The translations under genes were made by a program, and so were the position numbers. Below the pieces are notes generated by a model that worked only from the letters and a program-made list of their open reading frames with translations, ran no database searches and was not told the origin of the DNA. This document shows positions 1-64,000 of a stretch of 64,000 nucleotides of DNA, piece by piece. Origin of the DNA: Heteronotia binoei (Eukaryota). Every line of letters begins with the position of its first letter. Position 1 is the first letter of the stretch. Location: positions 124,001 through 188,000 of the forward strand of contig NC_083240.1 of NCBI RefSeq assembly GCF_032191835.1, in the 5' to 3' direction.

Positions 1-16
1 TGAAAAGTAGGGCAGG

Positions 17-200
17 AACATAAGAGAAGCCATGTGGGATCAGGCCAATGGCCCATTCAGTCCAACACTTTGTGTCACATAGTGGCCAAAAAAACCAGGA
101 GCCATCAGGAGGTCCATCAGTGAGGCCAGGACACTAGAAGTTCTCACACTGTTGCCCTTCCTAAGCAGAGTTGCATCAGTACTTAGTTTTCGTGCCCTTT
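17..200 (-). mobile_element. CR1 LINE 3' end fragment
   Basis: aacataagagaagccatgt.ggatcaggccaatggcccat.cagtccaacac, shared with 3559, 45781 and 60477. Confidence 0.65.
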
Positions 201-1267
201 CTTACACGCCCAGGGAAATGCTGATCACCACTTTGGAGTCAGGAAGCAATTTTCTCCAGGCTGGTTTGGCCAGGTATTTGGAGAAATTTTTGCCATCTTC
301 TGGACATGGAGAAGGGTCAATGGGTGTTTGGGGGGAGGCGAGATACTTGTGAATTTCTTCTTTTGTGCAGGGGCTGAATTAGATGACCTTGGAGGTCCCT
401 TCCAACTCCACAATTTTATAATCACTCCATCTTGTCAGGATTCCATTTCATCTCATTCACCTTCAGCCCATTAGGCAAAGCAATAATCACCCACATGCCA
501 ATGACACCCAGCTCTAAATTTCTTTATCAAAATCCAAACCCCCACCCCACCCTGCTCCTGAGGAGCTCTAGTATCTGGAGACAGAAAAGGCTCCTTCTCT
601 CAGCATTCTCCATCCCCAGCACATCCCCCCCTTTGGTCCTGTTTCTCTGAACTAAACGTCCCCGGACTCTCTGCTCCAACTCCTTAATCAATTTAATAAC
701 CAGTGGGCAGGAAAAGTTCAGTATGGGGGTGGGGGGGAGCCCTGATGTGGTCCAGCGGCTGACCTCTACCCAAGCAAGAGCGAGGAATCCTTGCCCAGCA
801 ATGCTCCAGCTGGCACTGGCAGCGTCAGCCCTTCTTGAGCCACCAAGCCAAACAGGAGTCAATTCTTTGCTGCCTGCCTGGGAGGGAGGGAGGGAGGGCG
901 CCCTCCGCCTGTGCAGCCTCTCCCAGCTACCCTGAAGAAATGAACTCCCGTCCTCGGAGGAGTGCTGAAGGCGCCGTTTGTGCGGAACCCCCGGCGATGG
1001 CGTTGCGCGCGGCCCTCCTCGCTCCCCCCCTCCGCACCTGGCCGCGCTCTCGGGGGTCCATCCAGGCACGTGGTCCGCGGCTCGGAATAAACGGGGACGC
1101 GGGCCCTTTAAGAGGCCTAGTCGGTGCGCTGGAGCCTGCGGCGCCTCACCGCCACCCATGCCGAAGGTCTGAGGGCCGGGGCGGCTGGGCGCTCGTCCCC
1201 CCCCCCTCCTCCACGCCCCCCCGGCCCCCCACGCCCGCCCCCGGCCCCCCAGGCGGCCCCGGCTCAC

Positions 1268-1318
1268 CCCGCTGTCGGCCGCCTCCTCCCAACTCTCGGC
1301 GACCTCCTCATCTTCCAT
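1268..1318 (-). CDS. SZRD1: SUZ RNA-binding domain-containing protein 1, first coding exon (rest of the gene lies left of the window)
   Basis: ATG at 1318 encodes MEDEEVAESWEEAADSG, matching the recalled SZRD1 N-terminus. It is followed immediately by a GTGAGC donor (intron starts 1267). Lies in a CpG island, head-to-head with FBXO42 as in human. Confidence 0.93.
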
Positions 1319-1319
1319 T

Positions 1320-1700
1320 GTAATTCCCCTCCGCCGCCAGCCCGCCTAACGCGCATGCGCACACCGCTCCCAGCCGCTGGAGGACCCCCGCTCTCAGCCG
1401 ACCGCCGCTCCGACTCGCACATGCGCCCCTGGTTCTTCCCGGGCTTCCTCTAGCACATGCGCACTTCTCCAGTTCTGTTGCCCGAACAGGGCTTCTTCCT
1501 ACGCCTGCGCATGTAGGATACCCTTTCCCCCCCCTTGGGGTTCCGCGCATGCTCCTTTCCCGAATTGAGCGCGCCGCGCTTTTTGCACATGCGCACTTGT
1601 GACGCAGTGGCGGTCCCGCGTGCGACTCGCTCAGGCGAAGCTAAGTCGCCGGGCCGGGCGCGTTTCCCTCTTGCTGCCCGGCCAGGTGGTGTGGTGTGGG
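1320..1700. promoter_or_regulatory. SZRD1 CpG-island promoter with a cluster of NRF1-type GCGCATGCGC motifs
   Basis: CpG-rich. NRF1-like motifs at 1351-1360 (gcgcatgcgc), 1416-1426, 1453-1463, 1506-1514, 1544-1552 and 1585-1595. Confidence 0.7.
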
Positions 1701-2236
1701 GAGGCGAGTTCCGCAGAGCTGCCTGGGCACCCTCTCTCTTCCCCCTCAGACTAGGCCTGCTGGCTCCCGCCGGGGGCCTCCCGTGGAGGGCGGGGGCGGG
1801 CTGGGTCAAAGGGGGCGGAAGCCGCCCCCTCCCCAAGTGCTTCGTCTGCCGGCCAGATCACGGCACGGCACCGCCCGCTGCGCCAGCCCTTCCAGCCAGA
1901 GCCGCAGGCCAGCAGAGCCTTTGGGCGGGGCCAGCAGGCCCACCGCCATCCGTCCATCCCATAGCCTGGCCCGCAACGGACCGAGGGCGCTGCTCTGCAA
2001 CTGCTTTGCTTTCATTTTTGAGGCAGGGTTTTCTCTAGCGATGCCGACCTCTTTTACAGCACAAGGGACACTGCCAGGATGTATATACCAGGATGCTTCA
2101 CTCTGGCATCGGATTAGAGAATCTGAATTTAACATTCCAAAAGTTCCCTAGGCTGTTTAACATATGGATGCACCAAAGATCTCTAGAACCTACCAGAGGC
2201 TGTCTATCGACCTTTCAGTATAATAGTACAACATGA

Positions 2237-2371
2237 CAGGGGTGGCCAACGGTAGCTCTCCAGATTTTTTTTGCCTACAACTCCCATCAGCCCCAGCGAA
2301 CATGGCCAATGGCTGGGGCTGATGGGGGTTTTAGGCAAAAACATATGGAGAGCGACAGTTGGCCACCCCTG
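2237..2371. mobile_element. Palindromic hAT-type MITE (CAGGGGTGGCCAAC termini)
   Basis: Near-perfect foldback. 8-bp flanks caacatga / caatgtga. Same element at 29846-29981, with a partial copy near 13849-13910. Confidence 0.8.
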
Positions 2372-3009
2372 CAATGTGAGATAACCATCAATTCTCTTCT
2401 TTTTATTAAAAGCTGCAAATCAGACTGAAAACCATAATAGACTTTACTGAAAAAACAGCATGATTAGAAAATACAAACGTGAAAATTAACCCTGTAGCTA
2501 ATGGCAAAAACAAACACTACAACTCACACATGCACATACACAATTCTCAAACATTCTTCTGAGACTTCCATCCAGAGAAATGTCATTTGCCTACCGAGGC
2601 AAATTTTTATAGAAAAATATCAGTCTTGGCCTTACTCTAAACCTTTTCTCAATCACAGATGATCTAGAAAAGTTATTGGTCTTTTTTTGTGGTTCAATTC
2701 CAGTCAAGTCTTACTCAGCGACCCCATAGACCAAGTCACGCCAGGCCCGCCTGTCTTCCACCATCCTCTAAAGTCTACTCAAATTCATTTCTGTTACATC
2801 AGTAACCCTGCAGCCATCTCATCTTTTGCCGTCCCCTTCTTTTGCCTTGTCTTTCCCAGCATCAGGATCTTCTCCAGGAAGTGCTCCCTTCTCATTTGGT
2901 GGCCAAAGTATTTGAGCGAACAAAGTATTGAGAACAAAGTATTGTTCTTAAGTACATATAATTTTTTTAAATATTCAATTTATATCCTGCCCTCCTTCAA
3001 TTTATATCC

Positions 3010-3532
3010 TTCAATTTATATCCTACCACTTAGGGCAGGGGTAGTCATATAAGGCATGACAATAAAATGAAAGCATTTCACAAGGGCAAAAAATCCAGAG
3101 TTAAAATGATAATAACAACATAAGAAATCGCCTTAGTGGTGATGCTATGATGTACTCTTCCGAGTGGTGCCTGTGATGCTAGTTGCTGGCCATAAGGCCA
3201 GGGCTACTGCTAGGGGAGGCTGAAAGATGGAGGAATGTGGACACCAGCTGCCTCAACTGAAAGCCTGGCGCCCCAGCACCATCTTACAGGCCCTGAAGAA
3301 TTGTAATAGAGCTTGCAGGGCCCTGATCTCGATGGGTAGCTTGTTCCACCAGAAGGACCTGGCCCTAGTTGAGGCTAGGTGGACATCCTTCAGGCTAGGG
3401 ACAACCAGATGCTGGTCAATTGAGCACAAGGCTCTACAGGGCACATATGGGGAGAGACGGCCCTGGAGAGATCAGCTGCCCTGAGCCTGTCGGGAGGGCG
3501 GGATATAAATCTGATAAATAAATAAATAAATG
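3010..3532. mobile_element. L2 3' fragments (minus-strand ORF end ~3010-3450; plus-strand tail ~3475-3532)
   Basis: Minus strand translates to FWWNKLPIEIRALQALLQFFRACKMVL, like the end of the 18765 L2. Plus-strand ctgagcc...gggagggcgggatataaat...(aata)n tail. Confidence 0.7.
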
Positions 3533-3558
3533 CAGGTCCCTGGCTGTATAGGGCATTA

Positions 3559-3822
3559 GAACATAAGAGAAGCCATGTTGGATCAGGCCAAAGGCCCATC
3601 AAGTCCAACACTCTGTGTCACACAGTGGCAAAAAATTTTATATACACACATACACTGTGGCTAATAGCCACTGATGGACCTCTGCTCCATATTTTTATCT
3701 AAACCCCTCTTGAAGGTGGCTATACTTGTGGCCGCCACCACCTCCTGTGGCAGTGAATTCCACATGTTAATCACCCTTTGGGTGAAGAAGTACTTCCTTT
3801 TATCCGTTTTAACCTGTCTGCT
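3559..3822 (-). mobile_element. CR1 LINE 3' end
   Basis: Near-exact reverse complement of 60477-60705, whose frame gives RVINMWNSLPQEVVAATSIATFKRGLDK (CR1 ORF2 end). Confidence 0.8.
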
Positions 3823-3878
3823 CAGCAAAAGTGAACACTAACAGCTTGAACTTAATCCAACAAATGCTTCTAACAATC

Positions 3879-4055
3879 AGAACTTTTTGGTAGCAGGCAC
3901 TCCTGTGCATATTATGCCACAAACCTAATACAGCCAATCCCCCAAGAGTTTACAGTAAGCCCTGTACTAAGAGGCCTGTAAGCTCTTGGTGGATTGGCTA
4001 CATTAGGGGTGTGTGGTCTAATATGCAAAGGAGTTCCTGCTACACAAAAAGCCCT
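3879..4055. mobile_element. Foldback MITE
   Basis: Left tttttggtagcaggcactcctgtgcatatta is the near reverse complement of right taatatgcaaaggagttcctgctacacaaaaa. Confidence 0.65.
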
Positions 4056-4350
4056 CCTAAGAATACATCTGATATGTCCTTAATATGGCTGCTAACAGAT
4101 GGGTATTTGGGGGCAGAGTGGAGGCACCACAAATCAGGCTGGCTCAAAAACAGTTGTCCCGAAGCCTCCACATGCTCCCCAGCAAGGCAGCCAGGTGCCT
4201 CCAGATGCCGGACTCCCCTTCCCCCCACCCATGAGTCAAGCACTCATGCACTCCGGCACTCTGGCTACTATCTTTGAGGGGGAAAGGGAAGTGGTAGCTT
4301 TTTGAGCTGTTCTCAGGAGCCTGGAGGATGGGGTGAGGATGGGATGATGC

Positions 4351-4488
4351 AGATGTTAGTGTCTGGAGGGGCTTTTTGGGTCAAGACAGATGTTGGTGTC
4401 GAGGGGTTTTTGGGTCGAGGCAGATGTTGGTGTCTGGAGGGGCTTTTTGGGTCGAGGCAGATGTTGGTGTCTGGGGAGGGGTTGGGTC
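4351..4488. repeat. About 35-37-bp minisatellite, four units
   Basis: agatgttggtgtctggaggggctttttgggtcgaggc repeated. Confidence 0.8.
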
Positions 4489-4787
4489 AACTTCAGAGAT
4501 GTCTCTGAGTCGGTCCAAAGTTCTGGTCTGTAATCACCCTATCTTTCCTAAAGCAAGATTTGGCCACTGTGTGACAGAGTGTTGGACTGGATGGGCCAAT
4601 ATGGCATTTCCTATGTTCTTATGTAAGGCCAAATTTAACTCAAAATCCCCATTAAAAGGCAATTAATCGTAATGTTTTGGTAACTTTCAATTAACTGTCA
4701 AATATCACAGTAAACCTCAACCAGGGTTCACTTGACAGTTGAGCCTTGTGTGATCTCAGAGACTTCAGAAAAACCTGGGCATCAGGA

Positions 4788-5075
4788 AAGAAGAAGAAGA
4801 TAGAAGAAGAAGATATTGGATTTATATCCCGCCCTCCACTCCGAAGAGTCTCAGAGCGGCTCACAATCTCCTTTACCATCCTCCCCCACAACAGACACCC
4901 TGTGAGGTGGGTGGGGCTGGAGAGGGCTCTCCCAGCAGCTGCCCTTTCAAGGACAACTTCTGCCAGAGCTCTGGCTGACCCAAGGCCATTCCAGCAGGTG
5001 CAAGTGGAGGAGTGGGGAATCAAACCCGGTTTTCCCAGATAAGAGTCCACACACTTAACCACTACACCAAACTGG
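4788..5075 (-). mobile_element. tRNA-derived SINE with L2-like tail (Squam3/Ther1-like), full length
   Basis: Minus strand reads ccagtttggtgtagtggttaag (A box), GGTTTGATTCC-type B box, body, then gtgagccgctctgag...gagggcgggatataaat and a (tct)n tail. Confidence 0.85.
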
Positions 5076-5439
5076 TGATCCAATCAAAATACTGCTACAG
5101 GGAGTCAGTGGTTGAAGTGTAATGGACACTAGGGATGCTGCGCTGGGTATCGGGGACAGGCAAAGGTGGCCATGGCCAAGAGGTGGCCTTTGCTGATCCC
5201 AGGCTGGGTCTTGGTGGAGTCCACAGTGGCAACTAGCTCGAAGAGATCCATGAAGAAACCGGAAGCTGTATTATGTCTCAGCATATTTATCTGAGAGATG
5301 GTGTTCTCATTCAGCAAAGAAGTTTGCAAAATCCTTCGGGATCTGAGGCAGCCCCTTCCGTCACCCCACTTGCTCTGCTGCTGCCCTGGCCTTCTGGGAG
5401 AGGAGATGGGGGGGGAGCGAGGCGCCTGGCCCAGCAAGC

Positions 5440-5863
5440 CGGTTTAACTGCGGTGACGTAAGCGGGGGCTTCTTGTCAGCGGCCCCCGCAGCCACGGAGG
5501 GGATGCTGGGCTCGAGCAGCAGGGGCGTCTCCTCCTCCTCCGGCGGCCTTCCCTTCCCAACATGGCGGCCGGCTCGTCGCGCGGAGGGAGTCACGTGCCC
5601 CGCTCTGACAGGACAATCCCTGCGCCGCCGGGTTCTCCTCGCGTCACGTGACGACGGCTGCCGCACGCCTGCGCAGTGCCGGCGTTCGCCTTTTCCGACC
5701 GTCCCTGCCCTGCCCCTCCCTCCCTCCCGACCGGGACGGCGGCGGCAAGATGGCGGCGGAGACGGTGGCCTGGAGGACCCCGGCTCCGCGCGAAGGCGGC
5801 TCGGGCTTGTCGGGGCGGCCGCCGAGACTCCCGGAAGCGCTGTGAGGAGGCGGGCGGGGCGAG
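5440..5863 (+). promoter_or_regulatory. FBXO42 CpG-island promoter and probable non-coding exon 1 (donor GAG|GTGAGC, exon ends 5863)
   Basis: CpG island with palindromic E-box GTCACGTGAC (5643-5652), a second GTCACGTG (5590-5597), YY1-type CAA(C/G)ATGGCGGC at 5558-5569 and 5746-5757, ETS-like CCGGAAG at 5831, and a strong donor at 5864. The first coding exon at 12006 has a clean acceptor and so needs an upstream exon. Confidence 0.65.
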
Positions 5864-6005
5864 GTGAGCACCGGGGGGGGGGAGGGCCCTTTGCTCCCCC
5901 CGCTCTCTGCTCCCCACAGGCCGGGCCTGGACAGGCCACTCTCCCTGCCACGCGACGCCCCCAGCCCCTGCCTCGGGCTCACGGCTGCCCCTGAAAAGGA
6001 TGGCA

Positions 6006-8048
6006 GGTTTATACCCCGCCCTTCTCCCTGCATCGGAGCGGCTCACAATCGCCTCCTCCCCCCCCCCACAACAGACGCCCCGTGAGGTGGGTGGGGCTGA
6101 GAGGGCTCCCACAGCAGCTGCCCTTTCAAGCACAACCTCTGCCAGAGCTATGGCTGACCCAAGGCCATGCTAGCAGGTGCAAGTGGAGGAGTGGGGAATC
6201 AAGCCCGGTTCTCCCAGATAAGAGTCCGCTCACTTCACCACTATGGCTGACGCAAGGCCATGCTAGCAGGTGCAAGTGGAGGAGTGGGGAATCAAGCCCG
6301 GTTCTCCCAGATAAGAGTCCGCTCACTTCACCACTATGGCTGACGCAAGGCCATTCCAGCAGCTGCAAGTGGAGGAGTGGGGAATCAAACCCGGTTCTCC
6401 CAGATAAGAATCCGCTCACTTCACCACTAGGGCTGACCCAAGGCCATTCCAGCAGCTGCAAGGGGAGGAGTGGGGAATCAAACCCGGTTCTCCCAGATAA
6501 GAGTCTGCTCACTTAACCACTATGGCTGACCCAAGGCCATGCTAGCAGGTGCAAGTGGAGGAGTGGGGAATCAAGCCCGGTTCTCCCAGATAAGAGTCCG
6601 CTCACTTCACCACTATGGCTGACGCAAGGCCATTCCAGCAGCTGCAAGTGGAGGAGTGGGGAATCAAACCCGGTTCTCCCAGATAAGAGTCTGCTCACTT
6701 AACCACTATGGCTGACCCAAGGCCATGCTAGCAGGTGCAAGTGGAGGAGTGGGGAATCAAGCCCGGTTCTCCCAGATAAGAGTCCGCTCACTTCACCACT
6801 ATGGCTGACGCAAGGCCATTCCAGCAGGTGCAAGTGGAGAAGTGGGGAATCAAACCCGGTTCTCCCAGATAAGAGAGCTATGGCTGACCCAAGGCCATTC
6901 CAGCAGCTGCAAGTGGAGGACTGAGGAATCCAACCCGGTTCTCCCAGATAAGAGAGCTATGGCTGACCAAAGGCCATTCCAGCAGCTGCAAGTGGAGGAG
7001 TGGGGAATCAAACCTGGTTCTCCTAGATAAGAGAGCTCTGGCTGACCCAAGGCCATTCCAGCAGGTGCAAGGGGAGGAGTGGGGAATCAAACCCAGTTCT
7101 CCCAGATAAGAGTCCGCTCACTTAACCACTATGGCTGACCCAAGGCCATTCCATCAGGTGCAAGTGGAGGAGTGGGGAATCAAACCCAGTTCTCCCAGAT
7201 AAGATTCCGCTCACTTCACCACTATGGCTGACCCAAGGCCATTCCAGCAGGTGCAAGGGGAGGAGTGGGGAATCAAACCCAGTTCTCCCTGATAAGAATC
7301 CGCTCACTTCACCACTATGGCTGACCCAAGGCCATTCCAGCAGGTGCAAGTGGAGAAGTGGGGAATCAAACCCGGTTCTCCCAGATAAGAGAGCTATGGC
7401 TGACCCAAGGCCATTCCAGCAGCTGCAGGTGGAGGACTGGGGAATCCAACCCGGTTCTCCCAGATAAGAGAGCTATGGCTGACCAAAGGCCATTCCAGCA
7501 GCTGCAAGTGGAGGAGTGGGGAATCAAACCTGGTTCTCCTAGATAAGAGAGCTCTGGCTGACCCAAGGCCATTCCAGCAGGTGCAAGTGGAGAAGTGGGG
7601 AATCAAACCCGGTTCTCCCAGATAGGAGAGCTCTGGCTGACTCAAGGCCATTCCAGCAGCTGCAAGTGGAGGAGTGGGGAATCCAACCCGGTTCTCCCAG
7701 ATAAGAGAGCTATGGCTGACCAAAGGCCATTCCAGCAGCTGCAAGTGGAGGAGTGGGGAATCAAACCTGGTTCTCCTAGATAAGAGAGCTCTGGCTGACC
7801 CAAGGCCATTCCAGCAGGTGCAAGTGGTGAAGTGGGGAATCAAACCCGGTTCTCCCAGATAAGAGAGCTCTGGCTGACCCAAGGCCATTCCAGCAAGTGC
7901 AAGTGGTGGACTGGGGAATCCAACCCGGTTCTCCCAGATAAGAGAGCTATGGCTGACCCAAGGCCATTCCAGCAGCTGCAAGTGGGGAGTCAAACCTGGT
8001 TCTCCCAGATAAGAGTCTGCACACTTACCCACTACACCAAATTGGCTC
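6006..8048 (-). mobile_element. Squam3-like SINE with its 5' head expanded into a 22-unit tandem array (6148-8043)
   Basis: One 3' tail (~6006-6147) and one true 5' end (~8043). Between them, units start at 6148, 6241, 6334, 6427, 6520, 6613, 6706, 6799, 6878, 6957, 7036, 7129, 7222, 7315, 7394, 7473, 7552, 7631, 7710, 7789, 7868 and 7947 (93- and 79-bp periods). Confidence 0.9.
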
Positions 8049-10265
8049 TCTCTGCATCTCAAATGCCCCGAGCCTTCTCTGCAGGGTGACTCACACTCTT
8101 TCTGCTGGGGGCTGCCAGATCTGGAGAAATCTCCATATAAATCCCTTTGTCTTCTTCCGGCCTTGTCTTTGCTGTGCCATGTCTCAGAAACTGCTCTCCT
8201 TGGAGCTGCTGCCCTGCCAGGAGCTTTGCTGAGACAGGCAGGCTGCCAGCTGCTTTCCTTCACATGCCTTGCCTGCGCTGGTGACTTTGCCTTCTGAAAG
8301 ACTGCTCTTGCTGAAACTGAAACTGGGGGGGCATTTTTAGCATGTGCTTTGCTTCTCTTAGCTTCATGTGGTCAGTCTCTTTAGTCTATTTAGGCCAATA
8401 ACACTATCCCTGACTGGCAAAAGCTGTCCAGAATTTCAGGCAGAGTAAGGTTTTTCTCAGGACCTCAGCTAGGGGGTCACTCCTGAGGCATCCTGGCACA
8501 AACCACACCTTCTCTCCTAATTGATATATCCTCAGTCCGGGATCATCGTGTTCTAAAGTTGGAAATCCTGAAGCTGCCATATGATTTTAAAGATTGGCCT
8601 TAAATCCCATGTCCACAGATTCTATAAAAGGCAATTTTTGGAGAGCCACTGGAAGCCCTTTGCTTCAATCCCAGATGCACACATAGCAATTGTCATTAAG
8701 TGGGTGCTGACGCCAGTGCAGGTGAAGCCCACGTAAAGGCTTCAAAACTCTGGTATGAGTCAGATCTGATGTCTGGACATGGGCTGTACAAAATTATGCT
8801 TTTTTTAAAATGACCAGAATCATTCCTTGTGCATGTGTTTTAAATCCATTGCACTGAATTACACCTTTATTGTCAGTGTTGTTGTAAATAGCTTCATAAC
8901 ATTGTTTGTGATGAAAGAATACCCGTTTTTGGCAGAAAAAAAGGAAATATTATGGATTTTTTTCATTTTAGGCTGAAGATCTAGCAAAAGCAACCATAGT
9001 GTAGTAAGTTTGGGCTTCTATAGAAGGGTTCACTGTAGCATGGACAACTATAGCAAAATTTTTGCAGATGAAGTTGCCCAGGGATTTCAGTGTACCTGTC
9101 GAGCTTTAAGCACAGCTCCTAGTCATCTGAATGGTTGGGGTGTATGGCAAGCACTTTTGAGAGAAAGCTGGTAGGTGTGTGCATGCCCATTCAATGTCCC
9201 TTTGAGGTGCAAGTTCCCTGAACGCTCCCCATTGATATTATCTGGATCTAATCTGTATTCTTACATCTTTGCCAAAAACGGGGTTTTATTGGGGGTGGGG
9301 ATGGGTGCTTTGAACTGCTTTGCTGTGGCTTGTCTGTAGGGCAGAGGAAAAGAAACCTGTTGTCTTTGGCCCTCAGGCTTTACCCAAGGAGAAAACTGAA
9401 GGCTGCTGGCATCAGGTGATGGAGGCTGTGGCCATGGTGGCACCGCCGTTCAAACATGGAAGGCTGGCCCCTCCACTCAGCACGCCTGACTGTGCACTGG
9501 GTGGAGGGGGGGGGGAGGGCGGCAGTGGGACAAGCATGTGTGGGAAGGACCCAGAGTGCCCCACAGCTGCCTGCCTGGACCACTCACCCACCAGTCCCCC
9601 GCTACCGCTGTCCTTGGGAGACTTGCTCAGCTGCCGGCTCTGCCAGCCCACCCGGAGCTACTCGGCCAGCACCATCGAGGCCTTTGTGCAGGGCTTCTAG
9701 GGCTCCCCGGCAGCAGCAAGGCTGGACTCCGTCTCCCTAGAAGCCAGTGCAGAGTGAGCCAGGCTGCCTCCCATGTGTTCCCCGGTGTACTGGCTTGGCC
9801 CGCCCACCCGCCTCCCTTCCTTTCTCCTCCACATCTTGCCAGCTCCATGTGCCCTGGGGCAGGGAGCCACCTCCGCTTGCTTCCCAGTACATCCTGTCTG
9901 AGCAAAAGCCATCAGGGGGGGTGCCCCTTCGGAGTGCCAGGTGGGTTGGAAGAGCAGGTGCAGCCGGGGGAGGGGGAGAGGAGTGTCCAGCCCACCCTTC
10001 GTGGAGTTGCAGCTTGGCTTCCCTGATGCCACCAGCCAGGGAGAGGGTTCTTGCTGTGAGGAGGGGGGATTATTTTGCTGCAAGGAGGCAGCTACTGCCA
10101 GCCCCCTGCCCCCCAAACAAAAATGCTGTCCCTGTGCCCCTCCAAACTTTAAATCCTAGCTACAGCCCTCCTATGATGGCTTACCTTGCATAACTTTTAG
10201 GCACTGAAACGCTAAAAATGTTGCAGGAGAAACCACAATGCTTTGGTTCTTCCTTCCAAGTAAGC

Positions 10266-10533
10266 GTGGCTGTAGTCTGCTTGTGTGTGAGGGGAGGGTG
10301 GTATCCAGTGCTGCCTGGCACAGGGCTTGCTCAACCTGGACACCCTCGCTTCAGGAAGCAGGTTCTGCAGAAGCCCATGGGACTTGGCAGTCAGTGACCA
10401 GTGGCTGCAGTCTGCGTGTGTGTGGGGGGGGGGGATCCAGTGCTGCCTGGCACAGGGCTCGCTCAACCTGGACACTCTCGTTTCAGGAAGCAGGTTCTGC
10501 AGAAGCCCATGGGACTTGGCAGTCAGTGACCAG
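10266..10533. repeat. 135-bp direct tandem duplication in FBXO42 intron 1
   Basis: gtggctg.agtctgc...gacttggcagtcagtgaccag at 10266 and again at 10401. Confidence 0.85.
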
Positions 10534-11983
10534 CCTGGTTCCACTTCTCAGGACTCTTGTTGCTTGAAGGGATGGATGTGGCTGGTGTTTTTGGGCAGGG
10601 CTTGACCCTCCTGCCTTTGTCCTTCCAGCTGCTGAAAGAGTTTACTGTAGGAAAACTGAAGGCATTCTGGTTATCAGGCTAGGTAATTCTTGGCAAGGAG
10701 TCAGCAGGAATGTACCCTGCTTTGGCTCTCTGCTCCAAGCAGCAGAAGAAACAGAACTTCCAAAGCCATGCCCAGCCAGGCAGCATTGACTGGCCCTGCA
10801 TGGGCTTGCTTAAAACTCCTTCTGGCCACTAAAGGGGCCTGGGATCCTAGGGCCACTTCCCTTCGTCCCCTTGAATGCGGAAGGATGTTGCTAGGCCCTT
10901 GCTCTGTTCATTCGTCCTTCTTGTGGCTGCTCACTTCCAGGCTGGAGCCTCAGCTGCTCCCCTCCTCACCCCAGTGCCCCAGCTGGCGGTTTTGCTCATC
11001 CGCACACAGACATGTCCTGGCTGGGGTGAGGAACGGTGATCGTCTTCCTCTCCTGCAGCTGCCTGAAATGCCCCCTAAAGTCCTGCTCCTGGGAGGAGTC
11101 TTTGCTCTCTCAGATCCCCACTCAAAGAAAGCAACGGTCAGGAAAGTCCTCTTCTGGCTTCTTGTTTGACTGCCTGCCGGAAGGCCCTTCAAGGACCTCA
11201 TAGGGCTGCAGAACCCAAACGCAGCTCTGCTCTGGGGGCGGGGCTTGGAGGCCAGCCTTCTCTGCTGGGGCTCAGGGGAGGGTGTCTTCTCCCCTCGATG
11301 CAACCCCATGAGCCAGGAGGACTGTGGAGAGTGGGTTTGGTCAGCCAGCAGCTGCAGCAGGCATGAACCACCCCCTGGCTGGCTGGCTGCCATAGAGCTG
11401 CTCAGGTGGCTCTGTTTTTGGTGGGGATTATGGGGCACGAGAGGGCAGAGGGCAGCCTCATCTGCAGCACTGGGCAAGAGGAGCTTTCAGGTCCCTTGCC
11501 CGCCTGCTCCAGAGCCCCTCCCGGCCAGAGAAGCTGGGCACACTGCTGGCAGTCCTGATGTGGGTGAGTGGCCTGCTCCCTGTCCCTCCCTCCTTGTGGC
11601 TGTGCCTGGCAGGAGCCATCGCGGGAGGCAGGGGAGGTGTGGCGGCTGCTGCTGGTCTCTGTTCCGGAGACCATCAGCACTTCCTGCGCATGGGAGGCGG
11701 GCCAGAGCCGTGGGTGTCTGCAGCATGGGTGCAGGGCTTGAAGGGGAGGGAGGAGCAGCTCTTTGAGCCCAGAGAGCAGAGTCTGTCAGGTCTTGGACAT
11801 GTCCAGCTGCCTTTCTGCTCACCCCTCCCCAAGAGAGAGTTACGACAGTACAGATGGGGGGAGAGGTCCCTTGGGAGGCTGCCAAGGGCATGATCCTGGG
11901 GCGGGGAGGGGGCTCTTCCCTCAAGCACTGTTATTTGGGGGGGGGCAGAGTCACAGCAGCCGGGTGTTGTGAGGCACATGTGA

Positions 11984-23517
<11,534 letters not shown>

Positions 23518-24584
23518 TGCAGCCAGGAGTGGTCTCTTCTTCCCCCCACCGCCCCCACCGCTTCTGCTGACACAGTGACACCCCCCACCCCACCCCCCGT
23601 TAGCACTCTGTCAAGCAGGATGTGAATTTGGGGCTGCTCCCATCAATAAAAGATTCTAAGCAAATGGCACAGGTGCTTCCCTCCTCTTCACAGCCGGACT
23701 GAAGAAGAGACTGATTCTGCTGGGCGGGGGAGAAGAGGGAAGGGATTGGATGGATCACAGCAGGGGCTTGGCAGACAAGAGCACCATCACTTTTTCCAGC
23801 AGGGAGAATAACTGTTGGGGGGTGGAGGAGGGGTGAAAGAGAGCTGGCTGGGCAAGCAAGGGGCCTGGTGGTGGTAACAGCCAGCTGGCACTGTAGCAGC
23901 CACGCTTCCCCTCCCTCTGGAGTTTCCAGGGGCTGCGTCCAGCTCCCCAAAGCCTGGCTCCCTGGCCTCCCCTGGCAAGCAAGAGAAAGATTCTGTAGGA
24001 GGCCTGGGCAGATCAGCTGGGGAGCCTCTTCAAGGCACTGCCCAAAGCAGGCTGGCATCTGTGGGTAGTGGCAATGCCCCAACAGTCAGGTGCAGGGCCT
24101 GAGAGGAGACGGTTCCCCTGGGCAGCTGGCCTGCCTCATGAGGGGGGAGGGGAGCAGCCCCAGATGGCTCCTCCCCCCATTTCCCTTGCAGGCCTTGCTG
24201 GCTGGGGAATGAGCCATTCCCTGAATACCCAGAACACACTTGGGTGTCGTCTCCCCCCCTCCCCTGAAGTCCCTAGAGGCCTGGCCCTCCTCCAGTGGAG
24301 CTGTGGGGTTAGGAGGAGAGGTCAACCAATCTGGGGCTGCAGTTTTTAAAAAGGCAAATGCTTTCCAGGGGATTATTAGGAAGGGGTCAGAAAACCAATT
24401 GGCCACTATCATAAAGGCCAAGGTAGTCACCTGCACAAGCACCAGTCGTTTCCGACTCTGGGGTGGTGCTGCTTTCACAACGTTTTCAGGGCAGTCTTTT
24501 TACAGGGTGGTTTGCCATTGCCTTCCCCAGTCATCTACGCTTTACCCCCAGCAAGCTGGGTATCATAATGCCCCTGTAGCCTCA

Positions 24585-25070
24585 TTTGGAACACTCTGTG
24601 TACAATTCTGGTCAGTGCTCCTCCAAACAGATATTCTAGCATTGGGAAAGGTGCAGAAAAGGTCTAGTAAAATGATCAAGGGGGTGGAACACCTTCCCTA
24701 TGAAGAGAAAGTGATGCGCTTGGGGCTTTTTAGCTTGGAGAAATGATGACTGAGGGGTGACACAATAATGGTCTACAAGATTATGCATGCACTAGAGAAG
24801 ATAGAGAATGTATTTTTCTCCCTTTCTTGCAAAACGAGAACTTGTGTCCACTCCTGTGGGACCCACTGCAAGGTCTGCAAAGAGGGGCTTGGCTAAACCT
24901 ACGGAGCAGAGGTCCATTAGTGGCTATGAGCCACAAGGGATAGCTGGAGCACTCTGTGCTCTTGATGGCCACAATGGGAGGGCTTCTGAGGTTGTTGGGC
25001 TGGATGGGCCAACATGGATTCTCTGGCGTTCTTTGAAGGAGGCTGCGGGCCCACGGGCAAGAAGCCACAG
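24585..25070 (+). mobile_element. CR1 LINE 3' fragment (decayed)
   Basis: CVQFWS...KVQKRSSKMIKGVEHLPYEEKVMRLGLFSLEK followed by a CR1-like 3' UTR. Confidence 0.75.
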
Positions 25071-25949
25071 GAATTAGCCGTGGCTGTTCTGGGCCGGTAG
25101 CTTGGCCACAGCCTGTGGGTACAGGGGCTAGCAGCTGCAAGAGACAGTGGCCTTACCATGGGGAGAGGGCAGCCTCTTGCCAAAGCCATGCCACTTAAAA
25201 GCATCCAACTGCTCTCAGGACTTCCAGGGAGGAGAGACTTTGGGGTGAGATCTGCTGTGCGGGAAGGGCGGGAGGGGGTGCTCACACCCTTCCCACTGTG
25301 AGTAATGTGATGCAGGGGCATTGCTCACCATGTTACAAAATCGGGTTGTGTTGCAGTTTTAAACTAAGCTTGCTCAGCTGCCCTCTGGTCTGGTTCCTTA
25401 TTCTAGAAACGGGGTGGTGTGTGTGTGTGGTGGGGAGGGGGGTTAAACGCAAACCTGGGCGTTATTAACTCATAGTGGGGCCAGCGGTGTGTTGAGCTGC
25501 GCTGCCTCAAATAGCCAGGCAGAAACGTTCTTTGTGCGCTGGGGGTGAGCCTGGGCTTGTCGCGGGCCCTCACACGCATTGTGGCAAAGAAGGACTCCTC
25601 CTCAGCCTTGAGAATGCGGACGCCTCTTGTGCCCCCTTCCCCCTTTGTGCGTGGAGTAGGCCGGAGATCCGAAGACAGTCCGGCAGCCTTAAGTTCTGAC
25701 TCTTGCGGCAACCTTCTGCAAGCCAGACCGAGGCGGCGGCGGCGGCTACGAAAGCTTGGAGAGAAGTGTGAGTGGCCCAAGGTCACCCGGCTGGCTGCAT
25801 GTAGAGAAGTGCAGGCTGGGCCCCAGTTCCTCGCCCCCCCCGGGCTCCCTGCTGCGGGAGAGGAGAGAAGGCTGCGCCGGTGGGCCTTCCACGTGGGGGG
25901 GTCCCGTGGGTGCTGCGGAGTCGCCCCCTCCCCGCTACGACACAGGCAG

Positions 25950-26210
25950 GGCGCCCATACAGCCTGGGCCCTGTTTGCGCCTGCGCTACTGGGCGCGCCT
26001 GGATGACGCCACGACGCCGGAGCGCGGCGGGGCGGAAGTGCGTGAGGCGAGGGGCCGCGGGGCGCGTGAGGGTGGGGGGAGCGTGTCCGGCGCGGATTGT
26101 GTTGCCAACCTCCAGGCGGGGGCTGGAGATCTCCCGGGATGCCATCTGCTCTCCTGCGCTTGTGCGCATGACTGGCCGGGAGGGAGATCGGCCTCCCTTC
26201 GCCCCGCCAT
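25950..26210 (+). promoter_or_regulatory. CPLANE2 CpG-island promoter region
   Basis: CpG-rich sequence directly 5' of the ATG, with GC box plus ETS (ggcggggcggaagtg, ~26027-26041), a GTTGCCAAC RFX-like half site (26101-26109) and TGCGCATG (26163-26170). Confidence 0.5.
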
Positions 26211-29200
26211 GCTCGTGCCCCCCGGATCCGTGGTGGTGCTGGACTGGCACAAGAGCCCAGAGGCCGAGCGCTACTTTGCGACTGTCCTGCAGCGGCGGCA
26301 GAAGCGCAGAGCCTTTGGTGAGGGGGAGGAGGCGGGAGGCGGAGGCGGCCCTTGCAGGAGGGAGAGAGAGAAGGCGGGCTGCCCCCCACCGCCCCAGAGA
26401 AGGGAGGGAGGAGGGAGGGAGGGAAGGCAGGGTGCGGCCCTTGCAGGAGGGAGGGAGGGAGAGAAGGCAGGCTGCCCCCCACCGCCCCAGAGAAGGGAGG
26501 GAGGAGGGAGGGAGGGAAGGCAGGGTGCGGCCCTTGCAGGAGGGAGGGAGGGAGAGAAGGCAGGCTGCCCCCCACCGCCCCAGCAGGAGGTAGGGAGAGA
26601 AGGCAGGAGGCGGAGGCGGCCCTTGCAGGAGGGAGGGAGGGAAGGCAGGCTGCCCCCCACCGCCCCAGAGAAGGGAGGGAGGAGGGAGGGAGGGAAGGCA
26701 GGCTGCCCCCCACCGCCCCAGCAGGAGGGAGGGAGGGAGGGCAGGAGGCGGAGGCGGCCCTTGCAGGAGGGAGGGAGGGAGGGAGAGAAGGCGGGCTGCC
26801 CCCCACCGCCCCAGAGAAGGGAGGGAGGAGGGAGGGAGGGAAGGCAGGCTGCCCCCCACCGCCCCAGCAGGAGGGAGGGAGGGAAGGCGGGCTGCCCCCC
26901 ACCGCCCCAGAGAAGGGAGGGAGGAGGGAGGGAGGGAAGGCAGGCTGCCCCCCACCGCCCCAGCAGGAGGGAGGGAGGGAGGGAGGGAAGGCAGGGTGCC
27001 CCCCACCGCCCCAGAGAAGGGAGGGAGGAGGGAGGGAGGGAAGGCAGGCTGCCCCCCACCGCCCCAGCAGGAGGGAGGGAGGGAAGGCGGGCTGCCCCCC
27101 ACCGCCCCAGAGAAGGGAGGGAGGAGGGAGGGAGGGAAGGCAGGCTGCCCCCCACCGCCCCAGCAGGAGGGAGGGAGGGAGGGAGGGAAGGCAGGGTGCC
27201 CCCCACCGCCCCAGAGAAGGGAGGGAGGAGGGAGGGAGGGAAGGCAGGCTGCCCCCCACCGCCCCAGCAGGAGGGAGGGAGGGAGGGAGGGAAGGCAGGG
27301 TGCCCCCCACCGCCCCAGAGAAGGGAGGGAGGAGGGAGGGAGGGAAGGCAGGCTGCCCCCCACCGCCCCAGCAGGAGGGAGGGAGGGAGGGAGGGAAGGC
27401 AGGGTGCCCCCCACCGCCCCAGAGAAGGGAGGGAGGAGGGAGGGAGGGAAGGCGGGCTGCCCCCCACCGCCCCAGCAGGAGGGAGGGAGGGAGGGAGGGA
27501 AGGCAGGGTGCCCCCCACCGCCCCAGAGAAGGGAGGGAGGAGGGAGGGAGGGAAGGCAGGCTGCCCCCCACCGCCCCAGCAGGAGGGAGGGAGGGAGGGA
27601 AGGCAGGCTGCCCCCCACCGCCCCAGAGAAGGGAGGGAGGAGGGAGGGAGGGAAGGCAGGCTGCCCCCCACCGCCCCAGCAGGAGGGAGGGAGGGAGGGC
27701 AGGAGGCGGAGGCGGCCCTTGCAGGAGGGAGAGAGAGAAGGCGGGCTGCCCCCCACCGCCCCAGAGAAGGGAGGGAGGAGGGAGGGAAGGCAGGGTGCGG
27801 CCCTTGCAGGAGGGAGGGAGGGAGAGAAGGCAGGCTGCCCCCCACCGCCCCAGCAGGAGGGAGGGAGGGAAGGCAGGAGGCGGAGGCGGCCCTTGCAGGA
27901 GGGAGAGAGAGAAGGCGGGCTGCCCCCCACCGCCCCAGAGAAGGGAGGGAGGAGGGAGGGAAGGCAGGGTGCGGCCCTTGCAGGAGGGAGGGAGGGAGAG
28001 AAGGCAGGCTGCCCCCCACCGCCCCAGCAGGAGGGAGGGAGGGAAGGCAGGAGGCGGAGGCGGCCCTTGCAGGAGGGAGAGAGAGAAGGCGGGCTGCCCC
28101 CCACCGCCCCAGAGAAGGGAGGGAGGAGGGAGGGAAGGCAGGGTGCGGCCCTTGCAGGAGGGAGGGAGGGAGAGAAGGCAGGCTGCCCCCCACCGCCCCA
28201 GCAGGAGGCAGGGAGAGAAGGCAGGAGGCGGAGGCGGCCCTTGCAGGAGGGAGGGAGGGAGAGAAGGCGGGCTGCCCCCCACCGCCCCAGCAGGAGGGAG
28301 GGAGGGAGGGAGGGAAGGCAGGGTGCCCCCCACCGCCCCAGAGAAGGGAGGGAGGAGGGAGGGAGGGAAGGCAGGCTGCCCCCCACCGCCCCAGCAGGAG
28401 GCAGGGAGAGAAGGCAGGAGGCGGAGGCGGCCCTTGCAGGAGGGAGGGAGGGAGAGAAGGCAGGCTGCCCCCCACCGCCCCAGCAGGAGGCAGGGAGAGA
28501 AGGCAGGAGGCGGAGGCGGCCCTTGCAGGAGGGAGGGAGGGAGAGAAGGCGGGCTGCCCCCCACCGCCCCAGCAGGAGGGAGGGAGGGAAGGCAGGGTGC
28601 CCCCCACCGCCCCAGAGAAGGGAGGGAGGAGGGAGGGAGGGAAGGCAGGCTGCCCCCCACCGCCCCAGCAGGAGGGAGGGAGAGAAGGCAGGAGGCGGAG
28701 GCGGCCCTTGCAGGAGGGAGGGAGGGAGGGAGAGAAGGCAGGAGGCGGCCCCCAGCAGGAGGAAGGAAAGGCAGGGTGCCCCCCACCGCCCCAGCAGGAG
28801 GGAGGGAGGAGGGAGGGAGGGAAGGCAGGGTGCCCCCCACCGCCCCAGAGAAGGGAGGGAGGAGGGAGGGAGGGAAGGCAGGGTGCCCCCCACCGCCCCA
28901 GCAGGAGGGAGGGAGAGAAGGCAGGGTGCCCCCCACCGCCCCAGAGAAGGGAGGGAGGGAAGGCAGGAGGCGGAGGCGGCCCTTGCAGGAGGGAGAGAAG
29001 GCAGGGTGCCCCCCACCGCCCCAGCAGGAGGGAGGGAGGGAGAGAAGGCAGGGTGCCCCCCACCGCCCCAGAGAAGGGAGGGAGGGAAGGCAGGAGGCGG
29101 AGGCGGCCCTTGCAGGAGGGAGAGAAGGCAGGCTGCCCCCCACCGCCCCAGCAGGAGGGGGATGCGGAGGCGGCCTTTGCAGGAGGGGGGGCCCTGGCCT

Positions 29201-31193
29201 TGCAGACCTTGGGACCTCCACAGCTGGCTGCTGCGCGTGGGTGGCAGCCGTGCCGCTGGACAAGCCCTGTGCATGCTCAGGCCAAGGTCGATTCGCCTGT
29301 CGCTTCCCAGGGCTGCTGGAGAGGCCGGTGCTCCCACCGCCAGCCGTTGCCGCCACTGCCAGCTACAAGGTCTTCGTGTCAGGGAAGAGTGCGGTGGGCA
29401 AGTCTGCTCTGGTGGCCTCCCTGGGGGGTCTGCCGGTCCCCTCAGCCCATCATGAGACAACAGGTGAGGCTTCAGTTCCCCAGCCTGTCCAATGGGAGGG
29501 AGGGTCTCTGGGAGAAGAGACAAGGGAAAACTTCTGGAGGGAGTGCAAAGAGCTTCCTTTGCTGAAGGGCACTGAGAAGGCGGGTGAGTGAAGGGCAGCA
29601 GGAAGGGAGATCCCATGCAGCGCAGAAGAGGCAGCTGGAAGGCACACATGGGCCAAAGAGATTCTTTCCTGAATTCTGGGTCCTCGGAACTGCCGCTATT
29701 GTGTGGGTTTTTAAAAAGTCACGATAGGGCAAATTCCATATTTACTTGGGCTGCGGTATGTAAGCCACTGGATTCACAGAATCCTTCCTCAGACGCTTCT
29801 GCTCAATTAGGCGTTCTGCGAATTTCAGAAAGCATTCCCCTACAGCAGGGGTGGCCAACGGTAGCTCTCAAGATGTTTTTGCCTACAACTCCCATCAGCC
29901 CCAGCCAACATGGCCAATGACTGGGGCTGATGGGAGTTGTAGGCAAAAAAACATCTGGAGAGCTACTGTTGGCTACCCCTGCCCTACAAAGCTGTTTCAC
30001 GTATCCTGTGTCTGGTGTCATTTGGAGCCAGCGGAAGCACTTCTGAAGTGCTGGGAGCCGGACGCCTGTCTTTGTGACGCTTCCTGATATGTGCAGGCCC
30101 TGTGAAGTGGTTCTCTTGCAGGGATCCAGACGACGACCGTGTATTGGGCAGCCAAGCTGTGTGAGAGCAGCAGGCCCCTGTTCTTCAAGTTCACGTTCTG
30201 GGACTGCGGGGAGTCTGTGCTGAAGAAGTTTGATCACATCCTGCCGGTGAGTGCGGGGCAGTTGGCACCAAGAGGGAGGGAGGGAGGGAGGGGACCTTTC
30301 TCATCAGGGATCCTCGTTGCCCTCCAACCACCCCCAGGCCTGCACCCAGAATGTGGATGGCTTCCTCCTCCTCTTCTCCTTCACCGACCGGGCCTCTTTT
30401 GATGACTTGCCGAGCCAGATCTCTCGCGTGACGGATGGAGCTGAGAAGGCTGTCAAAATAGTCATCGGCACCAAATATCCTTTAATACTGGCACGCTCAT
30501 GACACTCTGCTCTGACACTTTTCTTAATGCTTCCCTTGAGAAGGGGAAAGTACTTTTTGCATCCTCAGAGCCACAGGATCACTGTAGAGGTGGATATTTG
30601 CCTATTGAACAGCTGAGACACACCCATTTGCCCGGAGAGGTCCATCTGGAAAGGTGCTGCTCCAGCTTGGTCTTCCTCTGAGGTCCGGGGGGGGGGGGGG
30701 GGCGGGGGCTACTCTACTAGTGATGGGGGGGCATGGTTCATATAGGGAAATGCCCAGCAGTGCTTGGTAGGCAGAGGGTCCCAGGAGCAATGCCAGGTAG
30801 CGTCTCCCAAATGACAAGAAGGTCCCTTCTTTGTGTGTGTGTGTGTGTATGTGTGTATGTCTGGGGCCCCGGAGTGCTGCTGTCAGCCATTCCCAGGAAG
30901 TTGGCAGGGGGTATCTGACCCTCAAAAGAAGGCAGCTTGACATGGCTGGAGGCCCCCTTCCTTAACTCCTCTCCAGGTTTGACCAGTTTGCACACACGGA
31001 CGTCACGGAGCGTGACATAGCTGCCTTCCGCCTCACTTGGGGGCTGCCGGTGCTGCGAGCAAAGAGCACCCGCCCCCCGGACAGCTGCACCGGCCTGTCA
31101 GACGTGGCCCACCTTCTGAACAGGCTTGCTGAGCACCTGTGGCGGCAGGACCAGTGGGCAGCGGGCCTTCTCCCCCCCGCCCCGCAGGCCTAG
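26209..31193 (+). CDS. CPLANE2: Ciliogenesis and planar polarity effector 2 (RSG1 small GTPase), 5 exons, 246 aa
   Basis: Exons 26209-26317, 29311-29463, 30122-30246, 30338-30474, 30977-31193 (741 nt, in frame). P-loop GKSAVGKS, FWDCGES, FSFTDRASFDDLP, VIGTKFDQ match recalled RSG1. Intron 4 is U12-type (AT...AG). Confidence 0.95.
26330..29190. repeat. Modular G-rich minisatellite filling CPLANE2 intron 1
   Basis: Shuffled modules gg(c/g)tgccccccaccgcccc, agagaagggagggaggagggaggga, agcaggagggaggga and gaggcggaggcggcccttgcagg. A 174-bp higher-order unit occurs three times (27721, 27895, 28069). Confidence 0.95.
29846..29981. mobile_element. Palindromic hAT-type MITE in CPLANE2 intron 2
   Basis: TIRs caggggtggccaac / gttggctacccctg; 8-bp TSD ccctacag / ccctacaa. 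Confidence 0.82.
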
Positions 31194-31799
31194 AATAGCC
31201 CCTGGGGAGGTTTGGCTGCCTTGGTCTTGGGGACCTCAGTGGCATGTGGCTGGATGAGAAGGCTCCCTGCTTATGCTTTCTGAGATGTGCCTTAGAATCT
31301 GGGTATCTCCTGTCCCCTGGGGTGGGTGGAAAAGCCACCCCCACTTCTCCTGAGCTGCAGAGCAGTGGTGTGTCGGGGGGGGGCAGCGTCACAGTCGGCA
31401 GCGGATTGCAGGAGAAGTGGGCTGTGTTCTCTCCCACCCACTTCAGTGCAGCAGGCTTTGCTTTGGGACAGGCCTGTCTGCTTGTGTGCCCGCGTAACGT
31501 TGCCTTGGTAGCAGTGCCAAGGAGAAAAACAGAGACGGGGAGAAAGACTGAGCAGCCAGAAGACACCAAATATCTCCCTTACTTCATGAAAAAATGCACT
31601 TGAAAAATACACAAAACACAAGTAGTATAAGAAAATTATCCATCTATAAGGCAAAAAAAAAAAATCAGAATACTTTGTTACTCATGCTATTTATTGCCAA
31701 TACATTCAAATGTCTATAAATGCAAAAGTAACCATATACCAAACCACCAATAGTAACCATATACCAAACCACCAAATTCCAGGCTTCCAAGAAAAATGT

Positions 31800-33060
31800 T
31801 AGCATGTTCAACACTCAAAATTGTATGAATATGAATTCTCCAAATGTGCATAAAGGTAAGTTCTGAACAGACTTTCTGTAGTTAAACTTCCTCTTAAGGT
31901 AGATATCTTTATCAAGCGATGCACCTGTAAACAACCCAAGAATGTGAAAATAACACCGGTAGCAGCATCAATATCCAACCAAAGGCAAAAGGTAGATGTA
32001 TGCTGCAGAACCTTCCTTACACAGGCCTTTACACTGAAGTTCTCATGACTATGCCTCAAGTGCAAAATATTTTTAATGCTTCTTTATCCAGAGCCTTGCA
32101 GCCTCTTTAACATTCAGGACACGATGGCTCCACTCTTCCATCAGGCTAAGAGCTCTCAGTGAAAATTGTCCCCACCCACACCCTTCAAATAGATGCAACA
32201 TCACACAGGTGCTTCAAGCAAGTCTTAAAAGGACAGTGTCAGATTACCAAAAGCAAGACATCATTTTGCTGGTTAAGACCTTTTGGTTCTAATGAATTAA
32301 ACGTGGCTAAATCTGGCTTCTTGTTGCAGAAGTATCTTTTTGGGGTGAATATTACTATACAGATGAGGCTTAACCTGTTGAATGACAGCAAATTTGAAAT
32401 CAGGAGATTGAAATGATTCCTCAGTGGGGCACCCCTGTGGCATGCTTAAGGTGTGAATCACATCACGTGCTTTGTGCTCCAGCACCCTCATCCTTGCTGG
32501 TCCTCATGAGCCATCTATGCAGAGCAGGGAACAGGGAAATATTATGCAGCAGATGGACCTCTCGGTCGGGCAACTGTAAAGTCCTTGTATAGAATTTTTT
32601 TTCCCCATTGGGAAGATCTGTAGTGGGAGCCTCCTATACAAATCTGCCTGCTGCACAACCTTCACAACTGAACATGCCTCTAGGTAATGTAGGTTCTTCC
32701 CTTCGTCTTTTATACAGAATATATCAGCCTGAACTAGTGAATCTCTCAATGTCCTAGTACGTCTATATGCTACTTTTAAGTTGTTGACAAGCTGGGGTCT
32801 CATGTAGACACTATCCCAGTGTCAGCAAATTATACTGGAAAGAGCTGGAGCCAAATGTGCTCCAAACCAAACCCTTTCTAGGCTGGAATGCCTTCCGTAT
32901 TAGGAGGCGCTCTCTGTCCTCCTGTGCTGCTCTAAGTCTTGATTTCTGCAAGGTTTTGCCAGAAGAGCATCTCTCTTGATTGACAGTTGCCCGATCAATT
33001 GATCTGCTTCCTGTTCGTAGTCTGTAGCACTGCTGCAATTGTGTGTTCAGTCTCAGATAT
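31800..33060 (-). mobile_element. Decayed Penelope-like retroelement (RT thumb plus GIY-YIG endonuclease remnant)
   Basis: Minus-strand fragments in the expected order: SRLRAAQEDRERLL, KVAYRRTRTLRDSLVQAD, SCPTERSICCIIFPCSLLCI (degenerate GIY), RVLEHK, FKFAVIQQV...LLQQEA. Stops and frameshifts present. Confidence 0.6.
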
Positions 33061-33160
33061 CAGCCAGAGGGAAAGTTCTCCTTCAAAAGTGATGGGTAAA
33101 ACAAGTCAAAATGTAAGTAGGTGTTGGCATCCATAGGTTCTCTGCACAAAGCATTACTGA

Positions 33161-33375
33161 ATATATGAATATATGAAGCTGCCTTATACTGAATCAGACC
33201 TTTGGTCCATCCAAGTCAGTATTGTCTTCTCAGACTGGCAGTGGCTCTCCAGGGTCTCAAGCTGAGGTTTTTCACACCTATTTGCCTGGACCCTTTTTTG
33301 GAGATGCCAGGGATTGAACCTGGGACCTTCTGCTTCCCAAGAAGATGCTCTACCACTGAGCCACCGTCCCTCCCC
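33161..33375 (-). mobile_element. Second tRNA-derived SINE family (CR1-like 3' tail)
   Basis: Minus strand: ggtggctcagtgg (A box), ggttcaatcc (B box), then gatggaccaaaggtctgattcagtataaggcagcttcatatattc tail. Confidence 0.7.
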
Positions 33376-33744
33376 ACTGGAGGATCTATAAGTCGCTGTG
33401 TATAAACTGGTTATAGTGGCCCTTGTTAAGGTAAACTGCTGCTTATAGTGGCCCTCAAATTTAATACTTTAATGTAAGCCATTGATCCACTGACACATAG
33501 TCCTACAGCTCCCTTGCGATAAGGTTTTTTTATTATTTGGCTTTAACTGATCTTAACTCTTCAAAAGTTTCTAAGTTTGAGGTTTTAATTTTTTTTTCAC
33601 TGTTACTTTCCTGAGAGCTGAGTATCTAAGGAATTTGTCTGAATGTTAACCAAGTTCCTCCCTGTCAAACTGGATAATTAGCCAGCATCCTCAGCGTCTC
33701 TCCCTAGAATGAAGGTAATCTTAGTCTGAACTGGCTTTGTTACG

Positions 33745-33898
33745 AGAGAGCTCTCCCAGCAGCTGCCCTTTCAAGGACAACCTCTGCCAGAGCTCTGGCT
33801 GACCCAGGGCCATTCTAGCAGCTGCAAGTGGAGGCGTGAGATATCAAACCTGGGTCTCCCAGATAAGAGTCTGCTCACTTCACCACTACACCAAACTG
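33745..33898 (-). mobile_element. Squam3-like SINE, 5' half
   Basis: Same head and body sequence as the 4788-5075 copy. Confidence 0.75.
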
Positions 33899-34459
33899 AC
33901 GTAGGTCAGTGATTGAAGAATGGATTTTTTTGAGGAGTCCAATAACCAATTGTTTTCAAAGTCTCACATAAATCAATTAGCCATATTTGGGGCACAAGAG
34001 CTACTCCTAGCTATGCCTTTTACGCTGTGCATAGAACTGTTCACCATACCTAAAAAAAATTGTGTTCTAAAATTAGATGAGCCATTTTCTCAAGCCTTAT
34101 TTCTTGGGGGGGGGGGGGTGAATCATGATGCAGAAGAGCTTGGGGGGGGGAGGTCGCAGCTGAGACGGGATGCAAGGAAGATCCATGGCTGGTGGTGAAG
34201 CAGCACGGGAGTACCAGCGTCAGCTGTGGAGACGAGGGTTGAGTCCAGAGTCAAATTTGATTCCGGCTGCAAGCGAGAGCGGAGAGACTTGGTGTGCGCC
34301 AGGGCTTATTTTGAGCACGCGCGGTGTTCCGGCTGGCTTGGTGTCAGGGGGCGTGGCCTAACATGCCAAGGAGTTCCTGCTGGGCTTTTCCTAGCAAAGA
34401 AAGCCCTGGGATGCGCGCGCCTTCAGAGCCATGGAAGCAGTGGCGGAAGGTCCATCGGT

Positions 34460-34875
34460 AGAATACTCAATAAGAATGATACATATTATCACTGCAGCAA
34501 GACTTTTGATAGCACAAACCTGGAAACATCACGAAACTCCGAAGAAGCAGGACTTGATTCATAAAATATTAGAGGCAGCTGAAACAGACGCCCTTGCGCT
34601 TCCTAATACGAGAGGGGGAACCCTTGGAGACCCTTTTATGAATGGTTGAAGACACAAATTCGACTCTTATATGATACATACTTGTAATTCCTCAATTTGG
34701 ACACTTTAGTGTTGATATTAGCAAACTATTAGGTCTAATACAAAGATTGTAACCTTTATAGACTAGGAGAAACATTTGTCAATGAATGATGCAGAGTGTA
34801 TATCGAAATAACGTTATTTTCATTTCCCCTTTCTGCATTTCTTTGTTCTATTTCTTAAAACTCTAATAAAATATA
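34460..34875 (+). mobile_element. L1/Tx1-type LINE 3' end fragment, followed by an L2 tail at ~34881-34937
   Basis: IITAARLLIAQTWK...KILEAAE resembles the vertebrate L1/Tx1 ORF2 C-terminus. AT-rich 3' region with AATAAA. Confidence 0.5.
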
Positions 34876-35710
34876 TATTTTATGAGCCGCCCTGAGCCTG
34901 CCTTTGGCAGGGGAGGGCGGGATACAAAAATAAATGTATTAGTATTATTATATAAGCAGAGGCAGGAAGCAGATGCGGCAGGGCATCTCCAGGCCACCCC
35001 TTGAGCCTCCTGCAGCTCGTGATTCTTCGGGTCCGATTAGCGTTCCTCCGTTAAAGTCTCTTCCCAAGGGGCGGGCTGCGCAAAGGCAGCCGGGCAGGGG
35101 CCTTCCCGGGTGGGTCGTTCCACCACGCCGGGGCAGCCTGTGTCCGGGGGGGGGCTGCAGGGGGGACCCAGCACCAGCTGGAAAGGCGGCCGGGGCCCCC
35201 ACAGCCAGGGAGGGAAGGCCGCCTGCGCCAGGAGGGAGCGGGCCTTTGCCGGGCGCTCTGCTCCCTCCTCCAGGGGGAGAGCCCAGGACGGGAGGCAGCA
35301 GGGCAGTCCTCGAGCCGGGGCGGCGGGAGTCCGGCCAGGCACCTTCGAGACCCACCAAGTCTTCTTGTCCCGCGGTCGGGCCTTTCCTGCGCAAAGCGCA
35401 GCTCTGGGGCCCCAAAGCCGCCTGCGAGGCGAGCCCCGCCGCCCGCCCCTCCTCCTCGCTGGGCTGGGCTGGGCTGCATCAGGGGGCTCCAAGGGCCGCC
35501 TCGCCCGGGCCGGGGCTGCTGGGGGGGGAGGGAGGGAGGGCGGGAGGGGCCCGGAGCCGCTGCGTCGCTCGCCTCCCATTGCCGGGCCGTGGCCACGACG
35601 CAGAACGCGGCGGGGGCGACGCAGGGCGGGAGGCGGCGTGTGCCTGCAGCGGGGGAAGCAGCCAGCCAGCCAGCCGCCGCCGCCCCCCCCTCGCCGGGGC
35701 TCCCAGCGCC

Positions 35711-38700
35711 ATGAAGGGCCCGGGGCGCGACCCCCGCTGCCTGGCCGCCCTCCCCAACGGCGCGCCCGGCGGCAGCTGCGGCAGCCTCGTAAGTAGGCCG
35801 GCCCCACGGGGAGGGGAGGGGAGGGGAGGGGGCCCCCTTCTCCACCCCCACCGCCCGGCTCCCTCTTGTCCCCTTGGCCCCGGCAGCAGCAGGAGAACGG
35901 CGACCAGCAGCCCCTGTGCACGCCCAGCGGCCCCGAACCCGCCTGCAGCAGCGCCGGCGGCCCCAACCTCTTCCGAGACGGGCGGACCAAGATCGGTGGG
36001 TGCCGGAGGCGAGGGGAGGCGAGGGGAGGGGAGGGGAGGGGGGTCCCCCGCCGCCCTGACCAGCCGTGCCGCTGCAGACTTCGTGCTGGTGTGGGAGGAG
36101 AAGGCGCGTCCCGGCGCCGCCGCCGCCGCCAAGAGGAGCCGTAGCAGCAGCAGCAGCCGCCGGCGGAGGGCCCGCGCCCAGGCCCGGGCCGAGCAGCAGG
36201 AGGCAGCCGTGGCCTCGCGCCACCAGCGCTGGCGGAGCAAGTTCGGGCGCAACCTGCGCGCCACCGGCCTCCTCCTCGAGCAGGTCTGTCCGCCGGGCCC
36301 GGGGGCGGGGCGGGGGTGGGGGCGCCCCCTGATGGCTGCCCCCCCTGACCGTGCCGCCCCCCCACCCACCCCCCCCCCCCCGCCGGGCAGGAGGAGACGG
36401 CGAGCGAGCGGCGGAGCGTCCAGTTCCTGAAGCTGAGCGCGCCCTGGCCCCTGCTGCTCTACTACGCCGAGGAGCTGAGCCTGCGGGCGCCGCTGCAGGT
36501 GAGCCTGGCGCCCGAGGGGAGGGGAGGGGAGGGGAGGGGAGGGGAGGGGGCAGCAGCCGTAGCCGCGTCTCCCTCCCTCCCTCCCTCCTGGCCCCCCGCA
36601 GGCCCACCCCAACCCGGACAGCAACGCCTCGGACGCTCTGCTCCGCAAGCTGCGCCTGCCCAACCCCCTGGCCCAGCCGGTGCCCAACAAGCCCCTCGAC
36701 TTCTACACCTGCGCCTTCCGCAAGTCCAAGCTCCACAGGCGAGTAGCGGCAACGCCGCCGGCCCCAGCCTGCCTGGCTCCTTTGGCATTCCAAGCGGCCG
36801 CCAGGCCCCTCTCCCCGGTGGAGCCCTTCCGCAGGGCAGCCCTTTCTCCTCGCCCGCCCGCCCGCCCGCCTCCCTGGGCGGCCCCTGCGGGCGTGGGGGA
36901 GGCGGGGGTCTGGGCACAGGCTGGCTCTGGCGAAGGAAGGCGCCCACTCGGATGCTTCCGCCTCTTTCAGGTTTCTGGGCAGCGACTCCCGCGACTCCTA
37001 CTTCAGCAACACGCAAAGGCAGCGCATCGTGAGTTGCCCTCGTTCGCGGAGGACGGGCGCTTCGTTGAGCCAGGCTGAGGCAGCCTCCTCCTTCCCCGGC
37101 GCCCAGCCCGAGGGGGCGGGCAGTCTCCCCTCCCCGGGGCCGCGCCTCAGCCTGGCTCTCCTGCTGCCGGCAGGTGTACGAGATCTTGGCCCGCACTGCC
37201 TACGGGAAGAGGAAGCGCGCCCAAGTGGGCATCGAGCGGCTGCTGAATGAAGGCGTCTATTCTGCAGCCTTCCCCTTGCACGAGGTGAGGGCAGGCCCGG
37301 TGCTGCTGTCCAGGGGCTGAGAGTCTGGCCCAGAAGGGACGGCAAATACAGGAGGCAGCAAAGGCCGAACGAGGCGCCTGGCCACGGGGCGCTTGGGCCC
37401 TGCCCCTGCCGCTGCCTCCTCCTCCTGGAAGGGACCTCTGCGGCCATCTAGTCCACCCCTGCTCCTCCTGCTGCAGGGTCCTTTTGAGCTGCCCGAGTAC
37501 GAGGTGCCCGGAGAAGAGCTGAACCCCCGGCAGGTCCTGTACGGCTTCTGGGCGCGATGGGGCTGCTGGTACAAGTACCAGCCTTTAGACCACATCCGGG
37601 AGTATTTTGGAGAGAAGGTGGCCATCTACTTCGCCTGGCTGGGTGAGAAGCCGCTGGATCGGCCGCTTCCTTCCCCCTGCTGGAGCCCCCTCCGCTCTTC
37701 CTCAGGCCCAGCCGCAGCCCCCACATAGCAGAGGGCCCTGGAAGCCCGCAGCCACGCTGGCTCCCCCTTCCGCCCCAGGCCCTTGTGGGGGCAGGAAGCT
37801 CTCTGCGCATCCTCAGAGGAGGCTCCTCTCTGCCTGTCTGCCTGCCTTGTGTGGAAGGGAGGGGGATCTAAGCCCCCCCCCCGTGTCCTCTGTGATGGAC
37901 TTCCGGCCCCCACAGGTATTTCCTGGCTCCACACTGAGCAGATTGCAGGGCCCAGCCCCTGTTGGCCGGAGGGGGGCAGAGGGGTGTGCCTGAAGTAGGC
38001 CCTCCTTGTCTTGCAGGCTTCTACACCGCGTGGCTCCTCCCTGCTGCAGGCGTGGGCACCTTCGTCTTCCTCGCGGGCCTCTTGGCCATGGGCACCAACA
38101 CGCCAGCGTGAGTGTGGGGAGGGGCTGCCGGGCAGCCTTGTTGGGAGGGGGGGCAGCGGGTGCCTCCTTGCTTGGCCATCTAGAAGAGCTTCGTCCTGAG
38201 AGCGGAATGGACCCTCCAGGCTCAGAGGCAGTCTGTCCCCCGCCACGAATGGCTGGAGGCTGCTTTGCATGTGGCCCCCCCACTAGCCCTGGATCCCAAG
38301 GGTGAGGTGAAGCCCCAGGAAAGGGCCGAGGAAATTTCAGAGATGGGTGGGGATGTGCCCCCCCCCAAAGCAGCTGCTTCTGCATTCCCCCCCACCCCCA
38401 GGCAAGAGATCTGCAACAGTGGGGGTCAGTTCCTCATGTGCCCGCTGTGTGACTCCTGCGGCAACTGGAACCTCTCCGAGATCTGCTCCATGGCCAAGGT
38501 GGGTGTGGCACGCTGGCTTGCAGCGGGGTCTGCGCGGGGCCAGGGGGAGGGCTGCAAGGTGAGGGCAGGCGGCTTTGCAAGGCCACCCACAGGGGCTGGG
38601 AGGCTTGTGGGGCTCCTGGGGGCTCTTCCTTCTTCCTGTGCCTTCTGCCCCCTCCCCCCCAGGTCGGCTACCTCTTTGACCACCCGGGGACCGTCTTCTT

Positions 38701-41700
38701 CAGCATCTTCATGTCCTTCTGGGCTGTGACCTTCCTGGAGTACTGGAAGCGGAAGAACGCCACCCTGGCCCACCACTGGGACTGCATGGACTTCCAGGAG
38801 GAGGAGGCAGGCGGGGGCTGGGGGGAGGGGGCAGAGGCCTGGGGCTGGGGAACTGTCAGGAGCCAGTCTGGAGCCCGCTTGGCGGTGTGCCCGTTCTGAG
38901 GCTGGTGGAGCTGGGGTGTGATGGGGGGGCAGGAGCGGGAAGACCTCTGGGTGGCCGCGAACCCCAATGAGGCACAAGTGTCACTTCCGTGCCTCACCTG
39001 CAGAGGGAACCTTAGAAAGGCCCTCTGCCCACTGAAGCCAAGCGATTGCCAGGAGCCCTTTAGGCTGCTGAGGTGTTTCCTGCCTTTTAGCAGCCAGTGA
39101 GTGGGTGGAGCAGCCCTGTGCAGCAGCAGGGCCCTTGTTCTCCACCCCCCAGCCCCAGCGTGGGGCAGATCCCTTCTCCGGCTTCCAGTCCTTACTGGGC
39201 TCTTGGCCTCGCAGGAACGGCCGCGGCCGGAGTTTGCTGCACTGGCGCCTTGCATGGAGCAGAATCCCATCACTGGGGTGAAGGAGCCCCACTTCCCCGC
39301 CTGGGACCGCCTCCCACGCTTCCTCACAGGGTCCATGGCCATCATCCTCATGGTGAGAAGCAGGGCCCCTCCGCCCCCCCTGGGATGCTCGGGGTCTGTC
39401 TGCGCAGACTGGGGAAGGGGCCGCCTGGCACAAAGGTGGCTTCATTCATGTGCCCTGGGGGGGTCTCTCTGTCCCCGCTCAGCTCTGCGTGGTGATGATC
39501 TTCCTGGTGTCCGTGATCCTCTACCGCGGGATCATCAGCACCATGATGTACCGCACCGGAAACTCCCTCTTGGTGAGCCAGGTAAGAGGAGACGGGGAGG
39601 AGGGGGGAGCACGTGGGTTCTTCTGCCCAGCTGCTGCTGCTGCTGCACAGGGGCATCCATTGAGGGGTTGCCAGCCTCTTCTCCCGGACATTTCACCTCT
39701 TGTAGGCAGAGCCCAGTCAAGGGAAAGGAGGAGGCAGGATCCCACTCTTGGGCCCGCCTCCCAGCAGCAGCAGGAGCAGGATTGGGCCCTCCTGCCTGGG
39801 CGTCTCTTTCTTTTGTTGTCCTGCAGGCCACTGGGGTGCTGGGGGAGGGGGGTACCCTGCAGTGGCCCCCGTCCTCCAGAGCTGGGAGAAATCCGGCCTC
39901 GGGCAGAGGTCTCCCCAGGGCCCTGCAGCTCCTCGAAGACTGACCCCTCTGCCGCCCTTGCTCCTCCCAGCAAGTGGGGAGGGAGGCCTGCAACAGCCTC
40001 TGCTGAGGCTGGCCTGCTCCAGAGGATAACCCTCCTCTTGATGCCACTTGGGATTCTCCTTGAGGGACCGAGCCCTCCAGCTGAGGCTGGCCTGCTCCAT
40101 AGGATAACCTGGCAACCTGAGGATGGTGCTGAGTTGGATGGGGATGGCCTTTGAAGCTGTGGCAGGCAGAGCCCCCTCCTCCGTGCCCCTCTGGTGGTTT
40201 TAGCAGCTCCCAGTTTCTCTCTGAGTTCCTTTGCTCTTTGTGGCTTAGCCCCCGCCTTCTCCCCATAAGTGGCTGGAGGAGTCCGGGGGCCTCTGCTCGT
40301 CTGTCTGTGCACTGTGCGGGGGAGGGAGGAGGGCTGCTGCCCAGCGGGGAGGGGGCGCCTTTTCTGGGGCAAGCAGGCAGGCTGGCTGCTCAGGGTGCTG
40401 CCAAAAGGAAAAGGGTTCCTAGACGTGGAGGAGGCTCCGTTGCTGCTCCCCTTCTTCCCCCAGGACTTTGAGGAGCGGTCCTGCCTAAGAGCCCTGTGGC
40501 GCAGAGTGGTAAGGCTGCAGTACTGCAGTTGGAGCCCTCTGCTCACGACCTGAGTTTGATTCCAGCGGAAGCTGGTTCAGGTAGCCTGCTCCAGGTTGAC
40601 TCAGCCTTGCCTCCTTCTGAGGTCGGTCAAATGAGTCCCTAGCTTGCTGGGGGGGAAGTGTAATGACTGGGGAAGAGAATGGCAAGGATGGCGGAAGTGG
40701 GGAGGCAGGCAGGGGGCCCCATGGCAGTGGATCCCCCAGGTCCAGCGATTGTCTCCAAGGCTGCAAGAATGCCCCCCCAGGGCTCCTTCCTGTCACAGCC
40801 CGCCCCCGCCTGCAGTGATGGGAACGGAGGGGGGAAGGGCTCCAGAGGGCCAGCCCTGGGGTGGGGGGGAGGAAAAGAGCCCGGAGGTCCCCAGCAGGCA
40901 GCCAGAGCCTTTGGAGAAGTGTCTGGGCAGTGGAGCCGCCACCTCGGAGGCCCCTCCTGGCCTCCCTTCCTTCTGCCTCCTTGCAGGCCGGGAACATCGC
41001 CAACCTGAGCAGCTGCATGGTGAACCTCGTCCTCATCCTCCTCCTGGGCCAGGTCTACACCTCCCTGGCCGAGAAGCTCACCAGGTGGGGTGAGTAGGAG
41101 CCAGCTCTGCTGCAGCACCCCTCCCCCCTTATTCCCTGGGGCCCTTCCTAGCACCACCGCTCAAGCGCCCTTTGCGCCGGGGGCGGGCAGGGCCAAACCC
41201 AACCTTTCTGCCACTTCCTGATTGCAGGAGGGGCCCCTCCCTGGCCTTCCTGCCTGACCCTTTTTGCTGGGGCCACCACTCCTTTGCACACTTCCCTAGA
41301 TGCCGCCAGACCCAGCCACGTTGGGCATCGGTGTCCTGAAGGGGCATGGGGGGGGCCCTCCTCCTCCCCACTGCCACACGCACACCCACATCCTATGTCG
41401 CCTCTGCAGAAATGCACCAGACACAGACGCAACATGAGGACGCCTTCACCTTCAAGGTCTTCATTTTCCAGTTTGTGAATTTCTACTCCTCACCTTTCTA
41501 TGTGGCCTTCTTCAAAGGCAGGTGCGCAACACACGCCCCCCCCCCCATGGTGCCAAGCAGACAGCCCCGCCAGAGGGAGGGAGGGAGGGAAGGGGGGTGC
41601 ACAGCCTGGCCCCTTCTTAGCTGAACAGGAAAGTCATGCCCACTGCCTGGGTCTGGCTGGAGTGTTTCAAGCCCCTCCCCCAATGAAACAGGGCTTTTGT

Positions 41701-44700
41701 CTCTCCTGGCCAGGTTTCCCTCCCCCCCCCCAGCTCCCCTTCAGGCCGGCCTGGGACTCAGGAGCTGCCCTTGGGGTCTGGGGCAGTCCCCTACAAGGCT
41801 GCTCTCCTCCTCCTCTCCCCCCCCCCTCGGGATGGGACCCCCAAGTGCGGCATGGCAGGCAGGAGGCTTTGGGGGCTGCCTGCAGAGGAGGGGCTTCTGT
41901 GGGGTCAAAGGGCTCTCTCCCCCCCAACAGGTTTGTGCGCTATCCAGGTCAATATGGCAAACTGCTGGGCATGCGGAATGAGGATGTAAGTGGGCCCTGC
42001 CATCCTCCCCAGGGGTGAGCTGGGGACTTGTCTTGCGAGAGGCTGGACTGGAAGCGCTGTCTGTCCTTCTGTTGCCTCTTGCCCAATCAGGTGTGCAGAA
42101 GCACCGGAGGTGGGCGTGCCAGAGGGATCCCGGGTTGGTTGGCAGGGGTCCCTCAGCCTGGTCCCAGCTTGGCTGCCCCCCGGGCCTCCAGCCAGCAGCA
42201 GTGAAAGCCTCCCCTCCCCCCCCACAGTGTGGCCCCGGGGGGTGCCTGATCGAGCTGGCCCAGCAGCTCTTTGTCATCATGGTGGGGAAGCAGATTGTCA
42301 GCAACGCCCAGGAGTTCCTCCTCCCGTGAGTTTCTGCCCCTGCAGGCAGGTGGGAGGGGGGCTGGGTGGCAGGAGCTCCTGCCGTGGGGAGGAGGCCCAG
42401 GAGCGTGGCGTGCCAGCTGTCCTCCCCCCTGCCACTGCAGCAAGCTGAAGGCCTGGCACCAGAAGCGGAAGCTGGCCCGGGTGCGGGGCGCCCAGATCGC
42501 CCAGGAGCCCAGGCGCTGGGAAGAGGACTTTGAGCTCATCGCCTGCGAAGGCCTCTTTGAGGAGTACCTGGAGATGGGTAAGAGGCAGCCGTGGGGAGGG
42601 GGGTGTCCCTGTGGCCACCCACTGCGGGAGTCTCTGTCTTTCTGGGCCAGGCAGGCGCTGGCTCTTGACCTCTGGCCACCACTTCATCATGGGGGACCAG
42701 AGGACAGGCCTCCTGTGCAAGATTGTTGTGCGGCTCCCAGCCGAGCTCTGCCGTTGTCCCGCAGTCCTGCAGTTCGGCTTCATCACCATCTTTGTGGCCG
42801 CGTTCCCCCTGGCTCCGCTCTTTGCCCTGCTGAACAACTGGGTGGAGATCCGGCTGGATGCCCAGAAGTTTGTGTGCGAATATCGCCGCCCAGTGGCCGA
42901 GCGCGCGCAGGGCATCAGCGTCTGGTTTTTCATTCTGGATGTCCTGGCACACCTCTCGGTGGTTGTCAACGTGAGTAGGGAGGCAGGCAGCTTCTCCCAA
43001 GGAGCCGCTGTTCTCCCGAGCTGGCCTCAAGGGGGGTAGGGCCCTCCTGTACGATGGGTGGGAGAGCGCTTTTCCTGGCATGCAGACACACCCACGGAGA
43101 GAGCTGCACCTGTTGCATTTTGTCACCTGGAGACAAGATACCTCTGGGACTGGTTGCTATGGAAACCGGAAGGGGGGTTGCAGCTCACATGCCTCAATCC
43201 AGAGGAGGCAGCGTTGCCGGAGCCCCAGGAGCTGGGCCCCCTCCCTCTCCCCATCTGCCTGTCCAGGAGAAGAGCCGCCCTCCCCGGTGTGGGGGGCCTG
43301 GGCTTTCTAAGCAGCAGCCCTGCAGCCCCCCTCCCACTCTGGGGAGACCTGCCCTAACCCTAACCCAGCAGCTTGGGAGGGGGGGTGCGGCTCAGGGGGC
43401 CTTCTGAGCATCCCTCTCTGTGTGTGTGTGTGGCCCACAGGCCTTCCTCATCGCTTTCACCTCCGACTTCCTGCCACGCCTCCTCTACCAGTACGAGCAG
43501 GACAGCCAGCTGCGGGGCTACGTCAACTTCACCCTGGCCTACTCGCCTCCCAGCTATGTGGACAGCAACCACACCATGTGCCGGTGCGCAGGCCACCGCC
43601 TTGCCCTGCCCCCAGCCTCCCCCCTCCCCGGGCAGAGGCTCCCTGCTCACCTGCCTGCTTGACCCCCCCATGCAGGTACAAGGCTTTCCGCGATGCCAAC
43701 GGCAGCTACACCCTCTTCTACTGGAAGCTCTTGGCCATCCGCCTGGGCTTCATCATCACCTTTGAGGTGAGAGCCGCTGCTGGCTGCCTGCCTGGGGCTT
43801 CCCCCCCTCACCTCTCCAGCAGAAGGGGCAGTCACATCTCTGCTGGTCTCCAGCCCCGGAGGGAAGCTGCTTCTTTCCCTTTGATGCCCCCCCCCAGATC
43901 CCCCCTCCAGGGACTGCTCCCCCCCAGACATGGGCGCCCCCTGCTGGGCTGAGGAAGCAGTGCACCCTTCTCTGACTCACAGGGTGGGGGTGGGGGGGCT
44001 GCCAGGTATGCCAAAGACACTGCTCACCGTTCCAGGGCCTGCACAATCACTCATGCCTGGCACACCACACAATCACAGCACACGACATTGTGGCCACCTG
44101 CGGCTATTTTAGTGGGGGGAGGCCTGAAGCATGCTGGGGGGGGGGCAGAAGTGTTGCAGTGAACTTTGGCACCCCCCCTCCCAGGTGCTGAGTGAGCGGT
44201 GGGGCGTTGGGAGGGGCCCTCAGGGACTGGTGGCCCCCCACTTCATGGCCTGGGGGCTTCTCCTCTGGGTTGAGTTCTGCTCTGCAAAGGGCTCAGTGGC
44301 CAGTCTTTGGAGGAGTCTGTCTCCCTCCCTCCCTCCCGGCCTGTGCCCAGACCCACCACGCTGTGTCGTCTTCTATGGAGTCTGTCTCCCTCCCTCCCTC
44401 CGGGCATGTGCCTCCCTCCCTCCCTCCTGTGCCCAGACCCACTGTGCTGGGTCTCCCTCCCGCTGCCTTCCATGGAGTCTGTCTCCCTCCCTCCTGGCCT
44501 GTGCCCAGGCCTACCGTGCTGGGACTCCCTCCCGCTGCCTTCTGTGGAGTCTGTCTCCCTCCCTCCCTCCTGGCATGTGCCCAGACTCACCGTGCTGGGT
44601 CTCCCTCCCGCCGCCTTCCGTGGAGTCTGTCTTCCTCCTGGCCTGTGCCCAGACCCACCACGCTGCCTCTCCCTCCCGCCTCCTTCCGTGGTGTGGCCCA

Positions 44701-45462
44701 CCCAGCCGCCACCTCTCTGGCGGGCAGCAGCCATCCTGGGGCAGGGGTGCTGAGGAGGTGAGCCCCCCCTCCGTGGGCTGCCTTCTCCCCTCGCCCTTGC
44801 AGGGCAGGCAGGGGTCAGCTTGCTGTTGGGCTCAGCCAAGACTGCCTTAAGGGAGCGAATGGTCACATTGGCCTGCCTCCCTGGGCTGTGGGGAGGCTTG
44901 CTGGGAGGGAGGGAGTTCTTTGCATGATGCTGTGAGCCAAGGCAAAAGGCACGGGGTGGGGGTGGGGGGTGCAGAGAGGTGTGCAGCTGCTGAGGTGGCC
45001 TCCCCTTCCCTGGCAGCACGTGGTGTTTTTCTGCTTGCGCCTGATTGACTGGCTGGTGCCGGACGTCCCGAAGTCCCTGGAGCTGAAGATCAGGCGGGAG
45101 AGATACTTGGCCAAGCAGGCCTTGGCCGACAACCCGGCTGCGCTGCTGATGGTGAGTCCGGACTCCTCCTCCTCCTCCTCCCCAGGTCAGTTGGGGTGGG
45201 GGAGGGGATGGGAGGGGCGCCTGGGCCATTGTGTTGATGTTGTCCCCCCCACCCCAGGCACCAAAAACGTCCCTTGCCAAAACCCACTCTTGCCCTCAAA
45301 GGATCAACTCCTGCCCCCTGGGGTATGCAGAGAAGAGGAGCTGCCTCTGAGCAGGTACAGAGTGCACTTCCTGCCCCACAGGCTCTCTCTGTCCCACCTC
45401 CAATGAGAGATTCTGGACTTTGCCTATTCAATTGTTTAGCAGCAGCTTCTGCTAAGATTTAG
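35711..45462 (+). CDS. ANO7L1: Anoctamin-7-like (TMEM16 family) protein at the syntenic position of human ANO7L1; about 900 aa
   Basis: Exons in one open frame: 35711-35788, 35887-35995, 36078-36283, 36391-36498, 36602-36738, 36971-37028, 37174-37284, 37477-37642, 38017-38107, 38402-38498, 38663-38806, 39215-39352, 39483-39581, 40987-41089, 41410-41521, 41931-41985, 42228-42325, 42441-42577, 42765-42970, 43441-43583, 43676-43766, 45017-45151 (874 codons). Probable last exon 45382-45462 (ALSVPPP...SAKI*), less certain. Motifs [56 protein letters not shown]. Family assignment is firm; the symbol rests on synteny. Confidence 0.9.
40488..40665 (+). mobile_element. Third tRNA-derived SINE type in anoctamin intron 13
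   Basis: gagccctgtggcgcagagtgg (A box), gagtttgattcc (B box) and a gttgactcagccttgcctccttctgaggtcggtcaaatgagt central block typical of reptile SINE bodies. Confidence 0.6.
44311..44690. repeat. Degenerate ~65-75-bp minisatellite in anoctamin intron 21
   Basis: About five units of ggagtctgtctccctccctccctcc.ggc.tgtgcccagac. Confidence 0.8.
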
Positions 45463-45780
45463 CTATTCAAGGCTGCTGGACAATACAAAAAAGTTAAGGG
45501 TCTTTTGAATTATCACTAGCAAGCCAAACCAAAAAGTTTCAGAGACTTTTATCTTGTCTTGAAAAAAGACATTGTTCTCTTTATTGTGCAAAACAGGGCC
45601 CTGTGAAAATTAACCATATATTTACTGTATGGACAAGTGCTAAAATTAACAAAGTTCCTGTAATCATATTACAGCAAGTAATAATTTAAAAAGGAAAGCA
45701 AGTCCCAGGCTTCTGGCTCAACAAGCTCAAGTCAGACATATCCCCCAAAATCTCACCCCATGTCCTTTCTGAGACTTCAT

Positions 45781-46770
45781 AAGAACATAAAAGAAGCCAG
45801 GTGTATTGGGCCAATGGCCCATCCAGTCCAACACTCTGTGCCACACAGATGTCAAAACCCAGGTGCCATCAGGAGGCCCACCCGTGGGGCCAGAACCACA
45901 GGAGCCCTCCCATTGTGGCCCTGCAAGCACCAAGAATAGGGAGCATCTCTGCCCCAGACACACTGTTTCCTCTATGGCCAACAGCCACTCATGGACCTCT
46001 TCTCTATAGATGTATCCAGTCCTCTCTTGAAATGGCATATGCTTATAGCTGCCACCACTTCCTGTGGCAATGAATTCCATGTGTTTATCACCCTTTGCGT
46101 GAAGGACTTCCATTTATCTGTTCTAAGCCTACTGCTCAATTCCATTGAGTGCCCACCACTTCTTGCATTATGAGAAAGGGAGAAAAGGACTTCTTTCTCT
46201 ACCTTCTCCATCCCATGCATAATCTTGTTAACCTCTATCATGTCACTCCTCAGTTGACTTTCTCCAAGCTAAAGAGCCCCAAGCGTTTTAACCTTTCTTC
46301 ACAGGTAAAGTGTTCCATCTCCTTAATCATTCTAGTTGCCTTTTTCTGCACCTTTCCCAATGCTAGAATACCTTTTTTGAGGTGCAGTGACCAGAACTGT
46401 ACACAGACAGTGTTCCCAATGAGGCTGCCCCATAGATTTCTACAGGGGCCTCATTACTGTGGCTGGCTGGTTTTCAGCCCCCTCCCTAATAATTCCCAGC
46501 AGTGCATTTCCCTTTTCTTTTGTTTAAATTGCACTCACACCCTGCGTTGACACCTTCCTTCAGGGAGTTATGTGCCTTGACTCCCAAGATCTCTCTCCTG
46601 GTCAGTCTCCACCAGCTCAGGCCACGTCAAAGGACATGTATAGTTCGGGTTTTCAGCTCCAACGTGCATTCCTTTGAACCTCATCTGCCACATTGACGCC
46701 CACTTGCCCAGCCTACACAGATCCCTCTGGAGCACCTCACAAGCCTCCCTCATTCTCACCACCCTGAATA
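45781..46770 (-). mobile_element. CR1 LINE 3' fragment
   Basis: Minus-strand frames LQRDLCRLGKWASMWQMRF and FTQRVINTWNSLPQEVVAA; aagaacata terminus. Confidence 0.8.
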
Positions 46771-48420
46771 ACTTATGGTGCAATCCAGAGCCATGCCCAC
46801 GCCCCGGCTGGTTTGCAAGCTTTTCTGCCCCTCACCTGCGTAGCTCCTTAGCAACGGGCACCCGGTGGTGAGTGGAGGCAGGGGCACTGTGACAGACTGC
46901 TGCCAGAACCAATGAGGGGCCATGTGGCATGGGGGCGGAGTCCAGTGTCCATCTCTGGCGGGGGGGGGAGCAGAGGGGGGCAGGCCATAGGGGCTGCAGG
47001 AGTTGCACTCCTTTCCAGAAGCACCTCCCCCAAACACCCACACCCACTTGCTTCAAGGGGCCAGCTCCTGCCCTAGGCACCTGAGCGTGGGGTGGGGTTT
47101 GAGCAGGAGAGGGGCCCCTCCTTGAGGGAGCAGAGGTGGGTGGGCATGGCTGCCATTTCACTCTGGGTACTGGGGTCATGCCTGTTTCAGAGCAGTTAGT
47201 GCCCAGAGACTGCCAGTCCAAATCTCTTCTGCATTCCCCATGACTTCCATCTGTGGGGATGTAGTTGTGCAGCATTGCAATGGAAATCAAGTCACCAGTA
47301 GTATGTCTGGTGGGGGAAGATATCACTGAAGAGCGGGGCCATGGAGTCAGGGGCAACCCCCCAAGCCCCACCCCTCCAAAAACATGGTGTCTGCCTGCTG
47401 CATTGGCTCTCCCCTGCCTGGCACTGACTCCATGGCCCCACCCCTTCAGTGATATCTTCCCCCGGGGACAGAAGCCCACCCCCTTCCTGGAGCAGACAGA
47501 CAGTCATGAATCTGATTCCTGCACTTCATTTATTGGTGACCTTCTCCCCACCCCTGCACTGCCTGACATCATAGAGTTGGAAGGGGCCTCCAGGGTCACC
47601 TAGTCCAGCTCCCTGCACAATGTGAGGAACTCACAAATTCTTCCCTCCCCTCCCCCAGGGAGAGCCTCAGCCCCTCTCCTCTGCTTCATGCTCCCAACCA
47701 CCCTGTGAGGTCAGTGAGGCTGAGGGGGGGGGCGCTCTCTCTGGTCAGCTTCCTCCCGTGGGGTCTCCCACCCCCCTCTGGCCACCAGCTGTAGGAGGGA
47801 GGGAGGGCAACCAAACAGACAGGGACACAGTTGTGACACAACCCAGACTCCCTTGAACTGCAAGCCATGGTGGGGCACGGCTGCTCCTTTCTCTTCCGCC
47901 CTGGGACCACCACCAAGACTCCCTGTAAGCTGTGGAGTCTTGTGAGCAAAAATTCTGCTTTGTGAGCTACTGGCAGGAAAGTGGTGACCTCCTGCATCAA
48001 ATAGTTTCCTCTGGGGCCACTTCTCCTGAGCTACGACAAAAATGTGTGAGCTGGAGGCTAAAAAAGCCTGAGCTAGCTCACGCCAACTCAGCTTAGAGGG
48101 AAGAGTGAGCCCAGCCCCCTCCATGGCATGCCCTGACGCCTGCTGAGCGCACTCCACCTGCATCTCCCACCACCAGGGCCTCACCGCCTGTTCTCAGCCC
48201 GCCTGGCAGGCAGCTCCAACACAGAGCCCTGGGTCACTCACTCCAACCACAGAGCTGGAAGATTTCCTGGCTGAAGTTTATGTGTGCTGGGGAGGGGCTT
48301 GGTTGCCCCAAGGAGGGAGGTGATTGGCTGCAGTCAGTTCCTCTGAGTGAGGGGGTGTGCAGAGAGACTTGGAGTTCAGGCTCAGTAGGTGTTTATGGCT
48401 GGTGTAACTCAGGCGGAAAG

Positions 48421-48658
48421 AAAAAGAAGAGGAGGAGATTGGATTTATATCCTGCCCATCACTCAGAGGGGCTTGCAGTCTCCTTCCCTTTCTCTCCCCA
48501 GAACAGACACCCTGGGAGGCAGGTGGGGCTGAGAGAGCTCGGAGAGAACCGGGACTGCCCCAAGGTTACACCAGCAGCTGCATGTGGAGGAGGAGGGAAT
48601 CAAACCTGGTTCTCCCAGATTAGAGTTTGTACTCTTAACCATTAGAACAAACTGGCTC
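48421..48658 (-). mobile_element. Squam3-like SINE (diverged, shorter variant)
   Basis: Purine tail, ggatttatatcctgccc, cagacaccctg...gtggggctgagagagctc, gggaatcaaacctggttctcccagat. Confidence 0.75.
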
Positions 48659-49179
48659 AGGGGGCCAACTAACTCTAGCCATGCCCCCCAAACACCCCAC
48701 AGCCATGCTGGCACAGGGGCCAATGCCTCACTTGCACCATTGGGAGGGTGGGGGGCTGCCCCCCCCCCAGTCTCCAGCTGCCAGTGCCCACGAGTGACAG
48801 AGTAGCGCTGGGGCCCTGTGCCCTCGTCACCGGCCCTTATGCAGGCAGGCATATCTTGGGCAGTGGGCTATCCAGAGGGCAGTGGGCTCCCGAGTGCTTT
48901 CAGCCCCCCCCCCAGATTGCTGTGCCCACGTCATCTGCAAACTGAGCCACTTTACTGCTTACCCCCAACATCGAATCATTAAAGAACATGTTAAAAAGCC
49001 CCTGAGCATCCCTGAGCCCTGCAGCCCGCCCCCCACTGCTGACCACCCTCCGCTGGGAAAACTAACCCTTTCCCCTGCCTCTCTGTTTCCTGTCCATCAA
49101 CCAGTTGTTAACTTGTCCTCTCACATCTTGACTGCTGAGGGTACCAAGGAGCCTTCAGTGAGGAACTTGATCAAAAGCT

Positions 49180-49995
49180 GTCTAGAAATCTAGGTAAAGA
49201 CTGTGTCTTGGATCCCCCTTGGCCACGTGCTTGTTCACCCCCTCAACCAGGTCAGTGAGAGAAGATCTTTCTTTGCAGAACCCCTGATGAGTCTTCCTCA
49301 ATAGCTTTGGTTCATCAATGGGCCTACTAATTCTATCTTTAATAACGAATTCCACCACTTTACCCCAAATTGGCTTGAGACTGACTGTCCTGTAGTTTCT
49401 CTGCTCTCCACTGGAACCTTTTTTAAAGATGGGGGTTAAATTCGCTGTCTTCCAGTCCTTTGGGGTGGAGGCGAGATGTTGTGATAGTTTTGTCAGGAGA
49501 TCCACACGTTCACCTGTGAGTTGATGATGATGGTGATGAGGATATATCCCGCCCTCCACTCCAAATCTCAGAGTGGCTCACAATCTCCTTTATCTTCCTC
49601 CCCCACAACAGACACCCTGTGAAGTGGCTGGGGCTGAGAGAGCTCAAGGACAACCTCTGCTGAGCCAAAGCCATTGTAGCAGGTGCAAGTGGAGGAGTGG
49701 GGAATCAACCCCGGTTCTCCCAGATAAGAGTCCGTGCACTTAACTACTACATCCAACTGGCTCTTTCAGAACTCTTGGAGGTGTGCTATCTGGGCCTGGT
49801 GATTGGTCAGTTTTTAATTTGCCCATCAGTCATAGCCCCCCCTCTCTCATCACTTCAATCTGACTCAGGTCTTTTAATGCCCCTTCTGAAATCCCTGCTT
49901 CTGGAGTGGGCAAGCACCCCCCCTCCTCCACAGTGAAGAAGGAGGCAAAAAAGGCATTCAGCTTCTCTGCCATTTCCCTACCCTCCTTCTTTATA
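49180..49995 (-). mobile_element. CR1 LINE RT fragment, interrupted by a SINE
   Basis: DWKTANLTPIFKKGS...NYRTVSLKPIWGKVVE and AEKLNAFFASFFT; frameshifted. Confidence 0.75.
49525..49762 (-). mobile_element. Squam3-like SINE interrupting a CR1 fragment
   Basis: (gat)n tail, atatcccgccctccactcc, then head ending taactactacatccaactggctct. Confidence 0.75.
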
Positions 49996-51261
49996 GAATC
50001 ATAGAACTTGTCCAACCCCCTGCACAACACAGGAAACTCCTAAAGCACCTCTCCCCGAGTTCCCAGTGCCTGGGCTAAACGGCCACCCCTTTGGGCTTGT
50101 GCAGTTGCCTTCACCCAGCACATCTTTCAATACCCACCCCTTTTAAGCCCTGGGTTTTGGGGGGGATGTGGTGTGTGGTGCAGTGTTGTGGTGCTGTGGG
50201 TCCAGCATTGTGTGACTTGTGCAGTGCTCCCTTCTTTGTGCAGCAGCATGAATCAGGGAGGGGGGCTGCTGGATCTTGCTGTTCTGGGTGGGGACTGAGC
50301 CTTGGGCCTGCCATGAGGGGAGTGGCCTGGCATGGTGCAGCAGGGGCTGCCAGGCGGGATGGGGGATGGGCGATGCCCATGAGTGAGCCAGGCGGGGGCC
50401 TCCTGCAGAGCCTTTCTTCATGCAGCCCCTTCTCGCAGCCTGGGCTGGCCTCGTGGCGCCAGTTAGTGGGTTGGTGAGGCAGGGGTGCCCTTTGGGTTGC
50501 TGGACCATCTCAGGGCTGTGCTTCCTTCCTTCCTCCCCTCCCACCACAGCAAGCCACCTGACCTAGCAGCACTGGGGTGCCCCCCCCCCAGCACGCGAAG
50601 AGAAGACGCTGCCGGAGGATGGAGGATGGCGCTGCGGAGGCCTTTTGGGGCCCTACCCTGTGCTGCTTCCTGGCTGTCCTGCCACTTGGGGATGGGGGGC
50701 CTCTCCTGAAGGAGGGGGTCTCTCTGGCTCCTGAGGCCACTGGGTCTGGGCTCCCCCTCCCCCGCTTTGTGCTCTGCTTTTGCCCAAGGCCAGCCTTTCA
50801 GTCCTGTCACTGAGCTGCCCCAGGTTTCTTCCATCTCAGCTGTGAGGCAGGGCCAGAAGTCGGAGGGGCTGCATGTTGCGCGGGGGGGGGATTCCTGCAT
50901 GTCCTGGTTCCTGTGGTCAGAGCACCCCTGGCTTCTCCCCTCCCCGAGAGAGAACTGCTTTCTGCTGCAGCCACAGTTGCCGCCACCCCCACCCCTCCTG
51001 TCGCATGTCATGGGAGTCCCGGAGGTGGGGACGCGGGAGCAGCAAAACAGTGAAGCCATTCTTAAATAAATGAATAAATAAATACATAAAGGTTGTGTGT
51101 GTGTGAGTAAAGTGAAGCAGCAGTGCCGTCCACCGCCAGCAGCAGAAGAGGGGAAGGAGGTGGGGGGGGGCACAGAAACCTCCAGAGCACAGCTGGGAGT
51201 TTCCTCCCCCTTCTGCTGGGGGGGCGGGCTTAGAAGCAGGGCGCTCTGGCAACAGGGGAGA

Positions 51262-51730
51262 AGGAGGAGGAGAAGAAGAAGATACTGGATTTGGATCCCA
51301 CCCTGTGCTCCGAATCTCAGAGTGGCTCACGATCTCCTTTCCCTTCCCCCCCACCCCAACAGACGCCCTGTGCAGTGAGTGGGGCTGAGAGAGCTTTTAC
51401 AGCAGCTCCCTTCCTAGGACAACCTCTGCCAGAGCTATGGCTGGCCCAAGACCACTCCAGCAGCTGCAAGTGGAAGAGGGGGTAATCAAACCTGGTTCTC
51501 CCAGATAAGAGTCCGCTCACTTAACCACTATGGCTGACCCAAGGCCATTCCACCAGCTGCAAGTGAAGGAGTGGGGAATCAAACCCGGGTCTCCCAGATA
51601 AGAGTCCGCTCACTTCACCACTATGGCTGTCCCAAGGCCATTCCATCAGCTGCAAGTGGAGGAGGGGGTAATCAAATCCGGTTCTCCCAGATAAGAGTCC
51701 CAGCACTTAACCCCTACACCCAATTGGCTC
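51262..51730 (-). mobile_element. Squam3-like SINE with a triplicated 93-bp head
   Basis: Head units start at 51435, 51528 and 51621, with the same junction (ccacta|tggctg) as the 6148 array. Confidence 0.8.
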
Positions 51731-52614
51731 TTGAGATACAGAGGGGTAGGTCAGGCCGCGGGCGGGCGGGCGAGGGGTGCAGGCGGTTGGGCTGAAGGTG
51801 GGCCGGGAGGGAGGGAGGGAAGAGGGTCCCGCCTGCGCGGAGTCCCCCCCCCCGCCCCCCACCTAGGGGGGCTGGATGGAGCCAAGGGGCGCCACTAGAG
51901 GCCGCTGCGGAGAGAAGGCGGCCCCTGCCTGCAGGGCCCAAGAGGGCCAGCGCGTTTTGGCTCCCCCCCGGCCCAGCCCCATCCCCAGCAGAGTCTTCAG
52001 GGAGGGAAGCAAGCGGCTGCCAGCAGCCAGCGAAGACAGGCGGGCGGAACCGGATCCGCTTCCCGTTCACTAGAAGGCGCTACTGCCCTTGCAAGCCGCC
52101 CGCCGGGACCGGACTCTGCCCTCCTCCCCCCCCCCCCCGCGGCAAGGCTGACGGCAGAAGCGCAGCAGCGACGGGGCGCCCGGGCCAGGCGAGGGAGGGG
52201 GGAGGAGAGCCGGCCTGCCCGGCAGCTCCGGCCCTCGGGACGTGCTCAGAGGCGCAGCTGTGGCTTGGGGCGAGGCGGCTTCTCCCGGGTGGGGGGGGGA
52301 GGCGGCGGCGGCAGGGAGGGCTGGAACGCGCGGTCCACCTGCAGCCCCCCTGTGACGACCCACCGACTCCTCGTGGAAGGAGGTGAACGGGAGGGGGGTG
52401 GCCATTGCTTGCCTCTGGACGGTAGCCCTGGAGTTCCTCGGTGGTCTCCCCTCCAAATACTGAGCGGGCAGACCGTGCTGAGCCTCCCCCCACCCCGGAC
52501 AGGGCAGCCAGTTGCCCCTCCCTCGACTCTTTCCGTTTTGGCTGCTACAGCCTTTTCCCTGGCTGCTCTCCCATTCACAGGCACTAGGGGGCAGTGGAGC
52601 CCTGTATCTGTATG

Positions 52615-52800
52615 GAAGGGAGGGAAGAACGGAGGAAAGGGAGGAGGGAGGAAAGAAGGAAGGGAGAGAGGGGAAGGGAGGGAGGGAAAGGGAAGGGAGG
52701 GATGAACGGAAGAAGGGAAGGACGGAGGAAAGAAGGGAGGGAGAGAGGAAGGGGACGGGAGGGAGGGAGGAAAGAAGGAAGTGAGGGAGGAAGGAAGGAG
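52615..52800. repeat. (GGAA/GGGA)n purine tract running into an assembly gap (N 52801-53038)
   Basis: Direct inspection. Confidence 0.85.
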
Positions 52801-54649
52801 NNNNNNNNNNNNNNNNNNNNNNNNNNNNNNNNNNNNNNNNNNNNNNNNNNNNNNNNNNNNNNNNNNNNNNNNNNNNNNNNNNNNNNNNNNNNNNNNNNNN
52901 NNNNNNNNNNNNNNNNNNNNNNNNNNNNNNNNNNNNNNNNNNNNNNNNNNNNNNNNNNNNNNNNNNNNNNNNNNNNNNNNNNNNNNNNNNNNNNNNNNNN
53001 NNNNNNNNNNNNNNNNNNAGGTCCCTCCCTCCCCTCTGCCCAGCTCGGAGGGGAGCTCCCTCCTCCGCTCCCCCCCTCCAGGCGGCGCCCCCTTCTTCTC
53101 GGAGCGGGATCTGGCCGGGGCGGTACTGTTGGAAGCAGGACTGGCCCTGTTTCCTTGGGAGAGGCGCCTGCTAGGCCGGCACCGGCCACGCAGGAGGGGG
53201 TCCCCCAGGGCTGCAGCCTGCAGCAGAAAGCTGGGCCCATGAGCCCCCCCCCCCCCGCCCCTCCTGAAGGCTGCAGGCAGACTGCTGTCCCGCAGGACTC
53301 CTGGGCTGCCGGGAGCGAAGGGAGCCAGGCATAGCGGGGTGAGCCAGAGAGGGAAGGCAGCCGGGGCTCCCCCCCACGCCGCCCTCGGCCTCTTCTGCTT
53401 GGGGAGGGCTCGGCCGGCCCTGGGGTGCTGCGGGGGGGAGGAGGTCCCTGGGCAGGGAAGCCGCCCGCTCCACTTGGCCCCGCTGCCACCAGCGGGCAGC
53501 AGGGGGCGCCCGCCCACCCCTCTCCCCTCGCGCCAGCCAGCTCAGCAAGTCGCCCGAGGTTCCGCCGGCCCCCCCTCCGGCCGCCCATTCAGGCCCCAAA
53601 GCCCCCGCGCGCCTTTGCCCCCAGCCTCCCTCTCCCGCCCCGCGGAGGCTCCGGCCGCTCAGCTGCAGGGGGGAGGGGGGACGCAGCGGCGCCCGGCCCA
53701 CAGCCCTCCCCCCGCCGGGCATAGGAGGGGGTGAAGAGGCGGTGGCCTCCATCCACGCCCGGCCGCGGAATGTGGCCGCATTCCTTCCTTGGCCGCCTGG
53801 CGGGCGGGCGGGCAGCAGGCGGGGCTTGGCTCTCTCCCGGCCGGCCCTCTCCTACTCCAGCCCCGCCCGCCTTCCCTGCAGCGCAAAGCGGCCTTCCGCG
53901 CTGCTGCTGGCGGGTCTAGCTCCGTCGCCTCGCCCGCCCGCCCGCCGGGCCTGGGAGGGGACCCGCCAAGGGAGAAACCCCCACCCCACCCCTCCTCGGC
54001 TTGGCTTCCGCGGGACTGGCCGGGAGGAGGCCGCCTCTCTCGCCCTTCGGTCGCAAGAAACAGCCTTCTAACCTCCCCACCCAGTTGCCCCCTGCCCCCC
54101 CTCCCGCTGGAGAAGCGCTGCCGGGAGCACTCAGCCCCTGCACCCCGGGCACCTTCTGACGACCTCGCCGCCCTGGCCGGCCTGTCTTTCTTTCCCCCGG
54201 GCGCAGCAAGGCGGCTCCCGCCCCGGCCTTTCCTTCCAGCGGGAGAGCGCCAGCGGAGGGCAGGGCCATGGGGGGGGGCTCAAGGGGATCCCCTCCCATA
54301 TTTCGTGAAGGCGGCCAGGCGGAGTGGCAGCACTTGAGCCCCCCTCACCCCTCTCCCACGCGCGCGCGCAGCGAGGAGCCTGTCGGTTGGGGCTCAGACG
54401 TACTTGTGGGCTTCGCGATCCGAGACCGCCCGCCCGGCTCCCGGGTGGTTCAGTCAGCCCTTCCTAGATGTCCGCGGCCAGATCCCTGCTCAGAGCCAGG
54501 AGAAGGGAAGGCGGGTCCCGCTCGGCTGGCCCCACCCGGTGGCCAAGTGGCTGAAGGGGCCCAGGGAAGGGAGAGCAAGAATTTGTCCCGGGGGGACCTC
54601 GAAGTCTCCCCCCCTCCCAGGACCCCCCCCCCCACACACACACAGACAA

Positions 54650-55610
54650 CCCTGTTGGGACCTGGTTTGTTCAACGTCTTTATCAATGATCTGGATGAAG
54701 GGAGAGAGGGAATGCTTCTTCAGTTTGCAGATGATACCACATTGGGAGGGGTTGCAAACACAGAAGGATCCGGGATGACCTTGACTGGCTGGAAAACTGG
54801 GCTAACACCAATAAAATGAATTTTAACAGGGAGAAATATAGTTCTGCATTTAGGTAGGAAAAATCCAATGCATGGCAATAGGATGGGGGAGACTTATCTT
54901 AGCAGTAGTATGTGCGAAAAAGATCTCGGGGTCTTAGTGGACCATACGCTGAACACGAGTCAACAGTGTGATGCGGTGGCTAAAAAGGCATGCAATTTTG
55001 GGCTGTATCAACGGTAGTCTCGTATCCAGATCAGGTGAAGTATGGTATCGCTTTGCTCTGCTGTGGGAAGGCCTCATCTGGAGTATTGTGTTCAGTTTTG
55101 GGCACCACATTTTAACAAGGATCTAGACAAGCTGGAAGGGGTCCAGAGGAGGGCGACGACGATGGTGAGGGGTCTGGAGACCAAGTGCTATAAGGGAAGG
55201 TTGAAGGAGCTGGGCCTGTTTACCCTGGAGAGGAGGCGGCTGAGAGGTGATAGGATTACCATTTTCAAGTACTTGAAGGGCTGTCATATAGAGGATGGTG
55301 TGGAATTGTTTGCTGTGGCCCCGGAAGGTAGGACCAGAACCAAAGGGTTGAAATTAAATCAGAAGACTTTCCAGCTCAACATTAGGAAGACTTCCAGACA
55401 GAGCGGTTTTTCAGTGAAACAGGCTTCCTCTTGGGGAGGTGGTGGGCTCTCTTCCTTGAAGGTTTTTAAACAGAGGCTAGGTGGCCATCTGACAGCAATG
55501 AAGATCCTGTGAATGTAGGGGGAGGCACCTGCGAGTTTCCTGCATTGTGCAGGGGTTGGACTAGATGACCCTGGAGGTCCCTTCCAACTCTATCATTGTA
55601 GGATTCTATA
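54650..55610 (+). mobile_element. CR1 LINE 3' fragment
   Basis: LGPGLFNVFINDLDEG...FADDT, RPHLEYCVQFWAPH, LERRRLRGD, and the classic 3' end ggactagatgaccctggaggtcccttccaactctat. Confidence 0.85.
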
Positions 55611-56934
55611 GCCCCGCCAATAACCCTTTACACTTCCTCCCCCCAGTTGATCACGGGGCGGCGGGGGCGAGGACTTGCATTTTGGCCTTGCGCTGGAGAT
55701 GAAAGGCCGCCCCGTGCAGGGGAGGGGGGGAGGGGCAGCCTTTGCGTGTGAAAGGGGTCGGGAGGCAGCCCCTTCCCACAGTCACTCCTTTTGACCGCTT
55801 CCGGAGCGAGCCAAGTGGACCCTTCCCTTGGGGGCCAGCTGCTCAGAAGGGCGCTGGATGGCTTTACAAGGGGACGGGAGGGGGGGGGCAATTCCTTTAA
55901 AGACAGCCCAGCTGCTCAGACACTGCGCTCCCTCGCAAAGGGTCGTCAGGAGGAGGCCTGCTGCTCTGAATAGCCCCTCCCCCCGCGATCCAGCCAGAAC
56001 CGGGGGGGTGGGGTCCTCTGCCAGGAGCAGAACCGGGCCTCTGCGCTCTCGGGGGGGGGGGGGGGGCAGACCTTGCATACTCTCCCTCTCTGGGTCCCTA
56101 GCACTGTGGCTGCCCCAAGGGGGGTAGGGTAGGGTGCAGGGGGCGGGTCCTGAAGCAAGCCCCACCCCACTCCCCCCCCCCAGGAACCATCGCTGCCCCC
56201 CGCCCCGCCCAAACTGCGTCCCCGTGCTTAGCTGGAGTTGCCCCTTTGCATGGGCGGATCTCCAGGGATGCCCCCCCGCCCCCTCGCAGGCAGCTCCCAG
56301 CAGCAGGGAAGCGCCGGAGAGCTCCGGGCCCTGCCAGCCCCGGCGAGAGACTCTTCCCCACCTCCGCCGCCCGCCAGACGCACCAAAGGTGCCAAGAGCC
56401 GAGGCAGCCCGTCTGCCGGAGGTCGGGGGAGGCCCGCTCCTCGAAGCCCCTTCCGTGCCTCCCCGCCCTGAGCACCCGCAGCCGGAAGGGGATGGGGGGG
56501 ACGCGAGGGAGCCGGGAAATCCCCCCCAGAAGATGCGTCTCTGCCTCTGCCCGCGACTCCGCGGTATTTCTCCGGCCCCCCCCACCCCGGGTCTTGCCAA
56601 AGGAGCGGGTCTCTGGCAGGACTCCCCGGGCCGGCTGTCTAGGGCCACGGCTGCTCTCGAGCCAGGAGGAGATTCGAGGGGCAAGGAACCCTCGCCCTCC
56701 CCACCCCCCCCTCCCCTGAGTCCTCTTGCGGCCCCTTTGGAAGCCCCCCCCCAGCTCCTTCCTCTTCTCAAACGAAAGCCCCCCCCCCCCCCGCCTGGCG
56801 CCCCGGCCTCTCCGCGCCCCGCGCAACAGGCAGCGAAGGGAGCGGGCAGAAGAAGATGAGCCACGCAGGCTGGAGACAGGCGGCCCAGGCCCTCCCCCAC
56901 CCCCTGCCGCCGCCGCTGCCGCGAGATCTCCCTG

Positions 56935-56935
56935 G

Positions 56936-56966
<31 letters not shown>

Positions 56967-56992
56967 TCCTTCCTTCCTTCCTTCCTTCCTTC
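56935..56992. repeat. Compound (CTGC)n(CTTC)n microsatellite
   Basis: Direct inspection. Confidence 0.8.
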
Positions 56993-59089
56993 CGCGGGGC
57001 TGCTGCACTGGAGAAGGTTGGGACCGTCGGTGACACGGCCTCTGCTCCCCCCCACCCCGCGCCAGCAAAACTCTCCCGCCCGATAGGCGAGCCGCGTGGG
57101 CCCTTGGTGAGGAGGGGCAGCGCCCGGCAGGCTCCGCTGGGGGGGGGGGGGACCGATCCCAGACTGTTGCCTTGGCTGCCCTCCAAGCATACCCGGCCGG
57201 AGCTAGGGGGGGGGCGGTCTGTCCAAACTGCAGCGCCTCTTGCAAAGGGGACTTCCCCCCACATGCCATGGCGAGAGACCCTCTTCTTTGGGGGGTCCAT
57301 GGGGGGTGGAAGGGGGCCGCCGGGGCAGCAGTTGCACTGCGGAGGGAGGGACGGTCCAGCCCTGGCAAGGAACCTGCCCAGCGGGGCTCCAGTCGGTGTC
57401 TCCGCCCAGCGAAGCGCCAGCGAGCTCTGATGGCGGGAAGGAAGGCAGAGGAACGTCTCCGAATCAGAGAATCCTCCAGTGGGAACGTGGCACCTCCGCG
57501 GTCATCTAGTCCAACCCCCTGCACCTTGCAAGGACGTCACGAATACCTCCCCCGCTCCCCGAGATCGCAGAATCAGCATCGCTGTCTTGCGGGAGGGGGG
57601 CCGGGGGGGCAGCATCAGGAAACCCTCCAGGTGGAGGCGGGGGGGAGGCTGACTCCTTGGCTTCCGGGGCTCCCTGAGGCTGGCTGGGCCTCTATCCGGA
57701 AGGAAGGGAACAAGAGGCATAAGATGCTTTGGGTGGAGACAAGCGCTCCCAGATGGGGGAGGGCGAGTCACCGGGCCCCAGGTCTGCGCATTGCAGAGAC
57801 TACATGTCCGCAAGCAGGGACTTGCAGGCCGTGGCTCCTTCCGAGAAAGAGGAGTCACCAGGCGCCTCCCAGCAAGGCAGCTCGCTCGGGTGGTGCTCAG
57901 GCTCAGCTCTTCTGCGAAAGCACGAAGCCCGCCCGCGGAGCGGAAGACGCGCAGGGCCTGAGCCCGCGAGGGGGGGAGGGTCTCCAGAAAGAAAGACGCG
58001 CCAGCCCCCACCCCAGCTCAGGGGTGTCTCTATGGGGGGAGGGCCGGGGGCCTTCCGGAGGATTCTGCCCCAGCAGCACAGCCCCCTTGCAGCCCATACG
58101 CGCCAGGCCAGCAGGTGGCTCAGCCCGAGGTCCCTCCAGCCCACCCCCGCCCCACCCCCCTGCACCCCTCGCCCGAGGAAGGGCTCCCGGCGCAGTCCCC
58201 CCCCAGCCCCACCCATGGCGGCTGGGGGGGGGGCGGCAGGGGTCCTCCTCGCCTCTTTAGGGGCCGCCTCCCGCCGCTGGCGCTCGAGGTGAGCGAAGGA
58301 ATCCCGGGCTGCCTTTGATGCTTCTCAGGCCGGCCTATGATGCGGGGGGGGGGGGAGATTCCTGCCTCGTGACATCAGCCGGGGGGGGGGGGGCGGTGAG
58401 AGAGCCATTCCGTGGTCTGCGGAAGCGGGGGGGGCTTCGGGCACCCCGAGGCTGGCAGGAGACATGAAACGCCCTTGGTCTTCGAGGGGCTCCGGCAGAA
58501 GGGAGGGAGGGGAAGCAGGAGGCGCCCCCCCCCCCGCCCGCTTGCCGCAGGCCCCAGGCGCTGGCGCAGGGCCCAGGAGAGGGGCGGCGGGGCGGGAGTG
58601 AAGAGTCTGAGCTGGGGGGGCTCGCGGGGGGGGGGCTGCTCAGCGGCAAACTCCCCAGGGGCCTGCAATCCCCCCCCGCAAACCGGGATCTTATTAAAGC
58701 AAACCAGAACCCCCCCCCCGGCCTCCGCCCTGCGACGCCCTTCCTCCCCCCCCCTCGGGGTGATGAATTCCCAGGCAGAAGTTTCCTGCCTGAGCTCAGC
58801 CGTGAGTAAGTGCAAGGCGGGGGGCGGGGGGGGAGGGGGCGGCTGCCCCGCCTGATGCGGGGGGGGGGGGGCTCCTCCCGGGGGCGGCCTGAATGCCCGG
58901 CGGCAGGGAGGGGAGGGGGGCGGCTGCCTCCAGCCACTGGGGCGAGGCTCAGAGTCGGGGCCGGCAGGGGGCTGCCCCCACCTCTCCCCGACGGCAGCTG
59001 CGCGAACGAGCGGGGCCCCCGAGGCGAGGCCGGCCTTTGGGCTGCGAGGGAGGAGCCGAGGCCCGGCGGGGCAGAAAGAAGGGGCCGGG

Positions 59090-59242
59090 AGGGGGCGGGG
59101 CAATGCTGGAGGGGCGGCTCCCCGGAGGCCCCCCCTCCCGAGGGGCGTGGCCGGCGTGACGTCAGGGCGGGGCATGAATGAAGTGGGCCCGAAGTTTCCC
59201 ACCGGCTCCCATTGAAGCCTCCGCGCGTGACTGGCCGGGCCG
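59090..59242 (+). promoter_or_regulatory. EPHA2 proximal promoter with perfect CRE and GC boxes
   Basis: TGACGTCA at 59157-59164 followed by GGGCGGGG, further GC boxes at ~59094 and ~59111, within a large CpG island. Confidence 0.55.
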
Positions 59243-62200
59243 ATGGGCCGCGCCGGCCGCCTCCTCCTCCTCCTCCTCGTGGCCGGGCTGCTGGGCGGCT
59301 GCCGGGGCCGGGAAGGTGAGCGGCCGAGGGGGCGGGGGGGGGGGGGAGGCCGGCAGGGCCGCCGGGCCCGGAGGGAGACGGGGGGGGGGCGGGGGCCGCC
59401 GAGAACCGCCAGCCCGCCCCTGGAGCCGCCGCTGAGTCAGCCCGCGAAGAAGGAGCGCCCAGCCCCGCCCGCCCGCCCGCCGACGGCGCGCCCTGCGCTG
59501 CCTCCCCCCCTCCCTTCTGGGGCAGCCCCGGGCGCCCCCTGCCCCCGCCGCCCCCCGCCCTCCTCCTCCGGCCCGTGGGAGGGAGGGAGCCTGGGCGCCT
59601 CTGCGGCCTGCGGGCGTCCTCGGGGAGTGGGGGGGGGTCTGCCGCCTTGGGGGTCGGGGCCCCTGTGCGGGGGGGGGGGGGTCTGCCGCCCGCCTTTCCT
59701 GGGGACTCCGCAGCCCCCCCCCCGGCAGACGGGAAGGTCTTGGTGGGCAGAAGAGGCGGGGGCGGGGGGGCTCCCTCTCGTGTGGGGCGAATTCTGGAAA
59801 CATCGCCCCGCCGGCCCGCGCAGGCGGCTCTCGGTGCTGTCGGGGCCAGGTGGCCGCTCCCCCAAGAGTCTCGCGCTCGAGCGGTGCAGAGAGGCCTGCT
59901 GTCTTCTTCCCCTGCACCGGGGAAGGGGGGGGGGTCACTTTTGGAAAGAGCAGAGGGCGGAGAGTGACGCCTGTGGGCGAGGTGCCAAGAGAGCTTTTCC
60001 TCCCTCTCCGGAACTCCTAGAACTTGCGGGGCTCAAGGAAGCTGCCGGGCAGGAGATTCAGGACAGACTCCTGGGCCCAGAGAGGGGCTGGAAGGGGGAA
60101 TGGGCTGCCGGGGTCCTGGAGGAGAGGTCTGGCAATGGCTACCTGCCCTGGCCGCTGAGGGGAACCTCCACAGTCAGAGGCTCTCTGCCCTGTTGCTGGC
60201 CCTCCAGAGCAGCTGGTTGGCCACTGCGTGAGACAGGAGGCCGGACTGGATGGACCTTCCCTGGTCTGATCCAGCAGGGCTCTTCCGATGTTCTTCTCAG
60301 GGGAAGGCCTTGGCCTCTCTGCCCTGATGTTGGCCACTGTGTGAGACAGGATTCTGGACTGGATGGACACTTGCTGGTCTGACCCAGTGGGGCTCTTCTG
60401 ATGCTTTGGCCTCTCTGTCCTGTTGTTGGCCCTCCAGAGGAACTAGCTGGCCACAGTGTGAGACAGGAGGCTGGACTATAAGGGTGATTAACATGTGGAA
60501 TTCACTGCCACAGGAGGTGGTGGCGGCCACAAGTATAGCCACCTTCAAGAGGGGTTTAGATAAAAATATGGAGCACAGGCCCATCAGTGGCTATTAGCCA
60601 CAGTGTATGTGTGTATATAAAATTTTTTGCCACTGTGTGACATAGAGTGTTGGACTTGATGGGCCGTTGGCCTGATCCAACATGGCTTCTCTTATGTTCT
60701 TATGACTAAGTGACCCTCCCTGGTCTGATCCAGCAGGACTCTTCTGATGTTCTTCTCAGGGGAAGGCCTCAGCCTCTCTGCCCTGTTGTGGGCCCTCCAG
60801 AGGAACTGGCTAGTCCCTGTGTGAGACAGGAAGCTGGACTGGATGGACCCTCCCTGGTCTGACCCAGCAGGGCTGTTCTGAAGTTCTTCTCAGGGGAAGG
60901 CCTCAGCCTCTCTGCCCTGTTGTGGGCCCTCCAGAGGAACTGGCTAGTCCCTGTGTGAGACAGGATGCTGGACTAGATGGACCCTCACTGGTCTGATCCT
61001 GGAAGAATCTTCTGATGTTCTTCTCAGGGGAAGACCTCTGCCTCTGCCCAATTGTGGGCCTTCCAGAGGAACTAGTTGGCTGCTGTGTGAGACAGGAGGC
61101 TGGACTAGATGGAGCCTCCCTGGTCTGACCCAGCAGGGCTCTTCCAATGTTCTTCTCAGGAATGCCTCTGCCTCTCTGCCCTGTTGCTGGCCCTCCAGAG
61201 GAACTGGCTGGTCACTGTGTGGGACAGGAGGCTGGACTATAGAGGAACCCTCCCTGGTCTGACCCAGCAGGGCTCTCTATATGTTCACCACAGGGCCCTC
61301 CCCAAGCAAAGCCAGGCATTGCTTTTTCTGCACAAAGAAAAAAGCAAGCACAAAATCTCTCCCCCCCCCCCCACCGCAAAGTTCCCCAACCCGAGCTCCT
61401 TTTGTGGGCAGGGGAGGAGTCAGCCCTTGGCTGGCAGGCGAAGGGCTTGGCTCCAGCAGGAGGCGGCCTGGCTGGGGATTCTGGCCAGGACTTCTGCTCA
61501 GCCTGAAGGCTGTGGGCTGCTGTCCCATGGGGGGGGGGGGGGTTGCTGGCGGCTGGGAGCTCAGTGGTGCCTCGGGATGGGGGGGGGCAGCTGGGAGCCC
61601 CTAGGCCTTATCCAACACCCCAGCTGAGGTGGCGCCCTCAGAACAGAGATGCTGGTGGGAGGAGTGGAGGGGGGCTGCACTAGGGCAGAGGCAAGGGGGC
61701 TGCCGATTGCTTCTCTGCCAGGTTGGCCCCATTCCTCCCGTTTCCTCGCACTGCTCCCAAACAGAGGCTGGCCTGGGGGGAGCCCCTCCCTGAAAGTGCC
61801 AGGAGCTGCGGCTGAAATAGGCAAGCAGCCCGGCTGCCCCCCTCCCCGGAGATGCTCCTGCAGCCAGAAGCCCTCCTTCATCCATCTTCTGGAAGAGATT
61901 TGCAGGGCAGGGGATAGAAGTCTGGGAGGGCAGGGGGGGGGCGGCAGAGAAGCCCACAGAGGGGCCGGGCCAGGGCAACACAGGGGACTTCCCAGCCCCA
62001 CCTCCAGCAATCTTCATGAAAAGGCCTTTGGAGTTCATGGCGCCTCCCTCCTTCTCTTCCCTCCCTCCCTCCCTCCTTCCCTCCCTCCCTCCATTTCGTC
62101 CTCCTTNNNNNNNNNNNNNNNNNNNNNNNNNNNNNNNNNNNNNNNNNNNNNNNNNNNNNNNNNNNNNNNNNNNNNNNNNNNNNNNNNNNNNNNNNNNNNN

Positions 62201-64000
62201 NNNNNNNNNNNNNNNNNNNNNNNNNNNNNNNNNNNNNNNNNNNNNNNNNNNNNNNNNNNNNNNNNNNNNNNNNNNNNNNNNNNNNNNNNNNNNNNNNNNN
62301 NNNNNNNNNNNNNNNNNNNNNNNNNNNNNNNNNNNNNNNNNNNNNNNNNNNNNNNNNNNNNNNNNNNNNNNNNNNNNNNNCCTTTCTTNNNNNNNNNNNN
62401 NNNNNNNNNNNNNNNNNNNNNNNNNNNNNNNNNNNNNNNNNNNNNNNNNNNNNNNNNNNNNNNNNNNNNNNNNNNNNNNNNNNNNNNNNNNNNNNNNNNN
62501 NNNNNNNNNNNNNNNNNNNNNNNNNNNNNNNNNNNNNNNNNNNNNNNNNNNNNNNNNNNNNNNNNNNNNNNNNNNNNNNNNNNNNNNNNNNNNNNNNNNN
62601 NNNNNNNNNNNNNNNNNNNNNNNNNNNNNNNNNNNNNNNNNNNNNNNNNNNNNNNNNNNNNNNNNNNNNNNNNNNNNNNNNNNNNNNNNNNNNNNNNNNN
62701 NNNNNNNNNNNNNNNNNNNNNNNNNNNNNNNNNNNNNNNNNNNNNNNNNNNNNNNNNNNNNNNNNNNNNNNNNNNNNNNNNNNNNNNNNNNNNNNNNNNN
62801 NNNNNNNNNNNNNNNNNNNNNNNNNNNNNNNNNNNNNNNNNNNNNNNNNNNNNNNNNNNNNNNNNNNNNNNNNNNNNNNNNNNNNNNNNNNNNNNNNNNN
62901 NNNNNNNNNNNNNNNNNNNNNNNNNNNNNNNNNNNNNNNNNNNNNNNNNNNNNNNNNNNNNNNNNNNNNNNNNNNNNNNNNNNNNNNNNNNNNNNNNNNN
63001 NNNNNNNNNNNNNNNNNNNNNNNNNNNNNNNNNNNNNNNNNNNNNNNNNNNNNNNNNNNNNNNNNNNNNNNNNNNNNNNNNNNNNNNNNNNNNNNNNNNN
63101 NNNNNNNNNNNNNNNNNNNNNCCTCTCCTCCCCTCCCTCCCTTCCTCTCTTCCTTTTTCTCCTCCCTTCCCTTCCTTCCTTTCTCCCTTCCCTCCCTTCC
63201 CTTCCTCCCTCCCTCCCTCCCCCAGGCCTGCCACTGTGGCTTCTGCCCACCCCTTCATTCCTCAAGAGGTGTCTTGGGGCTTCCATGGAGGTGTCTGGCC
63301 AAGGGAGCTGCTGGTGGGGGGGAGCAGCCCGGCCTCTCCCAGGGCTCCAATGGGTCCCATTCCCCTCTTTGGCGTGCCGGAGCCCTTTGCCCTCCCCCCG
63401 CCACCCTCGCCCTGTTCCCAAACAAACAAACCACCCCTGATTCAGCACTTGGGCATTTCCTTGGATACCGACTGACGGGTGGTGACAAACAGAAGCCTGC
63501 CGGGCCTGGCTCTGTGGTGATAAGAGGGGTGAGCTCAGTGGCTCCCAAGCGTCTGCTGGCAGAGATGCACTTCCTGTGGGAGCCCAGATGGAGGCCGTCT
63601 TAGCCTGGGGGATAAAGAGCCGGTGCAGAGAGTCCTTGCCCCAGAGGGAGGGAGGATCCAGAGGGGGCAGCGAGGGGGCTGGGTGGTTATCTAGGGCTCT
63701 GTCTCCCCACCCCGCCCAGGAGGCCAGGGATCTGGCTGGGGGGGGGGGACTGCCAGGAGGAAGGGAGGGGAGGAGGGATCCTGCAAAGCCCCCCCAGATG
63801 GGGATCTCTTGGGCCCAGGACCCTCCAGCCAGCCAACCAGCCACTCTGCACGGGGTCTGGGAAGAGCTGCTCTACCCTCTAGACTGTCAACCCCCCCCCG
63901 CCCCGCTCAAGTCATGGCTGGCAGGCAGCGGCCTGTCTCCTGGGAGGGGGGCTGACCTTCTGTGCTTCCCCTTTGCAGTTGCCCTGCTGGACTTTGCCAA
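59243..64000 (+). CDS. EPHA2: Ephrin type-A receptor 2, exon 1 (59243-59315, signal peptide) and start of exon 2 (63979-64000); continues beyond the window
   Basis: MGRAGRLLLLLLVAGLLGGCRGRE is a signal peptide ending at a phase-1 G|GTGAGC donor. The acceptor cctttgcag at 63970-63978 then gives (V)ALLDFA, matching recalled EphA2 GKE-VVLLDFA. Synteny agrees. Confidence 0.85.
60181..61285. repeat. About 134-bp tandem array derived from a CR1-like 3' end, in EPHA2 intron 1
   Basis: cctctctgccctgttg...ccctccagaggaact...gtgtgagacagga.gctggactagatggaccctccctggtctga.ccagcagggctcttctgatgttcttctcagg units at ~60181, 60314, 60410, 60773, 60907, 61041 and 61171. Confidence 0.85.
60477..60705 (+). mobile_element. 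CR1 LINE 3' end inserted within the 134-bp array
   Basis: RVINMWNSLPQEVVAATSIATFKRGLDK; ends ttatgttcttatg. Confidence 0.8.
62045..63220. repeat. (CCTT/CCCT)n pyrimidine tract largely replaced by N gaps (62107-63121)
   Basis: Both gap flanks and the 8-nt island at 62381-62388 are the same pyrimidine-rich sequence. Confidence 0.8.

What the first reader, a model, noticed from the sequence alone, without database searches (positions are those of the whole stretch)
6148..8043. A SINE's tRNA-derived Pol III head amplified into a 22-unit array beside the FBXO42 promoter
A single SINE (one tail, one 5' end) has its head tandemly expanded: 7x93 bp, 3x79 bp, 3x93 bp, 8x79 bp, then the terminal unit. 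A 516-bp higher-order block recurs (6842 vs 7358). Each junction sits on a microhomology in the SINE consensus: 'cta' for the 93-mer and 'agag' for the 79-mer. Every unit keeps a GG(T/C)TTGATTCC/GGTTGGATTCC-type B box. The 93-mers keep a partial A box; the 79-mers lose it. The result is ~22 candidate TFIIIC sites starting ~285 bp from the exon-1 donor, pointing antisense at the promoter. It could act as a TFIIIC insulator or boundary, or as a Pol III antisense source (inference).
Basis: partly seen in the sequence, partly recalled or inferred. Interest (0 to 1): 0.75.

Follow-up and report, generated by a model that had tools for sequence, protein, structure and literature searches.

The report
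SINE-head minisatellite in gecko FBXO42 intron
A gecko jumping element (a Squam3 SINE) in the first intron of FBXO42 has had its front part copied 22 times in a row; this is a real example of the already published "SINE-derived satellites" of lizards and snakes, and nothing suggests it does anything.

Summary
Window 6148-8043 holds 7x93, 3x79, 3x93 and 8x79 bp units plus a terminal unit. All lie inside one minus-strand SINE (about 5993-8050) with one 5' end and one tail.

The host gene is FBXO42. Exon 1 ends at 5863, 285 bp before the array, so the array sits in intron 1, just outside the CpG island.

The SINE is a Squam3 (B3-like) element. Arrays of Squam3 pieces that include box B were published as SINE-derived satellites, sSat3 (Vassetzky 2023, PMC10702118). 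That study did not cover this species or the 79/93-nt units.

The 93-nt junction is not private to this locus. A three-headed copy at 51317-51731 has the same junction and the same internal-head marker. Earlier notes of this scan report similar arrays on other DNA of this genome (56x79 bp at TFIP11, six units at EIF4A1).

The functional reading is not supported:
- No unit keeps the box-B cytosine C56 that TFIIIC contacts (13 have GGTTTGATTCC, 4 carry C56G).
- The array is CpG-depleted (o/e 0.19).
- RNA reads lying on it come from other SINE copies.

Most likely this is a young, neutral minisatellite grown by unequal exchange or slippage. It is a new member of a known kind, of low interest.

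The parts
5400..5863 (+). FBXO42 CpG-island promoter and non-coding exon 1 (exon ends at 5863; GT donor at 5864-5865)
   Evidence: GC is 71-76% and CpG o/e 0.62-1.09 over 5400-6000. A same-species RNA contig covers 5783-5863 with 0 differences and then leaves the stretch exactly at 5863 (record 9).
5993..6147 (-). Body (CORE-like part, B3-type insert, L2-derived region) and decayed tail of the Squam3 SINE
   Evidence: It aligns to five other window copies. The published sSat3/Squam3 motif matches at 6064-6088 with 2 mismatches. The only T4 run on the SINE strand is at 5994-5997.
6148..6798 (-). Seven 93-bp head units (u1-u7), SINE positions about 19-111
   Evidence: u1, u5 and u7 are identical. 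6427-6612 against 6613-6798 is 98.4% alike.
6799..7035 (-). Three 79-bp units (u8-u10), the first copy of the 237-bp trimer
7036..7314 (-). Three 93-bp units (u11-u13)
7315..7946 (-). Eight 79-bp units (u14-u21), further copies of the 237-bp trimer
   Evidence: TRF period 237 with 96% matches. Block identities are 95-98.7%.
7947..8050 (-). Terminal unit with the SINE's true 5' end and A box. It has an 8-nt deletion after box B and lacks the GTGAGC marker of the internal 93-mers.
12006..12249 (+). FBXO42 exon 2 (ATG at 12023, F-box). It defines intron 1 as 5864-12005.
   Evidence: Pfam F-box, E=3e-10. PDB 9o04_C 'F-box only protein 42', E=5.4e-19. The acceptor was read from the sequence and is not confirmed by reads.
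51317..51731 (-). Second multi-head Squam3 copy: three heads joined by the same 93-type junction, then body and tail
   Evidence: Its internal head h2 is 92.6% (maximum 94.6%) identical to the array's 93-mers.

Best explanation
A Squam3 (gecko B3-like) SINE sits antisense in intron 1 of FBXO42. The part of its head that holds box B has been amplified into a 22-unit minisatellite. It is a SINE-derived satellite of the sSat3 class.

Two junctions define the units:
- SINE position about 111 joined back to about 19, across the microhomology TAG (93-nt unit).
- Position about 115 joined back to about 36, across CT (79-nt unit).

The 93-type unit was probably already present in the element, or in its source subfamily, when it arrived. 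The array then grew and was reshuffled locally by unequal sister-chromatid or homologue exchange, or by replication slippage. The traces are a 237-bp trimer copied four times, a register shift of 516 bp, and identical 93-mers.

It is most likely selectively neutral. It is a methylated, CpG-decaying stretch of intron next to the promoter's CpG island but outside it, not a TFIIIC platform.

Shown: the anatomy, the SINE family, the gene context, the loss of C56, the CpG depletion, and the recurrence of the junction. Inferred: the mechanism of growth, the pre-insertion origin of the 93-mer, and neutrality.
For: Anatomy.

SINE family:
- Window copies share the head, a CORE-like segment, an L2-derived region and (CTT)n tails.
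- They match short motifs taken from the published Squam3B and sSat3_Gja consensus rows.

Class: Vassetzky 2023 describes tandem Squam3 pieces that include box B, longer terminal units that reach a SINE terminus, alternating two- or three-unit subvariants, and rare loci with both termini.

Youth and local growth: array units are 91.6% alike on average (93-mers 94.0%) against 82.5% for dispersed copies, and some units are identical.

Family-level 93-mer:
- The same junction occurs twice at 51515 and 51608.
- Internal heads at both loci carry GTGAGC, while both 5' heads do not.
- RNA-library contigs of the same species span both junction types with 2-3 mismatches.

Against function:
- There is no canonical box B in the array. 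Variants are T at C56 in 18 units and G in 4.
- CpG o/e is 0.19, against 0.6-1.1 in the island.
- Three of the four consensus CpG columns show TpG/CpA variants, spread by block duplication.
- There is no Rfam tRNA hit at E<=1, while a real tRNA at 33299 scores 47.5 bits. ARAGORN finds none in the array.
Against: - No reads from the assembled individual could be laid, so the copy number and the array itself rest on the assembly alone.
- The pre-insertion origin of the 93-mer rests on two loci in one window.
- The family's own box B reads GGTTTGATTCC in every window copy and in the published gecko sSat3_Gja2 consensus. If active source genes carry T56, this variant may still bind TFIIIC.
- Earlier notes of this scan place another such array at a promoter (TFIP11). 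This could hint at non-random location, or could simply reflect what first readers choose to report.
- Neutrality is inferred, not measured.
Confidence: 0.8

Rival explanations
1. The array is a cluster of TFIIIC binding sites (like ETC sites, tDNA or B2-SINE boundary elements) that insulates or organises the FBXO42 promoter.
For: There are 22 box-B-like 11-mers within 2 kb, 285 bp from the exon-1 donor. TFIIIC binding to SINEs near Pol II genes is known in mammals (PMC3744447 and PMC3245943, titles). The family's own box B has T at position 56, so this variant may work in source genes.
Against: - C56 is lost in every unit, and four units carry the C56G change known to cut yeast TFIIIC affinity 370-fold.
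- The array is CpG-depleted and still decaying, outside the island.
- The same kind of array is a common, variable, apparently neutral satellite class in squamates.
- No binding data exist.
Confidence: 0.05
2. The heads act as Pol III promoters and produce antisense RNA running toward the FBXO42 promoter.
For: The terminal unit keeps an A box and a box-B-like motif. The 93-mer junctions rebuild a 9-of-11 A box about 40 nt upstream of each box B. RNA reads lie on the array in both directions.
Against: - 751 of the 775 laid RNA reads are only 95-99% alike and 501 fit only partly. Their loose ends lead into other SINE copies. The unique intron next to the array (8152-9000) has zero depth.
- The SINE strand has no T4 terminator before 5994, so a transcript would be up to 2 kb long, which is atypical for Pol III.
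- C56 is lost.
Confidence: 0.03
3. The array is an assembly artefact. The real locus holds a monomeric or few-unit SINE, or the unit number is wrong.
For: No DNA reads of the assembled individual were available. The two DNA runs laid are other species and cover only SINE sequence. Satellite copy numbers are often mis-assembled, as PMC10702118 notes.
Against: - The array has an ordered, non-degenerate structure: two unit types, diagnostic variants, a trimer higher-order repeat, and clean unique flanks.
- The nearest N run is at 18160, about 10 kb away.
- Both junction types occur in independent RNA-library contigs of the same species, and the 93-type occurs at a second locus.
Confidence: 0.07
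4. Purely local origin: a monomeric SINE inserted, and both junctions and all units arose at this locus from its own head.
For: There is one 5' end and one tail. Both junctions sit on microhomologies found in a monomer. Block duplications are clearly local.
Against: - The locus's own 5' head differs from the 93-mers at 4 of the 17 head-specific positions (GTGTGCAG against GTGAGCGG), while units otherwise differ by about 6%.
- The same junction and marker occur at 51.5 kb, whose internal head is as close to the array's 93-mers (92.6%) as they are to each other (94.0%).
Confidence: 0.2

Closest known systems
Squam3-derived satellites (sSat3) of squamates, Vassetzky, Kosushkin & Ryskov 2023 (PMC10702118)
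   Same: - Tandem units are cut from a Squam3 SINE and are shorter than the SINE.
- As in the snake unit, they cover the 3' part of the head with box B plus the start of the body.
- A longer terminal unit runs to the SINE terminus.
- Locus-specific subvariants alternate in twos or threes.
- Units are more alike than dispersed SINE copies.
   Different: - Units are 79 and 93 nt with their own junctions, against 67 nt in snakes and 126-151 nt in the four geckos studied.
- Two unit types are interleaved in one locus.
- Both SINE termini are kept, which the paper calls uncommon.
- The species, given as Bynoe's gecko in earlier scan notes, was not analysed in that paper.
- The array lies in a genic intron next to a CpG island, whereas the paper reports a subtelomeric tendency.
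Squam3 SINE, subfamily B/B3 (Vassetzky 2021, PMC7983390)
   Same: tRNA-derived head, CORE fragment, L2-derived 3' region and (CTT)n tail. Sibling copies are about 255-270 nt long, as in gecko Squam3B3.
   Different: The focal copy has a decayed tail and a 2-kb expanded head. The internal heads carry a GTGAGC marker that the published consensus rows do not show.
TFIIIC-bound SINEs, tDNAs and ETC sites acting as boundaries (e.g. PMC3744447; structure in PMC11811891)
   Same: Clustered box-B-like motifs of a tRNA-derived element close to a Pol II promoter.
   Different: The contacted C56 is missing in all units. No binding, open chromatin or insulation is shown. The array is CpG-depleted.
Multimeric SINEs and VNTR-bearing retroelements (dimeric Alu, Dip/B1 multimers, SVA VNTR)
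   Same: A repeated internal module within a non-autonomous retroelement. A multi-head form may be propagated, since two loci share a junction.
   Different: Whole-element multimers keep their tails and 5' ends; here only a head segment repeats. Retrotransposition of a multi-head form is not demonstrated.

Membership tests
Squam3 SINE | tRNA-derived head with A and B boxes at the 5' end | tested here: met
   The published 5' motif (sSat3_Gja2 row) matches at 8022-8046 with 2 mismatches and at five other copies. A-box-like TGGTGTAGTGG and a box-B-like 11-mer are present.
Squam3 SINE | CORE fragment followed by an L2-derived 3' region (ACCTCACAGGGTGT...GGGCGGGATATAAA) | tested here: met
   The 25-nt published motif matches at 6064-6088 (2 mismatches) and in four sibling copies, with 0 hits expected by chance. 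Alignment against the consensus rows. This was a comparison by eye and by short motifs.
Squam3 SINE | (CTT)n tail of the B subfamilies | tested here: inconclusive
   Sibling copies at 4821 and 15503 end in TCTTCTTCTT. The focal copy ends in TCCTTTTC only.
SINE-derived satellite (sSat3) | [quoted passage not shown] | tested here: met
   There are 21 internal units of 79 or 93 nt.
SINE-derived satellite (sSat3) | A terminal unit extended to a SINE terminus | tested here: met
   Both termini are present: the 5' end at about 8050 and body plus tail over 6147-5993.
SINE-derived satellite (sSat3) | The same unit present at many loci of the genome (satellite-like family) | tested here: inconclusive
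   The 93-type junction occurs at a second locus in the window. Junction-spanning RNA-library contigs carry mismatches. Earlier scan notes report 79-bp arrays elsewhere, which I did not check. No genome-wide census was possible.
TFIIIC site (box B / ETC) | Box B GGTTCRANNCC with the contacted bases G53, T55, C56, G57 | tested here: not met
   There are 0 matches in the array and 2 elsewhere in the window. Units read GGTTTGATTCC x13, GGCTTGATTCC x4, GGTTGGATTCC x4 and GGTTTGACTCC x1. The role of C56 is taken from PMC11811891.
TFIIIC site (box B / ETC) | TFIIIC occupancy in vivo | not testable with these tools
   No ChIP or CUT&RUN data for this species.
Type-2 Pol III transcription unit | A box plus B box 30-60 nt apart, then a T4+ terminator within a few hundred nt, and a detected transcript | tested here: not met
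   The A box is complete only in the terminal unit. The first T4 on the SINE strand is at 5994, up to 2 kb downstream. No reads specific to this locus were found. There are no Rfam or ARAGORN tRNA hits.
FBXO42 (host gene) | F-box plus Kelch protein orthologous to FBXO42 | tested here: met
   Exon 2 matches PDB 9o04_C 'F-box only protein 42' at E=5.4e-19 and the last exon at E=1.6e-175. Pfam finds F-box and Kelch. Exons were searched separately by reference.

The most novel reading that the evidence does not exclude
Arrays of degenerate box-B units seeded by a multi-head Squam3 subfamily recruit TFIIIC, and with it condensin or cohesin, despite the T56 variant. On this reading the source genes of the family work with T56. 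Arrays next to CpG-island promoters, such as this one in FBXO42 and reportedly one at TFIP11, would then act as length-variable boundary or tethering elements.
Probability: 0.05. Interest if true: 0.7.

Novelty: new member of a known kind. Interest (0 to 1): 0.22.

Why it matters
It adds a well-resolved example, in a gecko species not covered by the 2023 survey, of how a SINE turns into a satellite. Two microhomology junctions, a trimer higher-order repeat and both SINE ends are preserved in one locus.

There is also a hint that the first duplication travelled with the element, because a second locus shares the junction and an internal-head marker. That hint bears on whether sSat arrays are seeded by retrotransposition of multi-head SINEs. 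[quoted passage not shown]

For gene regulation it matters little unless TFIIIC binding is shown.

Tried and rejected
- ARAGORN and Rfam (E<=1) find no tRNA-like element in the array, although Rfam finds a tRNA at 33299.
- Single-strand DNA folding of the 79- and 93-nt units on both strands is no better than shuffles (z from -1.8 to +0.5). There is no support for hairpin-driven slippage.
- The promoter and terminator scan is of bacterial type and uninformative here.
- Read laying: the two DNA runs are other species and give zero depth on the unique flanks. They therefore give no test of the assembly, of length polymorphism, or of presence at the orthologous locus. RNA depth on the array comes from other SINE copies.
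- Exon 1 and exon 2 could not both fit in one 6-kb stretch, so the splice joint itself was not seen. Only the exact break of an RNA contig at 5863 was seen.
- The search of earlier findings by sequence was blank.
- The large protein searches were not used. The array's open frames (for example 7394-8263 on the minus strand) are repeat artefacts, and using them to fish for arrays in other assemblies did not justify the cost.
- Independent tandem insertions of whole SINEs were rejected, because the units lack tails and 5' ends and share identical junctions.
- No N stretch was filled or looked up.

Full report
**1.
From 6148 there are seven 93-bp units, three 79-bp units, three 93-bp units, eight 79-bp units and a terminal unit.

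TRF scores the whole as 20.8 copies of period 93 (score 2061). It also sees a 237-bp period with 96% matches.

Unit 1 continues natively into one SINE body and tail, from 6147 down to about 5993. The window's N runs are far from the array; the nearest is at 18160.

**2. Higher-order structure.**
- The 79-mers form a three-unit (237-bp) higher-order repeat present four times: u8-10, u14-16, u17-19 and u20-22. The copies are 95-98.7% alike.
At offset 516 the match is about 97% over 330-400 bp (u7-u10 against u13-u16) and 82% over the full 516 bp. This looks like one unequal exchange with a register shift of 3x79 + 3x93.
- Among the 93-mers, u1, u5 and u7 are identical. 6427-6612 against 6613-6798 is 98.4% alike.

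**3. Junctions.**
The 93-nt unit is SINE position about 19-111.

The 79-nt unit is about 36-115. Its junction reads GCCATAG-CTCTCT-TATCTGG. The native body has ...TAGCTCT|GGCAG and the head has ...GGACTCT|TATC. The overlap is therefore 2 nt (CT) in a CT run, not a clean 4-nt 'agag'.

The 79-mer carries body bases (CTCT) that the 93-mer lacks. The 93-mer carries head bases (19-35) that the 79-mer lacks. Neither unit can derive from the other alone; each junction needed a native head or body end.

A simple path (inferred):
1. A 93-type array forms first.
2. One exchange between the body-proximal CTCT and an upstream head creates the 79-type junction.
3. That junction then expands from within and is reshuffled by unequal exchange.

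**4. The host gene is FBXO42 and the array is in intron 1.**
- The ORF piece at 12023-12247 has an F-box (Pfam). It matches PDB 9o04_C 'F-box only protein 42' at E=5.4e-19.
- The last coding exon (to 23517) matches the same chain at E=1.6e-175.
- Exons were searched separately by reference.
- A 325-nt RNA contig from a run of the same species lies on 5783-5863 with no difference and leaves the stretch exactly at 5863. GT follows at 5864-5865 (record 9).
The SINE tail ends about 130 bp after the donor.
- The exon-2 acceptor (..cccag|C at 12005/12006) is read from the sequence only.
- The CpG island covers about 5400-6000, with GC 71-76% and CpG o/e 0.6-1.1. The array lies outside it.

**5. The SINE is a Squam3 element.**
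Local BLAST and alignment find six more copies in the window, at 4821, 15503, 33744, 48444, 49543 and 51317, all on the minus strand. They share:
- a tRNA-like head;
- a CORE-like stretch;
- an extra insert of about 33 nt;
- an L2-type 3' region;
- (CTT)n tails.

I checked the family against the papers.

The Squam3B row in the supplement of Vassetzky 2021 (PMC7983390) and the sSat3_Gja rows in the supplement of Vassetzky 2023 (PMC10702118) show the same head, CORE and 3' region. Two short motifs taken from those rows hit the focal SINE and its siblings, with 0 hits expected by chance. Length and tail fit the gecko-specific B3 sub-subfamily.

I did not align the full published consensus, because that would have meant typing a long sequence.

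**6. It belongs to a published class.**
Vassetzky et al. 2023 describe "SINE-derived satellites" in 56 squamate genomes. Their description covers:
- tandem units cut out of Squam1, Squam2 or Squam3;
- a 67-nt unit in snakes covering box B and the start of the body;
- diverse units of 126-151 nt in geckos;
- a longer terminal unit that reaches a SINE end;
- rare loci with both ends;
- alternating two- or three-unit subvariants;
- greater homogeneity in longer loci.

The present array fits all of this. It differs in its unit sizes and junctions, in mixing two unit types, in the species (not among their four geckos), and in sitting in a genic intron rather than near a telomere.

Earlier notes of this scan report further arrays on other DNA of this genome: 56x79 bp at TFIP11, a six-unit Squam3 repeat at EIF4A1, and others. 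I could not inspect those sequences.

**7. The first duplication is probably not private to this locus.**
- The copy at 51317-51731 has three heads joined by the same 93-type junction.
- At both loci the internal heads carry GTGAGC where the locus's own 5' head has GTGTGC or GTGCTG. C to A is not a CpG-decay change.
- A monomer at 33744 also has GTGAGC, so this is a subfamily marker.
- The internal head h2 at 51.5 kb is 92.6% (maximum 94.6%) identical to the array's 93-mers. They are 94.0% identical to each other.
- RNA-library contigs of the same species span both junction types with 2-3 mismatches, most simply from other loci (records 11-15).

This favours a multi-head element, or a source subfamily, that already carried the 93-type junction, followed by local growth. 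It rests on two loci and is an inference. [quoted passage not shown] A genome census here would be worth doing.

**8. The functional reading is not supported.**
- The canonical box B GGTTCRANNCC occurs twice in the window and never in the array.
- The units read GGTTTGATTCC (13), GGCTTGATTCC (4), GGTTGGATTCC (4) and GGTTTGACTCC (1). C56 is lost in all 22 and replaced by G in four.
- The human TFIIIC structure paper lists this C and the next G among the bases contacted specifically. It recalls that C56G lowers yeast TFIIIC binding 370-fold (PMC11811891; see also PMC11724288).
- A caveat: all window copies and the published gecko consensus also have T at this position. This may be CpG decay of copies, or it may be the state of working source genes.
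- The array has CpG o/e 0.19, like the surrounding non-island DNA. Three of its four consensus CpG columns show TpG/CpA variants that were then copied with their blocks. This is the signature of germline methylation.
- The SINE strand has no T4 run until 5994, so a Pol III transcript from a head would be up to 2 kb long.
- Of the 775 raw RNA reads laid, 751 are only 95-99% alike and 501 fit only partly. Their loose ends lead into other SINE 5' ends. The unique intron beside the array (8152-9000) has zero depth.
- Rfam and ARAGORN see no tRNA in the heads, while Rfam scores a real tRNA at 33299 at 47.5 bits.

None of this excludes binding. It does mean that "22 candidate TFIIIC sites" overstates what the sequence shows.

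**9. What could not be done.**
The two DNA runs laid are other species. They cover only SINE sequence and have no depth on the unique flanks. The assembly of the array, its length polymorphism and its presence in relatives therefore remain untested.

The ordered variant pattern, the clean flanks and the independent occurrence of both junctions argue against a gross artefact. The unit count should still be treated as provisional.

**10. Verdict.**
The best explanation (confidence about 0.8) is a young, neutral SINE-derived minisatellite of the sSat3 class in FBXO42 intron 1. It is a new member of a known kind, of low interest.

The only point of moderate interest is the possible multi-head source subfamily. 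The TFIIIC boundary idea keeps about 5% probability.

Noticed in passing
window 51317-51731 (-): A Squam3 copy with three heads joined by the same 93-type junction as the array. Heads 1 and 3 share GATTACCCCCTC, and heads 2 and 3 share GTGAGCGG. This points to a mosaic history or a multi-head source element.
   Followed up: partly
window 4821-5075, 15503-15770, 33744-33898, 48444-48658, 49543-49767, 51317-51731, 5993-8050: All seven copies of this SINE in the window lie on the minus strand. The focal copy is antisense to FBXO42. The strands of the genes that host the other copies were not checked.
   Followed up: no
window 18475-21135 (+): An uninterrupted 886-aa ORF with a reverse-transcriptase domain (Pfam RVT_1, E=1e-32). 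It looks like a LINE inside an FBXO42 intron, directly after the N run at 18160-18389.
   Followed up: no
window 25403-29649: About 4 kb of very GC-rich tandem repeat that stays open in several frames on both strands (ORFs of 800-1300 aa). It lies between the FBXO42 3' end and CPLANE2.
   Followed up: no
window 33299-33371 (-): A tRNA-like gene: Rfam tRNA 47.5 bits, ARAGORN Pro(GGG), with a canonical box B (GGTTCAATCCC). It lies 370 bp from a Squam3 copy. It could be a real tRNA gene or the head of another SINE family.
   Followed up: partly
window 6148-8043 (+): On the FBXO42 sense strand each unit offers an acceptor-like TTCTCCCAG|A and a donor-like CAG|GTGCAA. That gives 22 potential cryptic 5'-UTR exons of 38 or 52 nt. 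No splice joint into the array was listed among the RNA reads.
   Followed up: partly
window 5803 and 5838: All RNA reads of run X23 differ from the window at two exon-1 positions (G>C and C>G, 7 of 7 reads each), while the contig of run X2 is identical. The runs labelled as one species seem to include diverged lineages.
   Followed up: no
window 5863-5916 (+): Weak mirtron-family hits (mir-1281 at E=0.11, mir-1224 at E=0.27) at the very start of intron 1. Both are far below the gathering scores and are probably chance in GC-rich sequence.
   Followed up: no

What the first reader, a model, noticed from the sequence alone, without database searches (positions are those of the whole stretch)
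30475..30976. Minor-spliceosome (U12) intron with non-canonical AT-AG ends in CPLANE2
The frame requires ...GGC ACC AA|ATATCCTTTAA...TTCCTTAAC-tcctctccAG|G TTT GAC (GTK-FDQ). The 5' site is a perfect U12 ATATCCTTT and the branch point TTCCTTAAC (30958-30966) lies ~11 nt upstream of the 3' site. The terminus is AG rather than the usual AC, and the nearest downstream AC is out of frame. Mixed AT-AG U12 introns are rare, GT-AG predictors would mis-model this gene, and minor-spliceosome defects are linked to ciliary phenotypes (established).
Basis: partly seen in the sequence, partly recalled or inferred. Interest (0 to 1): 0.72.

Follow-up and report, generated by a model that had tools for sequence, protein, structure and literature searches.

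The report
AT-AG minor-type intron in gecko CPLANE2
It has the signals of the rare "minor" splicing machinery but an unusual A instead of G as its first letter, which is a single-letter variant of an intron already catalogued in human and mouse, so it is real but ordinary.

Summary
The observation and the reading both hold. Window 30475-30976 (502 nt, + strand) is the fourth and last intron of CPLANE2/RSG1.

- **Signals:** it starts ATATCCTTT, carries TTCCTTAAC at 30958-30966 (11-12 nt before the 3' end), and ends AG.
- **Protein fit:** the flanking exons match residues 131-175 and 177-254 of the solved CPLANE2 chain 7q3e_D. Exactly one residue (K176) is missing, which is the split codon AA|G.
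- **RNA evidence:** transcript contigs from two runs of one study carry the joint 30474^30977 ("AT..AG", no positional ambiguity, 138 nt on the shorter side). Four raw reads from a second study stop at 30474 and continue with the first letters of exon 5.
- **Orthologues:** the same intron is listed as a minor intron in mouse and human, with CAA|GTATCCTTT. Three unlabelled vertebrate contigs also have GT-AG with U12 signals. The gecko therefore differs by G to A at +1, a GT-AG to AT-AG subtype switch.

AT-AG is the commonest non-canonical U12 class (11 in human, 8 in mouse) and often switches with GT-AG between species. This is a new member of a known kind, of low interest.

Not tested: independent DNA reads for the A at 30475, dependence on the minor spliceosome, and when the change arose. 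The scan noted this stretch once before, as the same first-reader note.

The parts
26209..26317 (+). CPLANE2 exon 1 coding part (ATG at 26209), followed by GT
   Evidence: Sequence. Exon arithmetic gives five exons summing to 741 nt, which is 247 codons running from ATG to TAG. Not covered by the reads I laid.
29311..29463 (+). CPLANE2 exon 2 (P-loop GKSAVGKS)
   Evidence: Sequence. The last 30 letters of this exon, up to 29460, are the loose end of RNA contigs X1 and X2 lying before 30119. This places the junction at 29463^30122, with CAG ambiguous on both sides.
30122..30246 (+). CPLANE2 exon 3
   Evidence: RNA contigs and raw reads. The GT..AG joint 30246^30338 appears in all four runs.
30338..30474 (+). 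CPLANE2 exon 4, ending in the first two letters (AA) of a Lys codon
   Evidence: Matches residues 131-175 of PDB 7q3e_D, E = 1.3e-12. Covered by RNA in all four runs.
30475..30976 (+). Intron 4, 502 nt, phase 2, with AT-AG termini and U12-type signals. Contains a G-run (about 30688-30706) and a (TG)n microsatellite (about 30833-30860).
   Evidence: The joint 30474^30977 is in RNA contigs X1 and X2, and in four soft-clipped raw reads of X6. No Rfam match lies inside the intron.
30475..30483 (+). 5' splice site ATATCCTTT, matching the U12 consensus /RTATCCTTT at 9 of 9 positions
   Evidence: Orthologues have GTATCCTT at the same place.
30958..30966 (+). Branch-site element TTCCTTAAC. The candidate branch adenosines at 30964 and 30965 lie 12 and 11 nt from the last intron letter.
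   Evidence: The 12-mer at 30956-30967 is identical to the mouse Tmem150c branch site, which scored 91.7 in Olthof 2019 Table S2.
30975..30976 (+). 3' terminal dinucleotide AG, preceded by only 8 pyrimidines after the branch site
30977..31193 (+). CPLANE2 exon 5 coding part (G, then FDQFAHTDV... to TAG at 31191-31193). The 3' UTR continues to at least 31691.
   Evidence: Matches residues 177-254 of PDB 7q3e_D, E = 1.3e-18. RNA contig X1 covers 30977-31691.

Best explanation
Window 30475-30976 is the last intron of the gecko CPLANE2 (RSG1) gene. It is a U12-type (minor-spliceosome) intron of the non-canonical AT-AG subtype. By inference, U11 and then U6atac recognise ATATCCTTT, U12 pairs with TTCCTTAAC and bulges one of its two adenosines, and the AG 11-12 nt downstream is used as the 3' site. 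This joins AA to G and restores the Lys codon of the TKFD (G4, NKxD-like) motif of the GTPase. The intron is the orthologue of the GT-AG U12-type intron of mouse and human CPLANE2. It differs by one substitution, G to A at intron position +1, which arose somewhere on the lineage leading to this gecko. What is shown: the exact joint in RNA, the signals, and the orthology. What is inferred: use of the minor spliceosome, the direction and fixation of the G to A change, and any effect on splicing efficiency.
For: Sequence features sit at the stated coordinates. The exons abut in the solved CPLANE2 chain with exactly one residue between them. The joint 30474^30977 ('AT..AG', both = 0, side 138) is in RNA contigs from two samples of study P1. 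Four raw reads of X6 (study P3) are clipped after 30474, and their overhang of up to 17 letters equals the start of exon 5. The other three introns of the gene are ordinary GT-AG introns with GTGAG 5' sites, and the five exons sum to 741 nt from ATG to TAG. Mouse Rsg1 and human CPLANE2 are listed as minor-intron genes in both species, with 5' site CAA|GTATCCTTT and branch sites GGCACCTTAACC and GGCTCCTTGACC (PMC6717393 Table S2). Three further vertebrate contigs have GT-AG here, with GTATCCTT and TCCTT[A/G]AC ending 12-14 nt before the AG. AT-AG U12 introns exist naturally (11 in human, 8 in mouse) and often alternate with GT-AG between species by a single letter (PMC1557818). Other U12 introns were noted in the same genome by unchecked first-reader notes.
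Against: No read covers 30475-30476 themselves. The RNA reads are spliced, and the few unspliced reads cover only 30855-30968, so the A at +1 rests on the assembly alone. Dependence on the minor spliceosome was not tested and cannot be tested here. The review PMC3584512 states that AT-AG combinations 'appear to be disfavored' and are poorly spliced intermediates, so a G allele could also exist in the population. Run X5 covers exons 4 and 5 at 1-4x but gave no listed joint there; this reflects low depth and is not a contradiction.
Confidence: 0.88

Rival explanations
1. The intron is an ordinary GT-AG U12-type intron, as in every orthologue seen. On this view the A at 30475 is a base error of the assembly, or a rare or heterozygous allele of the sequenced individual.
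For: All five orthologues available have G at +1: mouse and human and L001, L004 and L005. No independent read covers the base. The RNA runs differ from the reference at about 1% of exon positions, so the population is polymorphic (table 3).
Against: Single-base errors in finished assemblies are rare. A genome is expected to hold about ten true AT-AG U12 introns, against far fewer than one erroneous +1 base among a few hundred GT-AG U12 introns (my estimate). The rest of the 5' site is intact.
Confidence: 0.05
2. The intron is removed by the major (U2-type) spliceosome as a non-canonical AT-AG intron, and its resemblance to U12 signals does not determine how it is spliced.
For: The major spliceosome can splice some AT-AC introns, and some consensus-bearing sites are used by both machineries (PMC11347168; abstract of PMC10853781).
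Against: CAA|ATATCC is a very poor U1 site, whereas the other three introns of this gene have GTGAG. The site matches the U12 5' consensus at 9 of 9 positions and the branch-site element at 9 of 9. The branch-to-3' distance is 11-12 nt and there is no long pyrimidine tract. The orthologue is classed as minor.
Confidence: 0.03
3. The genomic A at +1 is converted to inosine in the pre-mRNA (A-to-I editing), so the spliceosome in effect sees a GT-AG U12 intron.
For: It is only a logical possibility, because inosine reads as G.
Against: No unspliced read covers the site. I looked for no duplex partner of the 5' site. A 5' A is known to support U12 splicing without editing: natural AT-AC and AT-AG introns exist.
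Confidence: 0.01

Closest known systems
Minor (U12-type) GT-AG intron of mouse Rsg1 and human CPLANE2, as listed in MIDB (Olthof et al. 2019, PMC6717393, Tables S1 and S2)
   Same: Same gene and same position: after the second letter of the Lys codon of the G(S/T)K|FDQ motif. Same exon end CAA. Same +2 to +9 letters TATCCTTT. A CCTTRAC branch site. Terminal AG.
   Different: The first intron letter is A in the gecko and G in mouse and human, and also G in three other vertebrate contigs. The gecko branch site (TTCCTTAAC) is closer to consensus than the mammalian ones. Length is 502 nt, against 1162 nt in mouse and 212 nt in human.
Natural AT-AG U12-type introns, for example human XPO4, ACTR10, SCN10A, NUP210, USP21, RAPGEFL1 and INPP5B (Sheth et al. 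2006, PMC1557818, Tables 2 and 3)
   Same: U12 5' site beginning AT, a U12 branch site and a terminal AG. For XPO4, ACTR10 and SCN10A the orthologue in the other species is GT-AG, the same one-letter switch as seen here.
   Different: A different gene and lineage. CPLANE2 is not among the AT-AG cases listed for human or mouse.
Canonical AT-AC U12-type introns
   Same: An identical 5' splice site (ATATCCTTT) and branch-site consensus, with a short branch-to-3' distance.
   Different: The 3' terminal letter is G, not C. No in-frame AC lies within reach of the branch site.

Membership tests
U12-type (minor-spliceosome) intron | Extended 5' splice-site consensus /RTATCCTTT | tested here: met
   ATATCCTTT at 30475-30483, matching 9 of 9 positions. 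Closely similar 12-mers (AAA/GAA + ATATCCTTT) score 94-99 in Olthof 2019 Table S2.
U12-type (minor-spliceosome) intron | Branch-site consensus TCCTTRAC | tested here: met
   TTCCTTAAC at 30958-30966. The 12-mer CCTTCCTTAACT is identical to a listed mouse minor-intron branch site that scored 91.7.
U12-type (minor-spliceosome) intron | Short branch-site to 3' splice-site distance (about 10-15 nt) and no long polypyrimidine tract | tested here: met
   The branch adenosines lie 11 or 12 nt from the last intron letter, and only 8 pyrimidines lie between the branch site and the AG. The importance of a short distance is stated in PMC3584512. The numeric optimum is from my own knowledge of Dietrich et al. 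2001, which is not held in the library.
U12-type (minor-spliceosome) intron | Orthologous intron classed as minor in other species (positional conservation) | tested here: met
   Mouse Rsg1 and human CPLANE2 are both listed as minor-intron genes. L001, L004 and L005 carry U12 signals at the same codon position.
U12-type (minor-spliceosome) intron | Splicing depends on U11, U12, U4atac and U6atac snRNPs | not testable with these tools
   This needs knock-down or inhibition experiments. No such data set for this species was available.
AT-AG subtype of U12-type introns | The spliced RNA defines termini AT and AG without ambiguity | tested here: met
   The joint 30474^30977 has ends AT..AG and both = 0 in contigs X1 and X2. 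Four X6 reads are clipped at 30474 with an overhang equal to the start of exon 5.
AT-AG subtype of U12-type introns | The A at +1 is present in independent genomic or pre-mRNA reads | not tested
   No laid read covers 30475.
CPLANE2 / RSG1 small GTPase gene | Exon translations match a solved CPLANE2 chain better than any other GTPase | tested here: met
   Against 7q3e_D, exon 4 gives E = 1.3e-12 and exon 5 gives E = 1.3e-18. The next best match is REM2 at E = 0.002.
CPLANE2 / RSG1 small GTPase gene | A complete open reading frame across all exons | tested here: met
   Exon lengths of 109, 153, 125, 137 and 217 nt sum to 741 nt from ATG to TAG, and all splice sites were identified. This was checked by arithmetic only; the joined protein was not built or searched.

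The most novel reading that the evidence does not exclude
The A at +1 is fixed in this gecko lineage. CPLANE2 intron 4 would then be a stable, efficiently spliced 'intermediate' between the GT-AG and AT-AC U12 subtypes, in a gene with a single essential isoform. That would be a natural case for asking how the minor spliceosome tolerates an A(+1)/G(-1) pair in the second catalytic step. It could also show whether such intermediates persist for long evolutionary times in squamates, rather than being quickly resolved.
Probability: 0.5. Interest if true: 0.3.

Novelty: new member of a known kind. Interest (0 to 1): 0.2.

Why it matters
The main use is for annotation. A GT-AG-only gene predictor cannot place this junction. 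It would shift or drop the last coding exon of CPLANE2 and destroy the TK|FD (G4) guanine-binding motif. RNA-aware pipelines will get it right.

For biology, it adds one more documented GT-AG to AT-AG subtype switch in a conserved minor intron, in a reptile. The literature tables I read cover only human, mouse, fly and Arabidopsis.

CPLANE2 belongs to the cilium and planar-polarity gene set, in which U12 introns are over-represented (PMC9992838). That link is already established in mammals and does not depend on the gecko variant.

Tried and rejected
- **Paper searches for the gene and minor introns.** Searches for CPLANE2 with 'minor intron' and for RSG1 with U12 found nothing relevant in main texts. 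The information was in supplementary tables.
- **Looking for more orthologues.** Two exon-wise word searches of the protein collection returned two proteins each, four in all from three source organisms (P0001 and P0003 lie on the same contig, L001). All came from unlabelled Logan assemblies. None is close to the gecko (69-77% nucleotide identity in exon 4), so the G to A change cannot be dated.
- **Identifying the source organisms.** A paper search for the five run accessions found nothing.
- **Primary mutational papers.** Dietrich et al. 2001 and 2005 on U12 terminal dinucleotides are not held in the library. Statements about them rest on the review PMC3584512 and on my own knowledge.
- **Structured RNA in the region.** An Rfam scan of 29000-32000 found nothing inside intron 4.
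- **AT-AC reading.** I rejected an AT-AC reading that uses the downstream AC at 30982-30983. It is out of frame, and the RNA uses the AG.
- **The 5' motif as evidence on its own.** I rejected this because two hits in the window is no more than chance.

Full report
**What is in the sequence**

One search shows, on the + strand...GGC ACC AA followed by ATATCCTTTAAT from 30475. TTCCTTAAC lies at 30958-30966. The stretch ...TCCTCTCCAG ends at 30976 and is followed by GTTTGACCAG.

RTATCCTT occurs only twice in the window when both strands are counted. About 3.9 would be expected for uniform composition (my arithmetic), so the 5' motif by itself is not evidence. The evidence is the conjunction described below.

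**Gene and frame**

- The translation of 30338-30472 matches residues 131-175 of the solved chain 7q3e_D, 'Ciliogenesis and planar polarity effector 2' (E = 1.3e-12). The next best match is REM2 at E = 0.002.
- The translation of 30978-31190 matches residues 177-254 of the same chain (E = 1.3e-18).
- Exactly one residue, K176, is left over. That is the codon split as AA|G by a junction at 30474^30977.
- Reading outward, I obtain five coding exons: 26209-26317, 29311-29463, 30122-30246, 30338-30474 and 30977-31193. They sum to 741 nt from ATG to TAG.
- Introns 1-3 are ordinary GT-AG introns with GTGAG 5' sites. Only intron 4 is AT-AG.
- I checked the frame by arithmetic and searched the exons separately.

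**RNA evidence**

One search offered RNA runs under the same coded species label.

- **Assembled contigs.** Transcript contigs of two runs (X1 and X2: two samples, one study) align as 30119-30245, 30337-30474 and 30977 onward. The tool reports the second joint as 'skips 502, ends AT..AG, both = 0', with 138 letters on the shorter side.
- **Raw reads, second study.** In X6, four reads end at 30474. Their unaligned tails have the consensus GTTTGACCAGTTTGCAC, which is the start of exon 5.
- **Control junction.** The GT-AG joint 30246^30338 is seen in all four runs.
- **Intron coverage.** Intron 4 has no coverage except for one or two X6 reads over 30855-30968 that run into exon 5. This is a trace of unspliced pre-mRNA and is too thin to quantify.
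- **X5.** Run X5 covers the exons at 1-4x but gives no listed joint at intron 4.

**Why U12-type**

- The 5' site matches /RTATCCTTT at 9 of 9 positions.
- The branch element matches TCCTTRAC, with an added 5' T.
- The two candidate branch adenosines are 12 and 11 nt from the intron end.
- Only eight pyrimidines separate the branch site from the AG.
- These are the defining features of the class according to the review PMC3584512. The review also states that either A of the consensus can serve as the branch point.
- The 12-mer at 30956-30967 is identical to a mouse minor-intron branch site that scored 91.7 in Olthof 2019 Table S2. 5' sites differing from the gecko's only at position -3 score 94-99 there.
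- Use of the minor spliceosome is an inference from these signals and from orthology. It was not tested.

**Orthologues**

- Olthof et al. 2019 (PMC6717393) list mouse Rsg1 (an 1162-nt intron) and human CPLANE2 (212 nt) among minor introns.
- Their Table S2 gives the 5' site CAAGTATCCTTT for both species. The branch sites are GGCACCTTAACC in mouse and GGCTCCTTGACC in human, and the status is 'Both'.
- Exon-wise protein searches led to three unlabelled genomic contigs, L001, L004 and L005.
- In all three the intron sits at the same codon position. It starts GTATCCTT, carries TCCTT[A/G]AC ending 12-14 nt before the 3' end, and ends AG.
- None of the three is close to the gecko (69-77% identity in exon 4). 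Their exon 5 reads FDQFAHTDV as in the gecko, not FDQYMHTDV as in the solved chain 7q3e_D, so they are probably sauropsids.
- The simplest reading is an ancestral GT-AG U12 intron and a G to A change at +1 on the gecko's lineage. When it happened, and whether it is fixed, is unknown.

**Comparison with what is known**

- Sheth et al. 2006 (PMC1557818) counted AT-AG as the most frequent non-canonical U12 class: 11 in human and 8 in mouse.
- They found that more than half of non-canonical U12 introns differ between human and mouse, always by one letter. XPO4, ACTR10 and SCN10A are AT-AG in human and GT-AG in mouse.
- They proposed AT-AG introns as viable intermediates between GT-AG and AT-AC.
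- The review PMC3584512 calls such combinations disfavoured and poorly spliced.
- From my own knowledge of Dietrich et al. 2005, a 5' A can splice to any 3' terminal residue, with C preferred. That paper is not held in the library.
- The gecko intron is therefore a further member of a described class, inside an intron already catalogued as minor in mammals.

**Rivals**

- **Assembly error or rare allele at 30475 (about 0.05).** Every orthologue has G and no independent read covers the base. However, true AT-AG introns are expected to far outnumber such errors.
- **Major-spliceosome splicing of a non-canonical intron (about 0.03).** This is contradicted by the very poor U1 site and the perfect U12 signals.
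- **A-to-I editing of +1 (about 0.01).** Nothing supports this.

**Verdict**

This is a new member of a known kind, of low interest. Its practical value is for annotation, because GT-AG-only models would break the TK|FD motif of the GTPase.

Noticed in passing
window 26318-29310 (array about 26350-29160): CPLANE2 intron 1 (GT-AG, 2993 nt) is almost entirely a G+C-rich, purine-skewed minisatellite. The unit is about 52/104 nt, with roughly 25 copies of the 104-nt period at 81-96% matches. It opens spurious ORFs of more than 1000 aa on both strands. In the sequence it sits between ...RRAFG and LLERPV... of the protein.
   Followed up: partly
window 29871-29956 (CPLANE2 intron 2): An 86-nt hairpin matches the microRNA precursor model mir-5408 on both strands (62 and 55 bits, below the gathering score of 90). 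It also matches several other hairpin miRNA models weakly. It looks like a palindromic, probably transposon-derived, inverted repeat rather than a curated miRNA.
   Followed up: no
window 30855-30968: One or two raw reads of run X6 cover the last ~120 nt of intron 4 and continue into exon 5. No read covers the 5' part of the intron. This is a trace of unspliced pre-mRNA, too thin to say whether the intron is slowly spliced.
   Followed up: no
window 31655-31700: All four RNA runs clip at 31691 with the same overhang (GCCAATAAATTC...). X6 also clips at 31655-31657, and contig X1 lacks 4 letters at 31653. Either the 3' UTR of the transcripts differs from the reference here, or this is an effect of the end of the laid stretch.
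   Followed up: no
window 3004-3011 (+): This is the only other RTATCCTT in the window (TTT|ATATCCTTC), in an A+T-rich stretch. Two hits are within chance expectation, and I did not check it for a branch site or an exon.
   Followed up: no
L001 786-953; L004 612-946; L005 497-794: Three unlabelled Logan genomic contigs (SRR12196012, SRR28961925, SRR31946008) carry the orthologous CPLANE2 intron as a short GT-AG U12-type intron of 168, 335 and 298 nt. In L001 the downstream exon starts with A, giving AA|A, which is still Lys. The source organisms are unknown.
   Followed up: partly
window 31040-31100 (exon 5): Relative to the solved CPLANE2 chain 7q3e_D and to L001 and L005, the gecko protein lacks about 8 residues in the C-terminal loop: KSTRPPDSCTGLSD against KSV..RRLADGRTLDGRAGLAD.
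   Followed up: no

Follow-up and report, generated by a model that had tools for sequence, protein, structure and literature searches.

In the literature searched, ten anoctamins (TMEM16 proteins) are counted in vertebrates, a number that derives from human and mouse (Milenkovic 2010, PMC2974728; PMC8835819). One of them, ANO7 (TMEM16G; human 2q37), scrambles lipids in TMEM16F-null cells and passes non-selective currents according to some reports, and accounts of its localization and currents conflict (PMC8835819). ANO11 (TMEM16L), another "eleventh" TMEM16 name, denotes a subfamily reported to have been lost in vertebrates (bioRxiv 10.1101/2022.04.22.489151). That subfamily is distinct from the gene described here, which is of the ANO7 type.

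Human ANO7L1, formerly ANO7P1, is classed as a pseudogene, and we take it to lie at 1p36.13, between CPLANE2 and ARHGEF19/EPHA2. Expression lists show it as transcribed in human tissues, and ANO7L1 and ARHGEF19 appear as adjacent targets in an eQTL study. Our literature searches turned up no work that addresses how ANO7L1 evolved or that reports a second vertebrate ANO7. Here we describe an anoctamin gene in a 64,000-nucleotide stretch of Heteronotia binoei DNA (hereafter the window). We conclude, with a probability of roughly 0.85, that this gene is the gecko ortholog of an ancient second ANO7-type anoctamin, that it is intact, transcribed and constrained, and that the human ANO7L1 pseudogene locus can be taken to represent the same gene.

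Results

Spliced alignment to a whale-shark homolog (P0015) places the gene on the + strand of the window at 35711-45406, in 22 coding exons. The coding sequence runs from an ATG at 35711 to a stop codon at 45404-45406 and comprises 2877 nt (958 codons), with no internal stops and no frameshifts, which bears out the original prediction of an uninterrupted multi-exon TMEM16 reading frame of about 900 amino acids. Both of its ends had to be redrawn. The gene had been extended to 45462, beyond the actual stop at 45406, and what had been taken as a single long 5′ exon consists of three small exons at 35711-35788, 35887-35995 and 36078-36283. A 485-aa open reading frame at 34973-36430 was considered as a first exon and rejected because the conserved FRDGRTKI and DFVLVW motifs fall in different frames, which two small introns reunite; this long frame is a chance opening in GC-rich DNA. 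The two 5′ introns measure 98 and 82 nt and contain (GGGGA)n repeats. Exon 1, which contributes 26 codons from the ATG and ends at a GTAAGT donor, has no RNA coverage in the run described below (X1), and its ATG and N terminus align with the annotated starts of gecko orthologs. Downstream of exon 2, the conserved FRDGxTKIDFVLVW motif reappears only on removal of the 82-nt intron (35996-36077). Exon 3 (DFVLVWEEK...LLLEQ) is matched by tblastn to P0015 and P0005 and has a weak Pfam Anoct_dimer match.

The middle of the gene is documented by RNA as well as by alignment. The RNA comes from one low-depth run, labeled metatranscriptomic and stored as contigs, which is the sole run with sequence of this gene. 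Its contigs contain nine splice junctions (exons 5/6, 6/7, 7/8 and 9/10 through 14/15), so that the gene, for which lack of expression had been raised as a concern, is transcribed and correctly spliced in that run. Exon 4 (36391-36498) was placed by spliced alignment and exon 5 (36602-36738) by spliced alignment and RNA. Two introns are of the GC-AG type, with donors after 36738 (GCGAGT) and 38806 (GCAGGC), and the RNA contigs splice both exactly: the exon 5/6 contig breaks at 36735/36968 with four ambiguous bases, equivalent to 36738/36971, and the exon 11/12 contig at 38804/39213 with three, equivalent to 38806/39215. Exon 6 (36971-37028) is joined to exon 7 (37174-37284) across a GT..AG intron (RNA junction 37028/37174), and exon 7 to exon 8 (37477-37642) by junction 37284/37477. 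Exon 9 (38017-38107), which encodes TM1 and was found by spliced alignment, is joined at 38107/38402 to exon 10 (38402-38498), which encodes a Cys-rich extracellular loop. RNA junctions likewise define exons 11 (38663-38806), 12 (39215-39352), 13 (39483-39581; junctions 39352/39483 and 39581/40987), 14 (40987-41089) and 15 (41410-41521; junction 41089/41410).

The remaining exons follow from spliced alignment: exons 16 (41931-41985, GT-AG), 17 (42228-42325), 18 (42441-42577), 20 (43441-43583) and 21 (43676-43766). Exon 19 (42765-42970) is supported by its Pfam Anoctamin match and by alignment to mouse TMEM16A. The last exon, exon 22 (45017-45406), was set by spliced alignment and comparison with gecko orthologs. 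A splice at ATG|GTGAGT (45149) was rejected, as ortholog proteins continue through this point as MVSPDSS. The last ~70 codons, beyond a poly-Ser stretch encoded by (CTC)n at 45163-45181, find no match in the other geckos. A CCAG|GTCAGT donor at about 45185 marks a possible small intron, and its use would leave the frame unchanged.

The original prediction had placed the gene between CPLANE2 and EPHA2, and both neighbors were identified through PDB matches. CPLANE2 (RSG1) occupies 26194-31178 on the + strand, with exons at approximately 26194-26307, 29283-29468, 30099-30490 and 30936-31178. It is colinear by tblastx with the Paroedura locus (L031), and its exons have a single PDB match (7q3e_D, "Ciliogenesis and planar polarity effector 2", E = 8e-20). 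Further upstream, the last exons of FBXO42 (21900-23590, + strand) are colinear with the F-box/Kelch gene at the same Paroedura locus. On the other side, an open frame on the + strand at 59243-59310 (MGRAGRLLLLLLVAGLLGG..., end approximate) looks by eye like a signal peptide and is probably exon 1 of EPHA2. The ligand-binding exon of EPHA2 follows 1.4 kb beyond the window end (G000:C18:189407-189874), and its best PDB matches are all EPHA2 (E = 1.6e-84), with the next receptor at 9e-58. The gecko order is thus FBXO42-CPLANE2-ANO7-like gene-EPHA2. The first three genes are in the same order in Paroedura, and CPLANE2 lies directly upstream of the orthologous gene in the window, in Paroedura and in Sorex (L032). 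From the ANO7-like gene to EPHA2 there is no match to the RhoGEF domain (PF00621), and ARHGEF19 was therefore not detected in this interval. A conserved block at 54841-55389 that is shared with Paroedura proved to be the tail of a CR1-type LINE, not a gene.

Phylogenetic trees divide vertebrate ANO7-type proteins into two old sister clades, both related to invertebrate ANO7-type genes. Clade A, with human and mouse ANO7, was recovered with support of 100/100 and without the window gene, which does not group with canonical ANO7 and instead lies in the strongly supported clade B (100/99), within the geckos (100/100). Both the tree and its CPLANE2-adjacent position assign it to this ANO7-like orthogroup. 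Both clades include geckos, turtles, lizards, gar and sharks, cyclostome sequences group on the clade-B side, and the order of lineages within clade B broadly follows the species tree. The split would date to the origin of jawed vertebrates or earlier. Nor is the window gene the only ANO7-type gene of its genome. Canonical ANO7 is found at G000:C6:89313611-89353043 (89.31-89.35 Mb), where identity to Paroedura ANO7 ranges from 71 to 95% per exon, and a Pfam scan of the genome returned 11 anoctamin loci.

Clade B includes lamprey, sharks, fishes, amphibians, turtles, a crocodile, squamates and marsupials and, among placentals, only Sorex and Tupaia. The gene is thus kept in reptiles, as had been proposed, but "retained in reptiles" is too narrow for a gene that spans cyclostomes to marsupials and these two placentals. 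There were no birds among the matches, and the best matches to the Sorex protein included no other placental protein of at least 470 aa; a clade-B protein appears to be absent from the annotation of nearly all placentals, human and mouse among them. We found no genomic record encoding the Tupaia protein. Clade B evolves more slowly than ANO7 itself, with 74% identity between gecko and mammal as against 60% for clade A.

NCBI already labels the gene automatically as "anoctamin-7-like" (for example Paroedura picta P0205, Gekko kuhli P0195, Eublepharis P0175, Chrysemys P0173 and Macrotis P0237). These models are orthologs of the window gene; those of geckos are 87-89% identical to it and share its orientation and its neighbors FBXO42 and CPLANE2. 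The window protein differs from them by small N-terminal indels and by a tail that extends 70 residues further past the poly-Ser stretch. The description of the gene as little characterized stands insofar as no paper describing it was found in the literature searched, but NCBI annotates it in many species.

The window protein belongs to the TMEM16/anoctamin family. Its Pfam matches to Anoct_dimer (PF16178) and then Anoctamin (PF04547) occur in the right order along the exons. PF16178 is matched by exons 3, 7 and 8 (6.5e-4, 3e-12 and 6e-8), and exon 8 contains both the end of the dimerization domain and the start of the Anoctamin domain. PF04547 profile positions 1-16, 41-85, 85-128, 192-227 and 334-401 are matched in order, with exon 11 at 3e-17, exon 15 at 8e-13 and the best E value, 1.5e-31, in exon 19. 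The predicted Ca2+-site motifs are all present, with their acidic residues intact: SNAQE in TM6 (exon 17, 42300-42314, residues 629-633), EEYLE in TM7 (exon 18, 42559-42573, residues 677-681) and, around EIRLD, NNWVEIRLD in the TM7-TM8 exon (exon 19, 42833-42859, residues 706-714). We used the TMEM16A site (N650/N651/E654, E702/E705 and N730/E734/D738) as reference. Its acidic residues are invariant across clades A and B, the window protein included, and mouse TMEM16A N730, E734 and D738 align with N, E and D of the window gene. The equivalent of N650 is Ser (TM6 SN) in the window protein, as it is in the majority of clade-B tetrapods and sharks, whereas clade A has NN, and nine positions are fixed differently between the clades. 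Compared with ANO7 of the same species, clade-B proteins are 56-58% identical and have the same Anoct_dimer and Anoctamin architecture and identical acidic Ca2+-site residues, but the genes lie at different loci, clade B at CPLANE2-EPHA2 and gecko ANO7 on C6. ANO1 (TMEM16A) and ANO6 (TMEM16F) share the fold and the Ca2+ site at 34-36% identity over ~830 columns but belong to different subfamilies. For a weak AlphaFold2 model of the Gekko ortholog (89% identical; pLDDT 61, pTM 0.51), too poor to inform on the groove or pore, the 50 best PDB matches listed are all structures of TMEM16A, F, K, nhTMEM16 or afTMEM16 (E to 1e-33, TM-score 0.4-0.5). Neither sequence nor fold searches found an ANO7-type structure in the PDB.

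Substitution rates depart from the neutral expectation that would have marked a dead gene. Against Paroedura, the 895 codons compared give a dN/dS of 0.25 and residues 151-870 one of 0.17, and against Sorex it is 0.18, values indicative of purifying selection. The first 150 residues reach 0.76; the N-terminal and tail regions are variable across all anoctamins compared.

Discussion

Could the window gene simply be the canonical ANO7 of this species, and "ANO7-like" an artifact of naming? NCBI names many clade-B proteins "anoctamin-7", those of sharks, teleosts, Anolis, Pogona, Sorex and Tupaia among them, and the window protein is ~58% identical to ANO7. Against this stand the reciprocal monophyly of two clades (100/100 and 100/99) with several lineages in both, and the separate ANO7 on C6 with its 71-95% match per exon to Paroedura ANO7, which leave this reading virtually no room. 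It is also very improbable that the gene is decaying or silent like the human copy and owes its open frame to recent luck. Two non-canonical GC donors, a C-terminal tail that diverges past the (CTC)n microsatellite and the high dN/dS of the initial 150 residues might be read in that way. However, 958 codons are open over 22 exons, RNA shows exact splicing of both GC-AG introns, dN/dS in the core is 0.17, all acidic Ca2+-site residues and most family-invariant residues are retained, and variability of the N terminus and tail is common to all anoctamins compared. A third proposal concerns the human locus rather than the gecko gene, which would still be a true old paralog: human ANO7L1 could be a later copy of ANO7 and not an ortholog. 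The position of ANO7L1 at 1p36.13 beside CPLANE2/ARHGEF19 is, after all, our own assumption. Yet a placental, Sorex, carries the clade-B gene immediately 3′ of CPLANE2, the absence of other placentals from the best matches is as expected for decay in place, and ANO7L1 and ARHGEF19 are adjacent eQTL targets, and we regard a later copy as improbable. We favor the reading of the window gene as the ortholog of an ancient ANO7 sister, intact in the gecko and a pseudogene in humans, at what is presumed to be the same locus.

How might this second ANO7-type protein work? The predicted product, a 958-aa TMEM16 protein that combines an N-terminal dimerization domain with a membrane domain of ten helices and a complete Ca2+ site, would form a homodimer in which each subunit would bind two Ca2+ ions amid TM6, TM7 and TM8, the ligands being N and E from TM6, two E from TM7, and N, E and D from TM8. 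Bound Ca2+ would open a membrane-exposed groove that, by analogy with ANO7/TMEM16G, would serve for phospholipid scrambling, a non-selective current or both. We infer from this analogy a Ca2+-activated scramblase or non-selective channel; no assay of any clade-B protein was found in the literature searched. The protein could instead be functional but unlike ANO7, either a Ca2+-activated chloride channel in the manner of ANO1/ANO2 or an intracellular (ER) scramblase or regulator that gives no current at the plasma membrane. By sequence, the gene is nearest to ANO1 among solved structures (E = 1e-23 for the TM7-8 exon), with ANO6 behind it (E = 7e-18), reports on ANO7 localization and currents conflict (PMC8835819), and the clades differ at nine fixed positions and by the change from NN to SN in TM6. 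Although these points keep such a function a serious, if rather unlikely, alternative, the tree puts the gene in the ANO7 lineage rather than with ANO1/2, ANO7 does scramble lipids in TMEM16F-null cells (PMC8835819), and sequence alone cannot confidently tell a channel from a scramblase.

For the annotation of this genome, the gain is a corrected exon model that includes the tiny 5′ introns and two GC-AG introns. More generally, when a fish, a shark or, in some cases, a lizard gene is annotated as "ano7", the label often does not denote an ortholog of human ANO7 and should be read with caution. Clade B, the more conserved of the two, may be the easier target for work on ANO7-type proteins, and its loss in placentals offers a natural experiment on what such a protein does.

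Finally, we consider it about an even bet that the ancestral vertebrate complement was eleven anoctamins and not ten, the eleventh being a conserved, CPLANE2-adjacent sister of ANO7 that predates the divergence of jawed vertebrates and survives in fishes, amphibians, non-avian reptiles and marsupials, with a physiological role that placentals gave up. If so, many fish and shark "ano7" entries in the databases would be clade-B orthologs and not orthologs of human ANO7, and the TMEM16 field would have missed an eleventh anoctamin because both model mammals lack the gene.

Results

Anoctamin exons occupy 35.7–45.4 kb of the window on the + strand, as located from a listing of open reading frames and a tblastn search with P0015, a full-length whale-shark homologue obtained from a representative protein library using the TM7-8 exon as query. 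Junctions were refined by scoring every frame-compatible donor–acceptor pair against P0015, after which the 5′ end was read by eye. The resulting model contains 22 coding exons (2877 nt, 958 amino acids, no internal stops), with 20 GT-AG introns and two GC-AG introns (donors after 36738 and 38806), and runs to a stop codon at 45404–45406. The ATG at 35711 is taken as the start because the N-termini annotated for orthologues in three geckos align with it. Pfam Anoct_dimer and Anoctamin match the exons in order. The intact multi-exon anoctamin frame of the original prediction is confirmed, with a corrected exon model: what can be read as a single long first exon is interrupted by introns of 98 nt (intron 1) and 82 nt, the latter splitting the conserved FRDGRTKI/DFVLVW motif.

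Introns 1, 2, and 4, each only 82–103 nt long, contain G-rich pentanucleotide runs of the (GGGGA)n/(GGAGG)n/(GAGGG)n kind (35808–35831, 36005–36041, and 36514–36549, respectively). When translated, these runs imitate a repeated “GGEGRGG” peptide, which contributed to spurious long ORFs. A tandem repeat in the last intron (44412–44691; 76-nt unit, 3.9 copies, 83% match) yields repeated “SLPPSLP...” ORFs on both strands. At the 3′ end (45163–45406), the frame continues for ∼70 codons past a (CTC)6 poly-Ser run, while other gecko and lizard orthologues end ∼10 residues past it. This tail could be lineage-specific, or it could stem from a frameshift in the microsatellite or from misassembly.

The gene is transcribed. 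One public RNA run (X1, labelled metatranscriptomic and stored as contigs) contains part of its sequence, and X1 contigs aligned to 35650–41600 are correctly spliced at nine junctions that match the modelled exon ends exactly, allowing 1–4 bases of ambiguity: 36738/36971 (GC-AG), 37028/37174, 37284/37477, 38107/38402, 38498/38663, 38806/39215 (GC-AG), 39352/39483, 39581/40987, and 41089/41410. Since the listed contig pieces each contain 0–3 mismatches, the RNA derives from the same or a very close species. As depth over the gene is low and comes from one sample, these data speak to transcription and correct splicing, not to level or tissue; exons 1–4, exons 16–22, and the exon 8/exon 9 junction lie outside the RNA-supported part and are predicted. 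Within intron 13, summed contig depth at 40426–40823 reaches ∼137,000, compared to ∼2–6 on exons, and loose contig ends there carry a tRNA-like B-box (GGTTCGATCCC-type). This stretch is probably a tRNA-derived SINE found in many transcripts.

Homologue searches starting from P0015 and from armadillo ANO7 (P0086) yielded two differently named protein sets. Two maximum-likelihood trees, with invertebrate ANO7-type proteins as the root, divide the vertebrate sequences into two clades; one tree has 61 rows and came from a quick search, the other has 40 rows and came from a careful search supported by ultrafast bootstrap and SH-aLRT. Clade A (support 100/100) contains human and mouse ANO7 together with proteins from a monotreme, birds, alligator, turtles, tuatara, lizards, three geckos, a caecilian, gar, and a shark. 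Clade B (100/99) contains the window gene, within geckos at 100/100, and sequences from other squamates, turtles, a crocodile, amphibians, lungfish, coelacanth, ray-finned fishes, sharks, chimaera, lamprey, hagfish, marsupials, and two placentals (Sorex and Tupaia). Paroedura, Eublepharis, Podarcis, turtles, and gar appear in both clades, and since three teleost proteins fall closest to the clade-A gar sequence, teleosts also own both genes. The closest protein matches are those of other geckos: over the full alignment, the window protein is 88.6%, 87.0%, and 86.8% identical to those of Gekko kuhli, Paroedura picta, and Eublepharis macularius.

The H. binoei genome also encodes a canonical ANO7 (G000:C6:89313611-89353043), whose exons are 71–95% identical to Paroedura ANO7; it lies on a different contig from the window, which spans G000:C18:124001-188000. 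Because the window gene falls in clade B and this ANO7 is separate, the gene neither groups with ANO7 nor is the only ANO7-type gene of the genome, and the proposal that it is a paralogue rather than ANO7 itself holds. We put the probability that it is an intact clade-B ANO7-like gene at about 0.9. A Pfam scan of the whole 2.63-Gb assembly found 11 anoctamin loci, four of them on contig C21 (117.0, 123.4, 126.7, and 164.4 Mb) and two on C8 (40.7 and 74.9 Mb).

Coding sequence is not evolving neutrally. By the Nei-Gojobori method, comparison with Paroedura (895 aligned codons) gave dN 0.11, dS 0.45, and dN/dS 0.25, falling to 0.17 over residues 151–870; the value against Sorex is 0.18. The N-terminus (0.76) and tail (0.45) are relaxed. 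Over the same species pairs, clade B is better conserved than clade A, with gecko–mammal identities of 74% versus 60%, gecko–gar of 71% versus 63%, and gecko–shark of 69% versus 65%. At nine positions of the alignment, each clade has its own fixed residue.

The predicted flanking genes, CPLANE2 and EPHA2, were also recovered. Judged by sequence, the Ras-like gene upstream is CPLANE2, as the only PDB match of its P-loop exon is 7q3e_D, “Ciliogenesis and planar polarity effector 2” (E = 8e-20). Downstream, a putative signal-peptide exon, read from an open frame, starts at 59243. Past the window end, at a distance of 1.4 kb, is an Eph ligand-binding exon for which EPHA2 takes all of the top PDB matches (1.6e-84 versus 9e-58 for the next receptor). 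The P. picta locus has the order FBXO42, Ras-like gene, anoctamin and is colinear with the window at 21.9–23.6, 26.2–31.2, and 36.2–45.2 kb. Sorex araneus, a placental, likewise has its clade-B gene immediately downstream of CPLANE2 and in the same orientation. No RhoGEF domain was found between the anoctamin and EPHA2 (45463–59242), so ARHGEF19 was not detected there. This interval contains an N gap (52801–53018), GC-rich low-complexity DNA, and CR1-type LINE tails at 54841–55389 (+ strand) and 46002–46450 (− strand). A CPLANE2 intron (26307–29283) spans ∼3 kb, versus ∼350 bp in Paroedura; the extra DNA (67–74% GC, GC skew 0.21–0.29, AT skew 0.36–0.62, strong G + A strand bias) looks like a purine-rich simple-repeat expansion.

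Discussion

What might the clade-B protein do? The Ca2+-site motifs noted in the original prediction are present: the acidic residues that coordinate Ca2+ on TM6, TM7, and TM8 do not vary within or between the clades, and those on TM8 correspond, with the neighbouring asparagine, to N730, E734, and D738 of mouse TMEM16A. At the position of the first TM6 asparagine, the window protein and most clade-B tetrapods and sharks have serine, and clade A, lamprey, and teleosts have asparagine. For the Gekko orthologue, AlphaFold2 gave a weak model (pLDDT 61) whose best 50 listed PDB matches are all TMEM16 proteins, TMEM16A and TMEM16F first. The PDB hits obtained by sequence include no ANO7-type structure either. 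ANO7/TMEM16G scrambles lipids in TMEM16F-null cells, and non-selective currents are described in some reports and not in others (PMC8835819). By analogy with these activities, the clade-B protein would be a homodimer and may be a Ca2+-gated scramblase and/or non-selective channel, a mechanism we moderately favor.

Vertebrate anoctamins are counted as ten (PMC2974728; PMC8835819), the only statement on family size that we found in the searchable literature, where ANO7L1 is mentioned solely in lists of human expression or eQTL data. ANO11/TMEM16L, reportedly lost in vertebrates, belongs to a different subfamily. Since NCBI labels orthologues “anoctamin-7-like”, or inconsistently “anoctamin-7”, in dozens of genomes, the gene is not new to databases. 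Names also cross the clades: “anoctamin-7” is the label given to clade-B proteins of sharks, teleosts, Anolis, Pogona, Sorex, and Tupaia, and “anoctamin-7-like” that of some clade-A proteins (Python, Heptranchias, and one Eublepharis model).

Mammals among the best 120 matches to the Sorex protein are limited to Sorex itself, Tupaia, and four marsupials, a pattern that fits wide loss in placentals, the human pseudogene included. The window gene is very probably the orthologue of human ANO7L1, which we take to map to the CPLANE2 locus. The best 120 matches to clade-B queries include a crocodile and no birds; loss of the gene in birds is one possible explanation, and its location in poorly assembled GC-rich DNA is another. 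Our results support an ANO7 paralogue retained in reptiles, as originally interpreted, except that it is vertebrate-wide and not a reptile speciality: an automatically annotated yet undescribed member of a known family.
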